Shown here piece after piece: positions 1-64,000 of a DNA stretch of 64,000 nucleotides. The stretch comes from Gemmatimonadota bacterium (lineage in GTDB: Bacteria; Gemmatimonadota; Gemmatimonadetes; Longimicrobiales; Gaopeijiaceae). The position numbers were made by a program, and so were the translations under genes. The notes beneath the pieces are model-generated. The model did not search any database and had not been told where the DNA came from. It saw only the letters and a list, made by a program, of their open reading frames with translations. The stretch is from positions 80,829-144,828 of the forward strand of contig JAPPNN010000004.1 of NCBI GenBank assembly GCA_028873815.1, in the 5' to 3' direction. How positions within the stretch are numbered: position 1 is the stretch's first letter; the number at the start of each line of letters is the position of its first letter.

Positions 1-95
1 GCGAGGATGCGCCGGGAGATGCGCGGGCCCCATCGGGCAGGCGCACCGGATTTGATCGAGGCCGTTCGTTCACGAGACATGGCCCGTGTAGGATA

Positions 96-115
96 ACCGA
101 ATATATACCGAATAT
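96..115. promoter_or_regulatory. 11-bp-phased direct repeat ACCGAATAT-AT-ACCGAATAT (candidate operator)
   Basis: AT-rich island in GC-rich DNA. Perfect 9-bp direct repeat. Lies 16 nt upstream, in minus-strand sense, of an ATG at position 80 whose ORF runs off the left edge. A related repeat lies upstream of imuA at 1537-1558. Confidence 0.4.
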
Positions 116-236
116 CAATCTGGCACGCGTCGGCTTCGGCGGCAGGTCCTTCACGAACCACCCTGACGTAACGTCAGGGTTAGCGGTAAAGTAAATCCTT
201 GTTCGTGACAGCGTTGAATCTGAAAGCACCTGGACC

Positions 237-803
237 ATGACCACACACGGAACCTCAGACACGGCCTGGTTGGCTCTCCTCCGCGGCATCAATGTCGGCG
301 GCAGGAACGTGATCCGGATGGCCGAGTTGCGGGAGTGCTTCGAGTCGGAAGGCTTCCGCGATGTCGTGACATACATCCAGAGCGGGAACGTGATCTTTCG
401 TTCGGCTTCCTCCGGGCCCGGCGCGCTGACGGCCCGGATCGAGCGGATGCTGGCGGCGGCGTTCGACTACAGGGCGAAGGTCACGTTGCGGTCCCGCAAG
501 CAGATGCGGGCGGTGGTCGCAGGAGCGCCGGAGGGGTTTGGTGTCCAGTCGGATGTCCAACGCTACGATGTCCTTTTCCTGATACCTCCCCTGACGGCGG
601 CCGACGCCATGGAGCATGTCAGTACCAGGCCGGGTGTCGACGAAGCCTGGGCGGGCGAAGGTGTGCTCTACTTCTCGCGACTCATTGCCAAGGCATCCCG
701 CAGCCACCTCAGCCGTATCGCCTCGATGCCCGTGTACCAGAGCATGACGATCCGCAACTGGAACTCGACAACCCGGCTGCTGCGGCTCATGGAGGGGGAC
801 TAG
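237..803 (+). CDS. DUF1697 family protein
   Basis: 188-aa ORF. The opening ALLRGINVGGRNVIRMAELR...YIQSGNVIF is the typical DUF1697 signature. GC3-rich frame. The 3' end overlaps the convergent imuA-like gene by 4 nt. Confidence 0.8.
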   Translation: MTTHGTSDTAWLALLRGINVGGRNVIRMAELRECFESEGFRDVVTYIQSGNVIFRSASSGPGALTARIERMLAAAFDYRAKVTLRSRKQMRAVVAGAPEGFGVQSDVQRYDVLFLIPPLTAADAMEHVSTRPGVDEAWAGEGVLYFSRLIAKASRSHLSRIASMPVYQSMTIRNWNSTTRLLRLMEGD

Positions 804-1522
804 CAGCCTGGACTGCCGAGACTGAGGGCCCACTCCGCCGGGCGGCCGCCGCGGCAGTGCAGAAGCGCGACGCGCCAGTCCGTACCGCCTGGGGCGGCCG
901 TGACCCGCCAGCGGCTGACGGCGGCCCGCACCCCCGCCCCGCCCCGCCGCAGCTCGTCCCCGTGTCCGCGGTGGTGCGGGAGGGCAGCCCCGCTGCCACG
1001 CGACAGTACCAGTCCCAGCACTCCCGTTCCCTCGGCAGCCAGCATCAGGCGGCGCCCCGCTGCCAGGCCGGTCCCCCCGGTCTCGGCCACCACCCCCCGC
1101 ACGGCCCGGCAGCGAAGCGCTTCCTCCATGGCCCACAGCATGTCGTCCTGGCGGCGCAGCCCCGACACGACCAGCAGCTGTCCCGCGCCGATCCCGTAGC
1201 GGACCAGCCCGGGCGCGTACAGGTCGTCGCCCTGGGCGAGCCAGAGGAGCGCGCCGCGCCGGTTGCCCCATACACGCGCCAGCAAGGCCGCGCAGAACCC
1301 GGTGGCGGATTCATCCCCCGCCACCTCGTGGATACAACCCAGGCGCAGCCCGCCACCCGGAAGGGCGCGATCGATCTCGGGGACACCCAGCGGCAAACGC
1401 GGCTGCTCCGGTGATCCGGCCTCTTCGATTCCGCGGATCGTCCGGCGGAGCGCTTCGGCGGCGTCCCGCCGGCGATGGCCCGGTGGCGCTTCCGCGCGCT
1501 TCGTCTTCGGCACTGTGAGCAT
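800..1522 (-). CDS. imuA: ImuA-like translesion-synthesis accessory protein (RecA/SulA-fold)
   Basis: LPLGVPEIDRALPGGGLRLGCIHEV...LLWLA...APGL...LLVV...DDMLWAMEEALRCRAV..VVAE...RRLMLAAEGTG matches the ImuA sequence pattern. I place the start at the internal ATG (MLTVPKTKR, 1522) because the upstream 18 codons cover an AT-rich repeat element. Confidence 0.6.
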   Translation of the reverse strand: MLTVPKTKRAEAPPGHRRRDAAEALRRTIRGIEEAGSPEQPRLPLGVPEIDRALPGGGLRLGCIHEVAGDESATGFCAALLARVWGNRRGALLWLAQGDDLYAPGLVRYGIGAGQLLVVSGLRRQDDMLWAMEEALRCRAVRGVVAETGGTGLAAGRRLMLAAEGTGVLGLVLSRGSGAALPHHRGHGDELRRGGAGVRAAVSRWRVTAAPGGTDWRVALLHCRGGRPAEWALSLGSPGC

Positions 1523-1536
1523 GGGATGAACAAGAT

Positions 1537-1558
1537 ACCGAATAAAAACCGTAATAGC
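1537..1558. promoter_or_regulatory. 11-bp-phased direct repeat ACCGAATAAAA/ACCGTAATAGC (candidate operator upstream of imuA)
   Basis: Same ACCGAATA core and same 11-bp phasing as 96-115. Lies 15 nt upstream of the imuA-like ATG in minus-strand sense. Confidence 0.4.
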
Positions 1559-1697
1559 AAATCCAACCGGGTTCACCCCATGTTAGGGCGGCTGGGAGCC
1601 CATGGACAAAATCCCCACGGCATTCGAGCGGCGATGCATCCACGGACTCCTTGAGGATCACCCTGAGCCACATGCATTCCCCTCAATCGGAGGCCCA

Positions 1698-2120
1698 ATG
1701 TTGACCAGAGTTCTGCTGGGTGCGGCCCTGACGTTCACATCGGGCTGCTCGCTGGCCTTCGTGGACGGACCGCCGGACTTCATCCCCGCCAACGAGCCGG
1801 TACCCCCTGAATCGTGCACCATCGAGAGGGCGCTTCCCTTCCTGGACGCCGTCGGCGCCGGAGCCTTTCTCGTCACGGCGCTCACCAGTTCCGACGGGGA
1901 CAAGGTGAGATTCGCCGCGGTCGGCAGCGGTGCGCTCGGCTTCTCGTCCTATACGGGCTTTCGCAGAGTGAAGCAGTGCAGGGAACGCATGTTCCAGATG
2001 CTGGAAACGCCTTCTCCCGATACCCTGTTCCCGAGAGCGCTGATCGAGATCGCCGACCCGCTTCTGAGTTCGCCACGGCTGTTTCGCGTCAACGACGGAT
2101 CGCCGGACCGGTCCCGGTAG
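1698..2120 (+). CDS. hypothetical lipoprotein
   Basis: Internal ATG preceded by GGAGG. MLTRVLLGAALTFTSGC has a signal peptide plus lipobox. No recognisable domain. Confidence 0.5.
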   Translation: MLTRVLLGAALTFTSGCSLAFVDGPPDFIPANEPVPPESCTIERALPFLDAVGAGAFLVTALTSSDGDKVRFAAVGSGALGFSSYTGFRRVKQCRERMFQMLETPSPDTLFPRALIEIADPLLSSPRLFRVNDGSPDRSR

Positions 2121-2133
2121 ACGTCGGCCACCC

Positions 2134-3552
2134 ATGGGGAAGCCCGCCGTGAAGGAGAGCCCCTCGGCGCCCGGCCGCCGCACCGTCATCGCTTCTCTAC
2201 ACGACGAACTGCGCGACCGCTTCGGCGACCGCTACTCCACCGCCGCCGCCGTCCGCGACCATCATGGCAAGGACGACTCGCACCACCCCACCATTCCGCC
2301 CGACGGCGTGGTCTTCGCGGAGTCGACCGAGGAGGTGGCGTTCACGGTGCGGGCGTGTGCGCGGCATGGTACGCCGGTGATTCCCTTCGGGGCCGGCACC
2401 TCGATCGAGGGGCACGTGCAGGCGGTGCGCGGCGGGATCTCGATCGACATGAGCGGCATGAACCGGGTGCTGGCGGTCCGGCCGGACGACCTGGACGCGA
2501 CGGTCGAGGCCGGAGTGACGCGGCTGCAGCTCGACCGGGAACTGCGCGGCACGGGCATCTTCTTCCCGGTCGATCCGGGTGCCGACGCGACGCTGGGCGG
2601 CATGGCGGCCACGGGCGCGTCGGGGACGACCACCGTGCGGTACGGCACGATGCGCGACAACGTGCTCTCGCTCACCGCCGTGCTGGCGAGCGGCGAGGTG
2701 GTGAGGACGGGGGGGCGCGCGCGGAAGTCGTCGGCCGGGTACGATCTCACCAACCTGCTGGTCGGGTCGGAAGGGACGCTGGCGGTGATCACCGAGCTTA
2801 CGTTGCGACTGCATCCGGTCCCCGAGGCGATGGCCGCCGCCGTGTGTTCCTTCCCGGGACTGGATGGAGCCGTACGTACGGTTGTCGAAGCCATACATAT
2901 GGGCATCCCCCTCGCACGCGCGGAATTGCTCGATGCGACGGCGATGCACGCGGTCAACCTCTACTCGGGATTCGATTATCCGGAGGTGCCCACCGTCTTC
3001 TTCGAGTTCCACGGATCGGAAGCGGATGTCGAGGCCCAGGGCGCCATGATGCAGGAGATCAGCCGCGAACTGGGCGGGACCGCCTTCGAATACGCCCGCC
3101 AGCAGAACGAGCGGGCCCGGCTGTGGAAGGCTCGCCACGACGCCTACCCCGCGCTGCTGGGGCTCAGGCCCGGCTGTCACGGCCTGACGACCGATGTCTG
3201 CGTGCCCGTCTCACGTCTGGCCCGTTGCATTGCCGAGAGCGAGGAGGACCTGAAGACGGCTTCGATGCCGTGGGGCGTGGTGGGTCACGTTGGCGACGGC
3301 AACTTCCACGCGGTCTTCATCATCGACCCGGATTCGGCGGCGGAGCTGGCCGAGGCCGAAGCGATCAACGAGCGCATCGTGCGGCGGGCGATCGCCATGG
3401 AGGGCACCTGCACCGGAGAACACGGAATCGGGCTGGGGAAGATCGGCTACCTGGAGTCCGAATTCGGGGCGTCGGGGGTGGCGGCGATGCGGGCGGTGAA
3501 GGCGGCGCTCGACCCGCAGGGGATCATGAATCCGGGGAAGGTCGTGACCTGA
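2134..3552 (+). CDS. FAD-linked oxidase (D-lactate dehydrogenase / GlcD family)
   Basis: 472 aa. PCMH-type FAD-binding N-terminus (VIPFGAGTSIEGH) and a C-terminal FAD-oxidase domain ending GEHGIGLGK...LDPQGIMNPGK. Confidence 0.85.
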   Translation: MGKPAVKESPSAPGRRTVIASLHDELRDRFGDRYSTAAAVRDHHGKDDSHHPTIPPDGVVFAESTEEVAFTVRACARHGTPVIPFGAGTSIEGHVQAVRGGISIDMSGMNRVLAVRPDDLDATVEAGVTRLQLDRELRGTGIFFPVDPGADATLGGMAATGASGTTTVRYGTMRDNVLSLTAVLASGEVVRTGGRARKSSAGYDLTNLLVGSEGTLAVITELTLRLHPVPEAMAAAVCSFPGLDGAVRTVVEAIHMGIPLARAELLDATAMHAVNLYSGFDYPEVPTVFFEFHGSEADVEAQGAMMQEISRELGGTAFEYARQQNERARLWKARHDAYPALLGLRPGCHGLTTDVCVPVSRLARCIAESEEDLKTASMPWGVVGHVGDGNFHAVFIIDPDSAAELAEAEAINERIVRRAIAMEGTCTGEHGIGLGKIGYLESEFGASGVAAMRAVKAALDPQGIMNPGKVVT

Positions 3553-4915
3553 TCCGGGGCAACAGCGCGCAGACGGAGATCAGGATCAGAGCGGCCGCGG
3601 CCGGCAATCCGGCTTGCGGCGCGTCGCCGGCGGGAACAGCCGGCTCGAAGCTGGGCACCCGATCCCAGTCCACCTGAGCCATCGGGGCGGCCGAGAACAG
3701 GAACGGCTGGAAATGGGCCTTGAGACGTTCGTGGTAGCTCCGGACCGCTTCCTGGTAGGCGAGTTGCGTGCCCAGGTCGGCGGAGGAAAGCCGGTCGAGC
3801 GCGATCTGGGTCGCAAGCGGCGGCACCAGAAGGGACCACCGGCGGGCCCATTCATCCCGCCGTGTCAGGATGTCGCGGTAGGCGTGCGAGGCGTCCCGGG
3901 CTGCCTGGTCGCCCCGGTGATTCATCGCATAGTACCAGGCCCACGTAAACTCGTCTTCCGGGACGATCCAGTCGCTCCATTTCGGATAGTCCTCGAAGAA
4001 GGATTCCATCGTTCCGGCCCGTGGAAGATCCCATGCTTCGTGATACCCCTGGCGCTGGCGCACGGTCAGTTCCAGGGCTTCGGGCACGGGGTGGAGGAGC
4101 GCATTCGTCAGGCTCAGGACCGCCGGAGCCAGGAAGGTGAGCGCTACCCAGACACCGACGAGGATCATGGCATTGGCGGTTGAGGAGCGGTGCCCGCCGG
4201 CGACGCCCAGGCAGAGCGCAAACCAGAAAAGGGTGTGCAGGGCAATCAGCGCGATTGCCCAGCCCGCACGGCCGTCGGCATCGATTCCCGTCGAGAATGC
4301 CCCAATCAGGGCCGGCGACGTGACCAGGCCCGTTGCAAGGACCACACGCGCGGCGATCTTTGCGGCAATCAGCCGCCGGGGTCGGGCGAAGAGCCGGGCC
4401 ATCCGCCAGGTCCCGCGCTCACGCTCGCCCGAAACGATGTCGTAGGTGACGGCAATGACGAAGAGCGGAAGCAGGGCGATGAGGACAAAGGCCAGGTCGA
4501 GGTGCCCCGCGGCCGCGAGGCGAGGATTCAATGTCTCGTGTTCATAGAGTTGGCCCTCGAGCGCCAGCAGCCGTATCCGCAGGCTGGCCGTCTCTACCGC
4601 CATTCTGCCGCTCGCCAGTGCCGACAGTCGGGACGGTGGCTGGGGTGCCGGGAATGCCAGGTAATACAGCGGCTCGCCCGCTTCCGTAGTCGGTGGATAG
4701 ATGGACGACAGATACGCAAGCTGATCCCGGTAGGCGGTTTCGGCCGCTGACGTGGCGGCCTCGGCGGCCTGGATTCTCCGGTTTCCTTGCCAGCTCGCAT
4801 ACACGCCCAGTCCCAGCAGGAGAAGCACCGCCGCCGCGACGCCGCCGGAGCGGATTACCCGGGCGAATTCAAGCCGGATCAGGCGTATCCACGCCACCGT
4901 GCTTTCGGACCGCAC
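3524..4915 (-). CDS. ABC-2 / DUF3526-type transporter permease (paralogue D)
   Basis: Multi-TM protein with the ABC-2 hallmark VSGERERGTW. Paralogous to the three upstream genes. Start is uncertain (GTG at 4915 or 4897); the ATG at 5098 would overlap the preceding gene by 170 nt. Confidence 0.7.
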   Translation of the reverse strand: MRSESTVAWIRLIRLEFARVIRSGGVAAAVLLLLGLGVYASWQGNRRIQAAEAATSAAETAYRDQLAYLSSIYPPTTEAGEPLYYLAFPAPQPPSRLSALASGRMAVETASLRIRLLALEGQLYEHETLNPRLAAAGHLDLAFVLIALLPLFVIAVTYDIVSGERERGTWRMARLFARPRRLIAAKIAARVVLATGLVTSPALIGAFSTGIDADGRAGWAIALIALHTLFWFALCLGVAGGHRSSTANAMILVGVWVALTFLAPAVLSLTNALLHPVPEALELTVRQRQGYHEAWDLPRAGTMESFFEDYPKWSDWIVPEDEFTWAWYYAMNHRGDQAARDASHAYRDILTRRDEWARRWSLLVPPLATQIALDRLSSADLGTQLAYQEAVRSYHERLKAHFQPFLFSAAPMAQVDWDRVPSFEPAVPAGDAPQAGLPAAAALILISVCALLPRIRSRPSPDS

Positions 4916-4926
4916 CCTGCTGGCCC

Positions 4927-6375
4927 TCACAATCCGGAGCCGTCCACACCCAAGCGCGGAAGCCGCTTTCGTCCCAGCCCGAGGCCCACAAGGGGAACGG
5001 CGATCCACAGCCCCAGTGCGGCCAGCGACTGGGGACGATCGGTCAGAGCCCGGCCGAGCGTCGGCGGATTTGGCCGGAATACGGGGAACCGTGTCCATTC
5101 CTGCCGTGCAATGCGCTGGGCGCGGTCGTTCTCGTACTTGATCTCGTGGACGTGGAGGTCGTTGAGGCGCTGGATGATGTCATAGCGGTGGGCCTCGGCC
5201 TGCGCGCGGAAGGCCTCTACAGCTTCCGGCCCGGTCCCCGCCGCAGCCATCGACAGGTCCCGGGCCGCCAGGTAGGGAGAGAGCAGCCCGAGCCACGCGA
5301 TTATCCCGTCCTGTCGGCGATGAGCGGCGAGCAGTGCCTGCTGGTGCTCCTCCTGGATCCGGCTGGTGATCTCCTCTCCCTCGCGGCTGACGACCCCTCC
5401 CCAGTTGATCGGCAACTCCTCCACGGATGCCACCTCGTAGCGCGCCAGGTACTCGTCGCGCAGCGCGCTGAAGAAGGGATCGTCCGGGTTGTGGCTGTCC
5501 CCCACTCCCCTCTGCGCTTCCTCGACCTGGGCGGTGAACTGCGCACGCGACGGGATGGGATGAAGTGTGGCCGCGAGGGAGGCACCGAGGCGCGGAGCGG
5601 CAACGCACAGCGCGACCCATATTGCAACGAGCTGGGCCAGAGCGGCTCGGGAAGAGCTTCTGCGTGACGAAACCCAGACGGTCAGCAGCACCCATCCTGC
5701 GAGATACGCCGCATAGCCGGCCGCGAGCGCCAGCAACCGTGTGGCCGAGGTTGGGGCCTCACCTCCGACAGCGGCGAATGCGGCCGTGACCAAGCCGATC
5801 GGAAGGGCTGCCGCCAAGGCAACTGCCCCGACGCTCAGCACCTTCCCTCCCATGATCTGCCCCGGCGTCGCCCCCTGGGCCAGGAGCAGCCGAAGCGTCC
5901 CCCGTTCCCTCTCACCGCCCACCGATGCGAAACCCGCGGCCACCACGAACAACGGCAAGAGCATCCCCAGCACGGTGGCGGGCGTGAGACGCCCGAAACG
6001 CAGCATGCCGGTCGAATGGCGCGCGTCGCTGAAGCTGGCGGCGTTCTGTCGGTGCCCCTCCAGGAAGAGCGACGTCCCCGCGTAGGCACCGACTCCCGGA
6101 TCGAAGAACGCCAGTGGTGCCTCCTCCCGGAAGACGAGGAAGCCGTAGTGGATCACGCGGTGCGGATGACGTTCCGGCTGCTCAGCCCACTGGCGTTCGA
6201 CCAGCGTCTGGTAGCGTGCACGCTGTTCCGCCTCGCTCGCGGCGTGATGCCGGGCTCCGAGGACGGAGACGACCCCCATGGAGACGACGAGCGCCAGCAG
6301 GAACACGACGTAGCGATCCTCGCGCATAGCACCGATCTGCCGCCGTGCAACGAGCAGCGTGTTGCGGAGACCCAC
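4927..6375 (-). CDS. ABC-2 / DUF3526-type transporter permease (paralogue C)
   Basis: GGERERGTLRLLLAQG motif. The N-terminus VGLRNTLLVARRQIGAM... aligns with the N-termini of paralogues A and B. GTG start lies 1 nt after the upstream stop. Confidence 0.7.
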   Translation of the reverse strand: MGLRNTLLVARRQIGAMREDRYVVFLLALVVSMGVVSVLGARHHAASEAEQRARYQTLVERQWAEQPERHPHRVIHYGFLVFREEAPLAFFDPGVGAYAGTSLFLEGHRQNAASFSDARHSTGMLRFGRLTPATVLGMLLPLFVVAAGFASVGGERERGTLRLLLAQGATPGQIMGGKVLSVGAVALAAALPIGLVTAAFAAVGGEAPTSATRLLALAAGYAAYLAGWVLLTVWVSSRRSSSRAALAQLVAIWVALCVAAPRLGASLAATLHPIPSRAQFTAQVEEAQRGVGDSHNPDDPFFSALRDEYLARYEVASVEELPINWGGVVSREGEEITSRIQEEHQQALLAAHRRQDGIIAWLGLLSPYLAARDLSMAAAGTGPEAVEAFRAQAEAHRYDIIQRLNDLHVHEIKYENDRAQRIARQEWTRFPVFRPNPPTLGRALTDRPQSLAALGLWIAVPLVGLGLGRKRLPRLGVDGSGL

Positions 6376-6376
6376 C

Positions 6377-7807
6377 CTAGCCCGCTCCCCGCACCCGCCT
6401 GAGCCCCACTCCGGCACCGATGCCCACCAGCAGCACAAGCCCGCCCAGAACCGTCAGCGGAACTGCCGCCCGGCGTGCGGCCTCGCCGGGGCGTTCGTCC
6501 GCAAGGCGAAACCTCGGCACGTTGGGAAGCACGCTGGCGCTCATCTGCTCGTCCGCGAGGACTGCGGGCACGAAGAACTCCCGCCATTCCTCCGCAAATG
6601 CCCGTACCTGTGACTGGAAGTGGACGAAGCGCGCGTCCCCCGTCCCGGCAGCGTCAATGAGCACGTCCTGGGCCAGGAGCGCTGGCGACAGGAAGCGGTA
6701 GCGGCGCACCAGGATGATCTGATGGGCGCGCTGGGCATCGTGTTCCGACGTCACTTGCTCCAAACGGCGGTTCACGGCGTCCGTGGCGGCCCAGGCGAGG
6801 GCCCCCAGACCCGGCTCGTCCGCCACCACCCCCTCGGCCATCTCGGGATGGTCCTCCAGGTATCGGGCGAGCAGTTCGCTACGGCGGTTCACGGCGTCGT
6901 TCGAAGCGTCGCGCTGGGCAGTGATCATCTCGATGCGAGACGGCAGCGGATGGAGCACGCCCGCCGCGATGTTGATCGCCGCCGGGAGCACTACCACGAG
7001 CACCAGCCACGCACCCACCAGCACCGTGGCGTTCCAGGCCGAGGACCTCCGCAGGGTGTTGACCCATGCCGCGAGCGCGAACCAGAAGAGCGAGTAGGTG
7101 ACGACGGTGGCACACCACAGAAGAACCCGCCCGGGTGAATCGAGGCCTCCCGTGACCAGAATGCCCAGCAACGACATCGCAAGCACCATCCCCACAACCA
7201 GAAGCGCCCGGAATGCTAGCTTCGCCGTCACGACGCTTCGGGCCGACACGGGCTGCGAAAGCGTCAGCGCCAGCGTTCCCTGCTCGCGTTCCTCCGAGAG
7301 GACGTTGAAGCTCAGGGCCAGAACGAGCAGGGGCAGCAGGTACACCACCACGAAGGCCAGGTCAAAGCGCCCGACCATCAGGTTGAGGGGGTTTTCGACC
7401 TCGCCGTTCTGTTGAAACGACGACTCGTTGGTGTAGATGTTGACGTCGTAGTAGTACGGCAGCAGGTCGCTTTGCCCGACCGCCAGGGCCGTCAGGGAAC
7501 CCGGCTCCAGCACCGCGGTGTGGCTGCCGCCGGGCCCGCCCAGGACCAGCGGTGAGCGCGGGTCAGCAAAGGGCGAGGACGGTTGTCCGCCGTTTGCGAT
7601 GGCGTCGAGTTCCTGCTGTAAGGCGCTGGTGCGCTCGACGTTGCCGCTCTCCACGGCCTCCACGGTGCGCTCCTGAAACCGTAGCCAGACCACGCCGTTT
7701 GCCAGCGCGTAGACGAGGAGGACGGCGAAGAGCCCAAGCACGATCCGAAGCGCCTGATCAGCCATGAGCAGACGCCACTCGTTCCGCAGGACGGTCCGTA
7801 CGGTCAT
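6377..7807 (-). CDS. ABC-2 / DUF3526-type transporter permease (paralogue B)
   Basis: 476 aa. LSEEREQGTLALTLSQP motif and multiple TM segments. ATG lies 1 nt after the upstream stop. Confidence 0.75.
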   Translation of the reverse strand: MTVRTVLRNEWRLLMADQALRIVLGLFAVLLVYALANGVVWLRFQERTVEAVESGNVERTSALQQELDAIANGGQPSSPFADPRSPLVLGGPGGSHTAVLEPGSLTALAVGQSDLLPYYYDVNIYTNESSFQQNGEVENPLNLMVGRFDLAFVVVYLLPLLVLALSFNVLSEEREQGTLALTLSQPVSARSVVTAKLAFRALLVVGMVLAMSLLGILVTGGLDSPGRVLLWCATVVTYSLFWFALAAWVNTLRRSSAWNATVLVGAWLVLVVVLPAAINIAAGVLHPLPSRIEMITAQRDASNDAVNRRSELLARYLEDHPEMAEGVVADEPGLGALAWAATDAVNRRLEQVTSEHDAQRAHQIILVRRYRFLSPALLAQDVLIDAAGTGDARFVHFQSQVRAFAEEWREFFVPAVLADEQMSASVLPNVPRFRLADERPGEAARRAAVPLTVLGGLVLLVGIGAGVGLRRVRGAG

Positions 7808-7808
7808 G

Positions 7809-9221
7809 CTACGTCACCTCCGCGCGCCGTACACGCGCCACTGCGGCCAGGATTGCTCCCGCCAGCCATGCTCCAAGAACCAGGAGTGACAGGACCCGGT
7901 TGCCCAGCACCCAGCCCAGCGGCGGGGCGGCGTACTGCAGCGGAGGCACCGCTTCCCAGAGTTCGGCCCCGGCGGTGTACGTGAAGTCGCCGGTCAGGGA
8001 GTTCTCGGTCATGTCACCGTTCATCTGCCGCATCAAATCGCGGCGGTACGTCTCGGCAGCGTTGGCGAAGTGCCGGTGCTGCTCGACATCCGTACCGGCC
8101 AGTCCCATCGAGAGCGTGCGCACCGCGAGCAGCGGTGCCGCGACCGCCAACGTCTCGTGCACGACGCCCTGGCGCTCGAACGTGTCCCACAACGCGCCGT
8201 AGTTGCGGTCGAAGATCCGATTGCCGAACTCCTCGCTCTCCTGCAGGTAGACGCCCACCGCGTTAATGGGCAGGTCCTCGACCCGTTCCACTCCGTATTC
8301 GGCAAGCAGATGCTCGGTCGAAGCAGCCCGATCCGGACGAGAGATGTCCCCTGTGCCAGTAGCCATCTCGCTTTCCACGGTACGGGCGAACTCGAAGGCG
8401 GAAGGTGTCGGGTGGAGCCATTTCGACAGGTCCACCGCCACCCGGGGCGCCACGAGCCCGTTCACCACCCACACGGCCAGCAGAACGACCAGTGCGGTGC
8501 GCGCCGAGCGGGCCCACGCGGATACGGCCAGTGACAGCGCCAGGAAAGTGGCAAAGTACGCCAGATAGACGCCGGCGAGGGCGGTGCCACGAGCCAGTGG
8601 GGACGCGGCCGGACCAGGACTCGCGACAACCAGCGCCGCCGCTCCCACCAGCGCGGCCGGCACCAGCAGCAACGCCAGCGCGCTCGAGACGCCGAGTGCC
8701 TTGCCCCCTGCGAGTTCGCGCCGACCGATCCCGGTAGCCAGCAGTTGCCGCAGCGTGCCGCGTTCCCGCTCGCCGGCGAGGGTGCCGAAGGTTAGCAGGA
8801 TGATGAGCAGGGGCACGAGGTGCTGGAGCACCTGTGCCGCCGTCAGCGCCCCAATGCGCTGGGCTGCCGTTGCATCCTGGGCCGGACGCAACATGAAGTC
8901 GTTCTGCCGGTGGGCCTCCAACCACACCGAAGTGCCCGTGTACGGGTCCACGCCCTCGTCGACAAAGGACAGCGCCAGACGCGGCTTGAACGCATAAATG
9001 CCGTAGTGCGCCGCCGAGTGGGGGTTCTTCTCACCCTGCGTCTCCCAGTGCTCGCGGGCGGTGGCCTGCGCGGCCGCGTGCTCCTGCTGCGTGTTGCGTG
9101 CCTGAACCCAACCGTGGCCCAGGGAGATCAGCAACAGCGATCCGACGAGGATCGAGCACCAGCGGAACCGGCCGTCCCGCAGCACGTCGGTAAACTCCTT
9201 GTGGACTATATGCCTGATCAT
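7809..9221 (-). CDS. ABC-2 / DUF3526-type transporter permease (paralogue A)
   Basis: 470 aa. LAGERERGTLRQLLATG motif. 9-nt gap after the ATPase gene. Confidence 0.75.
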   Translation of the reverse strand: MIRHIVHKEFTDVLRDGRFRWCSILVGSLLLISLGHGWVQARNTQQEHAAAQATAREHWETQGEKNPHSAAHYGIYAFKPRLALSFVDEGVDPYTGTSVWLEAHRQNDFMLRPAQDATAAQRIGALTAAQVLQHLVPLLIILLTFGTLAGERERGTLRQLLATGIGRRELAGGKALGVSSALALLLVPAALVGAAALVVASPGPAASPLARGTALAGVYLAYFATFLALSLAVSAWARSARTALVVLLAVWVVNGLVAPRVAVDLSKWLHPTPSAFEFARTVESEMATGTGDISRPDRAASTEHLLAEYGVERVEDLPINAVGVYLQESEEFGNRIFDRNYGALWDTFERQGVVHETLAVAAPLLAVRTLSMGLAGTDVEQHRHFANAAETYRRDLMRQMNGDMTENSLTGDFTYTAGAELWEAVPPLQYAAPPLGWVLGNRVLSLLVLGAWLAGAILAAVARVRRAEVT

Positions 9222-9230
9222 CGATTCTCC

Positions 9231-9971
9231 CTAGTCGTGCATGTGTTGCAGATAGATGCGCTCCAGGTCGGCATGGCCGATCTCGTCGGTGCTCAACTCC
9301 GTGACCAGGCGTCCGTATCGCATGATGCCCACACGGGTGCCGGTATCCTTTGCGCGAAACAGATCGTGTGTCGCCATGAGGACCGCGACGCCGCGGTTTC
9401 GGAGCCGCTCGACCAATGCCGAGAACTCGTTCGACGCCTTGGGATCAAGACCGGATGTCGGTTCGTCGAGCAACAGTGCGTCGGCCTCCTTGGCGATTGC
9501 AATCGCGATACCGACCTTCTGGCGCATGCCCTTGGAGTATTCGGACACGCGTCGGTCGACCGCGTCGCGCTCCAGCCCGGCTTCGACCAGGATTTCGGTG
9601 AGTCGTTCCCGGCCGAGCGACCCCTTGCCACCCAATGCGGCGAAGTACTCCAGGTTTTCCAGTCCGCTGAGGTTGCGGTACAGCATCACCTGTTCGGGGA
9701 TGTAGGCGAGCCGCTGCTTCGTCTCGCGGTCGTGGGTGGCTACGTCCAGACCGGAAACGAGGGCCTGGCCACCCGAGGGCGCCACGAATCCGAGGAAGAG
9801 GTTGATGGTGGTCGTCTTACCCGCGCCGTTGGGGCCGAGGAGGCAATAGACCTCTCCCGGCGCTATGGTCAGGTCGAGGGAGTCAAGGGCCCTCGTGTCA
9901 CCGTAGTCCTTGCTGAGTCTGCGGGCCTCTAGAAGGGGCGTGTGCCCGGGCCGCGATTCGGCGGTCTGCAT
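9231..9971 (-). CDS. ABC transporter ATP-binding protein
   Basis: Walker A GPNGAGKTT, signature-like YSKGMRQK and Walker B LLLDEPTSGLD. Start taken at MQTAESRP (9971). Confidence 0.9.
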   Translation of the reverse strand: MQTAESRPGHTPLLEARRLSKDYGDTRALDSLDLTIAPGEVYCLLGPNGAGKTTTINLFLGFVAPSGGQALVSGLDVATHDRETKQRLAYIPEQVMLYRNLSGLENLEYFAALGGKGSLGRERLTEILVEAGLERDAVDRRVSEYSKGMRQKVGIAIAIAKEADALLLDEPTSGLDPKASNEFSALVERLRNRGVAVLMATHDLFRAKDTGTRVGIMRYGRLVTELSTDEIGHADLERIYLQHMHD

Positions 9972-10065
9972 GTTGTTTCCATCTCTCGCGTTGGGTGCGC
10001 CGTCAACAGCGCAGCCGTTGGACAGGTCCACTGCCGACGCCCTGGTCGGCAGAAGGGGCTCATCG

Positions 10066-10341
10066 CTACAGAGAGATGGGAAGCGGCGGCGCGCGACTGC
10101 GATGAGGGGAGAGATGGACGACGCTGGAGATCAGCTGGTGCCCGAAAAGCGCGGGGGCCCGAAGCAGACCCAGCTCGACGATGGCCTGCGTGTCCGCCGT
10201 GGCTGTCTGCACCCCCTGGTGACCCAGCTCGCAGACGGAGCACACGGCCGACAGGTCAGTCCCCGTGTGCGCATGCGAGCCCTCGACGGCGTTGAAGAAG
10301 AGCAGCGAGAGGACGACGACAATTCCCACCAACGAACGCAT
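10066..10341 (-). CDS. small exported Cys/His-containing protein (hypothetical)
   Basis: MRSLVGIVVVLSLLFFNAVEG signal peptide followed by SHAHTG...CSVCELGH. High GC3 in this frame. First gene upstream of the ABC operon on the same strand. Confidence 0.45.
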   Translation of the reverse strand: MRSLVGIVVVLSLLFFNAVEGSHAHTGTDLSAVCSVCELGHQGVQTATADTQAIVELGLLRAPALFGHQLISSVVHLSPHRSRAPPLPISL

Positions 10342-10412
10342 GCCTCCCTGCGATCCCCCTGGACCGATCAGGTGGGCCATCTTCGTTCCGCCTATCCCCG
10401 CAGACTCACGTG

Positions 10413-10430
10413 CCGGCCTCGCGAGGCCGG
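10413..10430. promoter_or_regulatory. perfect 18-bp palindrome CCGGCCTCGCGAGGCCGG in a divergent intergenic region
   Basis: Lies between divergently transcribed genes (small exported ORF / ABC operon versus S9 peptidase / SusCD). This position fits an operator, not a terminator. Confidence 0.3.
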
Positions 10431-10485
10431 TGCCGGTACCAACACTATGATAAGATCAGTCGACCGATCAAGCCAAAGGCGACCC

Positions 10486-12432
10486 ATGACCAGACGAGCG
10501 AGCATCCTTCCGGCCTGCCTCATCCTGTTCGGCTGTGCGCCGGGCCAGCCTGAGCGACTTGCTGACTCAAGCCGGTCCCTCGACCTCACCCTCGAGAACA
10601 TCTTCGGTCCCCGCGGCCGCGCCGGCACCAGCGAAATCAGCCCCGACGGGCGGTACGTTGCGGTGTCGGCCACGGGCCCCGAGGGGTCGGGGATCTACCT
10701 GGTGCCGACGAGCGCCGCGGAGCCGGGGACGGCTGCCGCGGAGCCGGGGACAGACGCTACGTCAGCTGCACCCGCCCCGACCACCGGCACCTTCTGGGCC
10801 GAGGGCGGCTCCCCATCCTGGTTCCCCGGCAGCGACCGGATCGTCTTCCGGCGCGGCGCCGACCTCTGGACCATTGCCGTGGGCAATGACGAACCCGTCC
10901 GGATCACCAGCGACGACGACAACGAGCGTGCGCCCCGCGTATCCCCCGACGGAAGCCTGGTGGCCTTCTACTCGGGGCGCTCCGGCTACCAGGACATCTG
11001 GGTGGTCTCCGCCGACGGGTCCGCCGAGCCGCGCCAGGTCACCTTCGAGGCCTTTGCCCCGGACGACTTCCGCTGGTCGCCCGCCTGGGCCCCGGACAGC
11101 CGCCGGATCGCCTACGTGTCGAACGCCGCCGACTACTGGCACGACGACATCTGGGTGGTGGACATCGAGACCATGGACACGCGGCAGGCCTCCCGCACGC
11201 TGATGGCCTCGACCGAGCCCGTGTGGTCACCGGACGGCACGAAGATCGCACTGCTGGGCACGCACAAGGACGGCTACTGGTACGAGGACCTCGCCGACAT
11301 CTTCGTCCTCGACCCGGCGGCCGGCACCGAGCGCACGGTGGACATGCAGATCAATGCCACCGACTGGCTGCACCGCATGCGCATCTTCTGGTCCGGCGAC
11401 GGCGAGCGCATCGTCTTCCCGTACCATGAGCGCGGCGACTTCGACCTGTGGTCGGTGCCGGTCCAGGGCGGGGTCGCCACGCGCGTGACCAACATGGGCG
11501 GGTCGCTCGGCTCCATATCCTCCTCGGCGGGCGCGGAGACCTTCGCCTTTACGCGCGCAACCCCGACCCGCGGGTCAGACGTCGACCTCATCCCCTCCGC
11601 CGGAGGCACACTCCGCCGCCTCACCAACTTCGCCGCCACCTGGAACACCGTGGTCGACCCGGTCGAGATCTCGTTCCGCAGCTACGACGGCCTCTACATC
11701 CAGGGCTTCCTGTACATGCCCCCCGGCCACCAGCCCGGCGACCGCCATCCCGCTCTGGTCCAGGTGCACGGCGGCGGCACCAACTCGTACCTGCACGGCG
11801 AAAATCTCTTCGAGCAATACCTGGCGTCGAAGGGATACGTGGTGCTGGCTGTGAACTACCGCGGTGGCTCCGGCTTCGGCCGCGAATTCCAGGACCTGGG
11901 CATCAACGACTGGGCCAACGGCCAGGCCCGGGATGCGGCGGCCGCCGGCGAGTTCCTCCGCACGCAGGACTACACGGACGGCAAGGTCGGCATCTACGGC
12001 TACAGCTATGGCGGTATCACCAGCATGGCGGCGATCGCGCGGGTGCCCGGCGTCTTCGACGCGGCGGTGCCAATGGCCGGCATCTACGACTTCGGCGACG
12101 CCTACACCAACGCCGACCGCATCGGCCGGATCTTCATCAGGACCGGGCACTCGGGGTCGCCGGAGGAGCAGCCCGACATCTACGCGGTGAGCAACACGCT
12201 GGCGCGCATCGGGAACATCGACACGCCGCTGCTCATCATGCACGGGGAACTGGACGTGCGCGCCCCGTACCGCCAGTTCGAGATCGCGGTGGCCGAGCTG
12301 GAGCGCCACGGCAAGGTCTTCGAGAGCCGGAGCTACCCGGGGGAGACGCACGGACTGCGCCCGCCGGCCCGGATCGATATGTACACGCGCGCCGAGGCGT
12401 TCTTCGACCGGATGCTGAGGGGAGAGGGGTAG
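10486..12432 (+). CDS. S9 family peptidase with N-terminal PD40/TolB-like beta-propeller (lipoprotein)
   Basis: MTRRASILPACLILFGC lipobox. Repeated SPDG/WSPDG propeller motifs. Nucleophile elbow GYSYGG and a C-terminal alpha/beta-hydrolase region. The upstream part of the 840-aa ORF overlaps the ABC ATPase gene and is rejected. Confidence 0.85.
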   Translation: MTRRASILPACLILFGCAPGQPERLADSSRSLDLTLENIFGPRGRAGTSEISPDGRYVAVSATGPEGSGIYLVPTSAAEPGTAAAEPGTDATSAAPAPTTGTFWAEGGSPSWFPGSDRIVFRRGADLWTIAVGNDEPVRITSDDDNERAPRVSPDGSLVAFYSGRSGYQDIWVVSADGSAEPRQVTFEAFAPDDFRWSPAWAPDSRRIAYVSNAADYWHDDIWVVDIETMDTRQASRTLMASTEPVWSPDGTKIALLGTHKDGYWYEDLADIFVLDPAAGTERTVDMQINATDWLHRMRIFWSGDGERIVFPYHERGDFDLWSVPVQGGVATRVTNMGGSLGSISSSAGAETFAFTRATPTRGSDVDLIPSAGGTLRRLTNFAATWNTVVDPVEISFRSYDGLYIQGFLYMPPGHQPGDRHPALVQVHGGGTNSYLHGENLFEQYLASKGYVVLAVNYRGGSGFGREFQDLGINDWANGQARDAAAAGEFLRTQDYTDGKVGIYGYSYGGITSMAAIARVPGVFDAAVPMAGIYDFGDAYTNADRIGRIFIRTGHSGSPEEQPDIYAVSNTLARIGNIDTPLLIMHGELDVRAPYRQFEIAVAELERHGKVFESRSYPGETHGLRPPARIDMYTRAEAFFDRMLRGEG

Positions 12433-12751
12433 GCAATTCTTGCAGCGGTTGTAACCGGGCCGTAGCATGGATCGTAGTACTCAAGACGGAGAGGGGGTCT
12501 GGGCGGCGGCGCGGGGGTGAGGGTTGAGCATTGGGAATGGGCTGGTGGAAAACGCCGCTGACGAGCCGGGGACACGGCTGGCCAGCCCGGCCTCATCTCG
12601 AGAGGAGTTGGGCGATGCTCTTGCTGCCGAGCACGCTCCGGTTCGCAGAAGTTCGCGACACACCTCGCCGTCCTGCGCCCGGTCGGTCACCGGTTTCCGC
12701 TCCGCTCCCTCCGCCATTGGCGATTCTGACGCGTCCATCCACAAAGGAGGA

Positions 12752-15601
12752 ATGATGAGTATTTACTTGTTCGAACTGCGACCGAGGACGGTCCGAAAAA
12801 GGCGCTGGAAACCGGCAAATGTCGTTTCGGGGGCGGCGGCTCTGGCCTTCGCCCTCCTCGCATGCCCCCTGTCCGCACAAACGGGTACGATCAGCGGCGT
12901 CCTCACCAATGGCGAGACGGGAGAACCCCTGTCCAACGTCCAGGTTTCCCTCGAGTTGACCGGGCTCGGAACCCTTACCAACAACCAGGGCCGGTTCCTC
13001 ATCCTGAATGCGCCGGCCGGGGAGCGTGAGGTCGTAGCGCAGCTCATCGGTTTCAGGGAGGAGCGGCGCACCGTGTCGCTCGGCTCCGGAGAGTCGGCGC
13101 TCGTGGACATCTCCATGTATCCTCTGGCGGTTGAACTGGAGGGCGTAGTGGTCACGGGAACGGCCATCGCGGCCCAGAAGCGGGAGGTGGGCAACAGCAT
13201 CTCCCTGGTCACTTCGGATGAACTCCTCTACGCGGGCGCGATCAACCTGGAGGACGCACTCCGCGGACGCGCCCTGGGCGTGAGCATCACGGGAGCGTCG
13301 GGAACGGCCGGCGCGGGATCCGACATCCTGCTCCGGGGCACCAACTCCGTGAACGGGCGCAACCGCCCGCTCATCTACGTCGACGGCGTGCGCATGCCGA
13401 CCGGCACGCTCGAGGACGCCAGCGGCGAGGCCCAGGAGCACGCCACTTTCCTCGGCAGCATTCGCGAGGAGGACATCGATAGGATCGAGATCATCAAGGG
13501 ACCGGCGGCGTCGAGCCTCTACGGCACCGATGCCAGCGCCGGAGTGATCCAGATCTTCACCAAGAAGGGTTCGCCGGGCGCGCCGCGGTGGACCATGAAC
13601 ATGCAGCAGGGCCTCCAGCGCGTTGGTCATGTGGGCCCGAGCATCGACCCCACCGGGCTCCGCGTGAACGACTGCACCCGCCAGTTCAACCACTCGCTCG
13701 AGGAGGGCTACCACTTCAACCGCGACGAGTCGGGAAGCCTGATCGCCGACCCCGGCTGCCCGTCCAGTGGCAGCTGGCTCCGGGACGCCCGCGTCCAGGA
13801 CTACTCCCTATCGGTCAGAGGCGGAAGCGAAGACGTCACATACTACGCCTCCGCGGGCTACGGCGCGACCGAAGGCGTCATCGACCCGAACGAGTCGGAG
13901 GACGTGAACGTCCGGGCGAACTTCACTTTCAACGGATTCGAGAACTTCCAGATCAACCTCAACAACTTCTACACGCGCCGGGACATCACCTGGATCCCCA
14001 ACGGAGACCAGGACGAAGGGCTGCTGTACAACGTGGCCCGCGGTGATGAGGGGGAGACCCCTGACAACGACGACTCGGCGGTGCTGGACCTGACGCAGGA
14101 TCAGGTGGTCAACCACTTCAACTCCAGCGCCAATGTCGACTGGACGCCCGTGGACAACATGCGGCATCGGCTGACCTTCGGCCTGGATTACTCGAACTCC
14201 CACTTCATCACCCAGCGGCCGTGGCTCTTCTGGAACAATCCCCTCGGCACGCGGACCGTGGACATCGAGAACCGCCGGGTGATCACGCTCGACTACGCGG
14301 GTACGTACCTGTTCGAACTCCCCGGGAACTTCACCTCCACCACCTCTGCCGGCGCCCAGTACAACCAGTTCGAGCACCTGGGCAACCGGACCGACGTGGA
14401 GGGCTTCATCGGGCCCGGAGCGAAGGTTCTGGAGAACGCCGAGGAGGTCACGAACTACAACGAGGACAGGGACGCCACCGAGGGCGGCGGCTTCTTCCTG
14501 CAGGAGCAGATCGGGTGGAGGAACCGTCTTTTTGTCAACGTGGGCCTCCGGGCCGACACGCACAGCTCCTTCGGGCGGGAATACACCAAGGACGTGCGGT
14601 TTACGATGTACCCGAAGGCGCAGGCCACGTATACCCTCTCCGACCACGAGTTCTGGCCGTCCTGGTGGGAGACCTTCCGCCTGCGGGGGGCGTACGGCGA
14701 GTCCGGAGAGGCGCCGCCGGCCGATGCCTCGGTAACCATCTTCGAGGCTTCCTCCCTGGCCGACGAGAACAACCTGGGCTTCATCATCAACAACCTGGCC
14801 AACCTCAGGATAGGCCCCGAGCGTGCCAAGGAGTTCGAGGGCGGTTTCGACGCGTCCCTCTTCGACGGAATCCTGGCCCTCAACGGGACCGCCTATTATC
14901 GGAGGACCTTCGACGGGCTGATCAACGTCGCCCCGGCACCCTCCAGCGGCATCGCCGAGTCCATTCCGCAGAACGTTGGCATCTGGGACAGCCGGGGGAT
15001 CGAGGTCGGGTTGGACTTCCTGGTCTTCGAGGGCTTCAGCAGCCGCGTGAGCATCAACGCGAACTACCAGTACAACCACACCAAGATGGTCGAACTGGGA
15101 GATCCGCAGTTCGAACAATTCTCGTTCAACTACCTGAACCGCTACCGGAAAGACCGGCCGATTCCGGCGCTGACAGGCAAGCAGATATGCAACCCCGACG
15201 AAATGGGCGCGCTCCCGACCTACACGGACGACGATGACTGCGTCCTGGACGGCGTCGAGATCGCGAACCATCCCGACACGTTCTTCTACGCGCCCAGCCG
15301 CCCGCCCCACGAAGCGTCGGTGGGCTTCAGGGCCACCCTCTTCAATGACTTCATTCTCGATGCGTTCGGCGTCGCGCAGGTGGGGCACTGGCTCTACGAC
15401 GACCTGGCCCAGGAGCTGGCGGCCGACGGTCTGTGGCCGGAGTGCTGGCCGATCAACGACGCGGTCAACGCCGGTGTCCAGGCCGAGGACCCGAGCCTGT
15501 ACTCCATGTACACCGCGAAGGAGATCGGGCGCTGTTGGGAGAACGAGTCCACAATGAGGACTGGATGGAGCCAGCTGACTACTTCCGGCTCCAGGCCGTG
15601 A
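12752..15601 (+). CDS. SusC/RagA-type TonB-linked outer-membrane receptor, main fragment (interrupted by a frameshift)
   Basis: AAGGAGG RBS then ATG. Signal peptide, CarboxypepD_reg-like domain (GTISGVLTNGETGEPLSNVQVSL), plug (IEIIKGPAASSLYGTDASAGVIQIFTKKG) and long barrel. The frame ends prematurely at 15601, just before the conserved C-terminus. Confidence 0.85.
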   Translation: MMSIYLFELRPRTVRKRRWKPANVVSGAAALAFALLACPLSAQTGTISGVLTNGETGEPLSNVQVSLELTGLGTLTNNQGRFLILNAPAGEREVVAQLIGFREERRTVSLGSGESALVDISMYPLAVELEGVVVTGTAIAAQKREVGNSISLVTSDELLYAGAINLEDALRGRALGVSITGASGTAGAGSDILLRGTNSVNGRNRPLIYVDGVRMPTGTLEDASGEAQEHATFLGSIREEDIDRIEIIKGPAASSLYGTDASAGVIQIFTKKGSPGAPRWTMNMQQGLQRVGHVGPSIDPTGLRVNDCTRQFNHSLEEGYHFNRDESGSLIADPGCPSSGSWLRDARVQDYSLSVRGGSEDVTYYASAGYGATEGVIDPNESEDVNVRANFTFNGFENFQINLNNFYTRRDITWIPNGDQDEGLLYNVARGDEGETPDNDDSAVLDLTQDQVVNHFNSSANVDWTPVDNMRHRLTFGLDYSNSHFITQRPWLFWNNPLGTRTVDIENRRVITLDYAGTYLFELPGNFTSTTSAGAQYNQFEHLGNRTDVEGFIGPGAKVLENAEEVTNYNEDRDATEGGGFFLQEQIGWRNRLFVNVGLRADTHSSFGREYTKDVRFTMYPKAQATYTLSDHEFWPSWWETFRLRGAYGESGEAPPADASVTIFEASSLADENNLGFIINNLANLRIGPERAKEFEGGFDASLFDGILALNGTAYYRRTFDGLINVAPAPSSGIAESIPQNVGIWDSRGIEVGLDFLVFEGFSSRVSINANYQYNHTKMVELGDPQFEQFSFNYLNRYRKDRPIPALTGKQICNPDEMGALPTYTDDDDCVLDGVEIANHPDTFFYAPSRPPHEASVGFRATLFNDFILDAFGVAQVGHWLYDDLAQELAADGLWPECWPINDAVNAGVQAEDPSLYSMYTAKEIGRCWENESTMRTGWSQLTTSGSRP

Positions 15602-15813
15602 GCCTGTCCTACCGCATGCCGCGGGAGTGGCTGCCGGGTGGCTTGACGGGGGCCACGATCCAGCTCCGTGCGACGAATCTGTTTACATGGACGAGATTCT
15701 CGGGTCTGTATCCCGATGCGTTGATAAGGCCCGCCCAGCAGACGGCCCGGGGCAATGGCTACATTCTGCCCCCGGCCAGGCAGTTCTCGATGAACCTGCG
15801 GGTCAACTTCTGA
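15433..15813 (+). pseudogene. C-terminal fragment of the same SusC-like receptor in another frame
   Basis: From about 15562 the frame reads WMEPADYFRLQAVSLSYRMP...IQLRATNLFTW...PPARQFSMNLRVNF. This is the canonical SusC C-terminus ending in Phe and parallels WMRPSDFFKLRTVSASL...SISLRANF of the second SusC. Confidence 0.75.
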
Positions 15814-15833
15814 CCGGGCCGAGGAGGAATATC

Positions 15834-17345
15834 ATGAAGACCACAGAAACAAGAGTGAAATCGATCCTCGGACTGCCGGGCATCACCGCGGGGCTCGCGA
15901 CGGCCGGATGCGTCGACACCGAGCTCCAGGGCGTGATCATCGAGGACGATATCGAGGATCCGAACCTGATGGTCGCTTTCGTTCGGGGCATCAACTCCGA
16001 GCTCCACGACAACATGCGCGACTTCAGCGGCGTCTGGTGGTACGTCGGCTCCGCCACCGACGACTTCAACAACGACGGAACCAGTTCCAGCGGCGAAGAG
16101 ATCCTGGAGTATCGCAACTATTCGGACCGCCCCGGGAACTTCCCGTGGAACCAGCTCCACGAGGCTGCGTGGGCCGGCTATTATGGTGTGGAGATCACTA
16201 CCCGGGTCTTCGCCGAAGAGGGGATCGCCAACCATCCCCTTACCGCCCGTTCCTGGATCATCTCCGGGTGGGCCGAGCGCATGATGGGCGAGCTGTTCTG
16301 CGAGTCCGTCTTCAACTACGGCCCTGGTGCAGGGGCGCTCATCGGCCCCAACGACCAGTACGACCCCTCCCGGTCGGTTGACACGGACTCGATCATGAGG
16401 CGATCGCTGAACGCCATGCAGAACGCACTCACCGTCGCCGAGGCTGCGGTCGCCGCCGGGGCTCCGACACCCGATGGTGACGAGCGCATCTTCGACCCCG
16501 TGAAGCTCATGTTCGCGGCCCACGGCGGGATCGCCCAGGCGGCGATGCTGATGGGCGACTGGGATCTGGCGGTGTCGCATGCCGCGCAGGTGCCCGATGA
16601 CTTCATCCTGTACAGCCACGCCGATCCGGAGGTGGAGGACAACGGCTGGTTCGACGTTTCTTTCCAGAACGACGACTTCACGCTCTGGAATACGCCGCTG
16701 CACCGGGTCTTCCCCGACGACCCGCGCGCCCCCTGGATCAAGTGCGGCGAATGGCGGTCCGACACATTGCGGACGAGACACGGGTCTTCCAGGGATATCC
16801 GCGATACAGGTCTGTGCGACCGCACCACAGGGTACGGCGGCGAGTACCGGGCCGAGAGCAACAGGATGCCGCTCTATTCCTCCCTGAAGTCCGAAACCGA
16901 GGGGCTGCTGACACGGCCGGACGGCGAGACCGGCGAGGATGCCGACTTCCCCATGGTGCGGGGTACCGAAATGCTCCTCATCCGCGCGGAGAAGGCGCTG
17001 CTGGACGGCAACCTGGCACAGTTCACGACCCTGGTGAACCGGGGGCGGGCGGTGTATGGCATGGATCCGATCGAGGCGCCCACCAGCGCGGGGGCGCTGG
17101 AGTACCCCAACGCCGAAGACGACGCCTGGTCGATCCTGGACCGGGAGCGCTACGTGCTGATGCACCTGGAGGGCCGCCGCTTTGCGGACATGAGGCGTTG
17201 GCAGCACCCGTACATCGCCGAGAGCCACGCGGTCAACCCCCGGGTGGAGGCCGAGAACGGGGCCGCCAGGGTGGTGTACTGCATGCCCATCGCGGACATC
17301 GAGTGCGACGCGAATGCCGACTTCAACTGCCCCGGCGTGGGATAG
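15834..17345 (+). CDS. RagB/SusD family nutrient-uptake outer-membrane lipoprotein
   Basis: GAGGAGG RBS. Lipobox LATAGC. Lies immediately downstream of SusC. TPR-like helical composition and a C-terminal region (RAEKALL...ERYVLMHLEGRRFADMRRW) typical of SusD-like proteins. Confidence 0.8.
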   Translation: MKTTETRVKSILGLPGITAGLATAGCVDTELQGVIIEDDIEDPNLMVAFVRGINSELHDNMRDFSGVWWYVGSATDDFNNDGTSSSGEEILEYRNYSDRPGNFPWNQLHEAAWAGYYGVEITTRVFAEEGIANHPLTARSWIISGWAERMMGELFCESVFNYGPGAGALIGPNDQYDPSRSVDTDSIMRRSLNAMQNALTVAEAAVAAGAPTPDGDERIFDPVKLMFAAHGGIAQAAMLMGDWDLAVSHAAQVPDDFILYSHADPEVEDNGWFDVSFQNDDFTLWNTPLHRVFPDDPRAPWIKCGEWRSDTLRTRHGSSRDIRDTGLCDRTTGYGGEYRAESNRMPLYSSLKSETEGLLTRPDGETGEDADFPMVRGTEMLLIRAEKALLDGNLAQFTTLVNRGRAVYGMDPIEAPTSAGALEYPNAEDDAWSILDRERYVLMHLEGRRFADMRRWQHPYIAESHAVNPRVEAENGAARVVYCMPIADIECDANADFNCPGVG

Positions 17346-17359
17346 GCTGATTCCGTGTT

Positions 17360-17396
17360 GCCCGGGGGCGGTCGTCCGGAACGGCTGCCCCCGGGC
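17360..17396 (+). terminator. candidate stem-loop terminator after the SusD-like gene
   Basis: GCCCGGGGGC ... GCCCCCGGGC forms a 10-bp GC stem with a 17-nt loop, 15 nt after the stop. There is no T-tract. Confidence 0.35.
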
Positions 17397-17478
17397 CGGC
17401 ATCTGAACACGAGACGCCCACCCGGGCGGCGGTCGGGTGGGCGCGGAGAATTCCTGGCTTCATAAGAGGAGACAAACG

Positions 17479-17838
17479 ATGCGATTCCACCGCCTTGGCA
17501 TGATCGCCCTCGCTTTCGTCCTGTTCCTCGGTGCCTGCTATCCCGGAAGGGCTATTTCAGGCTCCGGTCAGAATCCCGACCTGATCGGGAACTGGGAGCT
17601 CCAGGAGTTGTCCGACTACACCGCCTTCGATGCCATTCGCCGTCTTCGGCCTGCCTGGTTGAGCCGGGGCAACCCGACGGTTCACCTGAACGGCGTACCC
17701 CTGTCGAGTTTCGATCAGCTGGAAGAGATAAGCGCGGTTGACATCCGCGAGATGCGATTCCTCAACGGTCCCGATGCGTCCACGCGCTTCGGCACCGGCT
17801 ACATGAACGGGGCGATTCTGATCACCCTCGAGCGCTGA
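17479..17838 (+). CDS. small lipoprotein with a TonB-receptor plug-like segment
   Basis: AGAGGAG RBS and lipobox FLGAC. DAIRRLRPAWL...VHLNGVPL...ISAVDIREMRFLNGPDASTRFGTGYMNGAILITL resembles the plug motif series (LL..vPG / v.vDG.p / I.rIEvlkGp.s.lyG...GGvInI.T). Confidence 0.5.
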   Translation: MRFHRLGMIALAFVLFLGACYPGRAISGSGQNPDLIGNWELQELSDYTAFDAIRRLRPAWLSRGNPTVHLNGVPLSSFDQLEEISAVDIREMRFLNGPDASTRFGTGYMNGAILITLER

Positions 17839-17852
17839 CCGGCCAGACCGGA

Positions 17853-18956
17853 TTAGCCCGCGGCTCCCCCGCACACCGGCGGCGCCACTTCATCCAGCCC
17901 CAGCAGCCGAAAGTAGTTCTGCCCCAGCGCGATGTTGCGGAAGGCCTCGTCGTCGACGAACTGCAGAATCCGGCTCGTGACCTCCAGCTCGGTCCTGTAC
18001 ACCTCGAAGTTCTTGTTCGACGAGGCCAGAAAATCCGTCCCCGGCAGAATCCGGTCCGAGTATTCGTTCAGGAACGCGACGTACAGCGGCTGGTAGTCGG
18101 CCCGCGAAAAGTAGTTGTCGTCGATGATCCGCCACGTGATGTCCAGCATGAGGTTCGGATGCCGGTCCAGCAGCGAACTCACGAGCCGTATGTGCTCGGC
18201 CGCGGGCAGCGTGGTCAGCTCCAGCGACAGCCCCATGTGCATCCATACAATGCGGTTGTCGGGATAGCGGTCGAGGACTTCCTGCATGAGGGGGAGGTAC
18301 AGGGTGGGGTCCTCTTCGCGGCCCAGATCCGAGTGAATTGCGATCGGGATGCCGCGTTCGCGAAGGAGGCTCATGAAGGGCGCCCATTCGCGGATCGCCG
18401 CGAGTGGCACCGGCTCGTGCGCGTTCCCGAATAGCGCCTGCTTCACCAGGTTGACCTCGCCCATCCAGCGGAACATCCCCGGAAACTCCCTGTCGAGGAG
18501 CTCGATCCCCTCGACCACCGACTCGGGCCGGGACAGGTCCGGGAAGGTCATGGCGAGGGTCGCGTGGATCCCTTCCGGCGGGTTCGCGAGCAGGCTTTCC
18601 GCGTTGGCGAAGTCGTTCTTCAGCGTCGGGATGACGGGCGTGCCGGGGCAGTCCAGGTAGTACGTGCACGGCGAGCCGATCGGGAGCATCTGCCCGATCC
18701 CGTAGATGTTCACGAAGCGGACCCCGGTCTCGCGCAGGTACCCCATGACCTCGTCGAAGGGCACGGATGGCCCGCCGAAGGCGCGGAAGTGCAGGTGGCT
18801 GTCCACGACGGCGGTCTGGGGCTGGGTGGCGCGGTCGTAGCAGGCCGGGACCGGGACACCCGGCGGCTCCGAACCGGGGGTCATCGGCGCGCAGGCCGAG
18901 AGCGCCGCCCCCGCGGCGATCAGGGGTGATGCGGGCCAGCATTTCCGCCAGATCAT
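17853..18956 (-). CDS. amidohydrolase-family (TIM-barrel metal-dependent hydrolase) lipoprotein
   Basis: Lipobox ALSAC. The VVDSHLHF metal-binding motif is followed by a TIM-barrel-like pattern (HSDLG, WMHMG). Start taken at MIWRKCW. Confidence 0.7.
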   Translation of the reverse strand: MIWRKCWPASPLIAAGAALSACAPMTPGSEPPGVPVPACYDRATQPQTAVVDSHLHFRAFGGPSVPFDEVMGYLRETGVRFVNIYGIGQMLPIGSPCTYYLDCPGTPVIPTLKNDFANAESLLANPPEGIHATLAMTFPDLSRPESVVEGIELLDREFPGMFRWMGEVNLVKQALFGNAHEPVPLAAIREWAPFMSLLRERGIPIAIHSDLGREEDPTLYLPLMQEVLDRYPDNRIVWMHMGLSLELTTLPAAEHIRLVSSLLDRHPNLMLDITWRIIDDNYFSRADYQPLYVAFLNEYSDRILPGTDFLASSNKNFEVYRTELEVTSRILQFVDDEAFRNIALGQNYFRLLGLDEVAPPVCGGAAG

Positions 18957-19028
18957 ACGGCCTCTTGGGCACTTCGTGACGGCTGATCGGGGACCCAAGC
19001 TGCCCTTCACGACTGTCCCATGTCAACT

Positions 19029-20477
19029 TCAAACCGTCGCCTCCTTCCACTTCCCCCGCCTGAAGAGCAGCGCGGCGACGACCGCCAGGGTCGAGAACGA
19101 CACGGTCATGGCGATGAACACGCCGGTGGGACCGAGCCCGCCCGAAACGGAAAGAAACCACGCGAGCGGAATCTCCCAGAGCCAGAAGCAGAAGAAGTTG
19201 AGAATCGTGGGCGTCCACACCGCCCCCGCGCCGTTGAACGCGGCCGTCAGCACCATGCCGTAGGCGTAGAACACGAAGCCGATCGACACGATGCGCAGGC
19301 CCGTGACCGCGACTTCCGACGCGCCGGTGGTTCCCCCGAAGAGACTGACGATCGACGGGGCGAACGCGATGAAGAACACGCTGAGCGCCCCGAGGAACGC
19401 GAGGTTCATCTTGCACGCGATCCACGCCGCGCGCTCGGCCCGGACGGGATCGCCGGCGCCAAGACCCTGTCCGACCATGGTGGACGCCGCGTTGGAGAGT
19501 CCCCACGCCGGCAGGATCGCGAAGAGGATGATCCGTATCGAGATCACGTAGCCGGCCAGTGCCTCGGCCCCGGACATGGCCGTGACCCGTATGAGCCCGA
19601 TCCAGCTTGCGGTCGCGATGAACGTCTGCAGCATGCCCGTCGCCGAGAGCCGCACCAGCCGCGCCATGACCCGTGGCTGAATCCTCAGGTGGGGAAGGCG
19701 GATCCGGAGCTTTCCTCCCAGGCGGAGCAGGGTGTAGACCTGCACCAGGACCGCCGTTCCGCGCCCGATGGTGGTCGCGATGGCCGCTCCCTGCACGCCC
19801 AGCTCGGGGAAGGGGCCGAGGCCGAATATGAGGAGGGGATCGAGGACGATGTTCAGCCCGTTGGCGATCCAGAGCACGCGCATCGCGATCGCGGCGTCGC
19901 CCGCCCCGCGGAAGGCGGCGTTCTGCAGAAACAGCAGGATGATGACGACGTTGCCACCGAGCATGATGCGGGTATAGGGAAGACCCGTGGCCACGACCGT
20001 ATCGTCGGCGCCCATGAGCCGCAGGATGTCGGGGGCGTAGACCACGCCGGCGACGCCGAAGACGACGGCGAGCAGCAGCCCGAGCAGGATGGCCTGCGCC
20101 GCCCCCCGCGCCGCCCCGTCGCGGTCGCCTTCGCCGATCCGGCGCGCCACCAGGGCCGTGACGCCGATGCTCAGCCCCATCGCGATGGTGTAGACCAGCG
20201 CCAGGACCGATTCGGTCAGCGCAACGCCGGCCATCGCCGCGTCCCCGAGCCTGGACACGAAGTAGATGTCGACCACCGCGAAGAGCGACTCCATGACCAT
20301 CTCGAGGACCATCGGAATGGCCAGGAGGATGACCGCGCGCCGGATCGGTCCGTCCGTGGGGTCGCCGCCGGTGCCCTTTACGGCATGGACGAATACCTGC
20401 CACCAGCTCTCGGGGGCGCCTTCTGCTTCCGCCGTCCCCATCCCCGCCCGGTTGTGTTTTCCGTCGCCCGTGTCCAT
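19029..20477 (-). CDS. MATE family efflux transporter
   Basis: 12-TM profile. N-terminus ILLAIPMVLEMVMESLFAVVDIYFVSRLG and internal repeat LVRLSATGMLQ are typical of MATE/NorM. Start is uncertain (20477 or 20441). Confidence 0.85.
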   Translation of the reverse strand: MDTGDGKHNRAGMGTAEAEGAPESWWQVFVHAVKGTGGDPTDGPIRRAVILLAIPMVLEMVMESLFAVVDIYFVSRLGDAAMAGVALTESVLALVYTIAMGLSIGVTALVARRIGEGDRDGAARGAAQAILLGLLLAVVFGVAGVVYAPDILRLMGADDTVVATGLPYTRIMLGGNVVIILLFLQNAAFRGAGDAAIAMRVLWIANGLNIVLDPLLIFGLGPFPELGVQGAAIATTIGRGTAVLVQVYTLLRLGGKLRIRLPHLRIQPRVMARLVRLSATGMLQTFIATASWIGLIRVTAMSGAEALAGYVISIRIILFAILPAWGLSNAASTMVGQGLGAGDPVRAERAAWIACKMNLAFLGALSVFFIAFAPSIVSLFGGTTGASEVAVTGLRIVSIGFVFYAYGMVLTAAFNGAGAVWTPTILNFFCFWLWEIPLAWFLSVSGGLGPTGVFIAMTVSFSTLAVVAALLFRRGKWKEATV

Positions 20478-20557
20478 TGTGGCGCTAAAGCTAGCGCGAT
20501 TCGCGCGTACCGGTGGGCCGGTTTTCACCGCGGCGGCGCCCAGGGAGGAGCGAAGGG

Positions 20558-21712
20558 ATGGACAAGGGCACGATGAGTGCAACAGATCTCACGCGACCTG
20601 CAACAGATCTCACGCGACGGCAGTTCGTGGGGGCGGCTACGGTCGCGGTCGGCGGCCTGGCGCTCGGCGCGTGCGTTGCAGAGGACGGCGCCGACTCGAG
20701 CGGGGGCGGGTCCCCGACACCGCTCCGAATCCTCATCCTCGGCGGCACCAACTTCATCGGGCCCCATCAGGTGCGCGCCGCGGTGGCGCGTGGCCACGAG
20801 GTCACCCTGTTCAACCGCGGCATCACGAACCCGGACCTCTTCCCCGACCTGGAGACCCTGATCGGCGACCGCGAAGGCGACTTCGCCTCGCTGGCGGGAC
20901 GCGAATGGGACGTCGTGATCGACAACCCGGCCAACATTCCCCGCTGGGTCCGCCTTTCGGCCGCAGCGCTGAGCGGCTCGGTCGGCAAGTACGTCTTCGT
21001 CTCCTCCACCGGCGTCTACGTCCCGTACCTGACCACGGACATCCACGAGGACGCGCCCGTGGACACCATCGAGGATCCGGAGACCGAGGTCGTCGACGGC
21101 CGCACGTTCGGCGCGCTCAAGGCGCTGGCCGAGGACGAGGCCCGGGGCGCCTTCCCGGACAGTCACCTGGTCGTGCGCCCCACCTACATCATCGGGCCCG
21201 GCGACCCCACCGACCGCTACACCTATTGGCCGGTGCGGCTCGCACGGGGCGGCTCGGTGCTCGCGCCCGGCGACCCGTCCGACCCGATGCAGCATGTGGA
21301 CGTGCGCGACCTGGGCGCCTTCATGATCAAGGCGGTCGAGGACGACCTCACCGGCACCATGAACGTTGTCGGCCCGAGGGAGCCCCTCACGATGGGGACC
21401 CTGCTGGAGCGCACCCGCGCCGCTATCGGCTCCGACGCCACGCTCACCTGGGTCGACGCCGCATTCCTGAACGAGCACGGCCTCCCCGCCCTCACCTACT
21501 GGACCGAGCCCGCGGGCGACTACCTCGGCATGATGCAGGTCAACGGCGACCGGGCGCACGCCGCCGGCTTCGAGATGCGGCCTCTGGAACAGACCGCCGT
21601 CGAGACGCTGGAATGGTTCAACGCCCAGGACGCCGAGCGGCAGGAACTGCGCGCGGGGCTGCCGCCGGAGCGGGAGGCGGAGCTGTTGGCGGCGTTCCGG
21701 GGAGCGGCGTAG
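20558..21712 (+). CDS. NAD(P)-binding epimerase/SDR-like protein with Tat-type signal
   Basis: GGAGGAG RBS, TRRQFVGAATVAVGGLALGAC signal, then Rossmann ILILGGTNFIGPH. Confidence 0.75.
   Translation: MDKGTMSATDLTRPATDLTRRQFVGAATVAVGGLALGACVAEDGADSSGGGSPTPLRILILGGTNFIGPHQVRAAVARGHEVTLFNRGITNPDLFPDLETLIGDREGDFASLAGREWDVVIDNPANIPRWVRLSAAALSGSVGKYVFVSSTGVYVPYLTTDIHEDAPVDTIEDPETEVVDGRTFGALKALAEDEARGAFPDSHLVVRPTYIIGPGDPTDRYTYWPVRLARGGSVLAPGDPSDPMQHVDVRDLGAFMIKAVEDDLTGTMNVVGPREPLTMGTLLERTRAAIGSDATLTWVDAAFLNEHGLPALTYWTEPAGDYLGMMQVNGDRAHAAGFEMRPLEQTAVETLEWFNAQDAERQELRAGLPPEREAELLAAFRGAA
20579..20620 (+). repeat. 21-bp tandem duplication inside the signal-peptide n-region
   Basis: GCAACAGATCTCACGCGAC-CT followed by GCAACAGATCTCACGCGAC-GG, 19 of 21 nt identical. 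Encodes ATDLTRP-ATDLTRR; the twin-arginine pair exists only in copy 2. Confidence 0.9.
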
Positions 21713-21720
21713 GGCCCCCG

Positions 21721-24357
21721 TCAGTTCCGCAGTATCCGGACGACCTTCCCCTGCTCGTTCATCACCCGAATGGGGCCGCGAAGCACGTCGTTCTCCAGTC
21801 CGATCCGGTCTCCAGCCGGCGCGGGAAGGGCCGCAGCCTGGACCGGCACCGTGTAGGGGTCCGCCAGGCTGACATCGACCGTGTAGCCGAGATCCGCCAG
21901 TGCCTGGATGGTGATCGCACTCAGGGGACTGGAATCCGCCCCCAGCCCCGCGGAGGACGTCATGACTTCATTCCCCATCACCAATGTCCGCCAATGCGAA
22001 TCGTTCGAGTCCTGGGAACTCCTGTTCTCGACAGGCACCTTCCCTCCGCTCGTGTAGGCTGTTCCCCCGGCCGCGTCGAATGCCGCGATCGCAAGCGGGC
22101 CCGCGAAGTGCGTATCCGCACCCCAATTGCGGCGCGAGGAGTTCCGAAGCAGCCCCAGGTCGTCCCAGATCGTGCCGATGCCCAGTGCATGCCCGATCTG
22201 GTGAACCCCGACGGCCGGCAAATAGCCTTCGGCCACCGTTCGAAAGAGGAGTTCTTCATTGAACTTCACTACAGCCAGCAAGGGCCAATGTGAGCCTTCC
22301 CGTGTCCGGCAGGCCCCTCCCTGAGCCAGGAATCGCGGGTTGACGTCTGTAGTGACGGTGGCCAGCACGAGCAGATCCTCGATTTCGGCCACGCGAAAAC
22401 CGGGCCTGACCCCGAAGCACTCCAGATCGTCATCGGGGAGCACAACGGTCCCCGGGAAATCCGTCTGCGCCACGATCCGGCGCCAGCGCTCGACAGCCTG
22501 TCGCAACCTTTGCACCACGAATGGCGAGATATCACCTACGACCGCCAGTTCGATGTCGAACCCCTCCGGGTCGCCCGGCGCGATCACGTTCATTTGCACG
22601 GACTGTTCGGCGCGCAGCCCCTCCGGGTCCGTCGCCCTGATCGTGACAAACGCTGTCCCTTCCTCGATCGCCGCGAAGGTGACGACGCCACCTGAGAGAC
22701 CGGTCTCGACGATTCCGGGATCGTCCGGCACCGCTTCGTAGGTGAGCGAATCGCCATCCGGATCCTCGAAATAGGGGAAGGACAGGGCGACCTCGCCGGC
22801 CCGTCCACCCGCCCGAAGCCTGTACGGCGGGATCGCCTTCGCTGCGACGGGAGAACGGTTTGACGACTCCGAGAAAAGCACGATCGGGTCACCCACGGCG
22901 ATCTCGATGCCGGTAAAATCTCCCGACGCCTGCGGTGGCGGACCCGCGCTGACATGAGTGGCGGCGCCCGTGCCGGACGTTACCTCGAAGTCGCGGCTGC
23001 TCGTGCGTCCTGCCGTCAGGGTCACCTGCTCGGCCGAGAGCTCGCCTCCCTGGGCCGAGACGTTGACCGTCATGTCGAAGGGCGCACCTTCGTCGAGCCT
23101 CACAGCTACCGTGGCGGGCCCCGGCGAAAGCAGGTTGTCGTCGTCCGTACGCTGGACCCGCAGGCCGAGCGTGAACGGAGCACCGGGGCTGCCATGCAGC
23201 GTGAGCCGTTTCAGGCTCTCCAGCCCGGCAAAGATCCCCGCGGAAAGCGCCTCGAGCTCATTGTCGGCCAGGGACAGGACTTCGAGATTCGACAGGTCGC
23301 CAAACAAGTCGGAGGAGAGTTTGCCGAGGCGGTTGTCCTCCAGCTTCAGTACCCGGAGTAGCGTCAGGCCGCCGAACACCTCTTCGGGCAGCTCGGTCAG
23401 TTGGTTGAAGCCCAGGTCCATCCATGACAGGGCGTTAGGCCGTGCGAACACGTTCTGGGGCAGAGCCTCCAGGAGGTTGTGGCTCAGGTTTAGCGAATCC
23501 AGTTCCAGGAGTCCCGAAAACAGTTGCTCCGGCAAGGAACGGAGGTTGTTGTTGTCCAGGCGCAGACTCTTCAAGCCTGCCAAATCGGCAAAGAGGTGCT
23601 CGGGCAGCGCATCCAGGAGGTTGTACCGCAGATCGAGCCTTTCCAGACTTCCAAGCTGCGGGAACACGTCTGGAGGGAGAGATCTCAGGTTGTTTCCCAC
23701 CAGCTGCAGCCATTCGAGCCGCGCCAATCCCCTGAAAAGGCCCTCGGGAACGGAGGTGATACCGATGCTTCCCATATGCAGCTGCTCCAGGTTCGACAAT
23801 CCCTGGAACACCGTTTCGGGTAGCGACGAGATCTGGTTGTTGACGAGGCTCAGTCGCTGAAGGCGTGACAACCCATCGAAAACCCGCGGCGGCAGTGCTG
23901 TCAGTTCGTTTTCGTGAAGAGTCAGCCATTCCAGGCTCTGCAACCCGGCGAAGACTCCTTCCGGCAAGGTCTCGAGCGAGTTGAAACCCAGAAGCAGATC
24001 CCTGAGGCTCGTCAGCCCGCCGAACACGCCCGCCGGGAGTGTGGTGAGGCTGTTTCTGCTCAAATCCAGCCGGAGCATTCCGGTCAGGCCGTCGAAGTCA
24101 CCCTCCTGCAGCGACGTGATCCCGGTATCGTCCAGGTCCAGCCACGTTATGGCCGCCAGATCCCCGGAACCGACCAGCGTACAGCGCGGAACCCCCGCCC
24201 GCTTCACGATCTCGTCTTGCACCTGAGGGGTACGCCTGCAGACGTCGGATTCCTCAGGTGGCGGTTCGACCGGCGTGGGCTCTTCGACGCAGGCTGACGT
24301 GACGACCATAACCAGCGCGGCCCCGGCAACTCGTAACCGTCGGAGCATCGGCAGCAT
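21721..24357 (-). CDS. lipoprotein with about 13 leucine-rich repeats, a cadherin-like/Ig-like domain and a leishmanolysin-like (M8-type) metallopeptidase domain carrying HQIGH
   Basis: Lipobox VVTSAC. 24-residue LRRs (L..L.L..N.L..LP..vF.gL) span aa 70-388. DPDGDSLTYEAV...VTIRATDPEG is a cadherin-like module. The C-terminal VHQIGHALGIG...SHWR...EVMT...PLSAITIQALADLGYTV resembles bacterial leishmanolysin-like domains. Confidence 0.8.
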   Translation of the reverse strand: MLPMLRRLRVAGAALVMVVTSACVEEPTPVEPPPEESDVCRRTPQVQDEIVKRAGVPRCTLVGSGDLAAITWLDLDDTGITSLQEGDFDGLTGMLRLDLSRNSLTTLPAGVFGGLTSLRDLLLGFNSLETLPEGVFAGLQSLEWLTLHENELTALPPRVFDGLSRLQRLSLVNNQISSLPETVFQGLSNLEQLHMGSIGITSVPEGLFRGLARLEWLQLVGNNLRSLPPDVFPQLGSLERLDLRYNLLDALPEHLFADLAGLKSLRLDNNNLRSLPEQLFSGLLELDSLNLSHNLLEALPQNVFARPNALSWMDLGFNQLTELPEEVFGGLTLLRVLKLEDNRLGKLSSDLFGDLSNLEVLSLADNELEALSAGIFAGLESLKRLTLHGSPGAPFTLGLRVQRTDDDNLLSPGPATVAVRLDEGAPFDMTVNVSAQGGELSAEQVTLTAGRTSSRDFEVTSGTGAATHVSAGPPPQASGDFTGIEIAVGDPIVLFSESSNRSPVAAKAIPPYRLRAGGRAGEVALSFPYFEDPDGDSLTYEAVPDDPGIVETGLSGGVVTFAAIEEGTAFVTIRATDPEGLRAEQSVQMNVIAPGDPEGFDIELAVVGDISPFVVQRLRQAVERWRRIVAQTDFPGTVVLPDDDLECFGVRPGFRVAEIEDLLVLATVTTDVNPRFLAQGGACRTREGSHWPLLAVVKFNEELLFRTVAEGYLPAVGVHQIGHALGIGTIWDDLGLLRNSSRRNWGADTHFAGPLAIAAFDAAGGTAYTSGGKVPVENRSSQDSNDSHWRTLVMGNEVMTSSAGLGADSSPLSAITIQALADLGYTVDVSLADPYTVPVQAAALPAPAGDRIGLENDVLRGPIRVMNEQGKVVRILRN
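23194..24150 (-). repeat. 72-nt periodic coding repeats (LRR array)
   Basis: About 13 consecutive 24-codon LRR units are visible in the translation. Confidence 0.7.
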
Positions 24358-24369
24358 CCTGACTCCCCG

Positions 24370-25053
24370 CTACATCTCCGCCCGCCGGAAGATCGAGTGG
24401 CCCATCAGGTTCTCGAGCAGGGCACTGCGTGAGCGTCCGATGAGCACGACGGGCCCGCGCCAGCGCGCCTGGCCGGCCGCAGGCGGGCCCTCCTCGCGAC
24501 TTACCACGATCATGATCTTGTTCCAGTGGACCGGCACGGCGAACGGCACGCCGGAGGTCAAGGTGCCGAGCGCCTCGATCCGGTTCAGGTCCGGTGTGGC
24601 CACCCAGGCGACGTAGCGCGGAGCGTCGGGGGGTGGCGGGGCGCCGTCGGGGCGAGCCGCGTCGGAAGGCTGCGTCCCGCCCTCCAGCGGCGGCAGGTCG
24701 ACCACCAGGCGCAACTCCTGATCGAGGTGGCCGGAGCGCATCACCCCGAGGCCGAACGGCGACCACGCGCCCACCAGTTCGGCGAGGCCACAGCCCTCGC
24801 GGCCGGGCGCCGGACCCAGGTTGAAACGCGCCAGATCCGAGACTTCCGTGGTGGCGTGGTCCAGGACGGGCTCGCAGGGGGGGACGACGGGCTGGGCGGC
24901 GGCGGGGCCGACCGCGGCAGTCCCGACAGTGGCGATCCCGACGACGGCCGCGACCGCCAAGATTGCCAGGCGCGCCGCTGGAAACCGCAAACGTGCGCTC
25001 AATACGTGTCCTCGGACCTGGTGCAACCGGGGATCCTCACTGCGTGAGTACAT
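24370..25053 (-). CDS. hypothetical secreted protein
   Basis: Hydrophobic signal-like segment LAILAVAAVVGIATVGTAAVGPAAAQ. 12-nt gap to the LRR gene and 39 nt after the LVIVD gene. Start uncertain and no confident domain. Confidence 0.5.
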   Translation of the reverse strand: MYSRSEDPRLHQVRGHVLSARLRFPAARLAILAVAAVVGIATVGTAAVGPAAAQPVVPPCEPVLDHATTEVSDLARFNLGPAPGREGCGLAELVGAWSPFGLGVMRSGHLDQELRLVVDLPPLEGGTQPSDAARPDGAPPPPDAPRYVAWVATPDLNRIEALGTLTSGVPFAVPVHWNKIMIVVSREEGPPAAGQARWRGPVVLIGRSRSALLENLMGHSIFRRAEM

Positions 25054-25092
25054 GAATACCCACGCGTTGTATACAAGTTCCCGGGTTCCCTC

Positions 25093-26478
25093 CTACGGAA
25101 TCACCCGCCGGGGCGCGTTGTCCCAGTCCTGAACACTGGACACGTTGGGCATGCCCCAGTCGGCGCCGTTCCAGCCGTCGAAGCCGTCGAGCTTCATGAA
25201 GTGCACGCCGGTGGTGAAGTCGCTCACGACGATGAGGCCGTCGGCGTTGCGCACGTCGATCCCCCAGGCGCCGTTGAAGCCGGTGTTGCCTTCGCCCATG
25301 GTGCGGGGGTCGAGTCCGCGGCGCTCGGGGCCGTGGTAGGTGTCGAAGAAGCCCACCGTCGAGGGATTCTTCGGGTCGCGCATGTTGAACACGTAGAGCC
25401 CGTCCTCGAACGACGACACGAACACGTACGGCCAGCGCATCTCGTGGTTGTGGGTGAAGCCCTTCCAGTTGGGCGTCCACACCGCCATCTCCTCGTTGAT
25501 CGTCTCGACCTCGCCGGCAAGCCCAGGCTGCAGGTCGTAGAGGCGGACCGGCGAGTAGAGATACTCGGTCTGGCCGACAGCGTACTTGTGATCGGGCGTC
25601 GCGCTCATGGTGTGGGCGAGCTGCACGCCGAGCACGCCCACTATCGAGGTCTCGAGCACGGGGTTGGCCGGGTCGGTCACGTCGTAGACGTAGTAGCCGT
25701 CGAGCCCGGCGCCGTAGGCCATGTCCTTGCCCGTCGCATGGTCGAAGGCGACGTAGAAGTCGTGGTAGCCCTGCAGCATGCCGTAGGGGGACGGGGTCGC
25801 GGTGGAGGGCCACGGCATCCGGCCGACGAGCCCCTGCGCGCTGTCGCCCTGGATGAAGAGCGACATGTCGTAGACGTTGGCGTGCTGGCCGCTCGTGGTG
25901 GCGAACAGCAGCGGCGCGCCCGAGGAGTGCTTGTACATGAAGATGTTGTGAAAGCCGCCCGGGGTGTCGGGAGCGCGCATGCGGCCGACCTCGCGGATCC
26001 CTTCCGTGTCCGGAAGCGACGTCACGTCGAAGACGACCGCGCCCAGGTCGACGTTCGGCCCCCCGGGAGCGAACTGCATCGACTGTACCAGGTAGTAGCG
26101 CCCGTCGTGCTTGAAGTACTTGGGGTCCATCCCGCCGAGCCCGACGTGCAGTTCGGCGTCCTCGATCCGCCATTCGTAGATCACTTCGGCGTTGTTCGGG
26201 TCGTCGATCGAGATGACGTCGAAGCCGAAGGTCGGATTCATGATCCGGCTGGCATAGACGAACGGGCGGCTCAGTTCCTGCTCGATCTCGACATCCGAGC
26301 GGCTGAACTGCGGCCCCACCTCGAGCGGCACGTGCTTCAGGCGCTGCAGGTTCGAGGTGTTCTCGCGGTCGGGGCCCTCCTGGGCTTGCGCGGGCGTCGA
26401 CAGGAGCGCGGTGGCAACCAGCACGGCGGCCACGGTGGCAAGACAGGCGGCTCGGGTGAGCGGCGGACGAATGGACAT
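25093..26478 (-). CDS. secreted LVIVD-repeat beta-propeller protein
   Basis: Signal peptide ending PAQAQ. Repeated hydrophobic-strand motifs, including GLIVVSDFTTGVHFMKL and LYVFNMRD, are typical of LVIVD repeats. Confidence 0.65.
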   Translation of the reverse strand: MSIRPPLTRAACLATVAAVLVATALLSTPAQAQEGPDRENTSNLQRLKHVPLEVGPQFSRSDVEIEQELSRPFVYASRIMNPTFGFDVISIDDPNNAEVIYEWRIEDAELHVGLGGMDPKYFKHDGRYYLVQSMQFAPGGPNVDLGAVVFDVTSLPDTEGIREVGRMRAPDTPGGFHNIFMYKHSSGAPLLFATTSGQHANVYDMSLFIQGDSAQGLVGRMPWPSTATPSPYGMLQGYHDFYVAFDHATGKDMAYGAGLDGYYVYDVTDPANPVLETSIVGVLGVQLAHTMSATPDHKYAVGQTEYLYSPVRLYDLQPGLAGEVETINEEMAVWTPNWKGFTHNHEMRWPYVFVSSFEDGLYVFNMRDPKNPSTVGFFDTYHGPERRGLDPRTMGEGNTGFNGAWGIDVRNADGLIVVSDFTTGVHFMKLDGFDGWNGADWGMPNVSSVQDWDNAPRRVIP

Positions 26479-26560
26479 GCTTCCAACTCCTTCAGGGTAT
26501 CTGCGGTATCAGCCACTCAAGACTAAGGTTCTCGCCATGGTCGCGCGACTGGCCACAGGA

Positions 26561-26589
26561 TTGACAGCGATACGGTAATACGGTTAACA
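26561..26589 (+). promoter_or_regulatory. candidate vapBC promoter with tandem TACGGT(A/T)A operator-like repeats
   Basis: TTGACA at 26561-26566, a 17-nt spacer containing ATACGGTAATACGGT, then TTAACA. The -10-like hexamer abuts the first ATG, so the second ATG (26598) may be used as a near-leaderless start. Confidence 0.35.
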
Positions 26590-26864
26590 TGGTTCACATG
26601 AAAGCGACCATCGACATACCGGACGGTCTGTACAGACAGGTCAAGGCAGAGGCTGCCCTAAGGGGGGTCACCGTGCGTAAGGTCACAACGCAGCTCTATC
26701 GGCGCTGGCTGAACGAGGGGGAGCGCGGGGAAACCCGCGAGTCCTCTTCCGTCTGGCTTCGCTCCTGGCTGGAAGCGGCCGACGAAGCGATCAGACAGGC
26801 TCCGGCAGGCCCTTCCGCCAGAGAGGAGTTGGAGGCGGACCGGAACCGCCTTGAGCCGAAGTGA
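26589..26864 (+). CDS. vapB: type II antitoxin (VapB-like)
   Basis: 91 aa. KATIDIPDGLYRQVKAEAALRGVTVRKV is typical of small DNA-binding antitoxins. The stop overlaps the PIN gene start by 4 nt (GTGA). Confidence 0.7.
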   Translation: MVHMKATIDIPDGLYRQVKAEAALRGVTVRKVTTQLYRRWLNEGERGETRESSSVWLRSWLEAADEAIRQAPAGPSAREELEADRNRLEPK

Positions 26865-27283
26865 CAGCTCTCGTCATTGATGCGAGCGTGTGGGTCTCGG
26901 CCGCGGACCCGACGGATGACTTGTCGGAAGCCAGCCGGGCTTTTCTATCCCAGGTCGCGGCCCGGGAACTCCCGATCGTGCTGCCGGAGTTCGCGAAACT
27001 GGAGATCGCGTGCGCGCTGGCCCGGCGTCTGCGGAGCGCCGAGCACGGTCGCAGCCTTACGGATCAGATGCTGGAATCGCCCCGGATGTCAACGCACTCC
27101 GTGAACCGGGCGGTGCTTCGAGGAGCCATCGAACTGGGGACTCGAAACTACCTTCGCGCTGGAGACGCTCTCTACGCCGCCGTCACGCAGGCGGCGGAGG
27201 GCCAGCTCGTGGCCTGGGATCGAGAGCTGATCGAACGGGCCGGGGCATTCACTCCCGAGGCGTGGCTCGATCGTAGCGAGTAG
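26861..27283 (+). CDS. vapC: PIN-domain toxin (VapC-like ribonuclease)
   Basis: 140 aa. N-terminal LVIDASVW with the acidic Asp, later acidic residues (E..., DALY), and translational coupling to the antitoxin. Confidence 0.8.
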   Translation: MTALVIDASVWVSAADPTDDLSEASRAFLSQVAARELPIVLPEFAKLEIACALARRLRSAEHGRSLTDQMLESPRMSTHSVNRAVLRGAIELGTRNYLRAGDALYAAVTQAAEGQLVAWDRELIERAGAFTPEAWLDRSE

Positions 27284-27300
27284 AGGCTCGGACCGACCGC

Positions 27301-28131
27301 CTACTCCCCGGCCTGATAGAGCCCGCCCGCCTTGTCGGCGGACCGGATGATCCCCCGCACCATCGCCGAGCTGAACCCCCGATTCTCCATCTCGTTGAGC
27401 CCTGATATGGTGCATCCCTGCGGCGTGGTGACCTTGTCGATCTCCATCTCCGGGTGATTCCGGTTCGAGAGCAGCAGCGCCGCGGCCCCTTTCGCGGTCT
27501 GCGACGCCAGTTGCAGCGCCTCGTCGGCGTGAAAGCCGATCTCGATACCGCCCTGCGAGGCGGCGCGGATCGCCCGCAGGAAGAAGGCGATGCCGCAAGC
27601 GCAGAGCGCCGTGGCCGACGTCATCTGGTCTTCCCGGATGACAAGCGTCGAGCCCATGACGTCGAAGACCGCCCGGGCAACGGGTACAGCGTCGATTGAC
27701 GCCCCGTCGGCGGCCAGGCAGGTCATCGACTCGCCGATCGCGATCCCGAGGTTGGGCATGGCCCGCAGCACGGGGACCTCGGACCCGACCCAGCGGCGGA
27801 TGTCGGCGATCGACATCCCGGTGGCGGTCGAGATCACCACCTGCCTGTCGGCGTCCAGCGCGCGGCCGACACCCTCCAGGAGCTCTTCCATCTGCTGGGG
27901 CTGCACGCAGAGGATCACGACATCGGCGCCCTGCACCGCCGCCCGGTTGTCGGAGAGAGTGTGAAAGCCCGCCGCGGCCAAATCCCCGAGAAGCTCCACC
28001 CGCCTTCTCGTGACCACCACATTCCCGGGCTCGACGAACCCGGAAGCCGCGAAGCCCCTTGCTATGGCACCGCCGAGATTGCCGCCACCCAGGATGGCGA
28101 CTTTGTTGATCCGTGTCATTCCGCCGGTCAT
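27301..28131 (-). CDS. proC: pyrroline-5-carboxylate reductase
   Basis: VAILGGGNLGGAIARG Rossmann motif. C-terminal VTTPQGCTISGLNEMENRGF...A matches ProC. Confidence 0.9.
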   Translation of the reverse strand: MTGGMTRINKVAILGGGNLGGAIARGFAASGFVEPGNVVVTRRRVELLGDLAAAGFHTLSDNRAAVQGADVVILCVQPQQMEELLEGVGRALDADRQVVISTATGMSIADIRRWVGSEVPVLRAMPNLGIAIGESMTCLAADGASIDAVPVARAVFDVMGSTLVIREDQMTSATALCACGIAFFLRAIRAASQGGIEIGFHADEALQLASQTAKGAAALLLSNRNHPEMEIDKVTTPQGCTISGLNEMENRGFSSAMVRGIIRSADKAGGLYQAGE

Positions 28132-28135
28132 CGTG

Positions 28136-31100
28136 TCACCGTTCCCCTTGCCGCGCCTGGTAGGGCTCCCAGTGAAAGCCTGGAAACTCCTTCTGCTCAG
28201 GCCAGATCTGATCCATGGAGTCGCCGTTCCAGAGGAATCCGTTCTTCATCACATACCGAATGGTATTGGTATTGCGGATGTCGTCGAGGGGGTTCGCGTC
28301 CAGCACCAGCAGGTCGGCCAGCTTCCCCGGCTCCAGCGTCCCGATGTCGCGATCGAATCCCATGGACTCGGCCGGGATGGTCGTGGCCGTGCGCAGAGCA
28401 TCCATGTTCGAGAGCCCGCCCATTGCCATTGCCCACAGCTCCCAATGGGCGCCCAGGCCCTGCCGGTTCCCATGGGCCCCGAGGGCCACGTTCCCGCCCT
28501 CGTTTAGGATTTCGGCGGCGGTCTTCGCGATGGTTATGAAGTGATAGTCTTCCATGGGCGCCATCTGGCGGCGACGCGCCCGGGACGCGACATCCGTGTA
28601 CGGTGTGAAGGTGAGCAGCTTCTCGTCCTCGTAGACGTCGCTCATCTGATAGAAGTAGGCCTCGGCCGTGGGTCCGCCGTATCCAACCATGAGCGTCGGA
28701 ACGTAGTAGGTGCCCGTATGGGTGATGAGTGACTTCATGTCCTGATACAGCGGAGCAATCGGGATGGCGTGCTCGATGGTGGTGTGGCCGTCCATCACCA
28801 GCGTCATGTCGTGGAAGGTTCTCCCGCCTCCCTCCGGCAGGACCATGAGTCCCTCTTCCCGGGAGGCCTGAACGACCCACTGGCGCTGTTCGCGACGGGG
28901 CTGGAGGTACTGCTTGATCGAGGTGGCTCCAAGCGCCTTCAACCGCCGAACCTGCATGCGCGCGTCGTCAAGGTCGGTCACGGGACGCGCCATCGCGGCC
29001 TCGATGAGCCAGATGATGTCACCAGTGCTGTAGACCCTGGGCCCCAGGTAGGCACCGGTTTCGATCATCTCCGCCTGGGCGAAGACGATCTGGGCCCGGG
29101 CCGAGGGGTTGTGGATGGTCGTCACGCCGTACGCGAGCTGGACGACGTACTGCCAGTCCTCTTCTGGAAGGACCTCGCTGTCGAAGCCACGGAGATGATG
29201 AGCGTGGACGTCAACGATCCCCGGCATGATGGTCTTGCCGGAAACGTCGATGACCCGCACGCCGGAGGGTACCTGGGTTTCTCCGGACCGGCCGACGGCT
29301 TCGATCCGATGGCCATTGACCAGGATGTCGCCCCGCTCAATGACCCCTGCGTCGCCCATGGTTATGACACGGGCGCCCTGCAGGAGCACCTGCCCGGTGG
29401 CCAGCGCCCGCGGTTCCGAGACCTCGATCCCGATTTCGTCCGGTTCCGCAGCTTCGTCACCGTTCAGCGCATCCTCCAGCGAGATCCGATAGAAGCTCGG
29501 CCCCCATCCCCAGGTGACGCTCTGTCCCCCGTCCGCCCAATTCACGAAGTAGCCGCCTTCGTCGCTGAGTTTGTAGACCGGGATCTGGCCGTCCTTGAGA
29601 CGGATCGGCACGGGATCCCCGCCGGCCTGGGGCATTGGCGTGAGATAGACCTCGAACTGCTCGGTGAAGGCGACCCATCTGCCATCGGGCGACGGAATGA
29701 CATCGTCGGCCAGCCTGAACTCCAGGTGTCTCCTGCGATCAGTGCCGTCGAGCCGGATCGAGGTGAGGTGGTTGTCCTGCGGGACAAACCCTTGCCGGTT
29801 GATCGTCTCACCGTAGTAGATGCGCTCGCCGTCGGAGTTGAAGACCGGCCGGACGGTCTGGCGTCGGGTCCCCCGGGGTTGAAGAGGCGTGACGAAGTGG
29901 GTCTCTCCCCGGCCAGCGGCATCGAGCCAATGAATCTCGACCTGGAGCGCTTCCTCCAGAGTGGCCTCGCCTCGGAACGCGCCTCCGGTGTAGCGTAGGA
30001 AGGTCAGCTTGCTGCCGTCGGGCGCCCAGGCCAGATGCTCGTAGTGGCCCGCAGTCTCGGTGAGCTGCACCGGCGATCCCCCGTCCAACGGCACCCTGTA
30101 GATGTGGCCGCCGTCCGAGTCCGACCAGGTCGAGTACGCGAGCCAGCGTCCGTCGGGCGAGACCGCCGGCGAGTATTCCTTGTTCGGGCCATCGGCGATC
30201 GGGGACGCGCCGCCGCTCGCGACATCGTAGCGATAGTTCTTGCCGGCGGCATTGAAGTAGAGGGTGCTGCCGTCCGGGCTCTGGTGCGTCCAGCGCAGGA
30301 GCTTCAGCCGGACGGGACCGTCCTCGATCTCGCGGTCGAAGTGCACCTTCTCGGTGAGAGTCTGCTCGAAGGCGGCGCGGAAGGGGATCACGGCAGAGGT
30401 GTCGGTTGCGAGATCGTAGCGCCGGATCTTGCCGTGCGCCGAATAGACGATACCCGCGCCGTCCGGAGTGAAGGAGTAGCCTGGTAGTACGTCCCCGTCT
30501 CCGAATCCCTCCTGCTGATCCCGGTCCAGCAGCAGTTCCAGCACCCTCTCGGCCCCGGTCTGCACGTCTCTCAGCACCAACCTCTGCTCGGAGTCGAAGC
30601 GACGACCGTAGGCGAGCCAGCGGCCATCGGGGCTCACCGCGGGCCGCACCGCACCCCCATATCCTGCCGCCAGCACGTAGCTCTCTCCGGTCTCCCGGTC
30701 GAAGCGCCAGATCGTCGAGTTCTGGCGCTCGGCGTTGTTGAAGTAGATCCAGCGACCATCCGGCGACGGGGCGGGGCCCGCCGGCACCTCGGCCCTGTCG
30801 ATGACCTTTACCCCCGAGCCCCCGTCGACATGGTACATGTAGAGGTCGTAGGTGAAGCCCTGGGCCAGGTCGTCGTGTCGAAGCGCCAGCACATAGTGCC
30901 CGTCCGGAGTCCACTCCGGCGAGCGGAACTGGGCGTTGGCCGCGCTCGTGAGTGCCTCGGCATTGCTTCCGTCCACATCGGAGATCCATACCTGGTCGGA
31001 GCCTGACCTGTCGGAGATATAGACGATCCTGGAGCCGTCCGGAGAGAAGCGGGGCTGCTGGTCGTAGGCCGGTCCGGTCGAAATTGCCGTGGCCTCGCCC

Positions 31101-31369
31101 CCGGTGACGGGAAGGCTATAGAGATTCCCCAGCAGATCGAAGACCAGGGTCTGACCATCCGCAGAGACATCCACGGACATCCAGGTCCCTTCCTCAAGGG
31201 TGATCTCGAACGGGAGAGGAGGGCCGTGAATCTCCTCGATGGACCACGCCTGCAAGGTCTCCTCGGCCTCCTCGTCGTCCTGCGCTGCGACCTGGGTGCT
31301 CAAGCACAGCTGGGTGATGACCGAACAAGAGATGAGAGATACCCACCGGGGACTCTGTTTCCACGACAT
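28136..31369 (-). CDS. exported PD40/TolB-like beta-propeller tandem fused to a C-terminal amidohydrolase domain
   Basis: Start at MSWKQSPRWVSLISCSV...AAQ (signal). Many SPDG/FSPDG/VSPDGRW propeller blades. C-terminal PGIVDVHAHH metal motif and amidohydrolase fold. The upstream 96 codons of the ORF are rejected. Confidence 0.8.
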   Translation of the reverse strand: MSWKQSPRWVSLISCSVITQLCLSTQVAAQDDEEAEETLQAWSIEEIHGPPLPFEITLEEGTWMSVDVSADGQTLVFDLLGNLYSLPVTGGEATAISTGPAYDQQPRFSPDGSRIVYISDRSGSDQVWISDVDGSNAEALTSAANAQFRSPEWTPDGHYVLALRHDDLAQGFTYDLYMYHVDGGSGVKVIDRAEVPAGPAPSPDGRWIYFNNAERQNSTIWRFDRETGESYVLAAGYGGAVRPAVSPDGRWLAYGRRFDSEQRLVLRDVQTGAERVLELLLDRDQQEGFGDGDVLPGYSFTPDGAGIVYSAHGKIRRYDLATDTSAVIPFRAAFEQTLTEKVHFDREIEDGPVRLKLLRWTHQSPDGSTLYFNAAGKNYRYDVASGGASPIADGPNKEYSPAVSPDGRWLAYSTWSDSDGGHIYRVPLDGGSPVQLTETAGHYEHLAWAPDGSKLTFLRYTGGAFRGEATLEEALQVEIHWLDAAGRGETHFVTPLQPRGTRRQTVRPVFNSDGERIYYGETINRQGFVPQDNHLTSIRLDGTDRRRHLEFRLADDVIPSPDGRWVAFTEQFEVYLTPMPQAGGDPVPIRLKDGQIPVYKLSDEGGYFVNWADGGQSVTWGWGPSFYRISLEDALNGDEAAEPDEIGIEVSEPRALATGQVLLQGARVITMGDAGVIERGDILVNGHRIEAVGRSGETQVPSGVRVIDVSGKTIMPGIVDVHAHHLRGFDSEVLPEEDWQYVVQLAYGVTTIHNPSARAQIVFAQAEMIETGAYLGPRVYSTGDIIWLIEAAMARPVTDLDDARMQVRRLKALGATSIKQYLQPRREQRQWVVQASREEGLMVLPEGGGRTFHDMTLVMDGHTTIEHAIPIAPLYQDMKSLITHTGTYYVPTLMVGYGGPTAEAYFYQMSDVYEDEKLLTFTPYTDVASRARRRQMAPMEDYHFITIAKTAAEILNEGGNVALGAHGNRQGLGAHWELWAMAMGGLSNMDALRTATTIPAESMGFDRDIGTLEPGKLADLLVLDANPLDDIRNTNTIRYVMKNGFLWNGDSMDQIWPEQKEFPGFHWEPYQARQGER

Positions 31370-31514
31370 CGTTGCCTCCAGACTCGAAGAGGTGGGCCGC
31401 CGGCGAGCAGGGGCGCGACCCTTCCGCGTGGAGTAACTTGGACCCGGGCTTGAGCGAACGGCAAACCCGATTCTGCCACCTCTGCAAACGGAGCGGGCGA
31501 CCATCCGGAAGACC

Positions 31515-32870
31515 ATGCGCGCGTTGATCCTGCTGCTGACCGGTGCGGCGTTGCTGGCGTCCCCGTCTCGCCTGGTCGCGCAGACACCGATCGAGGCCTT
31601 CTGGGCGCTGGTCTCCGGGACCAGCATCGAGATGGAAGCCGCGGACCAGCTGATCATGGACTACTGGGACGACGCGCACGCCTCGATCCTGGTCGAGCTG
31701 ATGCGCTACGTGCCGGACGAGGCGAGCCGGCGGCGCATCGTCTCGGTGCTGGAGCGCGGGACGGGCCAGCGGCTGGGACGCGACCTCGAGGGCTGGTGGG
31801 AGTGGATCTGGCGGACCGACCCGGACACCCATCCCGAATACGCCGCATTCAAGGCGGAGCTGTACCGGACGCTCGACCCAAGCTTCGAGGAGTACTTCGA
31901 CGACGATCCGCCCGCGAACATCCGGCTCGACGAGATCCGCTGGGGCGGTGTCGGCCGTGACGGCATTCCGCCCCTGGACCATCCGAAGATGATCCCGGCC
32001 GCGGAGGCCGACTACCTGGACGACGACAACGTCGTCTTCGGCATCGCGCTCGACGGGGACGTGCGCGCCTATCCGAAGCGGATCCTCGCCTGGCACGAGA
32101 TGTTCAAGGACTCGATCGCGGGCGAGCACTACACCGGGGTGTACTGCACACTCTGCGGGACGATGATCCTCTACAGGTCGGCTTATCACGGCGTGCACCA
32201 CGAGCTGGGCACCAGCGGTTTCCTCTACCGCTCCAACAAGCTCATGTACGATCGGGCCACGATGTCGCTGTGGTCGACCTTCGCGGGCGAGCCGGCGGTC
32301 GGCCCGCTCGTCGGGCGGGGAATCGCGCTCGAGCCGCGCTACGTCGTGACCACGACCTGGGGCGAATGGCACCGGCGACACCCCGAGACCCTCGTGTTGT
32401 CGCTCGACACGGGGCACGAGCGCGACTATGGCGAAGGCGTCGCCTACCGGGACTACTTCGCCACCGACCGGCTGATGTTCGGCGTCCCCAGGCTGGATGG
32501 CCGGCTGCCCAACAAGGCCGAAGTGCTGGCGCTCCGCTTTTCCGACGCCCCCGGCGAGCAGCTCGCGATCTGGGTGCGCTACCTGTCCAGGAACCGCGTG
32601 TACCACGACCGGCTCGGTGAAATCGAGTTCGTGGTCCTGACCGATGCGAGCGGCGCGAGCCGCGTCTACGAGAGCGCCGGCCGCCGCTTCACCGGCTGGG
32701 ACAGCGACAGTGCCGTCTGGGACGACAGCGGTGCGCGGTGGACGGTCACTGAGGCGGGACTGGTGGGCCCGGGCCCGGCGGACGAGCGCCTGAAACGGCT
32801 TCCCGCGCATCGCGCCTTCTGGTTCGGGTGGTACGCGCAGTACCCGGAGACGCGACTCGTCCGCAGGTAG
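31515..32870 (+). CDS. DUF3179 domain-containing secreted protein
   Basis: Signal peptide. RDGIPPLDHPKMI...VVFGIALDGDVRAYPKRILAWHEM...YCTLCGT...GTSGFLYRSNKLMYDR is the characteristic DUF3179 motif series. Confidence 0.8.
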   Translation: MRALILLLTGAALLASPSRLVAQTPIEAFWALVSGTSIEMEAADQLIMDYWDDAHASILVELMRYVPDEASRRRIVSVLERGTGQRLGRDLEGWWEWIWRTDPDTHPEYAAFKAELYRTLDPSFEEYFDDDPPANIRLDEIRWGGVGRDGIPPLDHPKMIPAAEADYLDDDNVVFGIALDGDVRAYPKRILAWHEMFKDSIAGEHYTGVYCTLCGTMILYRSAYHGVHHELGTSGFLYRSNKLMYDRATMSLWSTFAGEPAVGPLVGRGIALEPRYVVTTTWGEWHRRHPETLVLSLDTGHERDYGEGVAYRDYFATDRLMFGVPRLDGRLPNKAEVLALRFSDAPGEQLAIWVRYLSRNRVYHDRLGEIEFVVLTDASGASRVYESAGRRFTGWDSDSAVWDDSGARWTVTEAGLVGPGPADERLKRLPAHRAFWFGWYAQYPETRLVRR

Positions 32871-32891
32871 CGGTCCTGGTGGCTCAGGTGG

Positions 32892-34646
32892 TCAGGGCAC
32901 GACCGTAAACGACCCCATCATCCCCGCGTCGAGGTGCTCGGCGATGTGGCAGTGGATCATCCACTCGCCCGGGTTCGACGCCTCCATGAGCAGGTCCACC
33001 GTGGACCCCACGGGCACCAGCACCGTGTCCTTCCACGCGAGATTGCGGTTCTCGACACCGTCGCGAGACAACACGAGGAACCGCTGGCCGTGCAGGTGTA
33101 TCGGGTGATGCATGGGGTGGAAGGCGTCGGCATCGTTCCTGAGCCGGATCTTGACCACGTCGCCGAGCCGGAAACGCCAGTCAATCTCGGCGTTTTCGGC
33201 TCCCGCCGCCTCGTCGCGCAGGATCCACCGCACCTCGTTCGACGTGGACAGCCAGTTCATGTTGGGCATGCCGTCGGTCCACTCGACGGGGGGCCGGTAG
33301 ATCGTGTCGATGGAGATGAACTGCTGAACCAGGATGGGCAGCCCCTCGATGTCGACGGTCAGGAGGAGTGCGTGGTCGACCGGCCGGTCGAAGTGCGGGC
33401 GGTATTCCGCAAGCTCGGCTTCGAGAACCGCATCGGTTCGCATGATGGAGTGGGAGGAGAAAAGAGCGTCGGCCTCTTCTACCGCAGGTCCTTCGACAAC
33501 GACGGCGCCCAGGGTGTCGACGGCCGCGTAGAATGTTCCCCGCGTGTGGTCGACGACCTGGACCTGGTTGAGCAGCGCGTAGGTGCCCGCGGCGGGGAAC
33601 CGCACCTCGACGATGTAGCGCTCGGCCGGCGAGATGACCAGCGATTCGACCATCATCTCCCGCTGGAAGCGCGACAGGTCGGTGCCCACGAGCTTCATGT
33701 CGAGCCCGGCGAAGCTGAGGTTGTAGCTGCGCGTGTTCGAAACGTTCGTCACGAAGAAGCGGACGACCTCGCCGGGGCGGACGGTCGCGGCGTAGCGCTC
33801 CTCGCCGTTGACCAGCATGACGTTCCCGAAGCGCCCCATGATCGTGAAGTTGGAGGCGCCCTTGCCCCAGGGGAGCAGTTGGTCGCCGTCCACCAGGAGG
33901 TCGTCCACCATGATGAACTCCTCGCGGGTGGCGGGGCCGAAGTAGTCGTCGCGGGCGGGGTCGACGAACATGTTGCCGTAGAGGCCGCCGTCCTGCTGGA
34001 TGTCCTCGCGCACGTGCGGGTGGTACCAGTAGAGGCCCGCGTCGGGGAAGACGATCTCGTAGATGAACTCGCCGCCGGGCGGGACGGGTGGCTGGGTGAC
34101 GTCGGGGACGCCGTCGAAGCGGTTCTCGAGGCGGAGGCCGTGCCAGTGGATGGTGGACGGCAGGTCGATCGAGTTTGTGAAGCGGACGACGATGCGCGTG
34201 TTCTGGGCGACGCGCAGGAGCGGTCCGGGGTACTGGCCGTTGAAGCCGTACATGACGAAGGTGCGGCCGCCGATCCTGCGCTTCACGATGCGGGCCTCGA
34301 GCGCGATCGTGTCCCCGTCGGCGACGGGGAGGATCTCGCGCGGAGTTGCCCAGGCGAGCGACGCGGTGTCGACGCCCTCGCCCGGCAGGAACGGGTCGAC
34401 CGATGGGCTCACGCCCCGCAGGCCCGGGAGCATGGGGTTGCGCAGCATCATCATGATCATGTCGCCGGAGCCGCGGATCGTGTCCGTCGACATGGACATG
34501 TTGTTGTACATGTTCATGCCGCTGGCACGGGTGGTGTCCTGGGGGGCGGCGCCGGCCGGGGCGGCTGTGAGGGCGGCGAGGGCGATGGCTGCCGCGGCGA
34601 GGAACGCCCGTGGTCCGTGCCGCCGGCGCGACCCTAGCTCGACCAA
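32892..34646 (-). CDS. multicopper oxidase with Tat signal and Met-rich segment
   Basis: Copper ligand motifs HWHGLRL, WYHPH, HPIHLHG and HCHIAEHLDAGMM. Met-rich MNMYNNMSMS...DMIMMMLRNPM. Signal SRRRHGPRAFLAAAAIALA. The only start codon that retains the signal is TTG at 34646. The rest of the 1006-aa ORF is shadow. Confidence 0.85.
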   Translation of the reverse strand: MVELGSRRRHGPRAFLAAAAIALAALTAAPAGAAPQDTTRASGMNMYNNMSMSTDTIRGSGDMIMMMLRNPMLPGLRGVSPSVDPFLPGEGVDTASLAWATPREILPVADGDTIALEARIVKRRIGGRTFVMYGFNGQYPGPLLRVAQNTRIVVRFTNSIDLPSTIHWHGLRLENRFDGVPDVTQPPVPPGGEFIYEIVFPDAGLYWYHPHVREDIQQDGGLYGNMFVDPARDDYFGPATREEFIMVDDLLVDGDQLLPWGKGASNFTIMGRFGNVMLVNGEERYAATVRPGEVVRFFVTNVSNTRSYNLSFAGLDMKLVGTDLSRFQREMMVESLVISPAERYIVEVRFPAAGTYALLNQVQVVDHTRGTFYAAVDTLGAVVVEGPAVEEADALFSSHSIMRTDAVLEAELAEYRPHFDRPVDHALLLTVDIEGLPILVQQFISIDTIYRPPVEWTDGMPNMNWLSTSNEVRWILRDEAAGAENAEIDWRFRLGDVVKIRLRNDADAFHPMHHPIHLHGQRFLVLSRDGVENRNLAWKDTVLVPVGSTVDLLMEASNPGEWMIHCHIAEHLDAGMMGSFTVVP

Positions 34647-35212
34647 GGAGGCACGACCCTGTTCATGCGGGCGTACGCGATCGACTGGCCGAGGTGCTCG
34701 TTCATGTGCGTGACGAGCTGGAGCAGGACCGCCCAGCTGGCCACCTGCCGGCCGTAGAGTTCCACCGGCGCGGCCAGGTCGGCGTCGGACATGCCGTCGA
34801 CGACGGCGCGCACGTGGTCCATCGACTCGGCGAGGATCCTCGCCACCTCTTCCTTGTCGGCCCCGCCCTCTTCGAGCGACTGGTAGTCCACGCCCGTTGG
34901 CGGGTCGATTCCGAGGTTGAGGTGCGGGTACATGTAGTTGTAGCGGGCGACGTGCCTGTAGACCCGGGCCACCGTCATGACCCCCTCCATGGGCGACCAG
35001 GAGTACGACTCGGCGGGCATCGCCTCGGACAGGGCCACGAACTTGCGCGCCGAAGCCTCGAACTGGCCCATGAACTCCGCGCGGAAGTCGGGGGTGTGCT
35101 GGGCGTGGACGGGCGCGGGGGCGTGCGCGAGGACCGCGAGCGCGGCTGCGAGGAGGGCCGCGGCGCTCGTTGAGAAGGCGGCGGGTGTCGGGCGGGCGGG
35201 TCGGGTGTCCAT
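34634..35212 (-). CDS. DinB-family protein with signal peptide
   Basis: Four-helix DinB pattern (F..S..KF..L...MP...YSW.P...V.TVA.VY.H....NY ... THMNEHLGQ.IAYAR). Start at MDTRPARP. The 3' end overlaps the MCO start by 13 nt. Confidence 0.75.
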   Translation of the reverse strand: MDTRPARPTPAAFSTSAAALLAAALAVLAHAPAPVHAQHTPDFRAEFMGQFEASARKFVALSEAMPAESYSWSPMEGVMTVARVYRHVARYNYMYPHLNLGIDPPTGVDYQSLEEGGADKEEVARILAESMDHVRAVVDGMSDADLAAPVELYGRQVASWAVLLQLVTHMNEHLGQSIAYARMNRVVPPWSS

Positions 35213-35282
35213 CGGTTGCTTCACTCCTGGCAGGGAGAAACGGGTGCGCGGATTCGGTATCGCCAATTCGGAACATCATGAT

Positions 35283-35819
35283 ATGTTGAAGTCCATGTTG
35301 AGGAAAACCCATTGCTGCGGCACAGGTTCGCGGGCCCGCGCCGCTGCGTTTGCCGTGCCGCTGCTCCTGGCTGCTTCCGCGTGCACTACCTTTCAGCCGC
35401 TGTCCGGTGACCCGGCGATCGGTGAGCAGGTCCGGACCCATCTGACCCCCGAGGGGCAGATTCGGCAGGCCTCGGCGACCGGAGTGGCCCGGACGAGCCT
35501 CGACGGCAGTGTCCTCGCGGTCGAAGCGGAGGAACTCGTGCTTGTTGTGGCCATCCCGGGCATCGTCCCCGCGCTGCAGCGCAGCCCCAAGGTGGCCGAC
35601 ACGCTGCGGATCCCGCGCACCGACGTTACGGGAGTCGCGGTGCAGCGGTTTTCGGCGGTCCGGAGCGGATTGCTGGCCGGCGGCATCACCGCCGCCGGGG
35701 TGCTCGGGATCGCTCTGGCCGGACACATCGGATCTTCCGAGGGCGGTACCGAGGATCCGTCCAACCGGAACGCCTTCCGGCCCGGTATCACCATCGTGAG
35801 GCTTCCCATCGGGCGATAG
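35283..35819 (+). CDS. hypothetical lipoprotein
   Basis: ATG in an AT-rich patch. Lipobox LLAASAC and a C-terminal Gly/Ala-rich hydrophobic segment. Upstream of SusC-2 on the same strand. Confidence 0.45.
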   Translation: MLKSMLRKTHCCGTGSRARAAAFAVPLLLAASACTTFQPLSGDPAIGEQVRTHLTPEGQIRQASATGVARTSLDGSVLAVEAEELVLVVAIPGIVPALQRSPKVADTLRIPRTDVTGVAVQRFSAVRSGLLAGGITAAGVLGIALAGHIGSSEGGTEDPSNRNAFRPGITIVRLPIGR

Positions 35820-35988
35820 GCCGCGGCCCATCGGGCGACAGGGGCCGTGCGTATGGGGAGATGGGCCAGTATCCATGGGGCCATCGGGCGATGTGTACGT
35901 CCTTGCGTACACCGATTTCGCGCCGTAATTCGTAAGGTGTTCGAATGTCCCCTGTGCTGCAGGGATGCCCCTGTGTAAGGAGGTTCAC

Positions 35989-38931
35989 ATGAGATTGTTG
36001 ACGACAGTGCACCGATGGCTTCGGGCGCATCGGGCAACCACCCTGTTCACGCTCATCGCCGGACTTGCCGTGATCCTGCCGTCGGCCGTCTCGGCGCAGA
36101 CCGGCAGGGTCACCGGCAGCGTGCTCGCCGCGTCGAACAACTCCCCGATCAGCGTCGCGCAGATCCGCATCGGAGACACGGGACTGGGGGGCGTCACAGG
36201 TGAGAATGGCCGCTTTCTCGTCCTGAGCGTCCCCGTGGGCACCCACGAGGTCTTCGTCGAGAGGATCGGCTACCGGACCCAGAGCCAGACCGTGGAGGTA
36301 GCTGCGGGCGAGGCGGTGTCGCTTGAGTTCCGCCTGAGCGAGACGGCGCTGGAGCTGGACGAACTGGTGGTGACGGGGACGCCGGGGGCCTCTTCCCGGC
36401 GCGAGCTTGGGAACAGCGTCGGCAGTGTGCGGGCGGCCGCGCTCGAGAATACGCCGTCGCAAACACTGACCGAGATCCTCAACGGTCAGACGACGGGACT
36501 CCAGCAGTGGCGGAACGAGGGGCAGGTCGGGGGTGGCTCGAAAATCGTGCTGCGGGGCATCAACAGCATCAGCCAGGACGTGCAGCCGCTGATCTATGTC
36601 GACGGCGTGCGCATGAACAACAACCAGGGCATCTACGCCAACCGCTCCAGCATCAACCCCGGTCCGGCGGGTGCGCAGACCTCGCCCAATCCCCTCGACC
36701 TGATCGATCCGTCGGACATCGAGCGCGTCGAGGTCGTGCGGGGTTCGGCTGCCACGACGCTCTACGGCACCGAAGCGGCCGGCGGCGTGATCCAGATCTT
36801 CACCAAACAGGGACGCTCCGGACAGCAGGCCACCTGGACCATGGAGATGACGGGCGGCACGCGCTTCATGACGGGGAACAGCATGGGACCGATCCTTGGC
36901 AAGACCGACGACTGGGGATTCACCAAGCCTTGGTACAGCAACGGTCCGCTCGGCGAGGCCAAGCTCTCGGTTTCGGGTGGAACGAGCGCTCTCCGGTACT
37001 TCGTGTCGGCCGGCATGAACTACGAGGATGGGGTCATCGACAACAACGACGACCAGCTGTACAGCGTGCGCGGCAATTTCGGAATGCAGCCGGTGCCCTC
37101 GGTCAACATCAGCCTCAACACGTCCTACACCCACCGAACGACCAACTACATGGAAATGGGTGACAACGCCTCGGGCTTCATGCTGAACGTGCTCCGGGGC
37201 ACCCAGGACTACACCAACGCGGCGGTTGACCGGGACAACTACCAGGGCGATCCCGACCAGATTCTGTTCGATATCACGAACAGTGGCCGTGTCGAACACT
37301 TTGTCGGCGGCCTGACCACGACACACAGGGCCGACGGGCTCGGCCTGACCACGCGGCTCACCGTCGGTCTGGACTACACGACGGCCTTCAACCAGCAGAA
37401 CTTCCCGTTCGACCACGTGCTTCGGCCGCGCGGCCGCCGCAACCTGAACGAATGGGAGCACCGCACGATCACCTTCGACCTGGGCACGACCTGGGAACGG
37501 GAAATCGGCAACATGTCGTCCAGCTTCTCGGCCGGGGGACAGATCTTCAGCGACTGGGACCACACGGTCTACGGGTTCTCCGAGGACTTCGGCGGCCCCG
37601 GCGAGAAGACGCTCACATCCGGGGCGACGACCACATCCAGCGAGGATCTGCTCAAGGTGGTCAACGCCGGCTTCTTTGCGCAGGAGGTCCTGGGCATCGG
37701 GGACAATCTGTTCCTGACCGGTGGCCTTCGCGTGGACGGCAACAGCGCGTTCGGCGAGGACCTCGGCCTCCAGATGTATCCCAAGTTCAGCACGTCGTAT
37801 GTGATTTCGGATACCGATTTCTGGCCCAGCGACTTCTGGCCGGTGATGAAGCTCCGCGCCGCCTGGGGCCAGTCCGGCAAGGCGCCCGGGGCCTTCGACG
37901 CGGTGCGGACCTGGACTCCGGTGGCCGGGTATGAAGGCCAGGCCGGAGTCACGCCGTCCAACCTCGGCAACCCCGACCTCGGCCCCGAGCGCTCCACCGA
38001 GCTGGAGCTGGGTTTCGAGGGCAGCCTGTTCGACGACCGCGTCGGGCTTGACGTCAGCTGGTACAACAGCGTAACCAGCGACGCGCTGATGCCGGTGACC
38101 GCGGCTCCGTCGGACGGCTTCCTCACTTCGCAGCTGAGGAATGTCGGGAAGTTCAAGAACACGGGCATCGAAGTGGAGCTCAGGGGAGTGCCGGTAGCAC
38201 TCGACAACATGCGCTGGGAGGTGACCGGCCGGGTCTCCACGATCAACAGCGAGGTCCTGGAACTCGGCGAGGCACCGGAGTTCTTCCTCGGCTGGGGCTC
38301 GATCCTCGGCCAGTGGGTGCGCGTGGGCTATCCGATCGTTTCGCTGTGGGGTGAATCGGTGTCGAACCCGGACGCGATCGCGGATCCGGTCATCGAAGAC
38401 GATCACTATTACGGTCCGATCTACCCGACCCACATTCTCAGCGGCACGACGTCGATCAACCTCTTCCAGCGCCTCACGATCTACGCGCTGGGCGAGTTCC
38501 ACGGCGGACAGTACCAGTTCAACATCATGCCGTGGCAGCAGGTGCGGCGCGGCCTGTGGCCCGAGTGCAACGATCTGGGCCTGAACAACGCCGACGATGC
38601 CGCGGCGTGGTCGTCGGCACCGGCCATCTGGCGTGCCCGCTGTCAGTTGCCGACACCCAACTTCGACTTCTGGATGCGGCCCTCGGACTTCTTCAAGCTC
38701 CGCACGGTGTCGGCTTCCCTGTTGATTCCCGACGACATCATTCCGGGAGCCACGGGCACCACGCTGACGGCCACCTTGCAGAACTCCTACAAGTGGTCGA
38801 AGGGCGCGGGCATCGACCCCGAGCTGACGGTCGGCTACTACGGCGGCGTCGGCACGTTCCCGGCCCGGTACGAGTACTACCAGCTCCCGGCGCCGGTCAT
38901 GTTCTCCATCAGCCTCCGGGCCAACTTCTAG
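35989..38931 (+). CDS. SusC/RagA-type TonB-linked outer-membrane receptor (intact)
   Basis: AAGGAGG RBS. Signal ...SAVSAQ. CarboxypepD_reg-like TGRVTGSVLAASNNSPISVAQIRI. Plug IERVEVVRGSAATTLYGTEAAGGVIQIFTKQG. C-terminus FSISLRANF. Confidence 0.9.
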   Translation: MRLLTTVHRWLRAHRATTLFTLIAGLAVILPSAVSAQTGRVTGSVLAASNNSPISVAQIRIGDTGLGGVTGENGRFLVLSVPVGTHEVFVERIGYRTQSQTVEVAAGEAVSLEFRLSETALELDELVVTGTPGASSRRELGNSVGSVRAAALENTPSQTLTEILNGQTTGLQQWRNEGQVGGGSKIVLRGINSISQDVQPLIYVDGVRMNNNQGIYANRSSINPGPAGAQTSPNPLDLIDPSDIERVEVVRGSAATTLYGTEAAGGVIQIFTKQGRSGQQATWTMEMTGGTRFMTGNSMGPILGKTDDWGFTKPWYSNGPLGEAKLSVSGGTSALRYFVSAGMNYEDGVIDNNDDQLYSVRGNFGMQPVPSVNISLNTSYTHRTTNYMEMGDNASGFMLNVLRGTQDYTNAAVDRDNYQGDPDQILFDITNSGRVEHFVGGLTTTHRADGLGLTTRLTVGLDYTTAFNQQNFPFDHVLRPRGRRNLNEWEHRTITFDLGTTWEREIGNMSSSFSAGGQIFSDWDHTVYGFSEDFGGPGEKTLTSGATTTSSEDLLKVVNAGFFAQEVLGIGDNLFLTGGLRVDGNSAFGEDLGLQMYPKFSTSYVISDTDFWPSDFWPVMKLRAAWGQSGKAPGAFDAVRTWTPVAGYEGQAGVTPSNLGNPDLGPERSTELELGFEGSLFDDRVGLDVSWYNSVTSDALMPVTAAPSDGFLTSQLRNVGKFKNTGIEVELRGVPVALDNMRWEVTGRVSTINSEVLELGEAPEFFLGWGSILGQWVRVGYPIVSLWGESVSNPDAIADPVIEDDHYYGPIYPTHILSGTTSINLFQRLTIYALGEFHGGQYQFNIMPWQQVRRGLWPECNDLGLNNADDAAAWSSAPAIWRARCQLPTPNFDFWMRPSDFFKLRTVSASLLIPDDIIPGATGTTLTATLQNSYKWSKGAGIDPELTVGYYGGVGTFPARYEYYQLPAPVMFSISLRANF

Positions 38932-38958
38932 GGCCGTCGGGAAGAAAGGAGAGATACG

Positions 38959-40227
38959 ATGAACAGGCATATCAAGGGTTGGCGGGGGATCCTGGGGGCG
39001 GCCGCTTTCGGCGTGTTGCTGTCCGGATGCGACCTGTTCGAGGTCGTGAATCCCGGTCCGATCATCGATTCGGCGTTGGACGAAGAAGCTGCAGGCAAGA
39101 CGGTGCTGATCGGCGTGGCGGCGGACGTGGAAGTTGCGGTGGACGCCATGGCGTGGCTGGGAGGACCGGCCTCGACCGACCTGGACGCGGACGCGACGCA
39201 GCCCTGGCTGCAGGACGCGGGTGAAGGCCGGCTGACCGTGACCAACGCGGAATCCAGCTGGAACCCCATGCAATTGGCGCGCTGGGGTGCCGGGGCGGGA
39301 ATCGCCCGGCTCACCGAGACCCAGTCAGACGCGGCCACCAACCAGTGGCTGACGGCAGCCTACATGTGGGCGGGGTGGGCGAACCGTATTCTCGGCGACA
39401 ACGTGTGCATCGCGGTCTTCGGCGGCGAGGACACGGACGGGGACGGCAACGCCGATCCGGGTCGCGTCGAGGCCTCGGACATGCACTACACGCGTGCCCT
39501 CGAACGCTTCGAGACCGCGCGCAGCCGGGCGCAGGGCAGCGGTCACGACTCGATCGCGGTGGCTTCGACGGCGGGGATGGCGCAAGCCAACCTGATACTG
39601 GGCAACTATTCGGCTGCGGCGTCACTTGCAGCGCAGATCCCCGACGATTTCCGGTGGGTGGCCTACCGCTCCGACAACAGCGGACGCGAGTGGAACTCCG
39701 TCTGGCAGTTCACGCACGAGAATCAGAAGCAGATCACCGTGTGGAGCATGTACAACGACAGCATTGGTCCGGACACCGATCCGCGCGTGCCCTGGAGGGA
39801 CATGAACCAGACCTCGGGCGGTGGCGTGAAGCCCTTCTATCGCCAGCTGAAATACACCGACCGCGCGGACGACTATCCGCTCGCCAAGGGCCACGAGATG
39901 CGGCTGATCGAGGCGGAGGCCATGCTGCGCATGGGTGACCGGCAGGGCGCGATCGACAAGATCAACTATGTGCGCGAGAGGGTCGGGGTCCCACCGGTCA
40001 TGGCGTCAACGGACTCGGAAGCGTGGCTGGCGCTGGATCGAGAACGGAACTTCGAACTCTGGCTCGAAGCCCGCCGGCTGAAGGACAACGCGCGGTTTGC
40101 GGCCGAGAACCTGAGCCCGTGGGCGGTCGCGTTCATGCAGGGACGGCACAGTTGCTTCCCGCCGAGCCTGGCGGAGTGCAGCGCCAACCCCAACGTGACG
40201 GGGAACTCCTTCTGTAGTCAGGGCTGA
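38959..40227 (+). CDS. RagB/SusD family lipoprotein
   Basis: Lipobox LLSGC. 27 nt downstream of SusC-2. C-terminal RLIEAEAMLR...ERNFELWLEARRLKDNARF matches the SusD-like pattern. Confidence 0.8.
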   Translation: MNRHIKGWRGILGAAAFGVLLSGCDLFEVVNPGPIIDSALDEEAAGKTVLIGVAADVEVAVDAMAWLGGPASTDLDADATQPWLQDAGEGRLTVTNAESSWNPMQLARWGAGAGIARLTETQSDAATNQWLTAAYMWAGWANRILGDNVCIAVFGGEDTDGDGNADPGRVEASDMHYTRALERFETARSRAQGSGHDSIAVASTAGMAQANLILGNYSAAASLAAQIPDDFRWVAYRSDNSGREWNSVWQFTHENQKQITVWSMYNDSIGPDTDPRVPWRDMNQTSGGGVKPFYRQLKYTDRADDYPLAKGHEMRLIEAEAMLRMGDRQGAIDKINYVRERVGVPPVMASTDSEAWLALDRERNFELWLEARRLKDNARFAAENLSPWAVAFMQGRHSCFPPSLAECSANPNVTGNSFCSQG

Positions 40228-40240
40228 GGTACGGGCCGAA

Positions 40241-40259
40241 CGGCGGCAATCGGCCGCCG
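40241..40259 (+). terminator. candidate stem-loop between convergent genes
   Basis: CGGCGGC-aatcg-GCCGCCG, a 7-bp stem, 14 nt after the SusD-2 stop. Confidence 0.3.
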
Positions 40260-40346
40260 GGGTCGCGGGCGAAAGGCTTGCGGCTCCGGTGGCCGGTTTG
40301 CGTCGGGGGGCTGGTCCGGCGTCCGGCTCCGTGCCCGGGTGGCGCG

Positions 40347-40778
40347 TCAGCGCGCCTCGTCCGCGTCCAGGAAGCGGGCGGCGTGTTCCGGGGCCGGGAG
40401 CGCGCAACGGTCCCGCCGTCCGAACCAGCGGTAGCGGTTCCGCGCAACGAAGCGGTAGACCGGGTCGCGGATCGCGGCGGGGACCGCCGCGCCCAGCACG
40501 CCAGGCAGTGAGTGGGGGAAGCTGAGGCGGCGGGCGATCCGGAGCGCCGCCGCCGCGCCGGTGTGAACGCCTTCGCGATCGACCAGGACGATCGCGTCGG
40601 GCAGGGACTCGGCACCGCCCTCCACGCCGGCGGCTTCGAGAATGCGTTTGGACGCGGCGGATTGAAGCGACGCGAAGTCGAAACGCGCGCGTGTATCGCG
40701 CCGGAGCACCCACCGGACCGAGGCGTTGCAGAGGTTGCACACGCCGTCGAAGAGTATGACGGGTCGGGAGACGTTCAT
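40347..40778 (-). CDS. DCC-family thiol-disulfide oxidoreductase (DUF393)
   Basis: ILFDGVCNLCNASVRWVLRRD...F.SLQS is the DCC1-like signature. Confidence 0.85.
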   Translation of the reverse strand: MNVSRPVILFDGVCNLCNASVRWVLRRDTRARFDFASLQSAASKRILEAAGVEGGAESLPDAIVLVDREGVHTGAAAALRIARRLSFPHSLPGVLGAAVPAAIRDPVYRFVARNRYRWFGRRDRCALPAPEHAARFLDADEAR

Positions 40779-40866
40779 GGCCCCAACTTGACGCTGCCGC
40801 AGGGTTCAGTCCAACTATTGCTGCTGGCTTCATGACAGCGATTTCAATCGATTCAGGAGGGGGCGA

Positions 40867-41919
40867 ATGAGCGTAAGGCTGATGGTGGGGACGGGGAAGG
40901 GCGGATTCTGGGTCACCAGCGACGATCGCCGCGCGTGGAAGGTGGCCGGGCCGTTCTTCAAGGGATGGAAGGTGACGGCCGGTCTGCGCCTTTCCGATGG
41001 CCGTTTCATGGCTGCGGTTGCGAGCGACATCTACGGGCCCGCGGTCCATGTGTCGGCGGACGGCGAGAAATGGGAGCAGCTGTCGAGTGGCCCGGCCTAC
41101 GCGGGCGGGGGTGAGCGACGCCTGCGCGAGATATGGACGCTGCGCGAGAACCGGGGCGTGATCTACGCGGGTGTGCAGGATGCGGGCCTTTTCACCAGTT
41201 CCGATGGCGGCGCGTCGTGGGAGCCGGTCAGCGCCCTGAACGAGCACGCTTCACGGGAGGCCTGGATGCCGGGCGCCGGGGGCCTCTGTTGCCACGCCCT
41301 GCTCTTCGACGACACGAATCCGGAGCGCATGTGGTGCGGCATTTCCGCGGTCGGCGTGTTCCGCACGGACGATGGCGGTGCGACTTGGACGCCGAGGAAC
41401 CAGGGCGTGCCGGCGGCGCTCGAAGACAAGCGCCACAAGGGGATCGGCACCTGCGTGCACGGACTCGCGCAGGATCCCGACGAGCCCGACCGGATCTTCC
41501 GGCAGGACCACCTCGGGATGTTCCGCAGCGGCGACGGGGCGGAGAGCTGGGAGCGCAACGAAGAAGGCCTGGAGGTGGTGTTCGGGTTCCCGATCGTGAT
41601 CGACCGCGCCAGCAAGTACCTGTTCGCGGTACCCCTCGAGGCGGACCAGTACCGCGTGCCTCTCGGGGGAGCGCTCCAGGTCTACCGCAGCACCGACGCC
41701 GGCGACAGCTGGCACTCGGCATCGGCGGGGCTGCCCGCGGCCGACGCATACGGTACCGTCCTGCGCGGAGCAATGGCGGTGGACAACCTGGACCCGGGCG
41801 GCGTGTACTTCGGCACGACGTCCGGAACGCTGCACGCGACCGCCGATCTGGGAGAGAGCTGGACCAACATTCCGGCCATCCTGCCGCGTATTCTGCACGT
41901 CTCGGCGTGGGTCGGCTGA
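40867..41919 (+). CDS. BNR/Asp-box repeat beta-propeller protein (sialidase-fold-like, no signal peptide)
   Basis: Five clear Asp-boxes (SSDGGASWE, TDDGGATWT, SGDGAESWE, STDAGDSWH, TADLGESWT) plus SADGEKWE. AGGAGGG RBS. Confidence 0.75.
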   Translation: MSVRLMVGTGKGGFWVTSDDRRAWKVAGPFFKGWKVTAGLRLSDGRFMAAVASDIYGPAVHVSADGEKWEQLSSGPAYAGGGERRLREIWTLRENRGVIYAGVQDAGLFTSSDGGASWEPVSALNEHASREAWMPGAGGLCCHALLFDDTNPERMWCGISAVGVFRTDDGGATWTPRNQGVPAALEDKRHKGIGTCVHGLAQDPDEPDRIFRQDHLGMFRSGDGAESWERNEEGLEVVFGFPIVIDRASKYLFAVPLEADQYRVPLGGALQVYRSTDAGDSWHSASAGLPAADAYGTVLRGAMAVDNLDPGGVYFGTTSGTLHATADLGESWTNIPAILPRILHVSAWVG

Positions 41920-42197
41920 TGGGCGCGGTGACGGTCACCCTTCCCTCGCTGCTCGATCCGGCCACCGGGGGCGTGCGCGAGATGGCGGCTTCGGGCGAGA
42001 CCCTGCGCGAGGTCTTCGCCGACCTTCTCGCCCGCGAGCCGCGGCTGAAGCCCCACCTCTTCAACGAAGACGGAGAGCTGCGGCGCCACGTCCTCTGCTT
42101 CCACAACGGGACCAACACGCGCTGGCTGGACGGGTGGGACGAGGCGGTCGCGGAAGGGGACACGGTGCTCTTCATGCAGGCAGTGTCGGGTGGGTAG
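41919..42197 (+). CDS. MoaD/ThiS-family ubiquitin-fold protein ending in Gly-Gly
   Basis: 92 aa. ...VLCFHNGTNTR...AVAEGDTVLFMQAVSGG-stop is a typical beta-grasp sulfur-carrier C-terminus. The ATG overlaps the upstream TGA (TGATG). Confidence 0.7.
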   Translation: MGAVTVTLPSLLDPATGGVREMAASGETLREVFADLLAREPRLKPHLFNEDGELRRHVLCFHNGTNTRWLDGWDEAVAEGDTVLFMQAVSGG

Positions 42198-42206
42198 GGC
42201 CGACTG

Positions 42207-43298
42207 ATGCCCTCCTGGTTCCGCCGCTACCTGCTTCCGGGGCTGGTCTTCCAGTCGATCATCATCGCGGGGGGTTACGGCACGGGCCGCGAGCTGGTCG
42301 AGTTCTTCCTGGAGTACGGTCCGACCGGCGGCCTGCTGGGCATGCTGCCCTCCACCCTGCTGGTCAGCGTGACCTGCATGGTCGGGTTCGAGTTCGCGCG
42401 CGCCTATGGAAGCTACGACTACCGCTCGTACTTCAAGCACCTGCTTGGGCGCGGCTGGTTCCTCTACGAGATCGGCTATCTCACCGCGGTCCTGCTGATC
42501 CTGGCCGTGATCGGGTCGGCCGGGGGCACGTTCCTGGCCGAGACTTTCGGGATTCCGGGATGGGTGGGGGCGGTCGGGCTGCTGCTTGCGGTCGGCGTGC
42601 TGGTGTTCCGGGGCACGGGCACGATCGAACGGTTCTTCGCGGGGTGGTCGTTCCTGCTGTACGGCGCGTACATCGTGCTGTTCGCGTGGAGCATCGCGCG
42701 CTTCGGCGACCAGATCGCCGCCGGGCTCGGGGCGGGGGAAGTCGGCCCCGGCTGGTTTTCGTCCGGCGCACGGTACGGGGCGCTGCAGATCTCGCTGGTT
42801 CCGGCCATGCTCTTCGCGACGCGCCACATCCGCCGCCGCAAAGAGGCGCTGTGGGCCGGGGCGCTGGCGGGGCCGATCGCGATCATCCCGGGGCTGCTCT
42901 TCTTCTTCGCGCTCGCGGGGCAGTATCCGGTCGTGCTGGATCGTCCCGTGCCGACGAACCACCTGCTCGAAGTGCTGGGGTCCAGAGCGTTCCAGATCAC
43001 CTTCCAGGTCGTACTCTTCGGCACGCTCATCGAGACGGGGGCCGGGCTGATCCACGCCTTCAACGAGCGGGTGGACGGCGTGTACCGCGGCCGCGGCCGC
43101 ACGATGCCGGGCGGGCTGCGGCTGCTCACCGGCGCCGGATTGCTGCTCGCCGGCTATCTGCTTTCGCGCGTGGGCCTCGTGGGACTGGTCGGCACGGGCT
43201 ACAATGCCATGAGCATCGTCTTCATGGCGATCGTGGTCGTTCCGCTGCTCACAGTGGGCATTTACAAGCTGCGTGGCCGCGGAGGAGCCGCCCCGTAA
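42207..43298 (+). CDS. polytopic membrane protein (YkvI-like / transporter-like)
   Basis: 363 aa with about 10-11 TM segments. The N-terminus LVFQSIIIAGGYGTGRELVEFF resembles YkvI-family membrane proteins. 9-nt gap after the MoaD-like gene. Confidence 0.6.
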   Translation: MPSWFRRYLLPGLVFQSIIIAGGYGTGRELVEFFLEYGPTGGLLGMLPSTLLVSVTCMVGFEFARAYGSYDYRSYFKHLLGRGWFLYEIGYLTAVLLILAVIGSAGGTFLAETFGIPGWVGAVGLLLAVGVLVFRGTGTIERFFAGWSFLLYGAYIVLFAWSIARFGDQIAAGLGAGEVGPGWFSSGARYGALQISLVPAMLFATRHIRRRKEALWAGALAGPIAIIPGLLFFFALAGQYPVVLDRPVPTNHLLEVLGSRAFQITFQVVLFGTLIETGAGLIHAFNERVDGVYRGRGRTMPGGLRLLTGAGLLLAGYLLSRVGLVGLVGTGYNAMSIVFMAIVVVPLLTVGIYKLRGRGGAAP

Positions 43299-43318
43299 CG
43301 CTCGGTGGCCGAGCAGAA

Positions 43319-43342
43319 ATGAGTATATGAGTATATGAGTAA
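43319..43342 (+). repeat. three tandem 8-bp units ATGAGTAT/ATGAGTAT/ATGAGTAA
   Basis: Read directly from the sequence. The first two ATGs open 3-codon ORFs (M-S-I-stop). The third opens the long amidase ORF. Confidence 0.9.
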
Positions 43343-45065
43343 CTCGACCCCCACACGCGGGCTGCCTGGCACGCGGGAGACGGCACGCGGCAACGAAGGT
43401 GCGCCTGCGGAAGCCACGGCCACGGGCGCGATGGAGCGGCGCCGTTTCCTGGCGGCCGCTGCCGCCGCGGCTGCGGCCGGCGGCCTCGATCCGGCAGCGC
43501 TGACCGGCGCGGAAGGCCCCGGCCTCCGGGCCTCCGCGCTTCCGGCCACCGGGTCGGCAGTCCCACAGACCCCGCCCCAGGAGGCGCCGCCGCCCATCCC
43601 TCTCGGCAACGGCGAGCCCCCGGCACTCCAGTTCCAGGCCTACCCGGGCGGTACCGGCGCGCTCATGGAGAAGATGTGGCACGAGACCGGCGGCAATCCG
43701 TTCGAGCGCACCGAAATCGAGATCGAGCGCTGGAGCGGGCCCGTGCCGCACAACGAGGTGGACCTCGCGTTCCTCCCGGTACACCGCCTCGCGGCCCTGA
43801 TCCGGGCGCGGGACATCACCTCTTCGGAGCTGACCGAGGTCTACCTCGACCGTCTCAAGCGGCTCGATCCCGTGCTCCTGTGCGCGGTGACGATCCTGGA
43901 GGGCCGCGCGCAGGAGGAAGCGCGCCAGGCCGACCTGGAAATCGCGGCCGGTGACTGGCGCGGACCGCTGCACGGCATCCCGTACGGGCTCAAGGACCTG
44001 TTCGCCGTCGCGGGAACGCGCACGACGTGGGGCGCCGCCGACTTCAGCCACCAGTTCACCCGGTACGACTCCGAGATCGTGGTGCGGCTGCGGGAGGCAG
44101 GCGCGGTGCTCGCGGCCAAGCTGGCCACGGGCGAGTTCGCGCGCGGCGACCGCTGGTACCGGGGCCGCACCCTGAATCCCTGGAACCTCGACGAGGGGTC
44201 GAGCGGGTCGTCGGCAGGGCCCGGATCGGCCACCGCGGCCGGGTGCGTGGCGTTCGCGATCGGCACCGAGACGCAGGGGTCCATTGTTTCGCCCTCGAGG
44301 CGCTGCGGGTTGACCGCGCTGAGGCCCACCTTCGGCCGCGTGAGCCGTTACGGCGGGATGGTGCTCTCCTGGAGCATGGACAAGACCGGGCCGATGTGCC
44401 GCAGCGCGCTGGATTGCGCCCTCGTCTTCAACGCCATCCAGGGCGCCGACGAGAAGGATCCGGGGTCGCTGACCACGCCCTTCCGCTTCGATCCAGACCC
44501 CGACCTCGCCGCCATGAGGATCGGCTTCGACGGAGACGCGCCCGAGTCCTTCGTCGAGGCGTTGCGGGCGCTGGGCGCCGATCCGCAGCCCATGCCCGAG
44601 ATTCCCGACCGCCGCTCGAACGCGCTGGGTGTCGAGTCATCCGCCGCCTTCGACTTCCACGTCGCACCCGACGGCGAACCGGAGCCGATCCCCGAAGACC
44701 TCGAACAGGACGAACGCCGCCGCCGCGGCAGGTTCCGGGGCGGCCGCGACGTGCCCGCGCTCGACTTCGTGCAGTCGCAGCGGCGCCGTCACATCCTCAT
44801 GAAGGAGATGGCCGAAGTCATGAAGGACTTCGACATGTTCGTGAGCGGTTCAGGCCTGGTCGGCCTCACCAACCAGACCGGCCACCCGGCTGCGGTGGTC
44901 CCCTATGACTTCGGCGTCCGCAACCCGGATTCCGAGAGCCCGACCGAGATGCCGCTGACGACCACCCTGCTTGGCCAACTGTTTGCGGACGACAAGATCC
45001 TGAGCGTCGCGCACGCCTTCCAGAAGGGGACGGACTGGCATTCGAGGAGGCCGGGCATCGAATAG
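43335..45065 (+). CDS. amidase-signature (AS) family amidase with Tat-type signal
   Basis: MERRRFLAAAAAAAAAGG signal. KDLFAVAGTRTTWG and the GSSGSSAG Ser-cluster are typical of AS enzymes. The start could be 43335 or the internal ATG at 43431. Confidence 0.85.
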   Translation: MSNSTPTRGLPGTRETARGNEGAPAEATATGAMERRRFLAAAAAAAAAGGLDPAALTGAEGPGLRASALPATGSAVPQTPPQEAPPPIPLGNGEPPALQFQAYPGGTGALMEKMWHETGGNPFERTEIEIERWSGPVPHNEVDLAFLPVHRLAALIRARDITSSELTEVYLDRLKRLDPVLLCAVTILEGRAQEEARQADLEIAAGDWRGPLHGIPYGLKDLFAVAGTRTTWGAADFSHQFTRYDSEIVVRLREAGAVLAAKLATGEFARGDRWYRGRTLNPWNLDEGSSGSSAGPGSATAAGCVAFAIGTETQGSIVSPSRRCGLTALRPTFGRVSRYGGMVLSWSMDKTGPMCRSALDCALVFNAIQGADEKDPGSLTTPFRFDPDPDLAAMRIGFDGDAPESFVEALRALGADPQPMPEIPDRRSNALGVESSAAFDFHVAPDGEPEPIPEDLEQDERRRRGRFRGGRDVPALDFVQSQRRRHILMKEMAEVMKDFDMFVSGSGLVGLTNQTGHPAAVVPYDFGVRNPDSESPTEMPLTTTLLGQLFADDKILSVAHAFQKGTDWHSRRPGIE

Positions 45066-45093
45066 CCGGGCTTGCCGGACCGGACCTGCCGAC

Positions 45094-46878
45094 TCAGGAG
45101 CGCGCTGTTTCTCCAGAATCGACGGTCTCGCCTGCGACAGGCAGGTTGACCGGCAGGGCGGGCCGAACCTCCGAACTCAGGGCAAGGTGGAAGGCCTCCA
45201 TCGCCTCGAAGATTCCATCCCCGGCATGACGGAATTCGTCGGGAATGGCGCGTTGGCGAGCCATTACACGCTGTACCGCGTCCTGTCTGAACTGCTCGGC
45301 CACCCCCGATGCCGCATTGGGCCCCCACCGGGCTTCATTGAACGACGCCAACTCCGAATCCAGGGACGCTTTGAATTCCCGGAGAACAGTCTGCTGGCGC
45401 GTGAGCTTCTCGCAGTGATAACCCATGGCGGCCAGGCGGATCGCCAGCGGCAACAATCGCGGATGGTCCCTCGAGACTTTCGCGACGTAGCGTGAGAACA
45501 CCGGCAACTGGTCCGGGGTGAGGCGCCGCCGAATCCCCATGATGCTCAGGTAGAGCACGTGCTTGCTCGCTGGCTTGTAGATGTGCGGTACCGGATTGAG
45601 GTTGTCCAGCAGGGTCAGGCAGCGGTCAAAGTAGTTCTCCAGCGTCGAATCGTAGATGGTTCCGACGACCCGGAGGTATCCCTCCACCAGCGTCCTGGGA
45701 TCCATCTGCGGCTTGAAGTTCAGCGCAGTTGCGTCGATTTCGACGGGTTTGTCCAGCAAACGATTCTCGCGCTCCAGCCGTGCCCACAGATTCGTTCCCT
45801 TGAGTGCGGTCAGCAACCCGACCAGCGCGATCGGAATCCCGGCCCCCTGAATGAACTCGATCTGCGCATCGAACGCGTTGTCGTCGTCTTCGTCGAGGCC
45901 CAGGATGAAGCCGCCCAGAACCATCATCCCCTTCTGCTGAATCTTCCGGACGGACGTGAACAGGTAGTTGTCGTCGCGCATGTCGAGATTCTGAGGCTTC
46001 TTCATCTTCTTGAGCGCTTTCGGATTGGGCGTCTCGATACCCACGAAGACAGCGTCGAAACCGGCGTCGATCATGTCGTCCATCAAGTCGTTCATCCGGA
46101 CAAGATTGACGCTCGCTTCGGTGAACAGCGCATAGGGATGGCCACGCTCCTTTTGCCACTCGGCGATCACCGGGAGGAGCCTCGAGACTTCGCGCTTGTT
46201 CCCGATGAAGTTGTCGTCGACCAGGAACAGCGGTCCCCGCCAGCCCAGCTCGTACAGGTGGTCGAACTCGGCCACCATCTGTTCCGGGGATTTCGTTCGC
46301 GACACGCGGCCGTACAGCTTCGTGATGTCGCAGAACTCACAGTCGAAGGGGCATCCCCGCGAGAACTGCAGACACATGGAGTGATACTCGTTCATGTCGA
46401 TGAGGTCGAAGCGCGGAACCGGAGAAAGGGTCACATCCGGTTTTCGCGGCGCACGATAGACAGCTCGCGCGTTTCCGCTCTCCAGGTCGTGAAGGAAGGT
46501 CGCGAACGTCTCCTCGACCTCATCGAGGACGAAATGGTCGATTCCCTCCATCTCTTCGTGAAACGTGGTCGGGTGGGGCCCGCCGGCGACGACCGGAACC
46601 CGCGCGCGGTTGCAGCGCTCAACGACTTGCTCAAGTGAGGGGCGCTGCGGAATCATGGTCGATGTGAATGCCAGATCCGCCCACTCCAGATCGGCGTCTT
46701 CGAGGGGGGTCACGTTGAGATCGACCAGACGCAGGTTATACCGGGACGGGAACATCGCGGCGAGTGTGAGCAGACCCAGTGGAGGGAACGCCGCCTTGAT
46801 ACCCAGCAGATCCAGAGCATAATTGTTGCCCCAGTAAGTGGGAGGATGCTTCGGGTAGAGCAGGAGGGCATTCTTCAT
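45094..46878 (-). CDS. B12-binding-domain radical SAM protein with DUF4070-like C-terminus
   Basis: N-terminal cobalamin-binding-like region (PPLGLLTLAAM...VVAGGPHPT), radical SAM cluster motif CPFDCEFC, and a long C-terminal extension as in class B rSAM / DUF4070 proteins. Confidence 0.9.
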   Translation of the reverse strand: MKNALLLYPKHPPTYWGNNYALDLLGIKAAFPPLGLLTLAAMFPSRYNLRLVDLNVTPLEDADLEWADLAFTSTMIPQRPSLEQVVERCNRARVPVVAGGPHPTTFHEEMEGIDHFVLDEVEETFATFLHDLESGNARAVYRAPRKPDVTLSPVPRFDLIDMNEYHSMCLQFSRGCPFDCEFCDITKLYGRVSRTKSPEQMVAEFDHLYELGWRGPLFLVDDNFIGNKREVSRLLPVIAEWQKERGHPYALFTEASVNLVRMNDLMDDMIDAGFDAVFVGIETPNPKALKKMKKPQNLDMRDDNYLFTSVRKIQQKGMMVLGGFILGLDEDDDNAFDAQIEFIQGAGIPIALVGLLTALKGTNLWARLERENRLLDKPVEIDATALNFKPQMDPRTLVEGYLRVVGTIYDSTLENYFDRCLTLLDNLNPVPHIYKPASKHVLYLSIMGIRRRLTPDQLPVFSRYVAKVSRDHPRLLPLAIRLAAMGYHCEKLTRQQTVLREFKASLDSELASFNEARWGPNAASGVAEQFRQDAVQRVMARQRAIPDEFRHAGDGIFEAMEAFHLALSSEVRPALPVNLPVAGETVDSGETARS

Positions 46879-46885
46879 CGTTCGC

Positions 46886-49408
46886 TCACGACACCGCCGC
46901 TGTGCCGAACCGGCTGGCGACGAACTTGCGGTAGTCGGCGAATGCGGCTTTCACCTTGTCGCGGGTCAGGCCGTAGTCCGCGATATCGTACTTGTGCCGC
47001 GTCTCCAGGCGCCGTTGCTCCTCCTGCTTCCAGAACCAGGCTTTCATCGCCTCAATCGACTCGGCCTCCATCGGCCAGCCGAACCGGCGATAGATGCCGA
47101 CCACAACTGCGATGGGGTCGCTGACCAGATCGTAGAAGCTCACATCGTGCCAGCGGTGTTCCAGTTCGGGGTGTGACCGCCGAAACCGAGTCGCTCGGTC
47201 AAGCATGCGACTCATTGCTCTCAGTTGTTCGCTACCGAGCTCCGTGCGGGGGCGCGGTTCGCTGATATCCGACCGGAAGCGCTCCACCAGACTACACCAG
47301 GACCCCATGAATTCGACGGGTTCGCGATGCGTCTGAATGAAAAGGGCGTCGGGATACGCCTCGAGCAGGGCGCCCAGTTCCATCAGATGGGTTGGCATCT
47401 TGAAGATCCATTGGCCCTGGCTGCCCGGGTGACAGGCCCTTCGCTGGTAGTTGTAGTGCTGCATGGTGCGGCGATGCACGTGGTAGGCCTCGCGGGTGCC
47501 GCTTTCCTCGAGCCAGCGCTCGTACTCGGGCAACCGATATCGAGTCGCGAACACCCATGTCTTGAGCGACAACCTGAGGATCGGGATATCCTCTTCCGGT
47601 TCGTCGAGCCCGGCATGGTGAAGGCCCGCGAGAGTATCTACGATGCTCGCCGCTGCGAATACGTCCGCCGCCTTGATACGGCGGGGATCCCGGGGAGTGC
47701 CGACGACCGCTGCGTAGCCGCCGTCCGGAATGACGGGCTCGACGTATTCGTAGGCCCGCAAGGCCCAGAACCGCCGGTCCCGGGCCAATAGACGGTGCAG
47801 GAAGGTCGTGCCCGTCCTGTTGATGCCCACGATGAACACTGGCTGTTCGATTGGCTGCCGCCCGATCTCCGGCAGCCGCATGCGCTCTCCGGCCAGTTCG
47901 GCGTTGTTGCGCAGTATTCGGCACAGGTCGAACACGCAATGCCCGATGCGCTTTGCCAGCAGGCCGGCTTCGGGAGCGTTGAAGCCCTCGACGAGACGGG
48001 CCAATCCCTCCAGCATCCACTCGGGGTAGGTGGTGTCGAAGGACACGCCGTTGTCCCTGGCGTATCGCCGGGCCTGCTTCAGCACGCTGTCCAGGCTGAC
48101 CCCCAGCTGCGGAATCGCCTGCGGCCACTCTTCCTCACGGTCCCTGACCCAGCGGTTGTAGCGGACATACCTGGTGAGAGGACCCGGCCAGTTGATGTCA
48201 CCACGACAGTCCTCTCGAATGGCCCGGTCGGAGACCGGCAGCGTCTGGACCGTTTCGGAGCCCCGAAACCAATAGGGGGCGAAGTGATCGAACAGGGGCC
48301 AGCTGCGGGCCATCGGAGACGCGTCCCCGTGCGCCTGGCAGGCGCGCTTGAAAACGGCGTAGGGAACCTCCGGATAATTGAGGCCGAACTCCGCGAGCTG
48401 CATGGCCCGGTACGACGGCGCGTTGTTGCAGCAGCTGTAGATAGTGAAGCGCCGATTCACATTCATGGAAATGTCGGTGCACATGCGCGTCAGCGTATCC
48501 GCCGGATCGTCGGTGGCCCGCATGGTGAACCCCTGCGGAATCATTCCGACCTGGACCGCCGCCGCGAAGACAAGCTGTGGAGGGGTGTCCGACTGGGCGT
48601 AACCGGTGGAGGCCATGGTGGTTTGCCCGAAACGGAAGACCGCCGCCGGCAAGCCGACCTGATGCGCGAACAGGACGGCCTGTTCCGCCACAAGCTTGCT
48701 CCAGGCATACCCGAGCAACCCGAGCGGCATCACCCTCTTCATCCGACCCAGGTCCGGCTGCGCATGGTCGCCGATGTGACAGTCGCGGTATTCGCCGGCA
48801 AAGGAGTGCACGTACTCGGGGAACACACCCATGGTCGAGACGTGAAACAGGTGCTTGAGGCGGACACTCAGACACAGCCGGAGGACCTCGCGCACTCCGA
48901 GAGCGTTTACCTGGCGGAGAGACCGGTAGGACGCGATCAGGTTCGGGTTGGCCGCAAGGTGGTAGACAGCGTCGATTTGCCGGCACAGCCGGTCGAAGTC
49001 GTCGTTCGAGAGCCCGAAGCGGGACTGCGAGACATCGCCGGCGTAAACGCGGATTCTCGACGTGAACGCATCGTCCCAGGTCTCCGCGTGTTCCATGTTG
49101 GCGCGCAGTCGCTCGAAGCCGCGTTCCGCCGATTCGGCTCGCACGACGCAATGGACCGTCACTTCGGACTCGTGAGCGAGCAGGTCTCGCACGAGGAAAC
49201 GACCGACGAATCCGGTTGCGCCGGTAACCAGGACATTGCGAAAGTCGGCGGGCGAAACCGCGGGAGCCGGGGTTGCATCGGTTAGCGCGGCGCGAACGGA
49301 TCGGCGCAGAGTGGTGAGATCGCGCTGGCATTCGGGCGGCAGGGTCCCTGTCAGCGGTGGCACCTGGTGCCTTGTTGCAGATGCAGTGGCCATGGCGGAA
49401 TCAGTCAC
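46886..49408 (-). CDS. fusion protein: thioester-reductase-type NAD(P)-binding domain plus sulfotransferase domain
   Basis: N-terminal VLVTGATGFVGRFL...VHCVVRA...YHLAANPN (terminal reductase / NAD_binding_4 pattern). C-terminal PVFIVGINRTGTTFLHRLL (PAPS 5'-phosphosulfate-binding loop of sulfotransferases). The GTG start overlaps the PKS stop by 8 nt; an alternative ATG lies at 49393. Confidence 0.8.
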   Translation of the reverse strand: MTDSAMATASATRHQVPPLTGTLPPECQRDLTTLRRSVRAALTDATPAPAVSPADFRNVLVTGATGFVGRFLVRDLLAHESEVTVHCVVRAESAERGFERLRANMEHAETWDDAFTSRIRVYAGDVSQSRFGLSNDDFDRLCRQIDAVYHLAANPNLIASYRSLRQVNALGVREVLRLCLSVRLKHLFHVSTMGVFPEYVHSFAGEYRDCHIGDHAQPDLGRMKRVMPLGLLGYAWSKLVAEQAVLFAHQVGLPAAVFRFGQTTMASTGYAQSDTPPQLVFAAAVQVGMIPQGFTMRATDDPADTLTRMCTDISMNVNRRFTIYSCCNNAPSYRAMQLAEFGLNYPEVPYAVFKRACQAHGDASPMARSWPLFDHFAPYWFRGSETVQTLPVSDRAIREDCRGDINWPGPLTRYVRYNRWVRDREEEWPQAIPQLGVSLDSVLKQARRYARDNGVSFDTTYPEWMLEGLARLVEGFNAPEAGLLAKRIGHCVFDLCRILRNNAELAGERMRLPEIGRQPIEQPVFIVGINRTGTTFLHRLLARDRRFWALRAYEYVEPVIPDGGYAAVVGTPRDPRRIKAADVFAAASIVDTLAGLHHAGLDEPEEDIPILRLSLKTWVFATRYRLPEYERWLEESGTREAYHVHRRTMQHYNYQRRACHPGSQGQWIFKMPTHLMELGALLEAYPDALFIQTHREPVEFMGSWCSLVERFRSDISEPRPRTELGSEQLRAMSRMLDRATRFRRSHPELEHRWHDVSFYDLVSDPIAVVVGIYRRFGWPMEAESIEAMKAWFWKQEEQRRLETRHKYDIADYGLTRDKVKAAFADYRKFVASRFGTAAVS

Positions 49409-52400
49409 CCGCGACTGAACCGGCGTTCGGCACCGTCGACGAAATCACTCGCCGCGCGGATCCGTCGAAACCGGGAGCCGGGGCGGGTTCACCCTTTGGG
49501 AAGTGGTCCTCGAGTCTGTTCGCAAACGGAGAGCTCCGGCGCCGCGTCCGCTGCCCGAACGGTTCGGCCGCGGCGGCCGAACCGTCATCCTCGGCCACCG
49601 TGACGGCTTCGTGGTCCGAGGCCGCTCCCTCGACGATCGTCTGTGCCAGGGACAGAGCCGTCGCGGTGGTCATGAGTTCCAGGGCGCTGACCTGATGGTT
49701 GTACTGTGTCTGGATAAACGCTCCCAGTTCTGCGACCGAAATCGAAGTGAGCCCGAAGCTCGCCAGGGGCTCGGTCATGTCGCCCTCCTCGTGCCCGCAC
49801 AGTTCGGCTACCTTCGCCGAGATCTGGGCGACCACGCCTTCGATGGTGAGATCGCTTCCCAATTCGACCTCGAATGCCGCCTGATTGTTCACCAGACGAC
49901 CGTTGCGCATGTAGTCGGCGGATTCAACGGACCAGGGCGGATTCGAGAACAGCGCGGTGACGACATGGTCGCGTTCGGCCATGGCGCGCAGGGCGTAGTC
50001 CAGGTTCGCGATCGCGAAGTTGGCGCTGACGGTCGTCATCCCGGCCGCTCTCATCATCCGCATGACATGGAGGCTGCGCGCCGCCATCCCGACCTCGGTC
50101 ACGGGACCCAGGTTGTACGCGAAACCCGGGAGCCCCCGCTGGCGCCGGTACTCGGCCAACCCGTCCAGGAAGCTGCTGGCGCCGCTGTAGTTGATCTGCC
50201 CCATGTTGCCGAATGTCGACGCGATCGACGAGAACAGGACGAAGTAGTCCAGGTCGTACCCCGCGGTGGCTTGGTGCAGGTTCAGGGCGCCCCGGGCCTT
50301 CGGGGCGAACACGCGCGCCAGGGAATCAGGCGATGTGTCGAGGAAGGATCGGTCCTCCAGCGTGCCGGCGAGGTGGAATACACCCTTCAGGGGCTTCCTG
50401 AGCGCCCCGATGCAGCGTTGCACGTCCGCTTCGTCCCGCACGTCACCGGGCACGATGTCGATCTCGTATTCCTGCGGCATCTTGGAGAGCGTGGTGATCT
50501 GGCGGATCCATTCGACGTCGCGGCTGCGGGTGGGATCGCGGTCCATCAGCGTCAGGTGCCGCGCCCCGGCGGCGATCAGGTAAGGCACAAAGCGAAGCCC
50601 GAAACCGCCCAGGCCGCCGGTCACCACATAGGTTGCGTCGGGATCCAGGAAGGGCCGCGTGTCTGCAATGCCGAACCCCCGATCCATCGCGTCCTCCGGG
50701 GCCTGCAAGACCAGCTTGCCCTGGTGCTGGCCCGTGGTCATCAGGCGGAGGGCCTGCGCGTAGTCGCGGTACGGGAAGACCGTTAGCGGGGGCGGCGCGA
50801 CCGCTCCCTCAGCCATCAGGTCCATGCAGGCCTGGGAAAGCACATGCGACAGCACCGGGTCGTCGAGCATCAGCCGGTCCACGTCGATCGCCGCGAAGCG
50901 CAGGTTCTTGCGGAAGACCCGCATGCTGAGCGCGTTGTCGGTGTAGATGTCGACCTTCCCGATCTCGCAGTGCCAGCCGGAGGGGCGCAGCGCCTTGAGG
51001 CAGAGCGCAATGTGATGGCCCGCCAGCGAGTTCAACACGACATCGACACCTTCGCCTCCCGTAGCCTCCATCAGATCGTCGTACCAGCTGTGGCTGTGCG
51101 AATCGAAGGCCCCGCGCACGCCCATCGCCAGCAACTGCTTGCGCTTGCTTTCGTTTCCCGCCGTGGCGTAGATCTCCGCGCCGACGTGCCTGGCCAGCGC
51201 GATCGCGGCCTGTCCGACACCACCCATCGCCGAATGGATGAGTACGCGCTGGCCCTCCTGCAGGCGGGCGAGGTGGATCAGCGAGTAGTAGGCGGTCACG
51301 CAGACGGACAACGCCGACGCGGCCTCCTCCATGCTCAGACGGGGTGGTTTCAGGAAGGCGAGGTGTTCGTTTACCACCACCCGGTTGGCGATACAGCCGC
51401 CCGCCGTGAGCGCCACCTCGTCTCCGACCTTCAGGCGCTTCACCTCGGGGCCGGCGCGCCGCACCACCCCGCTGGCTTCGATGCCGACTTCGCGGCCGAG
51501 CGCCGAGCGCTCGTACGCCATGGCGGGCAAAAGTCCCAGCGTGACCATGACGTCGCGGAAATTCAGGGCCGCCGCCGCGATCTGGACCTCCACATCGGCC
51601 GGACCGAGGGCCGGCGGTTCGCAGGTCGTCATCTGGAGGCCGCTGACCTGCCCGGGGTTGTCCAGGCGAAGGCGGTACGGGGGATCGTCGCCGTCCGGAA
51701 CGAGCGGTGCGCGCTGCCGTACGCTGACGATGCGCGGCACCCACGGACGCCGCTCCCGGATCGCCAATTCGCGCTCCCGCGGGTCGCATCGGACGATCCC
51801 GGCCAGTGCCTCCAGGTCTTCTGCCGCCCCGATGTCCACGAGGCGGAAGTCGATGCGAGTGTCCTCGGCGAGGAGTTCCAGGGCTATACTGCGCACGGCC
51901 CCCCACAGCGCACTTCCACGCGGATCGTCGACGCCGCATATCGCGCCGCGCGTAATCACCGTCAGACGGCACTCGCGAGTCGCACTCTCGAGTCGTAACG
52001 GTGCCAAGGCCTGGAGAAACGCCACAAACTGCCACACGATCCGCTCCCCGGTGGGATCCCCGGGGTCGGTGCCGACAAAGAGATCGATCGCCTCAAGTTC
52101 TGCCGTCCCCGGCCATTCCTCCAGCCGGACAAAGTCGCCGGCTTCGAAGGATTTCCAGGGGATGTGATGCACCATCGGCGAATCGAGGTGCTGGATCCAG
52201 GCCTGGGCCGGGGTGTCCGGTTCGCCGATCACCCAGCGGGGACCCCGAGCCGCAGTGCCTTCGATCGGGTCGGCCCCCGCCACGGCTTCGGCACCGTGCA
52301 CGACCTCCGTCGCATCCTGCAATCCGGCCAGAGTGTCCGGGGCCTGCAGCAGCGTCGTGCGCGAGCCCGCATGCAAAGTCGTCCAGCCGCGGCCCGGTTC

Positions 52401-54740
52401 AATGACATCACCCTCCTTGTGGCATACAACCGCAAGGCCGCCGGCGACCATAAGCCGATGGACGAGCGCCCACTGGTCGGGCCCGAAATCGCCGGCCTCC
52501 CGATGAAGCAGCACAAGTTCAGCTCCTGCCGGCCGCAACAGCCCTTTGGCCAGATCAGGCGGGTGGGCCTGGCTGTCGATCAGGTCAAGCGTCTCGAAGC
52601 GAAGCGCGGCGTCGTGATGGTTGAAGGCGTCGTACAGCGCGCGGGTGGACTCTTCGTCCCCTCCGACGAGCCAGTATTCCGTCTGTGCCTCCGGGCCCGA
52701 CAGGCGCTCAAGACACTGGTTCAGAATGGCCTGGGCGGACTCATGCCGACCCGCGATCTCGATCACGTGGCAGGCGTAGTGTTCGCCCAGGGCGCCCTCC
52801 TCCAGCGCCGCAATCAGCGCGGCGGGATCGACTTCGCCATCCCGGATTGCGTCTCCGACCGGAGGCGTTGGCGGCACGAATTTGGGCTGCCAGCGGATTA
52901 GGTGCTTGCTGTCCGGTACATCGCTCCAGCGGGGATTGCTGTTGAAGGAATGATATTCACCGATGTGTGCGATCAGCTTGCCCGTAGCGCGATCGTAGAA
53001 GCTCAGGCGACCGATATACAATTCGCCAAGCGGCTTGTTGTACTGACCCCGCTCGTCCACGTCGAACCAGTCTCCGGTGTCGACCAGAAAACAGCTGATG
53101 CGCGGCCCCGTCGGCGGACGCAGGAAGGTGATGTCGCACGCCCGCTGCGGCATGGAGAAGAAATCCGGCAGGCGCATCAGGTAGCGCAGAAAGATCTGGA
53201 GCCCCCCGTCGGTCAACGGGGGGTACAGGAGATAGCCTTCCTCCCGGCCGGAAGCCCACAGCTCGTCGTCCACCTCGATATCCAGAAGGAGGTCCGTTGA
53301 ACCGGAATCCATCTCGATCTGCCGGACGCTGCGGAACTCGGGCCCGAACTCGAAGGCATCTCCCACAACCGCTTCGATGTGGTCGTAGAACTCCTCTCCC
53401 GTTGAAAGGGGCCGGGGATCGAAGTCGGAGGCCAGGACATCGTCGAGCGTAGGGAGGGTGTCGATGGCGTAGTCCTTGTCCACCCGGCGGACCCGGCCCC
53501 GGCAGTGCAGGGTGCCTTCATCGTCGTTCTCGAAGGAACGCGTGGAGATGGTGAAGGTGAACTGATCGGGAGCGTTCGGAACCGGGAAGAGGGCCGTCTG
53601 CAGACGAACCGGGGTCCTGCCGACGGGCGTATGCTGCAGGAACTCGATCTCGTCGATGTGGACCGGATCGCCGGCGAACGCCTGCAGGAGCAACTCGATA
53701 TAGCCGGCGGCGGGGATGATCGGCGCCCGATGGACCCGGTGGTCGGTCATCCAGGGAAAATCTCTTTCGGATAGCCGCGACTCGAAGAGAATGTGGTCGC
53801 AGGCGACCCGGTGGCCGACGAGCGGGCCGTGCGAGTACTCGCCGCGCTGGACAAACATCTCGTCGTCGACCAGATCGTCGTGGGTCGTGGTCTGCTCCTG
53901 CGGGTGGCCGGGAAGGAGATGAGCGATCGGTTTCGGCTGCGGGTACTGCGATGCAAAGTCGAGCTCGACGCCGGTGCGGTACAACGCCCCCAGCGCCTCC
54001 TGGAAGCCGAGGCACACATCCTCGTCCTTCATGAGCGTGGGAATACACGCCGGGACGGTGGCGCCGCCTTCCAGGCACTGCCGGATCAGAGGTTGCAGAG
54101 CTCCGTGCGGTGCGATTTCCAGGACGATGTCGGGTCGATGGTCCCGTTTCACCGTGTCCATCGCGGCTGCAAAGCGGACCGGTTCGCGAATGTTCGACCA
54201 CCAGTATGCGGCGTCCAGACGCTGCGTTGCGCTGCCGGTCACGGAGGACACCATGGGGACATCGACGTCGAAGGCGCAGTCGTCCAGGAACGACAGCGAA
54301 GCCATGACATCGTCGTGCAACGGATCCATCGCCGTCGAGTGGAATGCGATGTTGCCGGGAATCAGCCGATTCTGCAGGTCTCGGCGGTCCAGCTCCGCCA
54401 TGACGGGCCCGAGCGCGCCCCCCTTGCCGCAGATGACGGTATTGGCCGGCGAGTTCTCGCAGGCGATTTCAACCTGGGCGGGTCTGTGGTTCCCGGAACG
54501 GAACGAGACACTCAGCTCGTCCAGCAAGTCCTGGACACCGGCTCTGTCCAGCCCGATCGCCAGCATCCGACCGGAGCCGGCCACCCGCTGCTGCAGCGTG
54601 GCGCGGTGGTAGACCAGATGCGTGGCCTCCGCGAGGGACAGGGCCCCGCAGGCGTACGCGGCGGCTACTTCGCCGAGCTGTGTCCAACAACGCAGTCCGG
54701 CTGGACGCCCCAGGTCGAGAGCAGTTCCACGAGGGCGCAT
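49401..54740 (-). CDS. type I polyketide synthase, downstream portion: rest of AT, DH, degenerate MT-like / structural region, ER, KR, ACP
   Basis: LGEVAAAYACGALSL (second half of the AT GHSLGE motif). IAFHS. DH motif DHRVHRAPIIPAAGYIE. MT-like relic VIEIAGRHE. ER motif HSAMGGVGQAA. KR motifs YVVTGGLGGFG and NYSGAS. ACP motif FGLTSISVAEL. The first ~17 codons of the listed ORF precede the true join with the KS ORF. Confidence 0.9.
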   Translation of the reverse strand: MRPRGTALDLGRPAGLRCWTQLGEVAAAYACGALSLAEATHLVYHRATLQQRVAGSGRMLAIGLDRAGVQDLLDELSVSFRSGNHRPAQVEIACENSPANTVICGKGGALGPVMAELDRRDLQNRLIPGNIAFHSTAMDPLHDDVMASLSFLDDCAFDVDVPMVSSVTGSATQRLDAAYWWSNIREPVRFAAAMDTVKRDHRPDIVLEIAPHGALQPLIRQCLEGGATVPACIPTLMKDEDVCLGFQEALGALYRTGVELDFASQYPQPKPIAHLLPGHPQEQTTTHDDLVDDEMFVQRGEYSHGPLVGHRVACDHILFESRLSERDFPWMTDHRVHRAPIIPAAGYIELLLQAFAGDPVHIDEIEFLQHTPVGRTPVRLQTALFPVPNAPDQFTFTISTRSFENDDEGTLHCRGRVRRVDKDYAIDTLPTLDDVLASDFDPRPLSTGEEFYDHIEAVVGDAFEFGPEFRSVRQIEMDSGSTDLLLDIEVDDELWASGREEGYLLYPPLTDGGLQIFLRYLMRLPDFFSMPQRACDITFLRPPTGPRISCFLVDTGDWFDVDERGQYNKPLGELYIGRLSFYDRATGKLIAHIGEYHSFNSNPRWSDVPDSKHLIRWQPKFVPPTPPVGDAIRDGEVDPAALIAALEEGALGEHYACHVIEIAGRHESAQAILNQCLERLSGPEAQTEYWLVGGDEESTRALYDAFNHHDAALRFETLDLIDSQAHPPDLAKGLLRPAGAELVLLHREAGDFGPDQWALVHRLMVAGGLAVVCHKEGDVIEPGRGWTTLHAGSRTTLLQAPDTLAGLQDATEVVHGAEAVAGADPIEGTAARGPRWVIGEPDTPAQAWIQHLDSPMVHHIPWKSFEAGDFVRLEEWPGTAELEAIDLFVGTDPGDPTGERIVWQFVAFLQALAPLRLESATRECRLTVITRGAICGVDDPRGSALWGAVRSIALELLAEDTRIDFRLVDIGAAEDLEALAGIVRCDPRERELAIRERRPWVPRIVSVRQRAPLVPDGDDPPYRLRLDNPGQVSGLQMTTCEPPALGPADVEVQIAAAALNFRDVMVTLGLLPAMAYERSALGREVGIEASGVVRRAGPEVKRLKVGDEVALTAGGCIANRVVVNEHLAFLKPPRLSMEEAASALSVCVTAYYSLIHLARLQEGQRVLIHSAMGGVGQAAIALARHVGAEIYATAGNESKRKQLLAMGVRGAFDSHSHSWYDDLMEATGGEGVDVVLNSLAGHHIALCLKALRPSGWHCEIGKVDIYTDNALSMRVFRKNLRFAAIDVDRLMLDDPVLSHVLSQACMDLMAEGAVAPPPLTVFPYRDYAQALRLMTTGQHQGKLVLQAPEDAMDRGFGIADTRPFLDPDATYVVTGGLGGFGLRFVPYLIAAGARHLTLMDRDPTRSRDVEWIRQITTLSKMPQEYEIDIVPGDVRDEADVQRCIGALRKPLKGVFHLAGTLEDRSFLDTSPDSLARVFAPKARGALNLHQATAGYDLDYFVLFSSIASTFGNMGQINYSGASSFLDGLAEYRRQRGLPGFAYNLGPVTEVGMAARSLHVMRMMRAAGMTTVSANFAIANLDYALRAMAERDHVVTALFSNPPWSVESADYMRNGRLVNNQAAFEVELGSDLTIEGVVAQISAKVAELCGHEEGDMTEPLASFGLTSISVAELGAFIQTQYNHQVSALELMTTATALSLAQTIVEGAASDHEAVTVAEDDGSAAAAEPFGQRTRRRSSPFANRLEDHFPKGEPAPAPGFDGSARRVISSTVPNAGSVAGD

Positions 54741-56557
54741 TGAATCATGAAGATCGCGGGCTGCGCCAGCTGGACCTCGTTCAATTCCTCCTGGCTCGCG
54801 TTGAAGCAGGCGTCGCGCAGGGACACTTCGCAGTGCTCACGCCACTCCTCCTCGACGGCATCGACCACGCGCCGGAAGACGGGGTCCGCGTCGTACAGCG
54901 CTTGTCCGCAACCCGCCCACTGCGTGCCCTGTCCGGAGAACACCATGGCCACGCGGGGCTCACCTTCTTCCACGGTGGAGACGGGTTCCGGGTCGTCCAC
55001 AAACGCGTCCAGTGCCTTGGCGAGCCGGCCCCGGTCTCGCACGGCGAACGCGGCACGCGCCGCAAAATGACTGCGTCGTCGGCCGAGATTGCCCGCCAGG
55101 GTGTAGAGGTCGTTTTTCCGCTCGTCGAGAACGGTCCGCAGGCTCCGTGCGCTCTCAACCAGAGCGTTCGTCGTACGTGCGGACAGCGGAACCATGTATC
55201 CGGCGTCGGGGGCCAGGGGCTCCGACCACACCCTTGCTTGCGCTGGCCGATACTCCCTCACCACGCAGTGCCCATTGGCGCCGCCGAACCCGAAGGAGTT
55301 GATCCCGACTACGACCGGACGGTCTGGGAAGGGTTCGCAGGCGGTCTGCACCTGCATCGGGCAGCTGTCGAAGTCGATCTCGAGGTTAGGAGCCAGGAAA
55401 TTCCTGGAAATGGGCGCAAAAGCTCGTTGCCGCATCATGAGAACGACTTTCAGCAGAGCGGCGCTGAACGCCGCTGCTTCGAGGTGCCCCACATTGCTCT
55501 TCACGCTGGCCACGCGCAGCGGGACCTCGCGTTCGACGCCCCCGAACGCCTCGGCTATCGCATTGCCCTCGATGCGGTCTCCTACGACGGTGCCGGTCGC
55601 ATGCGCCTCGATATAGTCGAAGTCCCCCGGCTCCAGTCCCGCCCGAGCGCAGGCCGCGCGCATCAGTTCGACCTGCGAATGACGGGTCGGCGCGGTGATG
55701 TAGCGCCCCTGCGCCATTCCCGCGGCGTCGTCGGCGGTACCGGCCGTGTTGACCGCGGTGGCCTCGATAACCGCGAAGATGTGGTCGCCGTCCCTCTCGG
55801 CCGCTTCCAGTGGCTTGATCGCGAAAACGAAAGCCCCTTCCGCCCGCATGTATCCGTTGGCGTCGGCATCGAATGAATGACAACGGCCGTCCGGACTGAT
55901 CACACCGAGTGCATTGAACGAGGCGCTGCAGCGTGCCGACCCCAGATAGGTCGCGGCCCCCACAAGAGCCCGGTCACAGTCGCCTTGCCGTAGCGAGTTC
56001 ATGGCCGTGTGCAGCGCGGTCAGGGACGCCGAGCAGGCCGTGGAGCACGCGATCGACGGCCCCATGAGGTTGAGGTGGTAGGAGATGCGGTTCGCCAGCA
56101 TCGAGGCGTCGATGCTCAGAATGGAGAATTCGTTGGTGCCGTAAAGGGCCCGCCAATTGGCAGTCGACGCGACCTGCGCCCCGATGAAGACGCCCGTTGG
56201 GCTGTTGCGTAGCGAGTTCAGATCCCAGCCGGCGTGTTCGCAGCTTTCCCATGAGCAGCCCAGCAACATCCGGATCTGCGGATCCATGTAGGCCATCTCA
56301 TTGCGCGAGACCCCGAACAGGCTGCCGTCCATCCGCTGCTCGCCCTCGTCCCGGATCAGCCCTTCGTACGCGCTGCCGAAGCGACCGGGTCCGGAGAAGT
56401 CGCCGATCGGCTGGTAGCCTCGACCGTACCGGTCGGTGACCGGCTCCCGGACGACCTCGCGTCGGCTGAGAAGGCGCCAGAAGTCGCTGTCGGTACGAAT
56501 CCCGCCGGGCATTCGGTAGGAGTACCCGACGATAGCAGCGGGACCAGGGGGGCTCAT
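54665..56557 (-). CDS. type I polyketide synthase, upstream portion: KS plus the N-terminal half of AT, ending at GHS
   Basis: KS active-site motifs STACSASL, EAHATGT and KSNVGHLEAAA. AT start VAMVFSGQGTQWAGCG. The ORF stops 3 codons after ...CVVGHS, in the middle of the AT nucleophile motif. Confidence 0.9.
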   Translation of the reverse strand: MSPPGPAAIVGYSYRMPGGIRTDSDFWRLLSRREVVREPVTDRYGRGYQPIGDFSGPGRFGSAYEGLIRDEGEQRMDGSLFGVSRNEMAYMDPQIRMLLGCSWESCEHAGWDLNSLRNSPTGVFIGAQVASTANWRALYGTNEFSILSIDASMLANRISYHLNLMGPSIACSTACSASLTALHTAMNSLRQGDCDRALVGAATYLGSARCSASFNALGVISPDGRCHSFDADANGYMRAEGAFVFAIKPLEAAERDGDHIFAVIEATAVNTAGTADDAAGMAQGRYITAPTRHSQVELMRAACARAGLEPGDFDYIEAHATGTVVGDRIEGNAIAEAFGGVEREVPLRVASVKSNVGHLEAAAFSAALLKVVLMMRQRAFAPISRNFLAPNLEIDFDSCPMQVQTACEPFPDRPVVVGINSFGFGGANGHCVVREYRPAQARVWSEPLAPDAGYMVPLSARTTNALVESARSLRTVLDERKNDLYTLAGNLGRRRSHFAARAAFAVRDRGRLAKALDAFVDDPEPVSTVEEGEPRVAMVFSGQGTQWAGCGQALYDADPVFRRVVDAVEEEWREHCEVSLRDACFNASQEELNEVQLAQPAIFMIQCALVELLSTWGVQPDCVVGHSSAK

Positions 56558-56597
56558 GAGGCGGTTCCTTGCCTCCTCGCCGGCGGGTGCGGCGATG

Positions 56598-56879
56598 CTA
56601 TGAAGCGTCGACTACTCCCTGAACCGCCTGGCCGGCGGTGTCGAACATCATCTGGAGCCACTTCTTGCGCCGCGCGCGGAAGTCCTTGACCAGATCCCAC
56701 AGATCGTCACGGATCTGTTCGGTCGCTGCTTCCCGTAGCTCATCGGACAGGGTGGTGTTGTTCTCGAACTCGTACTTTGCGATCGCGAAGTCGGCGACGT
56801 CGAGGATGTTCTCACCGACGATCTGCAGATCGACGGCTTTTTTCAGTGTGATGGGTCTGTCGAAGCTGCGGTTGTCCAT
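56598..56879 (-). CDS. small acidic hypothetical protein (93 aa), first gene of the PKS operon
   Basis: Clean ATG-to-TAG ORF with GC3 bias. 40 nt upstream of the KS start on the same strand. No signal peptide and no recognisable motif. Confidence 0.55.
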   Translation of the reverse strand: MDNRSFDRPITLKKAVDLQIVGENILDVADFAIAKYEFENNTTLSDELREAATEQIRDDLWDLVKDFRARRKKWLQMMFDTAGQAVQGVVDAS

Positions 56880-57193
56880 GGTGCGCGTCCGTGTAGGAGG
56901 ATGATGGAATGATGATGAAACGCTGATCTATAATGACACGCCGACCGACCGTTTGCCAGACGCCGCTGCATGGCCGGCGCCGTTTCTGTCGCATGAATGA
57001 CCGGATTTGTCGTAGTCCTGCAGGTTGCGCGCCCTGCCCGTTCGCTGGAGACGAGCGAATCCGACCCTTTCGTCCGGATCGATCGATCAACACAATCAAA
57101 CGGACGGGCCGCAACGCGGGATGGACCAACGCGTCACGGACCAGACCGATCACTCAAAGGGATGTCACCCGCTTGAACCGCGCTTGCCATCTG

Positions 57194-58462
57194 ATGACCG
57201 CGCTCGGCGTGCTTCTGGCGTTCGCCTGCACGGCCGACGCACCGGGCAACGCCTCCACAGCCAGCGACGACCCTGCGGCCGGCAACGGCTCTGCCGCCGG
57301 CAACGCCCCCGCACGAGCCGGCGATTCCGCGCCCGACCCCGTATCGGCCCGGGACGAAGCCGACGACGGCTCGCCCGCGCTCGACCTCGAGACCGCGCTC
57401 GCTCTGGCGGCCATGCCGCTCTCGTGTGTCGACCGGCCGCACGCGCTACGGCCCGACCGCGCCGGGTATCTGGACGATGTCGCCTACGCGCGCCGTCGCG
57501 GGTTCGAGCAGGACCGCGCCTTCTACGGCTGTTGGGATTGGCACTCGGCCGTGAACTCCACCTGGGCGATGGTGCGCCTCATGAAGGAGGTCCCGGAACT
57601 CTCCGTCGCCCCGCTAATTCGCGAGAAGCTGCGCGACCACCTCTCCGAGTCGGCGATGGCGGGCGAGTTGCAGTACCTGACCGACAATCCGTCGTTCGAG
57701 AGGCCCTACGGATGGGCGTGGCTCCTCCTGCTGCACGCAGAGTTCACGTCTTGGGACGACCCTGACGCGGCAACTTGGGCCGAGCGGCTGGTCCCGGTCA
57801 CGGACCTGGTGGCGGAGCGGTTGGCCGACTATCTGGCGGAGCTGGAGACACCCGTGCGGACCGGCGTGCATCCGAACACGGCCTTCGCGATCGCCATGAG
57901 TCTGCAGGCCACGGCAATGGCCGGGCGACCCGAACTGGAGGAGGTTCTGAGGAACGCCGCTGTCCGCTTCTTCGCGGGCGATCGCGGTTGTCCGACCGCC
58001 TACGAGCCGGGCCGGTCCGACTTCGTGTCGCCCTGTCTCGAAGAAGCGGCGCTGATGGCCAAGGTGATGGAACGGGCCGACTACGTGACGTGGCTGGATG
58101 ACTTCCTCCCCCCTATCGACTCGAACGACTTCGCCAACCTCCGCAACCCGGCTCCGGCCGGACCCGCTGACTCTCCCCCGTCGGAGGGCGGCGCGGTCAT
58201 CACCAACGACTCGCTGCGCGCGGCCCTGGGTGCACGCTCGCACCTGATCGGCCTTGCCTTCACGCGGGCCGACGCCATGTTGCGAATCGCGGGTGCCCTG
58301 CCCGCGGACGATCCCCGTGCCCAGCCGATCCGGGCGCTCGCGTCGGAGCACGCGCGTGCCGGGTTCGACACCATGTTCGACGCCGACTACGCGGGGTCCC
58401 ACTGGATCGGTTCGTTCGCGGTCAAGTACCTGGTTCAGGCAACGGAAGGGAGCATCTCATGA
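57194..58462 (+). CDS. DUF2891 domain-containing lipoprotein
   Basis: MTALGVLLAFAC lipobox. FYGCWDWHSAVNSTWAMVRL...ERPYGWAWLLLL...HPNTAFA is the characteristic DUF2891 motif series. Confidence 0.8.
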   Translation: MTALGVLLAFACTADAPGNASTASDDPAAGNGSAAGNAPARAGDSAPDPVSARDEADDGSPALDLETALALAAMPLSCVDRPHALRPDRAGYLDDVAYARRRGFEQDRAFYGCWDWHSAVNSTWAMVRLMKEVPELSVAPLIREKLRDHLSESAMAGELQYLTDNPSFERPYGWAWLLLLHAEFTSWDDPDAATWAERLVPVTDLVAERLADYLAELETPVRTGVHPNTAFAIAMSLQATAMAGRPELEEVLRNAAVRFFAGDRGCPTAYEPGRSDFVSPCLEEAALMAKVMERADYVTWLDDFLPPIDSNDFANLRNPAPAGPADSPPSEGGAVITNDSLRAALGARSHLIGLAFTRADAMLRIAGALPADDPRAQPIRALASEHARAGFDTMFDADYAGSHWIGSFAVKYLVQATEGSIS

Positions 58463-59667
58463 GGAAAGTCAAGGACTGCATGCACTTTGTGCTAGCACTT
58501 TCGGTGCTTGCTGGCGCACTGGGGACAGTGGTTGCGGCCCGGCACGCGGCCGCGCAGGCGCCGGTCGTCACGCGCGCGACGCCTGCCGAAGCGGGGATGT
58601 CCGCGGGCGTGCTCGGCGGAGCGGTCGCGCTCTACGAGGAGGCCGTGGCGAAGGACGAGTTGGTCGGCGCGGTGCTGCTGGTCGCGCGGGGTGGGAAGGT
58701 CGTCCTTCACGAGGCGGTGGGATGGCGGGACCAGGCGCGCGGCTTGCCGATGGAGCCCAACACGCTGTTCCGCATGGCTTCCAACACGAAGCCGGTGGTG
58801 GCGACGGGCATCGCCATGCTCTTGGAGGACGACAAGCTGGCCTATGACGACCTGGTGCGCGAGCACATTCCGGAGTGGGACAACTACCGGGCCGGATTCG
58901 TCAACATCGGCCACCTGCTCTCGCATTCGAGCGGCCTCAGGATCCCGACGCTCTTCCTGCAGCCGTACATGCAGCCGAGCGCCGCACACCCGGACGCGCC
59001 GACCCTGCAGCTGGAGGCCGCGCGCTTCGGCGAGGTGGGCGCCGAGGTGACGCCGGGTACCAGCTACAGCTACAACAACCCCGGGTACAACACTCTGGGG
59101 GCGTTGACCGAGATGGCGTCGGGGATGCCGCTGGACGCGTACCTCGACCAGGAGTTGTACACGCCGCTGGGCATGCACGACAGCTACCATCACGAGATCG
59201 ACGAGAAGATGGACGGCAAGCTCGACCGCATGTCGGTGGTCTACTACCAGCGCGATGGCGAGGGCGCGTGGATGCCGGGCTGGACGCCGGGGGATCCGCC
59301 GCAGGTGCCGTTCGTTCGCGCTTCGGGGGGCATGATCTCGACGGCCGAGGACTACGTGATCTTCTGCCAGATGTTCCTGAACGGCGGGGTGTACGACGGG
59401 CGGCGCTACCTGTCGGAGGAATCGGTGGCGCTGATGACCACCCCGAAGATCCGCACCAACCCGGGATCGGACGGTCCGGCCAGCTACTACGGGTACGGGT
59501 GGTCGGTTTCGCACGAAGGCGTGTTCTCGCACGGCGGGTCCGACGGGACGAACGCCTTCGTCGACCCCGCGAACGGGCTGATCGTACTGGTGTTCACCCA
59601 GACGCCGAGGGGGAACAACCCGGTGCGGCGCTTCCTGGAGCTGGTGTACCAGGCGATCGACGAGTAG
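58459..59667 (+). CDS. beta-lactamase-fold serine hydrolase (class C / esterase family), secreted
   Basis: Signal peptide. S-x-x-K motif FRMASNTKP, then YSYNNPGY and HGGSDGT. The start overlaps the upstream stop by 4 nt. Confidence 0.85.
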   Translation: MRKVKDCMHFVLALSVLAGALGTVVAARHAAAQAPVVTRATPAEAGMSAGVLGGAVALYEEAVAKDELVGAVLLVARGGKVVLHEAVGWRDQARGLPMEPNTLFRMASNTKPVVATGIAMLLEDDKLAYDDLVREHIPEWDNYRAGFVNIGHLLSHSSGLRIPTLFLQPYMQPSAAHPDAPTLQLEAARFGEVGAEVTPGTSYSYNNPGYNTLGALTEMASGMPLDAYLDQELYTPLGMHDSYHHEIDEKMDGKLDRMSVVYYQRDGEGAWMPGWTPGDPPQVPFVRASGGMISTAEDYVIFCQMFLNGGVYDGRRYLSEESVALMTTPKIRTNPGSDGPASYYGYGWSVSHEGVFSHGGSDGTNAFVDPANGLIVLVFTQTPRGNNPVRRFLELVYQAIDE

Positions 59668-59724
59668 GCCGGTAAGCAGGGCGGCGGGCCCGAAGTCGGG
59701 GCGGTGGGGCCCGCAGACAGCCCG

Positions 59725-61137
59725 CTACGACGCCAAGTGCAGCTGGATGAGGCGCCAGGCTGCTTCGTCGGTCGCCTCGAACGCGGTTTCGCCGCCCTGA
59801 TTCGTTGCCACCAGCACCGCGAAGTCCCTCTCGGGCGCCATCCAGACCACGGCGTACCAGCGCAGGTTGCTGCCGGAATGGGCCAGCGCGCGTCCGCCTG
59901 CCCATTCCCGGTTTGTGACGACCCACCCTGACGCATAGGTGAACCCTTCGGCCGGGGTGTGCAGCCGCTGGATCGTCTCGGGCTGAAGCAGGTCCGCCCG
60001 GCCCTGTTCGCCGGCCAGGTGCATGGCGACATAGCGCCCCAGGTCCTGCATCGTGGCGTGCACCGTCCCGGCGGGACCCAGACCCGGCGGATTGTCGGCA
60101 CGTGGATCGCCCGGTTCCAGCGCGAACCTGCCGGTGCCCTGCCCCAGGTGTCCGCGGGGCTGGTCCATGGCGTTCGGCACCCCCGGGGCGCCGAATCCCG
60201 TGTCGTCCATGCCCAGGGGCGCGAACAGGCGGGTGCGGATGAGGGCTTCCCATTGCTGCCCGGTGACGGCCTCGAGCGCGGCGCCCGCAATCATGTAGCC
60301 AACGTTGGAGTAGTGGTGGGTCTGCAGCGGCGGGAACTCGGGAGCCGTGCCGAGGACCTCCATCGCGAAGGCGCGCCGCTGCGCCGGCAGCGCGTCCGTG
60401 CTGGTGAGCATCTGCGTCCATGTCGCGAACTGGCCGATTTCGTTGGTGAAGCCGCCGCGGTGGGCGAGGATCGGCTCGATGGGGACCGGGCGCAGGTCGG
60501 GATGAATGTTGGGGAAGTCGGGGAAGGCGGCCTCCAGTGTGGTCGTCCATTCCAGAGCGCCGTCCTGGACGAGGATCCCGGCGAGCGTGGACGTCATCGA
60601 CTTCGTGATGGAACCCAGGTGCCACTTGTCATGGATCGTGACCGGGACGAGGGACCCGTGCGCCCGCGTCCCGGCCGCACCCACGGCTACGAGCCGTTCA
60701 CTGGTGACGATTGCGCCGGCGAGACCGATGAGGCCGTGGCGCACTCGCACGCCGAGGAGCAGGGCGGAGATCGGTGATGCGGTGACGGTCAGGGTGGCGG
60801 TGCCTGTCGCCCCCTGGCTGGTGGCGGTGACGGTGGGCGTACCAGGTCCGGCGCCCGTAACCAGACCGTCCTCGCGGGCCCAGGCCTGACCGGCCTCCGA
60901 TGTGGACCAGGTAACGGCGGGGTTGGCGACCGGCTGGCCGTTGGCGCCGGTCACGGTGGCCGTGAAGCGGATTGTGTCACCCACCTCGACGGACGCGGTG
61001 GCGGGGGTCACGTGGACGGTGGCCGTGGGGGTGGGTGGAGCGACCGGGGTGGTGGGCTCGTCGGAGGTGCCGCACGCGGCTGCGAGTAGCGCGGCGGCCG
61101 CGACGACGGTCGCCAGCGGTGGGCGGACGGTCCGCAC
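59725..61137 (-). CDS. lipoprotein with a Big_2-like Ig domain fused to a beta-lactamase-fold serine hydrolase
   Basis: Lipobox LLAAAC. The Ig-like segment VHVTPATASVEVGDTIRFTATVTGANG...TATLTVT is followed by the S-x-x-K motif LGSITKSMT and YSNVGY. Confidence 0.8.
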   Translation of the reverse strand: MRTVRPPLATVVAAAALLAAACGTSDEPTTPVAPPTPTATVHVTPATASVEVGDTIRFTATVTGANGQPVANPAVTWSTSEAGQAWAREDGLVTGAGPGTPTVTATSQGATGTATLTVTASPISALLLGVRVRHGLIGLAGAIVTSERLVAVGAAGTRAHGSLVPVTIHDKWHLGSITKSMTSTLAGILVQDGALEWTTTLEAAFPDFPNIHPDLRPVPIEPILAHRGGFTNEIGQFATWTQMLTSTDALPAQRRAFAMEVLGTAPEFPPLQTHHYSNVGYMIAGAALEAVTGQQWEALIRTRLFAPLGMDDTGFGAPGVPNAMDQPRGHLGQGTGRFALEPGDPRADNPPGLGPAGTVHATMQDLGRYVAMHLAGEQGRADLLQPETIQRLHTPAEGFTYASGWVVTNREWAGGRALAHSGSNLRWYAVVWMAPERDFAVLVATNQGGETAFEATDEAAWRLIQLHLAS

Positions 61138-61155
61138 GGCGCCTCCTCCGCCCCG

Positions 61156-62052
61156 TCAGGCGGCTCCTCGTTTTCGCCAATAGCGGGCCAGCCCCCACCA
61201 GGAATCGAAGAACCCCGAGGCGGTCCCGTACAGGTCGGTGTGTGCCGGGGACACCTTCCGGCCGATCCGAGCCGTGACCCATTCGGCAAACGCCGTGGCA
61301 CGGTTCCGGTCGCTCGCGAAGGCATCATCGTCCAGCGACTCGCGCACCCGCAGCGCCCACGCGTCCAGCTCGCCGGCGAGTTCGCCGAAATGCGCTTCGA
61401 TGTCGCCGTACGGACCGAAGTGCGTGGCCACGACCCGCTCCGGATCCCACGCCATCACCCTGTCCATGCTGGCCTTCCACAACTCCACATCGATGTCCGG
61501 CGGCGGCGTCACGGGAATCGCCGGCCCGCCCCGAATCCGGATGCCGCCGACGTCCCCCACCCAGGCCGTACCCGTCGCGGCCTCGCAGTAGGCGACGTGG
61601 TGCTTGGCGTGCCCGGGTACATACGCGACCTCGAAACGGCGTCCGCCCGGCGCGACGGTGTCCCCCTCGTCGACCACGCGGATCGACCGGCGCGGCACGG
61701 GGAGGAACTCGCCCCACAACGTGGCCATCGCGTCGCCGTAGATCCGCCCCGCCGAGGCGAGCAGGCGCGACGGGTCCGCCATGTGGGGCGCGCCCACCGC
61801 GTGCACGTATACGATCGCGCCAGGCGCCTCCCGCACGATGGCGCCGGCCGCCGTGGCGTGGTCGAGGTGGATGTGGGTGAGGAGAATGGCGCGGACATCG
61901 TTCAGCGTGCGCCCCAGCCCGGCGAGACCGGCGCGCAGGTCGTCCAGGCGTGCCTCCGGACCCGGATCGACCAGCGCGACGCCGCCCTCCGGGAGTTCCA
62001 GCACGCCCACGCCGATGATCGTGGCCTGGCCCTGGTGGTGCAGGTCGACCAT
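61156..62052 (-). CDS. MBL-fold metallo-hydrolase
   Basis: Start at MVDLHHQGQATIIGV. LTHIHLDHATAAG (HxHxDH) and later YVPGHAKHH. The upstream 195 codons of the ORF are Gly/Arg/Pro-rich and are rejected. Confidence 0.8.
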   Translation of the reverse strand: MVDLHHQGQATIIGVGVLELPEGGVALVDPGPEARLDDLRAGLAGLGRTLNDVRAILLTHIHLDHATAAGAIVREAPGAIVYVHAVGAPHMADPSRLLASAGRIYGDAMATLWGEFLPVPRRSIRVVDEGDTVAPGGRRFEVAYVPGHAKHHVAYCEAATGTAWVGDVGGIRIRGGPAIPVTPPPDIDVELWKASMDRVMAWDPERVVATHFGPYGDIEAHFGELAGELDAWALRVRESLDDDAFASDRNRATAFAEWVTARIGRKVSPAHTDLYGTASGFFDSWWGLARYWRKRGAA

Positions 62053-62183
62053 CGCCGCGCCGCCCGCGATGTCAAGCGCCCCCGAGGTCGCCGCGTTCCC
62101 GCCGTCCGCGCCGTGCCCGACGCCATGTGTCGCCGAGGCCGCCGTGCCGGGCGCGCCGTCCTCCCGCAGGCTCCCCGCGACCG

Positions 62184-64000
62184 TCACCTGCCGCCCTCTT
62201 CGGTCGTCATCGGATCCTTGTGACTTCCCCACTTCTCGAACCACTTCCGCAGGTAAAGCTGGGTGCGCAGAAAGTTCGACGGGCGCCGGCTGGTGCCGTG
62301 CCACTCGCCCTGGAAGCGCACCATGACCGTGGGGACGCCCAGGTACTGCAGCGCCTGGTACATCTCCTCGGTCTGCGGCATGGGCGTGCGGATGTCCATC
62401 TCGCCGGTCAGGAACATCGTGGGCGTGGTGACGTTGCCGACATAGAAGATGGACGACCGGTCGATCCACTCGGCCGGGTCCTCCCAGAATGGCTTTTCGA
62501 AGGTGCGGAAGTAGCTGATCGCATCGGAGGTGCCCATCGCCGAGATCCAGTTCACGATGGGGCAGTTGGCGGACGCGGCGCGGAAGCGGTCGGTGTTGCC
62601 GACGATGTAGCTGGTCAGGATGCCGCCGCCCGAGCACCCGTAGACGAAGACGTTCTCCTCGTCGACGTAGCCGCGCGCGAGCATCTCGTCGACGCCGTTC
62701 ATGAGGTCGGGGAAGTCGGCGCCGGGGTAGTCGTGGTTGATCGCGTTGGCGAACTCGGTGCCGTAGCCGGTGGAGCCCCGGGGGTTGGTGTAGAGGACGA
62801 CGTAATCGTTCGCGGCGTGCTCCTGGAACGCGAAGTTGAAGCCCCCGTTGTACATGGCGTGCGGACCGCCGTGGATGACGAGCATCATGGGGTACTTGCG
62901 CGAAGGGTCGAAGTCGGGCGGCTTCACGATCCAGCCCTGGATCTGGAAGTCGTCGGTCGAGTCGTACCAGATCTCCTCGACTTCGCCGAGTTCGACGTGG
63001 CCGAGGACGTCGGTGTGGACGTCGGTCAGTCGTGTTACCGCTTCGGGGTGCGTGAGGTTGAAGCGGTAGATGTCGCCCGGCTCGTGGGCGCTGGAGATCG
63101 TGCCCACGGCGACCCCGTCGTCGGAGAAGGACGACATGGCGAAGAGGTGCTCGCCCGATGTGAGCATGTTGACGCCCCGTTCCAGCGACACGAAGTGAAG
63201 CTGGCGGTAGCCGTCGCGGCTGACGTTGAAGTAGAGGCCGCCGCCGTCCGGGGCCCAGGTCATGGGGCCCACCTGCCGGTCATGGTCGCCCGAGATGACG
63301 CGCGAGCCGGAGCCGTCGCGGTTCATGACGTAAATCTGCTGATTGCGGTAGGTGTCGTCGTGCGCGTCGATGCCGGTGTAGGCGATGAGCGAGCCGTCGG
63401 GCGAGGGGACGGGACTGCCGTCGGGGCCGCGGCGGTCGGTCAACTGGCGGATTTCGCCGCTGGCGACGGATACGGCGTAGATCTCCGACTCCTGCCAGTG
63501 CTCGGGCCGGTCGGCTTCCTGGTGGCGGAACGAGGTAAAGTAGATCTCGGTTCCGTCCGGACTCCACTCGATGGAGGAGTGGTTCCAGTCCCCGTCGGTG
63601 AGCTGCCGGGGGGTTCCTCCGCCGGCCGGCACGACGAAGACGTGTGTCCACCCCGTGTCGATGTAGCCGACGCCGTCGCGCTTGTAGGCGGGCCGTTCGA
63701 CCACCTTCGGTTCGCGCTCCCACTCGGCACCATCGGGTCTGGCGGGCAGATCGACCCCCGCGAAGTCGGCCCTGTCCGACACCCGGCTGGTAAACGCGAT
63801 CCAGTTGCCGTCGGGCGACCAGCGGGGGTTGGAGGGCCCGTTTTCGAGCCGCGTGATCGGCGTGGACAGGCCCTCGGCATCCATCCAGCGGACGTGGAGT
63901 TGCAAGCCGCCCGGGTCGCCCGGCGCCGTGTAGAGGATGCGGGTGCCGTCGGGTGACCACCTGCCGCCGGAGCCGTCCACGAGGTGCCGCTCCCTCGTGC
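62184..64000 (-). CDS. S9 family peptidase (PD40 propeller plus prolyl-oligopeptidase-type catalytic domain), 5'-partial
   Basis: Repeated WSPDG blades. Catalytic GCSGGG elbow and C-terminal alpha/beta-hydrolase region. The frame stays open upstream of the listed GTG through to the window edge. Confidence 0.85.
   Translation of the reverse strand, partial: TRERHLVDGSGGRWSPDGTRILYTAPGDPGGLQLHVRWMDAEGLSTPITRLENGPSNPRWSPDGNWIAFTSRVSDRADFAGVDLPARPDGAEWEREPKVVERPAYKRDGVGYIDTGWTHVFVVPAGGGTPRQLTDGDWNHSSIEWSPDGTEIYFTSFRHQEADRPEHWQESEIYAVSVASGEIRQLTDRRGPDGSPVPSPDGSLIAYTGIDAHDDTYRNQQIYVMNRDGSGSRVISGDHDRQVGPMTWAPDGGGLYFNVSRDGYRQLHFVSLERGVNMLTSGEHLFAMSSFSDDGVAVGTISSAHEPGDIYRFNLTHPEAVTRLTDVHTDVLGHVELGEVEEIWYDSTDDFQIQGWIVKPPDFDPSRKYPMMLVIHGGPHAMYNGGFNFAFQEHAANDYVVLYTNPRGSTGYGTEFANAINHDYPGADFPDLMNGVDEMLARGYVDEENVFVYGCSGGGILTSYIVGNTDRFRAASANCPIVNWISAMGTSDAISYFRTFEKPFWEDPAEWIDRSSIFYVGNVTTPTMFLTGEMDIRTPMPQTEEMYQALQYLGVPTVMVRFQGEWHGTSRRPSNFLRTQLYLRKWFEKWGSHKDPMTTEEGGR

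Follow-up and report, generated by a model that had tools for sequence, protein, structure and literature searches.

The window, i.e., the whole stretch of 64,000 nucleotides that was analysed, stems from a Gemmatimonadota (Palauibacter/Longimicrobiales-type) MAG and carries an operon on its reverse strand, which is designated here as swf. The order of the genes is: an ORF of 93 aa, swfA (KS-AT-DH-ER-KR-ACP), swfB (R-ST, 840 aa) and swfC (B12-binding radical SAM, 594 aa). The gene swfB is located at 46886..49408 (-) and starts with GTG; translation could alternatively begin at the in-frame ATG of codon 6. Its GTG is overlapped by the stop codon of the 3' part of swfA (junction GGTGACTGA), and swfC begins 7 nt past its own stop. 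According to Pfam, the window shows neither a thioesterase nor an eliminating enzyme nor an extra reductase within the operon.

The acidic 93-aa ORF at 56598..56879 (-), directly upstream of swfA, is conserved together with the operon: homologues were found directly 5' of swfA in loci L001-L004, L011, L020, L023 and L031 (phmmer E values of 3e-50 to 3e-20; tblastn); no NCBIfam family matched it. In position and size it matches ORF19/POR_0546 in the fosmid table published in 2013, in which a hypothetical protein of 92 aa precedes SwfA (Table 1 of PMC3908369). At the other end of the operon, swfC (45094..46878, (-)) contains the Pfam domains B12-binding, Radical_SAM and DUF4070, with a CxxxCxxC motif at residue 176; NCBIfam yielded sub-threshold matches only, to B12-radical SAM families including the methylase HpnR. 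The gene is absent near swfB in several loci, and therefore the role of SwfC is not obligatory; it is also optional in the published clusters, fosmid pPSA11D7 being without it (PMC3908369).

The preliminary description had read the 840-aa ORF as a fusion of a terminal-type reductase and a sulfotransferase, and Pfam confirmed both domains in it (NAD_binding_4 at residues 61-297, Sulfotransfer_3 at 523-781); the motifs that had been quoted were located at residues 60-70 (VTGATGFVGRF) and 528-541 (GINRTGTTFLHRLL). The thioester reductase (R) domain comprises about residues 58-400 (48209..49237, (-)). NAD_binding_4 was matched with E 7e-52 and the thioester-reductase model TIGR01746 of NCBIfam over residues 58-376 with E 5e-61, although the score of 206.9 bits is a near miss of the cut-off of 213.35 bits for this model. 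Despite this near miss, solved R domains are matched unambiguously in fold as well as in sequence. The R domain of MxaA is the best match in structure as well as in sequence (4u7w, E 4e-38), a PKS TR domain of S. coelicolor (8v1x, E 6e-37) is the second-best structural match, and all top structural matches are R domains of PKS, NRPS or CAR enzymes (Foldseek TM 0.78-0.82, normalised to the target). Residues T62-G63-x-T65-G66-F67-x-G69 of the TGxTGFxG motif, R90, S191/T192, Y234 and K238 are invariant in 30 homologues except for position 192 (T in 26/30, S in 4/30); T192, Y234 and K238 align with the VST and YxxSK motifs of MxaA.

It would have to be asked whether the N-terminal half might be an ordinary sugar-nucleotide epimerase or dehydratase and the protein unrelated to PKSs, since NCBI names members of this family "NAD-dependent epimerase/dehydratase family protein" or "SDR family oxidoreductase", and the Pfam Epimerase model matches weakly. 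Its E value of 1e-14 is, however, far weaker than those of NAD_binding_4 and TIGR01746, and this difference ruled out the sugar-enzyme reading of the domain; the top structural matches, all of them to PKS, NRPS and CAR reductases, the strict synteny with swfA and the covalent fusions to PKSs described below argue in the same direction. An ordinary sugar enzyme unrelated to the PKS is thus extremely improbable.

The sulfotransferase (ST) domain, together with an N-terminal helical extension, occupies about residues 440-835 (46904..48091, (-)), and the Sulfotransfer_3 match has an E value of 1e-36. The only solved structures matched by this half of the protein were the mycobacterial sulfotransferases Stf1 of M. 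tuberculosis (2zq5; E about 1e-40 to 6e-40, query residues 511-824, Foldseek TM 0.84) and Stf9 of M. avium (2z6v; E 1e-27, query residues 464-827, Foldseek TM 0.79). Sulfotransferases of the CurM/Ols type among the solved structures were not matched by sequence, even at E<=10. Residues GxNRTGTT (528-535), E606/D607, K670-x-P-x-H674, T693-H-R695 and S703 are invariant across the 30 homologues; GxNRTGTT, THR and S703 align with Stf1, and they presumably represent, as in sulfotransferases generally, the 5'-phosphosulfate loop (GxNRTGTT) and the 3'-phosphate motif (THR695, S703) of PAPS binding. The expected sulfotransferase with a PAPS-binding loop is thus present with its binding motifs intact, and the predicted catalytic residues of both domains are kept across all 30 homologues. 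The same contig contains an APS-kinase domain (E 1e-68) in an ORF of 632 aa, which, judged from the gene content, shows that the genome is able to make PAPS.

A linker of about 90 residues (within about 377-520) had been suggested between the two domains. This part of the description did not hold, and a flexible linker in the segment can be ruled out: the segment is conserved to the same degree as the catalytic domains (mean column identity 0.64-0.67 compared to 0.71-0.73), it is helical with pLDDT values of mostly 80-97 in the AlphaFold2 model, and the structural matches extend over it, since the MxaA R domain (390 aa) and Stf1 (365 aa) between them leave only some 85 of the 840 residues unmatched (about 755 matched). 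The complete model reached a pLDDT of 86.5 and a pTM of 0.85. SwfB is a rigid fusion of two domains, a thioester reductase of the PKS/NRPS type and a PAPS sulfotransferase of the mycobacterial Stf1/Stf9 type.

The gene upstream of swfB is, as had been stated, a PKS (KS-AT-DH-ER-KR) that terminates with an ACP, but it is present in two parts in the assembly. The 5' part (54665..56557, (-)) runs from KS through the KS-AT linker into AT, of which it contains the first third (Pfam: ketoacyl-synt, Ketoacyl-synt_C, KAsynt_C_assoc and Acyl_transf_1 profile positions 3-91); the 3' part (49401..54740, (-)) comprises the rest of AT, DH, ER, KR and ACP (Acyl_transf_1 profile positions 92-318, PKS_DH_N, ADH_N/ADH_zinc_N, KR), with the ACP motif FGLTSIS followed by a tail of about 70 aa. 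SwfA proteins are recognised by the signatures DPQ(I/V)R instead of DPQQR, HATGT instead of HGTGT, FSGQGTQW, QCALVEL, GHSSGE and IAFH (PMC3908369). All of them were found in the window: DPQIR at residue 92, HATGT at 319, FSGQGTQW at 540, QCALVEL at 606 and GHSS at 625 of the 5' part, and IAFH at residue 131 of the 3' ORF. GHSSGE is split by the frameshift, with GEVAAAY continuing in the next frame.

The cause is a missing base in the AT nucleophile motif (54672..54677, (-)); due to this frameshift of 1 nt the 5' part ends with ...VVGHSSAK and a stop codon. The split at this motif means that the pathway may be inactive in this genome, and the operon could be a recent pseudogene, with a real deletion, a SwfA unable to load malonate and a SwfB left without substrate. 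The relatives have GHSSGEVAAAY in one frame, and one base more is present at the site in 14/14 relatives among the alignments listed; the gap is also the only uncompensated one with a length other than a multiple of three in the coding DNA over 11.8 kb collinear with L001. Broken copies recur elsewhere: in L012 swfB is interrupted by an insert bearing an integrase and swfA switches frame, and the gene calls of L031 split swfA in two. On the other hand, the rest of the 11.8 kb is intact and without further stops, the source genome is a MAG of 87 contigs with 86% completeness, the missing base falls in a short run of G or C, which is a typical site of assembly errors, and for the analogous split of POR_0547/0548 a sequencing error was suspected by the authors of the 2013 study (PMC3908369). 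Recent inactivation of the operon is considered possible, although less likely than not.

The swf cluster ("sponge symbiont widespread FAS") was published by Della Sala et al. (2013, Environ Microbiol Rep 5:809; PMC3908369). [quoted passage not shown] The locus described here contains an R-ST polypeptide within the range of about 830-840 aa, directly downstream of a swfA with the signatures of SwfA, and accompanied by swfC; the identity of its SwfB to homologues from other phyla is 52-54%, comparable to that among the published SwfB proteins. Judged by gene order, sizes, domains and SwfA signatures, the ORF at 46886..49408 is almost certainly SwfB. The finding of an R-ST fusion is correct, yet it is not new, because SwfB was described in 2013, and the earlier view of an unusual architecture must be given up: the same pair of domains with the same size and neighbours was published then (PMC3908369), and the full-length fusion is present in no fewer than 564 clusters of proteins grouped at 90% identity. 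Thus, the domain calls and the role in PKS release stood, and the rarity and the linker did not.

Among the 120 clusters listed from these matches, nearly all have full length and both domains. In essentially every locus with enough flanking sequence swfA ends at the start of swfB, and this adjacency was seen in MAGs of Gemmatimonadota, Spirochaetia, Alphaproteobacteria and Gammaproteobacteria. The two proteins also occur covalently joined: P0180 (3179 aa) has the organisation KS-AT-DH-ER-KR-R-ST in one chain, P0193 and P0205 are multimodular PKSs with R-ST at the end, and P0199 is an ACP-R-ST protein. A library search showed that the same cassette closes many long PKSs of 2,000-6,700 aa. From the natural SwfA-SwfB and ACP-R-ST fusions it is argued that SwfB unloads the carrier protein of SwfA. 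Together with the synteny, these fusions give good support to the proposed role as a release and tailoring enzyme that acts in trans for the adjoining PKS. They also lend support to an ACP-bound thioester as the probable substrate of the predicted R domain. Proteins other than SwfB with contiguous R and ST domains were named in 2013 only for coccidian PKSs (Toxoplasma, Eimeria; PMC3908369).

The following mechanism would appear plausible. SwfA, as an iterative and fully reducing PKS, would use malonyl units to make a saturated acyl chain on its own ACP; SwfB would accept this acyl-S-ACP in trans with its R domain, which would reduce the thioester with NADPH via the aldehyde to the primary alcohol, i.e., by a four-electron release as in MxaA; the ST domain would then transfer sulfate from PAPS onto the hydroxyl group of the alcohol, yielding a long-chain alkyl sulfate. 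SwfC, a class-B, cobalamin-dependent radical SAM enzyme by prediction, would probably methylate an unactivated carbon of the chain. The conserved rigid fusion and the invariant order of R and ST behind an ACP suggest that both domains act consecutively on one terminus. The formation of an alkyl sulfate by SwfA and SwfB is somewhat favoured on these grounds, and a swfB gene of a swf operon with reduction, sulfation and methylation as its chemistry is rather probable as the best explanation overall. This pathway of reductive release as an alcohol, followed by sulfation and possibly by methylation through SwfC, was already proposed by Della Sala et al. (PMC3908369). When an entire cluster was expressed in E. 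coli BAP1, no new compound was obtained (PMC3908369); in the literature searched, no product of swf is reported, and surveys of 2022-2023 still call the function unknown. A paper of 2022 stated that SwfA makes methyl-branched fatty acids, its sole source being the 2013 paper, which contains no demonstration of this.

The R domain could stop at the aldehyde after a two-electron reduction. In this case the ST domain would sulfate another hydroxyl group (mid-chain, or in beta position, from a skipped DH or ER step), or an alcohol provided by a separate reductase. The number of electrons is not readable from sequence, since R domains of the two types are not distinguishable by it (bioRxiv 10.1101/2023.05.23.541938), and reductive steps can be skipped in iterative PKSs (PMC3908369). 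In L030, the genes after swfB encode another free-standing reductase with NAD_binding_4 as well as an aldehyde dehydrogenase. The S. coelicolor TR domain is nearly as close to SwfB as the domain from MxaA. The MxaA R domain carries out a four-electron release to a primary alcohol, and the pathway of 8v1x stops at the aldehyde. In the window, however, the operon is without an additional reductase, and the rigid, conserved fusion (pTM 0.85) with its fixed order of R and ST behind ACP speaks against separate sites of action; an aldehyde as the end point of the R domain is regarded as unlikely.

Sulfation could also serve as an activation step, with the sulfate as a leaving group, eliminated or displaced later, so that the real product would be an alkene, an ether or an alkylated molecule. 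This logic is established for curacin A (CurM/Ols; cited in PMC3908369), and widespread alkyl sulfates are not known from sponges (PMC3908369); furthermore, the chemistry predicted for SwfC, with its sub-threshold NCBIfam matches, may allow other roles. The ST domain belongs to the Stf1/Stf9 type, with no sequence match to one of CurM/Ols among the solved structures even at E<=10, a thioesterase or other eliminating enzyme is missing from the operon, and the ST of CurM acts before release, whereas that of SwfB comes after the releasing domain. Activation by sulfate is thus considered quite improbable here. It is a distinctly speculative thought that R-ST is a general off-loading cassette of the type "reduce-then-sulfate", which may convert carrier-bound acyl chains into primary alkyl sulfates (natural anionic surfactants), has perhaps passed by horizontal transfer between symbionts of sponges that belong to many phyla of bacteria, and elsewhere forms the end of multimodular PKSs. 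Less likely, the alkyl sulfate may be an activated alkyl donor for SwfC or other enzymes and not an end product. The "reduce-then-sulfate" part is a hypothesis of 2013; new would be only the role as an activated donor and the connection of the stand-alone with the fused forms.

Among the PKS families of high-microbial-abundance sponges, swf is one of the two with the widest distribution. The question arises whether the symbionts of sponges produce alkyl sulfates with long and possibly methyl-branched chains, and for what. The window adds no new kind of system, but it provides a clean Gemmatimonadota example of swf, it presents R and ST as one rigid, conserved unit, and it shows, together with L012 and L031, that broken copies recur.

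Among known systems, the R domain of MxaA from the myxalamid PKS-NRPS (4u7w/4w4t; TM 0.78-0.79 over about residues 49-400 of SwfB) shares TGxxGxxG, the VST motif and the YxxxK triad; it differs in acting in cis behind a carrier protein and in lacking an ST, whereas SwfB is a separate polypeptide, and the identity is 26-27%. Stf1 and Stf9 share the RTGTT PAPS loop, K-x-P-x-H and THR with the ST domain, but they are free-standing and without a link to a reductase or PKS. Stf9 sulfates glycopeptidolipids. In CurM/Ols of curacin A, with the arrangement ACP-ST-TE, an ST is likewise built into the chain-terminating end of a type I PKS; it acts on a beta-hydroxyl group before hydrolysis by the TE, and the sulfate leaves again, whereas the partner in SwfB is a reductase instead of a thioesterase, and neither a sequence relation (among solved structures, E<=10) nor the ACP-ST-TE placement was found. 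The coccidian type I FAS/PKS proteins (Toxoplasma, Eimeria oocyst-wall PKS1) contain a C-terminal R-ST, fused in cis to multimodular synthases; the ST is drawn at the end of coccidian PKSs (PMC3760245). The closest counterpart is the swf cluster of pPS11G3, with the same didomain, size, order of neighbours and SwfA motifs. Carriers of swf named in the literature consulted are Nitrospirota, Latescibacterota, Acidobacteriota and "Thalassonella", whereas the operon described here belongs to a MAG of Gemmatimonadota (Palauibacter-type); it differs further from the published one by the frameshift in swfA and by having no STAS gene before the small ORF.

The ORF at 46886..49408 on the (-) strand encodes a protein of 840 aa, as the preliminary description had it; the start codon is GTG, with an alternative in-frame ATG at codon 6, and both motifs cited there were found in the product. 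In Pfam, residues 61-297 matched NAD_binding_4 (E 7e-52) and residues 523-781 matched Sulfotransfer_3 (E 1e-36), and the NCBIfam thioester-reductase (R) domain model TIGR01746 matched residues 58-376 with 206.9 bits, slightly short of its cut-off of 213.35 bits. Runner-up NCBIfam models for the N-terminal half were the R domains of MxcG, aminoadipate-semialdehyde dehydrogenase and carboxylic acid reductase. An ordinary sugar epimerase/dehydratase had been considered as an alternative; Pfam models of such enzymes scored E 1e-14 and worse, far weaker than NAD_binding_4, and the N-terminal half is thus not a sugar epimerase.

The "sponge symbiont widespread FAS" (swf) operon, defined by Della Sala et al. 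in 2013 (PMC3908369), comprises swfA, a PKS of 2349 or 2361 aa with the order KS-AT-DH-ER-KR-ACP, swfB with "R + ST domains" (ST, sulfotransferase; 839 or 832 aa), and swfC, a B12 radical SAM enzyme of 585 aa; in fosmid pPS11G3 a 92-aa hypothetical protein lies ahead of it (PMC3908369). Signatures of SwfA are DPQ(I/V)R in place of DPQQR and HATGT in place of HGTGT in the KS, and FSGQGTQW, the unique QCALVEL, the unusual GHSSGE and IAFH in the AT (PMC3908369). The PKS of the window contains DPQIR, HATGT, FSGQGTQW, QCALVEL and IAFH, with GHSS interrupted by a frameshift. Since gene set and SwfA signatures match the published ones, the operon is swf and the R-ST gene is swfB. The R-ST protein is therefore already known; its architecture, which had been taken as unusual, was published in 2013 (PMC3908369) and is widespread, with relatives in at least 564 protein clusters at 90% identity (word-indexed protein search).

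swfA lies upstream of swfB on the same strand, its stop codon overlapping the swfB start, and encodes a fully reducing type I PKS in two parts: KS, KS-AT linker and the start of AT (54665..56557, (-)), followed by the remaining AT, DH, ER, KR and ACP (49401..54740, (-)). swfC starts 7 nt past the swfB stop; its product of 594 aa has B12-binding, radical SAM and DUF4070 domains and a CxxxCxxC motif. No thioesterase is present with the R-ST gene here. At 40 nt upstream of the KS an acidic 93-aa ORF is found (56598-56879, (-)), which matched no family in Pfam or NCBIfam and seems to be a fourth operon member that has no name yet. Counterparts adjoin the 5' end of swfA in eight other loci, one of them from another lineage (L031), and ORF19/POR_0546 of the 2013 fosmid agrees in position and size. 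A STAS (anti-anti-sigma) gene stands ahead of the small ORF in L011, L020, L023 and L031, not in the window.

The split of swfA falls inside the nucleophile (active-site) motif of the AT, by a one-base deletion at 54672-54677 (-) within a short run of G or C; the first ORF ends in VVGHSSAK-stop and the second resumes with LGEVAAAY. All 14 relatives with an alignment listed have one extra base at this site and carry GHSSGE in one uninterrupted frame, as in the published signature, not GHSLGE. L001, the closest locus, has 88.5% nucleotide identity over 11.8 kb of collinear alignment, in which the deletion is the sole uncompensated gap in coding sequence whose length is not a multiple of three. 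It is either a mutation that recently inactivated the gene or an error of the assembly. Broken swf copies are also found elsewhere: in L012, a chromosome-level Gemmatimonadota MAG (OZ242312.1, region 4771-11431), about 3.4 kb of foreign DNA with a phage-integrase-family gene (8748-9953) interrupts swfB past the R half (371-aa ORF, 5426-6541), the ST half picks up at residue 356, and swfA changes frame near 4775. In L031 two genes are annotated in place of one swfA, and the POR_0547/0548 split was noted in the 2013 paper (PMC3908369).

Nearly all of 120 clusters listed have sizes of 805-852 aa with both domains, and a scan of the genome collection gave 25 loci in MAGs. Identities of 62-94% to the swfB product were found in MAGs labelled Gemmatimonadetes, Longimicrobiales or Candidatus Palauibacter, and of 52-54% in Spirochaetia, Alphaproteobacteria (Defluviicoccus, Thalassobaculaceae, Paracoccaceae) and Gammaproteobacteria (Arenicellales). 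Judged by identity and common flanking genes, the window, which is from a 4.29-Mb MAG (87 contigs, 86% complete), belongs to the Palauibacter-type Gemmatimonadota. Occurrence in the order is patchy (19 of 201 genomes searched) and confined to one of the three families searched, with 18 of 67 genomes there and 10 of 24 in the genus of the window. One genome of the family (G010) has two swfB copies 14 kb apart, with 66% and 50% identity. Swf-like clusters, their function called unknown, were described in Nitrospirota, Latescibacterota, Acidobacteriota and "Thalassonella" (PMC9426513, PMC10227082).

When the window proteins were compared with 26 loci by tblastn, the end of swfA met the start of swfB in every locus with enough flank. 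The position of swfC varied: directly 3' of swfB (L001-L003, L005, L006, L011, L020), 5' of swfA (L009, L010, L030), or downstream on the opposite strand (L015, L017-L019); it was not found within 10 kb in L004, L013, L016, L021 and L022. Among otherwise syntenic Gemmatimonadota loci (L001-L006, L011, L020) the identities of the Swf proteins to those of the window do not run parallel, e.g., 94% for SwfB and 79% for the C-terminal part of SwfA in L002, or 74% for SwfB and 88% for SwfC in L005, which suggests recombination or allele exchange inside the operon.

In an exhaustive search of 1.84 billion representatives, the whole R-ST unit (residues ~10-830) was found as one continuous match at the C-terminus of long synthases. 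P0180 (3179 aa, KS-AT-DH-ER-KR-R-ST) is a natural SwfA-SwfB fusion, which P0182, P0187 and P0189 resemble as partial proteins; R-ST also ends the multimodular PKSs P0193 (4485 aa) and P0205 (4128 aa), and P0199 (1065 aa) is ACP-R-ST. These fusions reveal R and ST as a single working cassette, and are the strongest available evidence that the R domain unloads a carrier-protein-bound chain. This family is no exception to the statement that R domains normally follow the last carrier protein, and the stand-alone R-ST is simply a split version of the fused form.

swfB is tied, genetically and evolutionarily, to an iterative PKS that is fully reducing and ends in an ACP. The R domain would reduce the SwfA-bound acyl chain and release it as an alcohol, the ST domain would sulfate the alcohol, and SwfC may methylate the chain, its likeness to cobalamin-dependent radical SAM methylases being at sub-threshold level only. 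This scheme of reductive release, sulfation and methylation was put forward in 2013 (PMC3908369); the preliminary description had read the sequence correctly, and its idea of the mechanism was reasonable. Weak points are that aldehyde- and alcohol-forming R domains are indistinguishable by sequence (bioRxiv 10.1101/2023.05.23.541938), that expression of swf in E. coli gave no product (PMC3908369), and that no metabolite matching the scheme is known in the literature. The swf product remains a fair experimental question, which the window sequence makes no more testable than before. In the metagenomic locus L030 (11550-13989), genes for a second stand-alone NAD_binding_4 reductase (355 aa) and for an aldehyde dehydrogenase come after swfB, a hint that aldehyde handling differs among swf clusters. 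An APS-kinase domain is encoded on the contig of the window, about 30 kb past the window end (G000:C7:174471-174920), within a 632-aa ORF; the genome can therefore make PAPS. Judged by its size, this ORF is probably a CysN/CysC-type fusion, and the PAPS needed by SwfB is likely to come from it.

In SwfB both active sites are intact, as seen from 30 aligned homologues that are 51-91% identical to it. Invariant are T62, G63, T65, G66, F67, G69, R70, R90, Y234 and K238 of the R domain, where position 192 is T in 26 and S in four, and G528, N530, R531, G533, T534, T535, H538, R539, E606, D607, K670, P672, H674, T693, H694, R695 and S703 of the ST domain. The AlphaFold2 model built from the alignment had a mean pLDDT of 86.5 and a pTM of 0.85. 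Residues ~377-520, which had been described as a linker of about 90 residues, are helical, mostly with pLDDT >80, and conserved like the catalytic cores (W380, D400, W407, W420, W428, F457, P462 and others are invariant); the segment combines the C-terminal subdomain of R with N-terminal helices that belong to an Stf-type ST. A pTM this high over the whole chain suggests that R and ST are held in a fixed arrangement.

Among solved structures, the R half matched the MxaA R domain (E 4e-38) and the Streptomyces coelicolor PKS thioreductase 8v1x (E 6e-37), and the sole matches of the ST half were Mycobacterium tuberculosis Stf1 (2zq5, E 6e-40) and M. avium Stf9 (2z6v, E 3e-27). A CurM-like logic, with sulfate as a leaving group, is less likely than reductive release followed by sulfation, since the ST, by its sequence matches among solved structures, does not belong to the CurM type and a thioesterase is missing. 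Foldseek with the SwfB model gave target-normalised TM scores of 0.78-0.79 for MxaA, 0.82 for 8v1x, 0.84 for Stf1 and 0.79 for Stf9. The VST and YxxSK motifs of the MxaA R domain align with those of SwfB, as do the RTGTT, K-x-P-x-H and THR motifs of Stf1.
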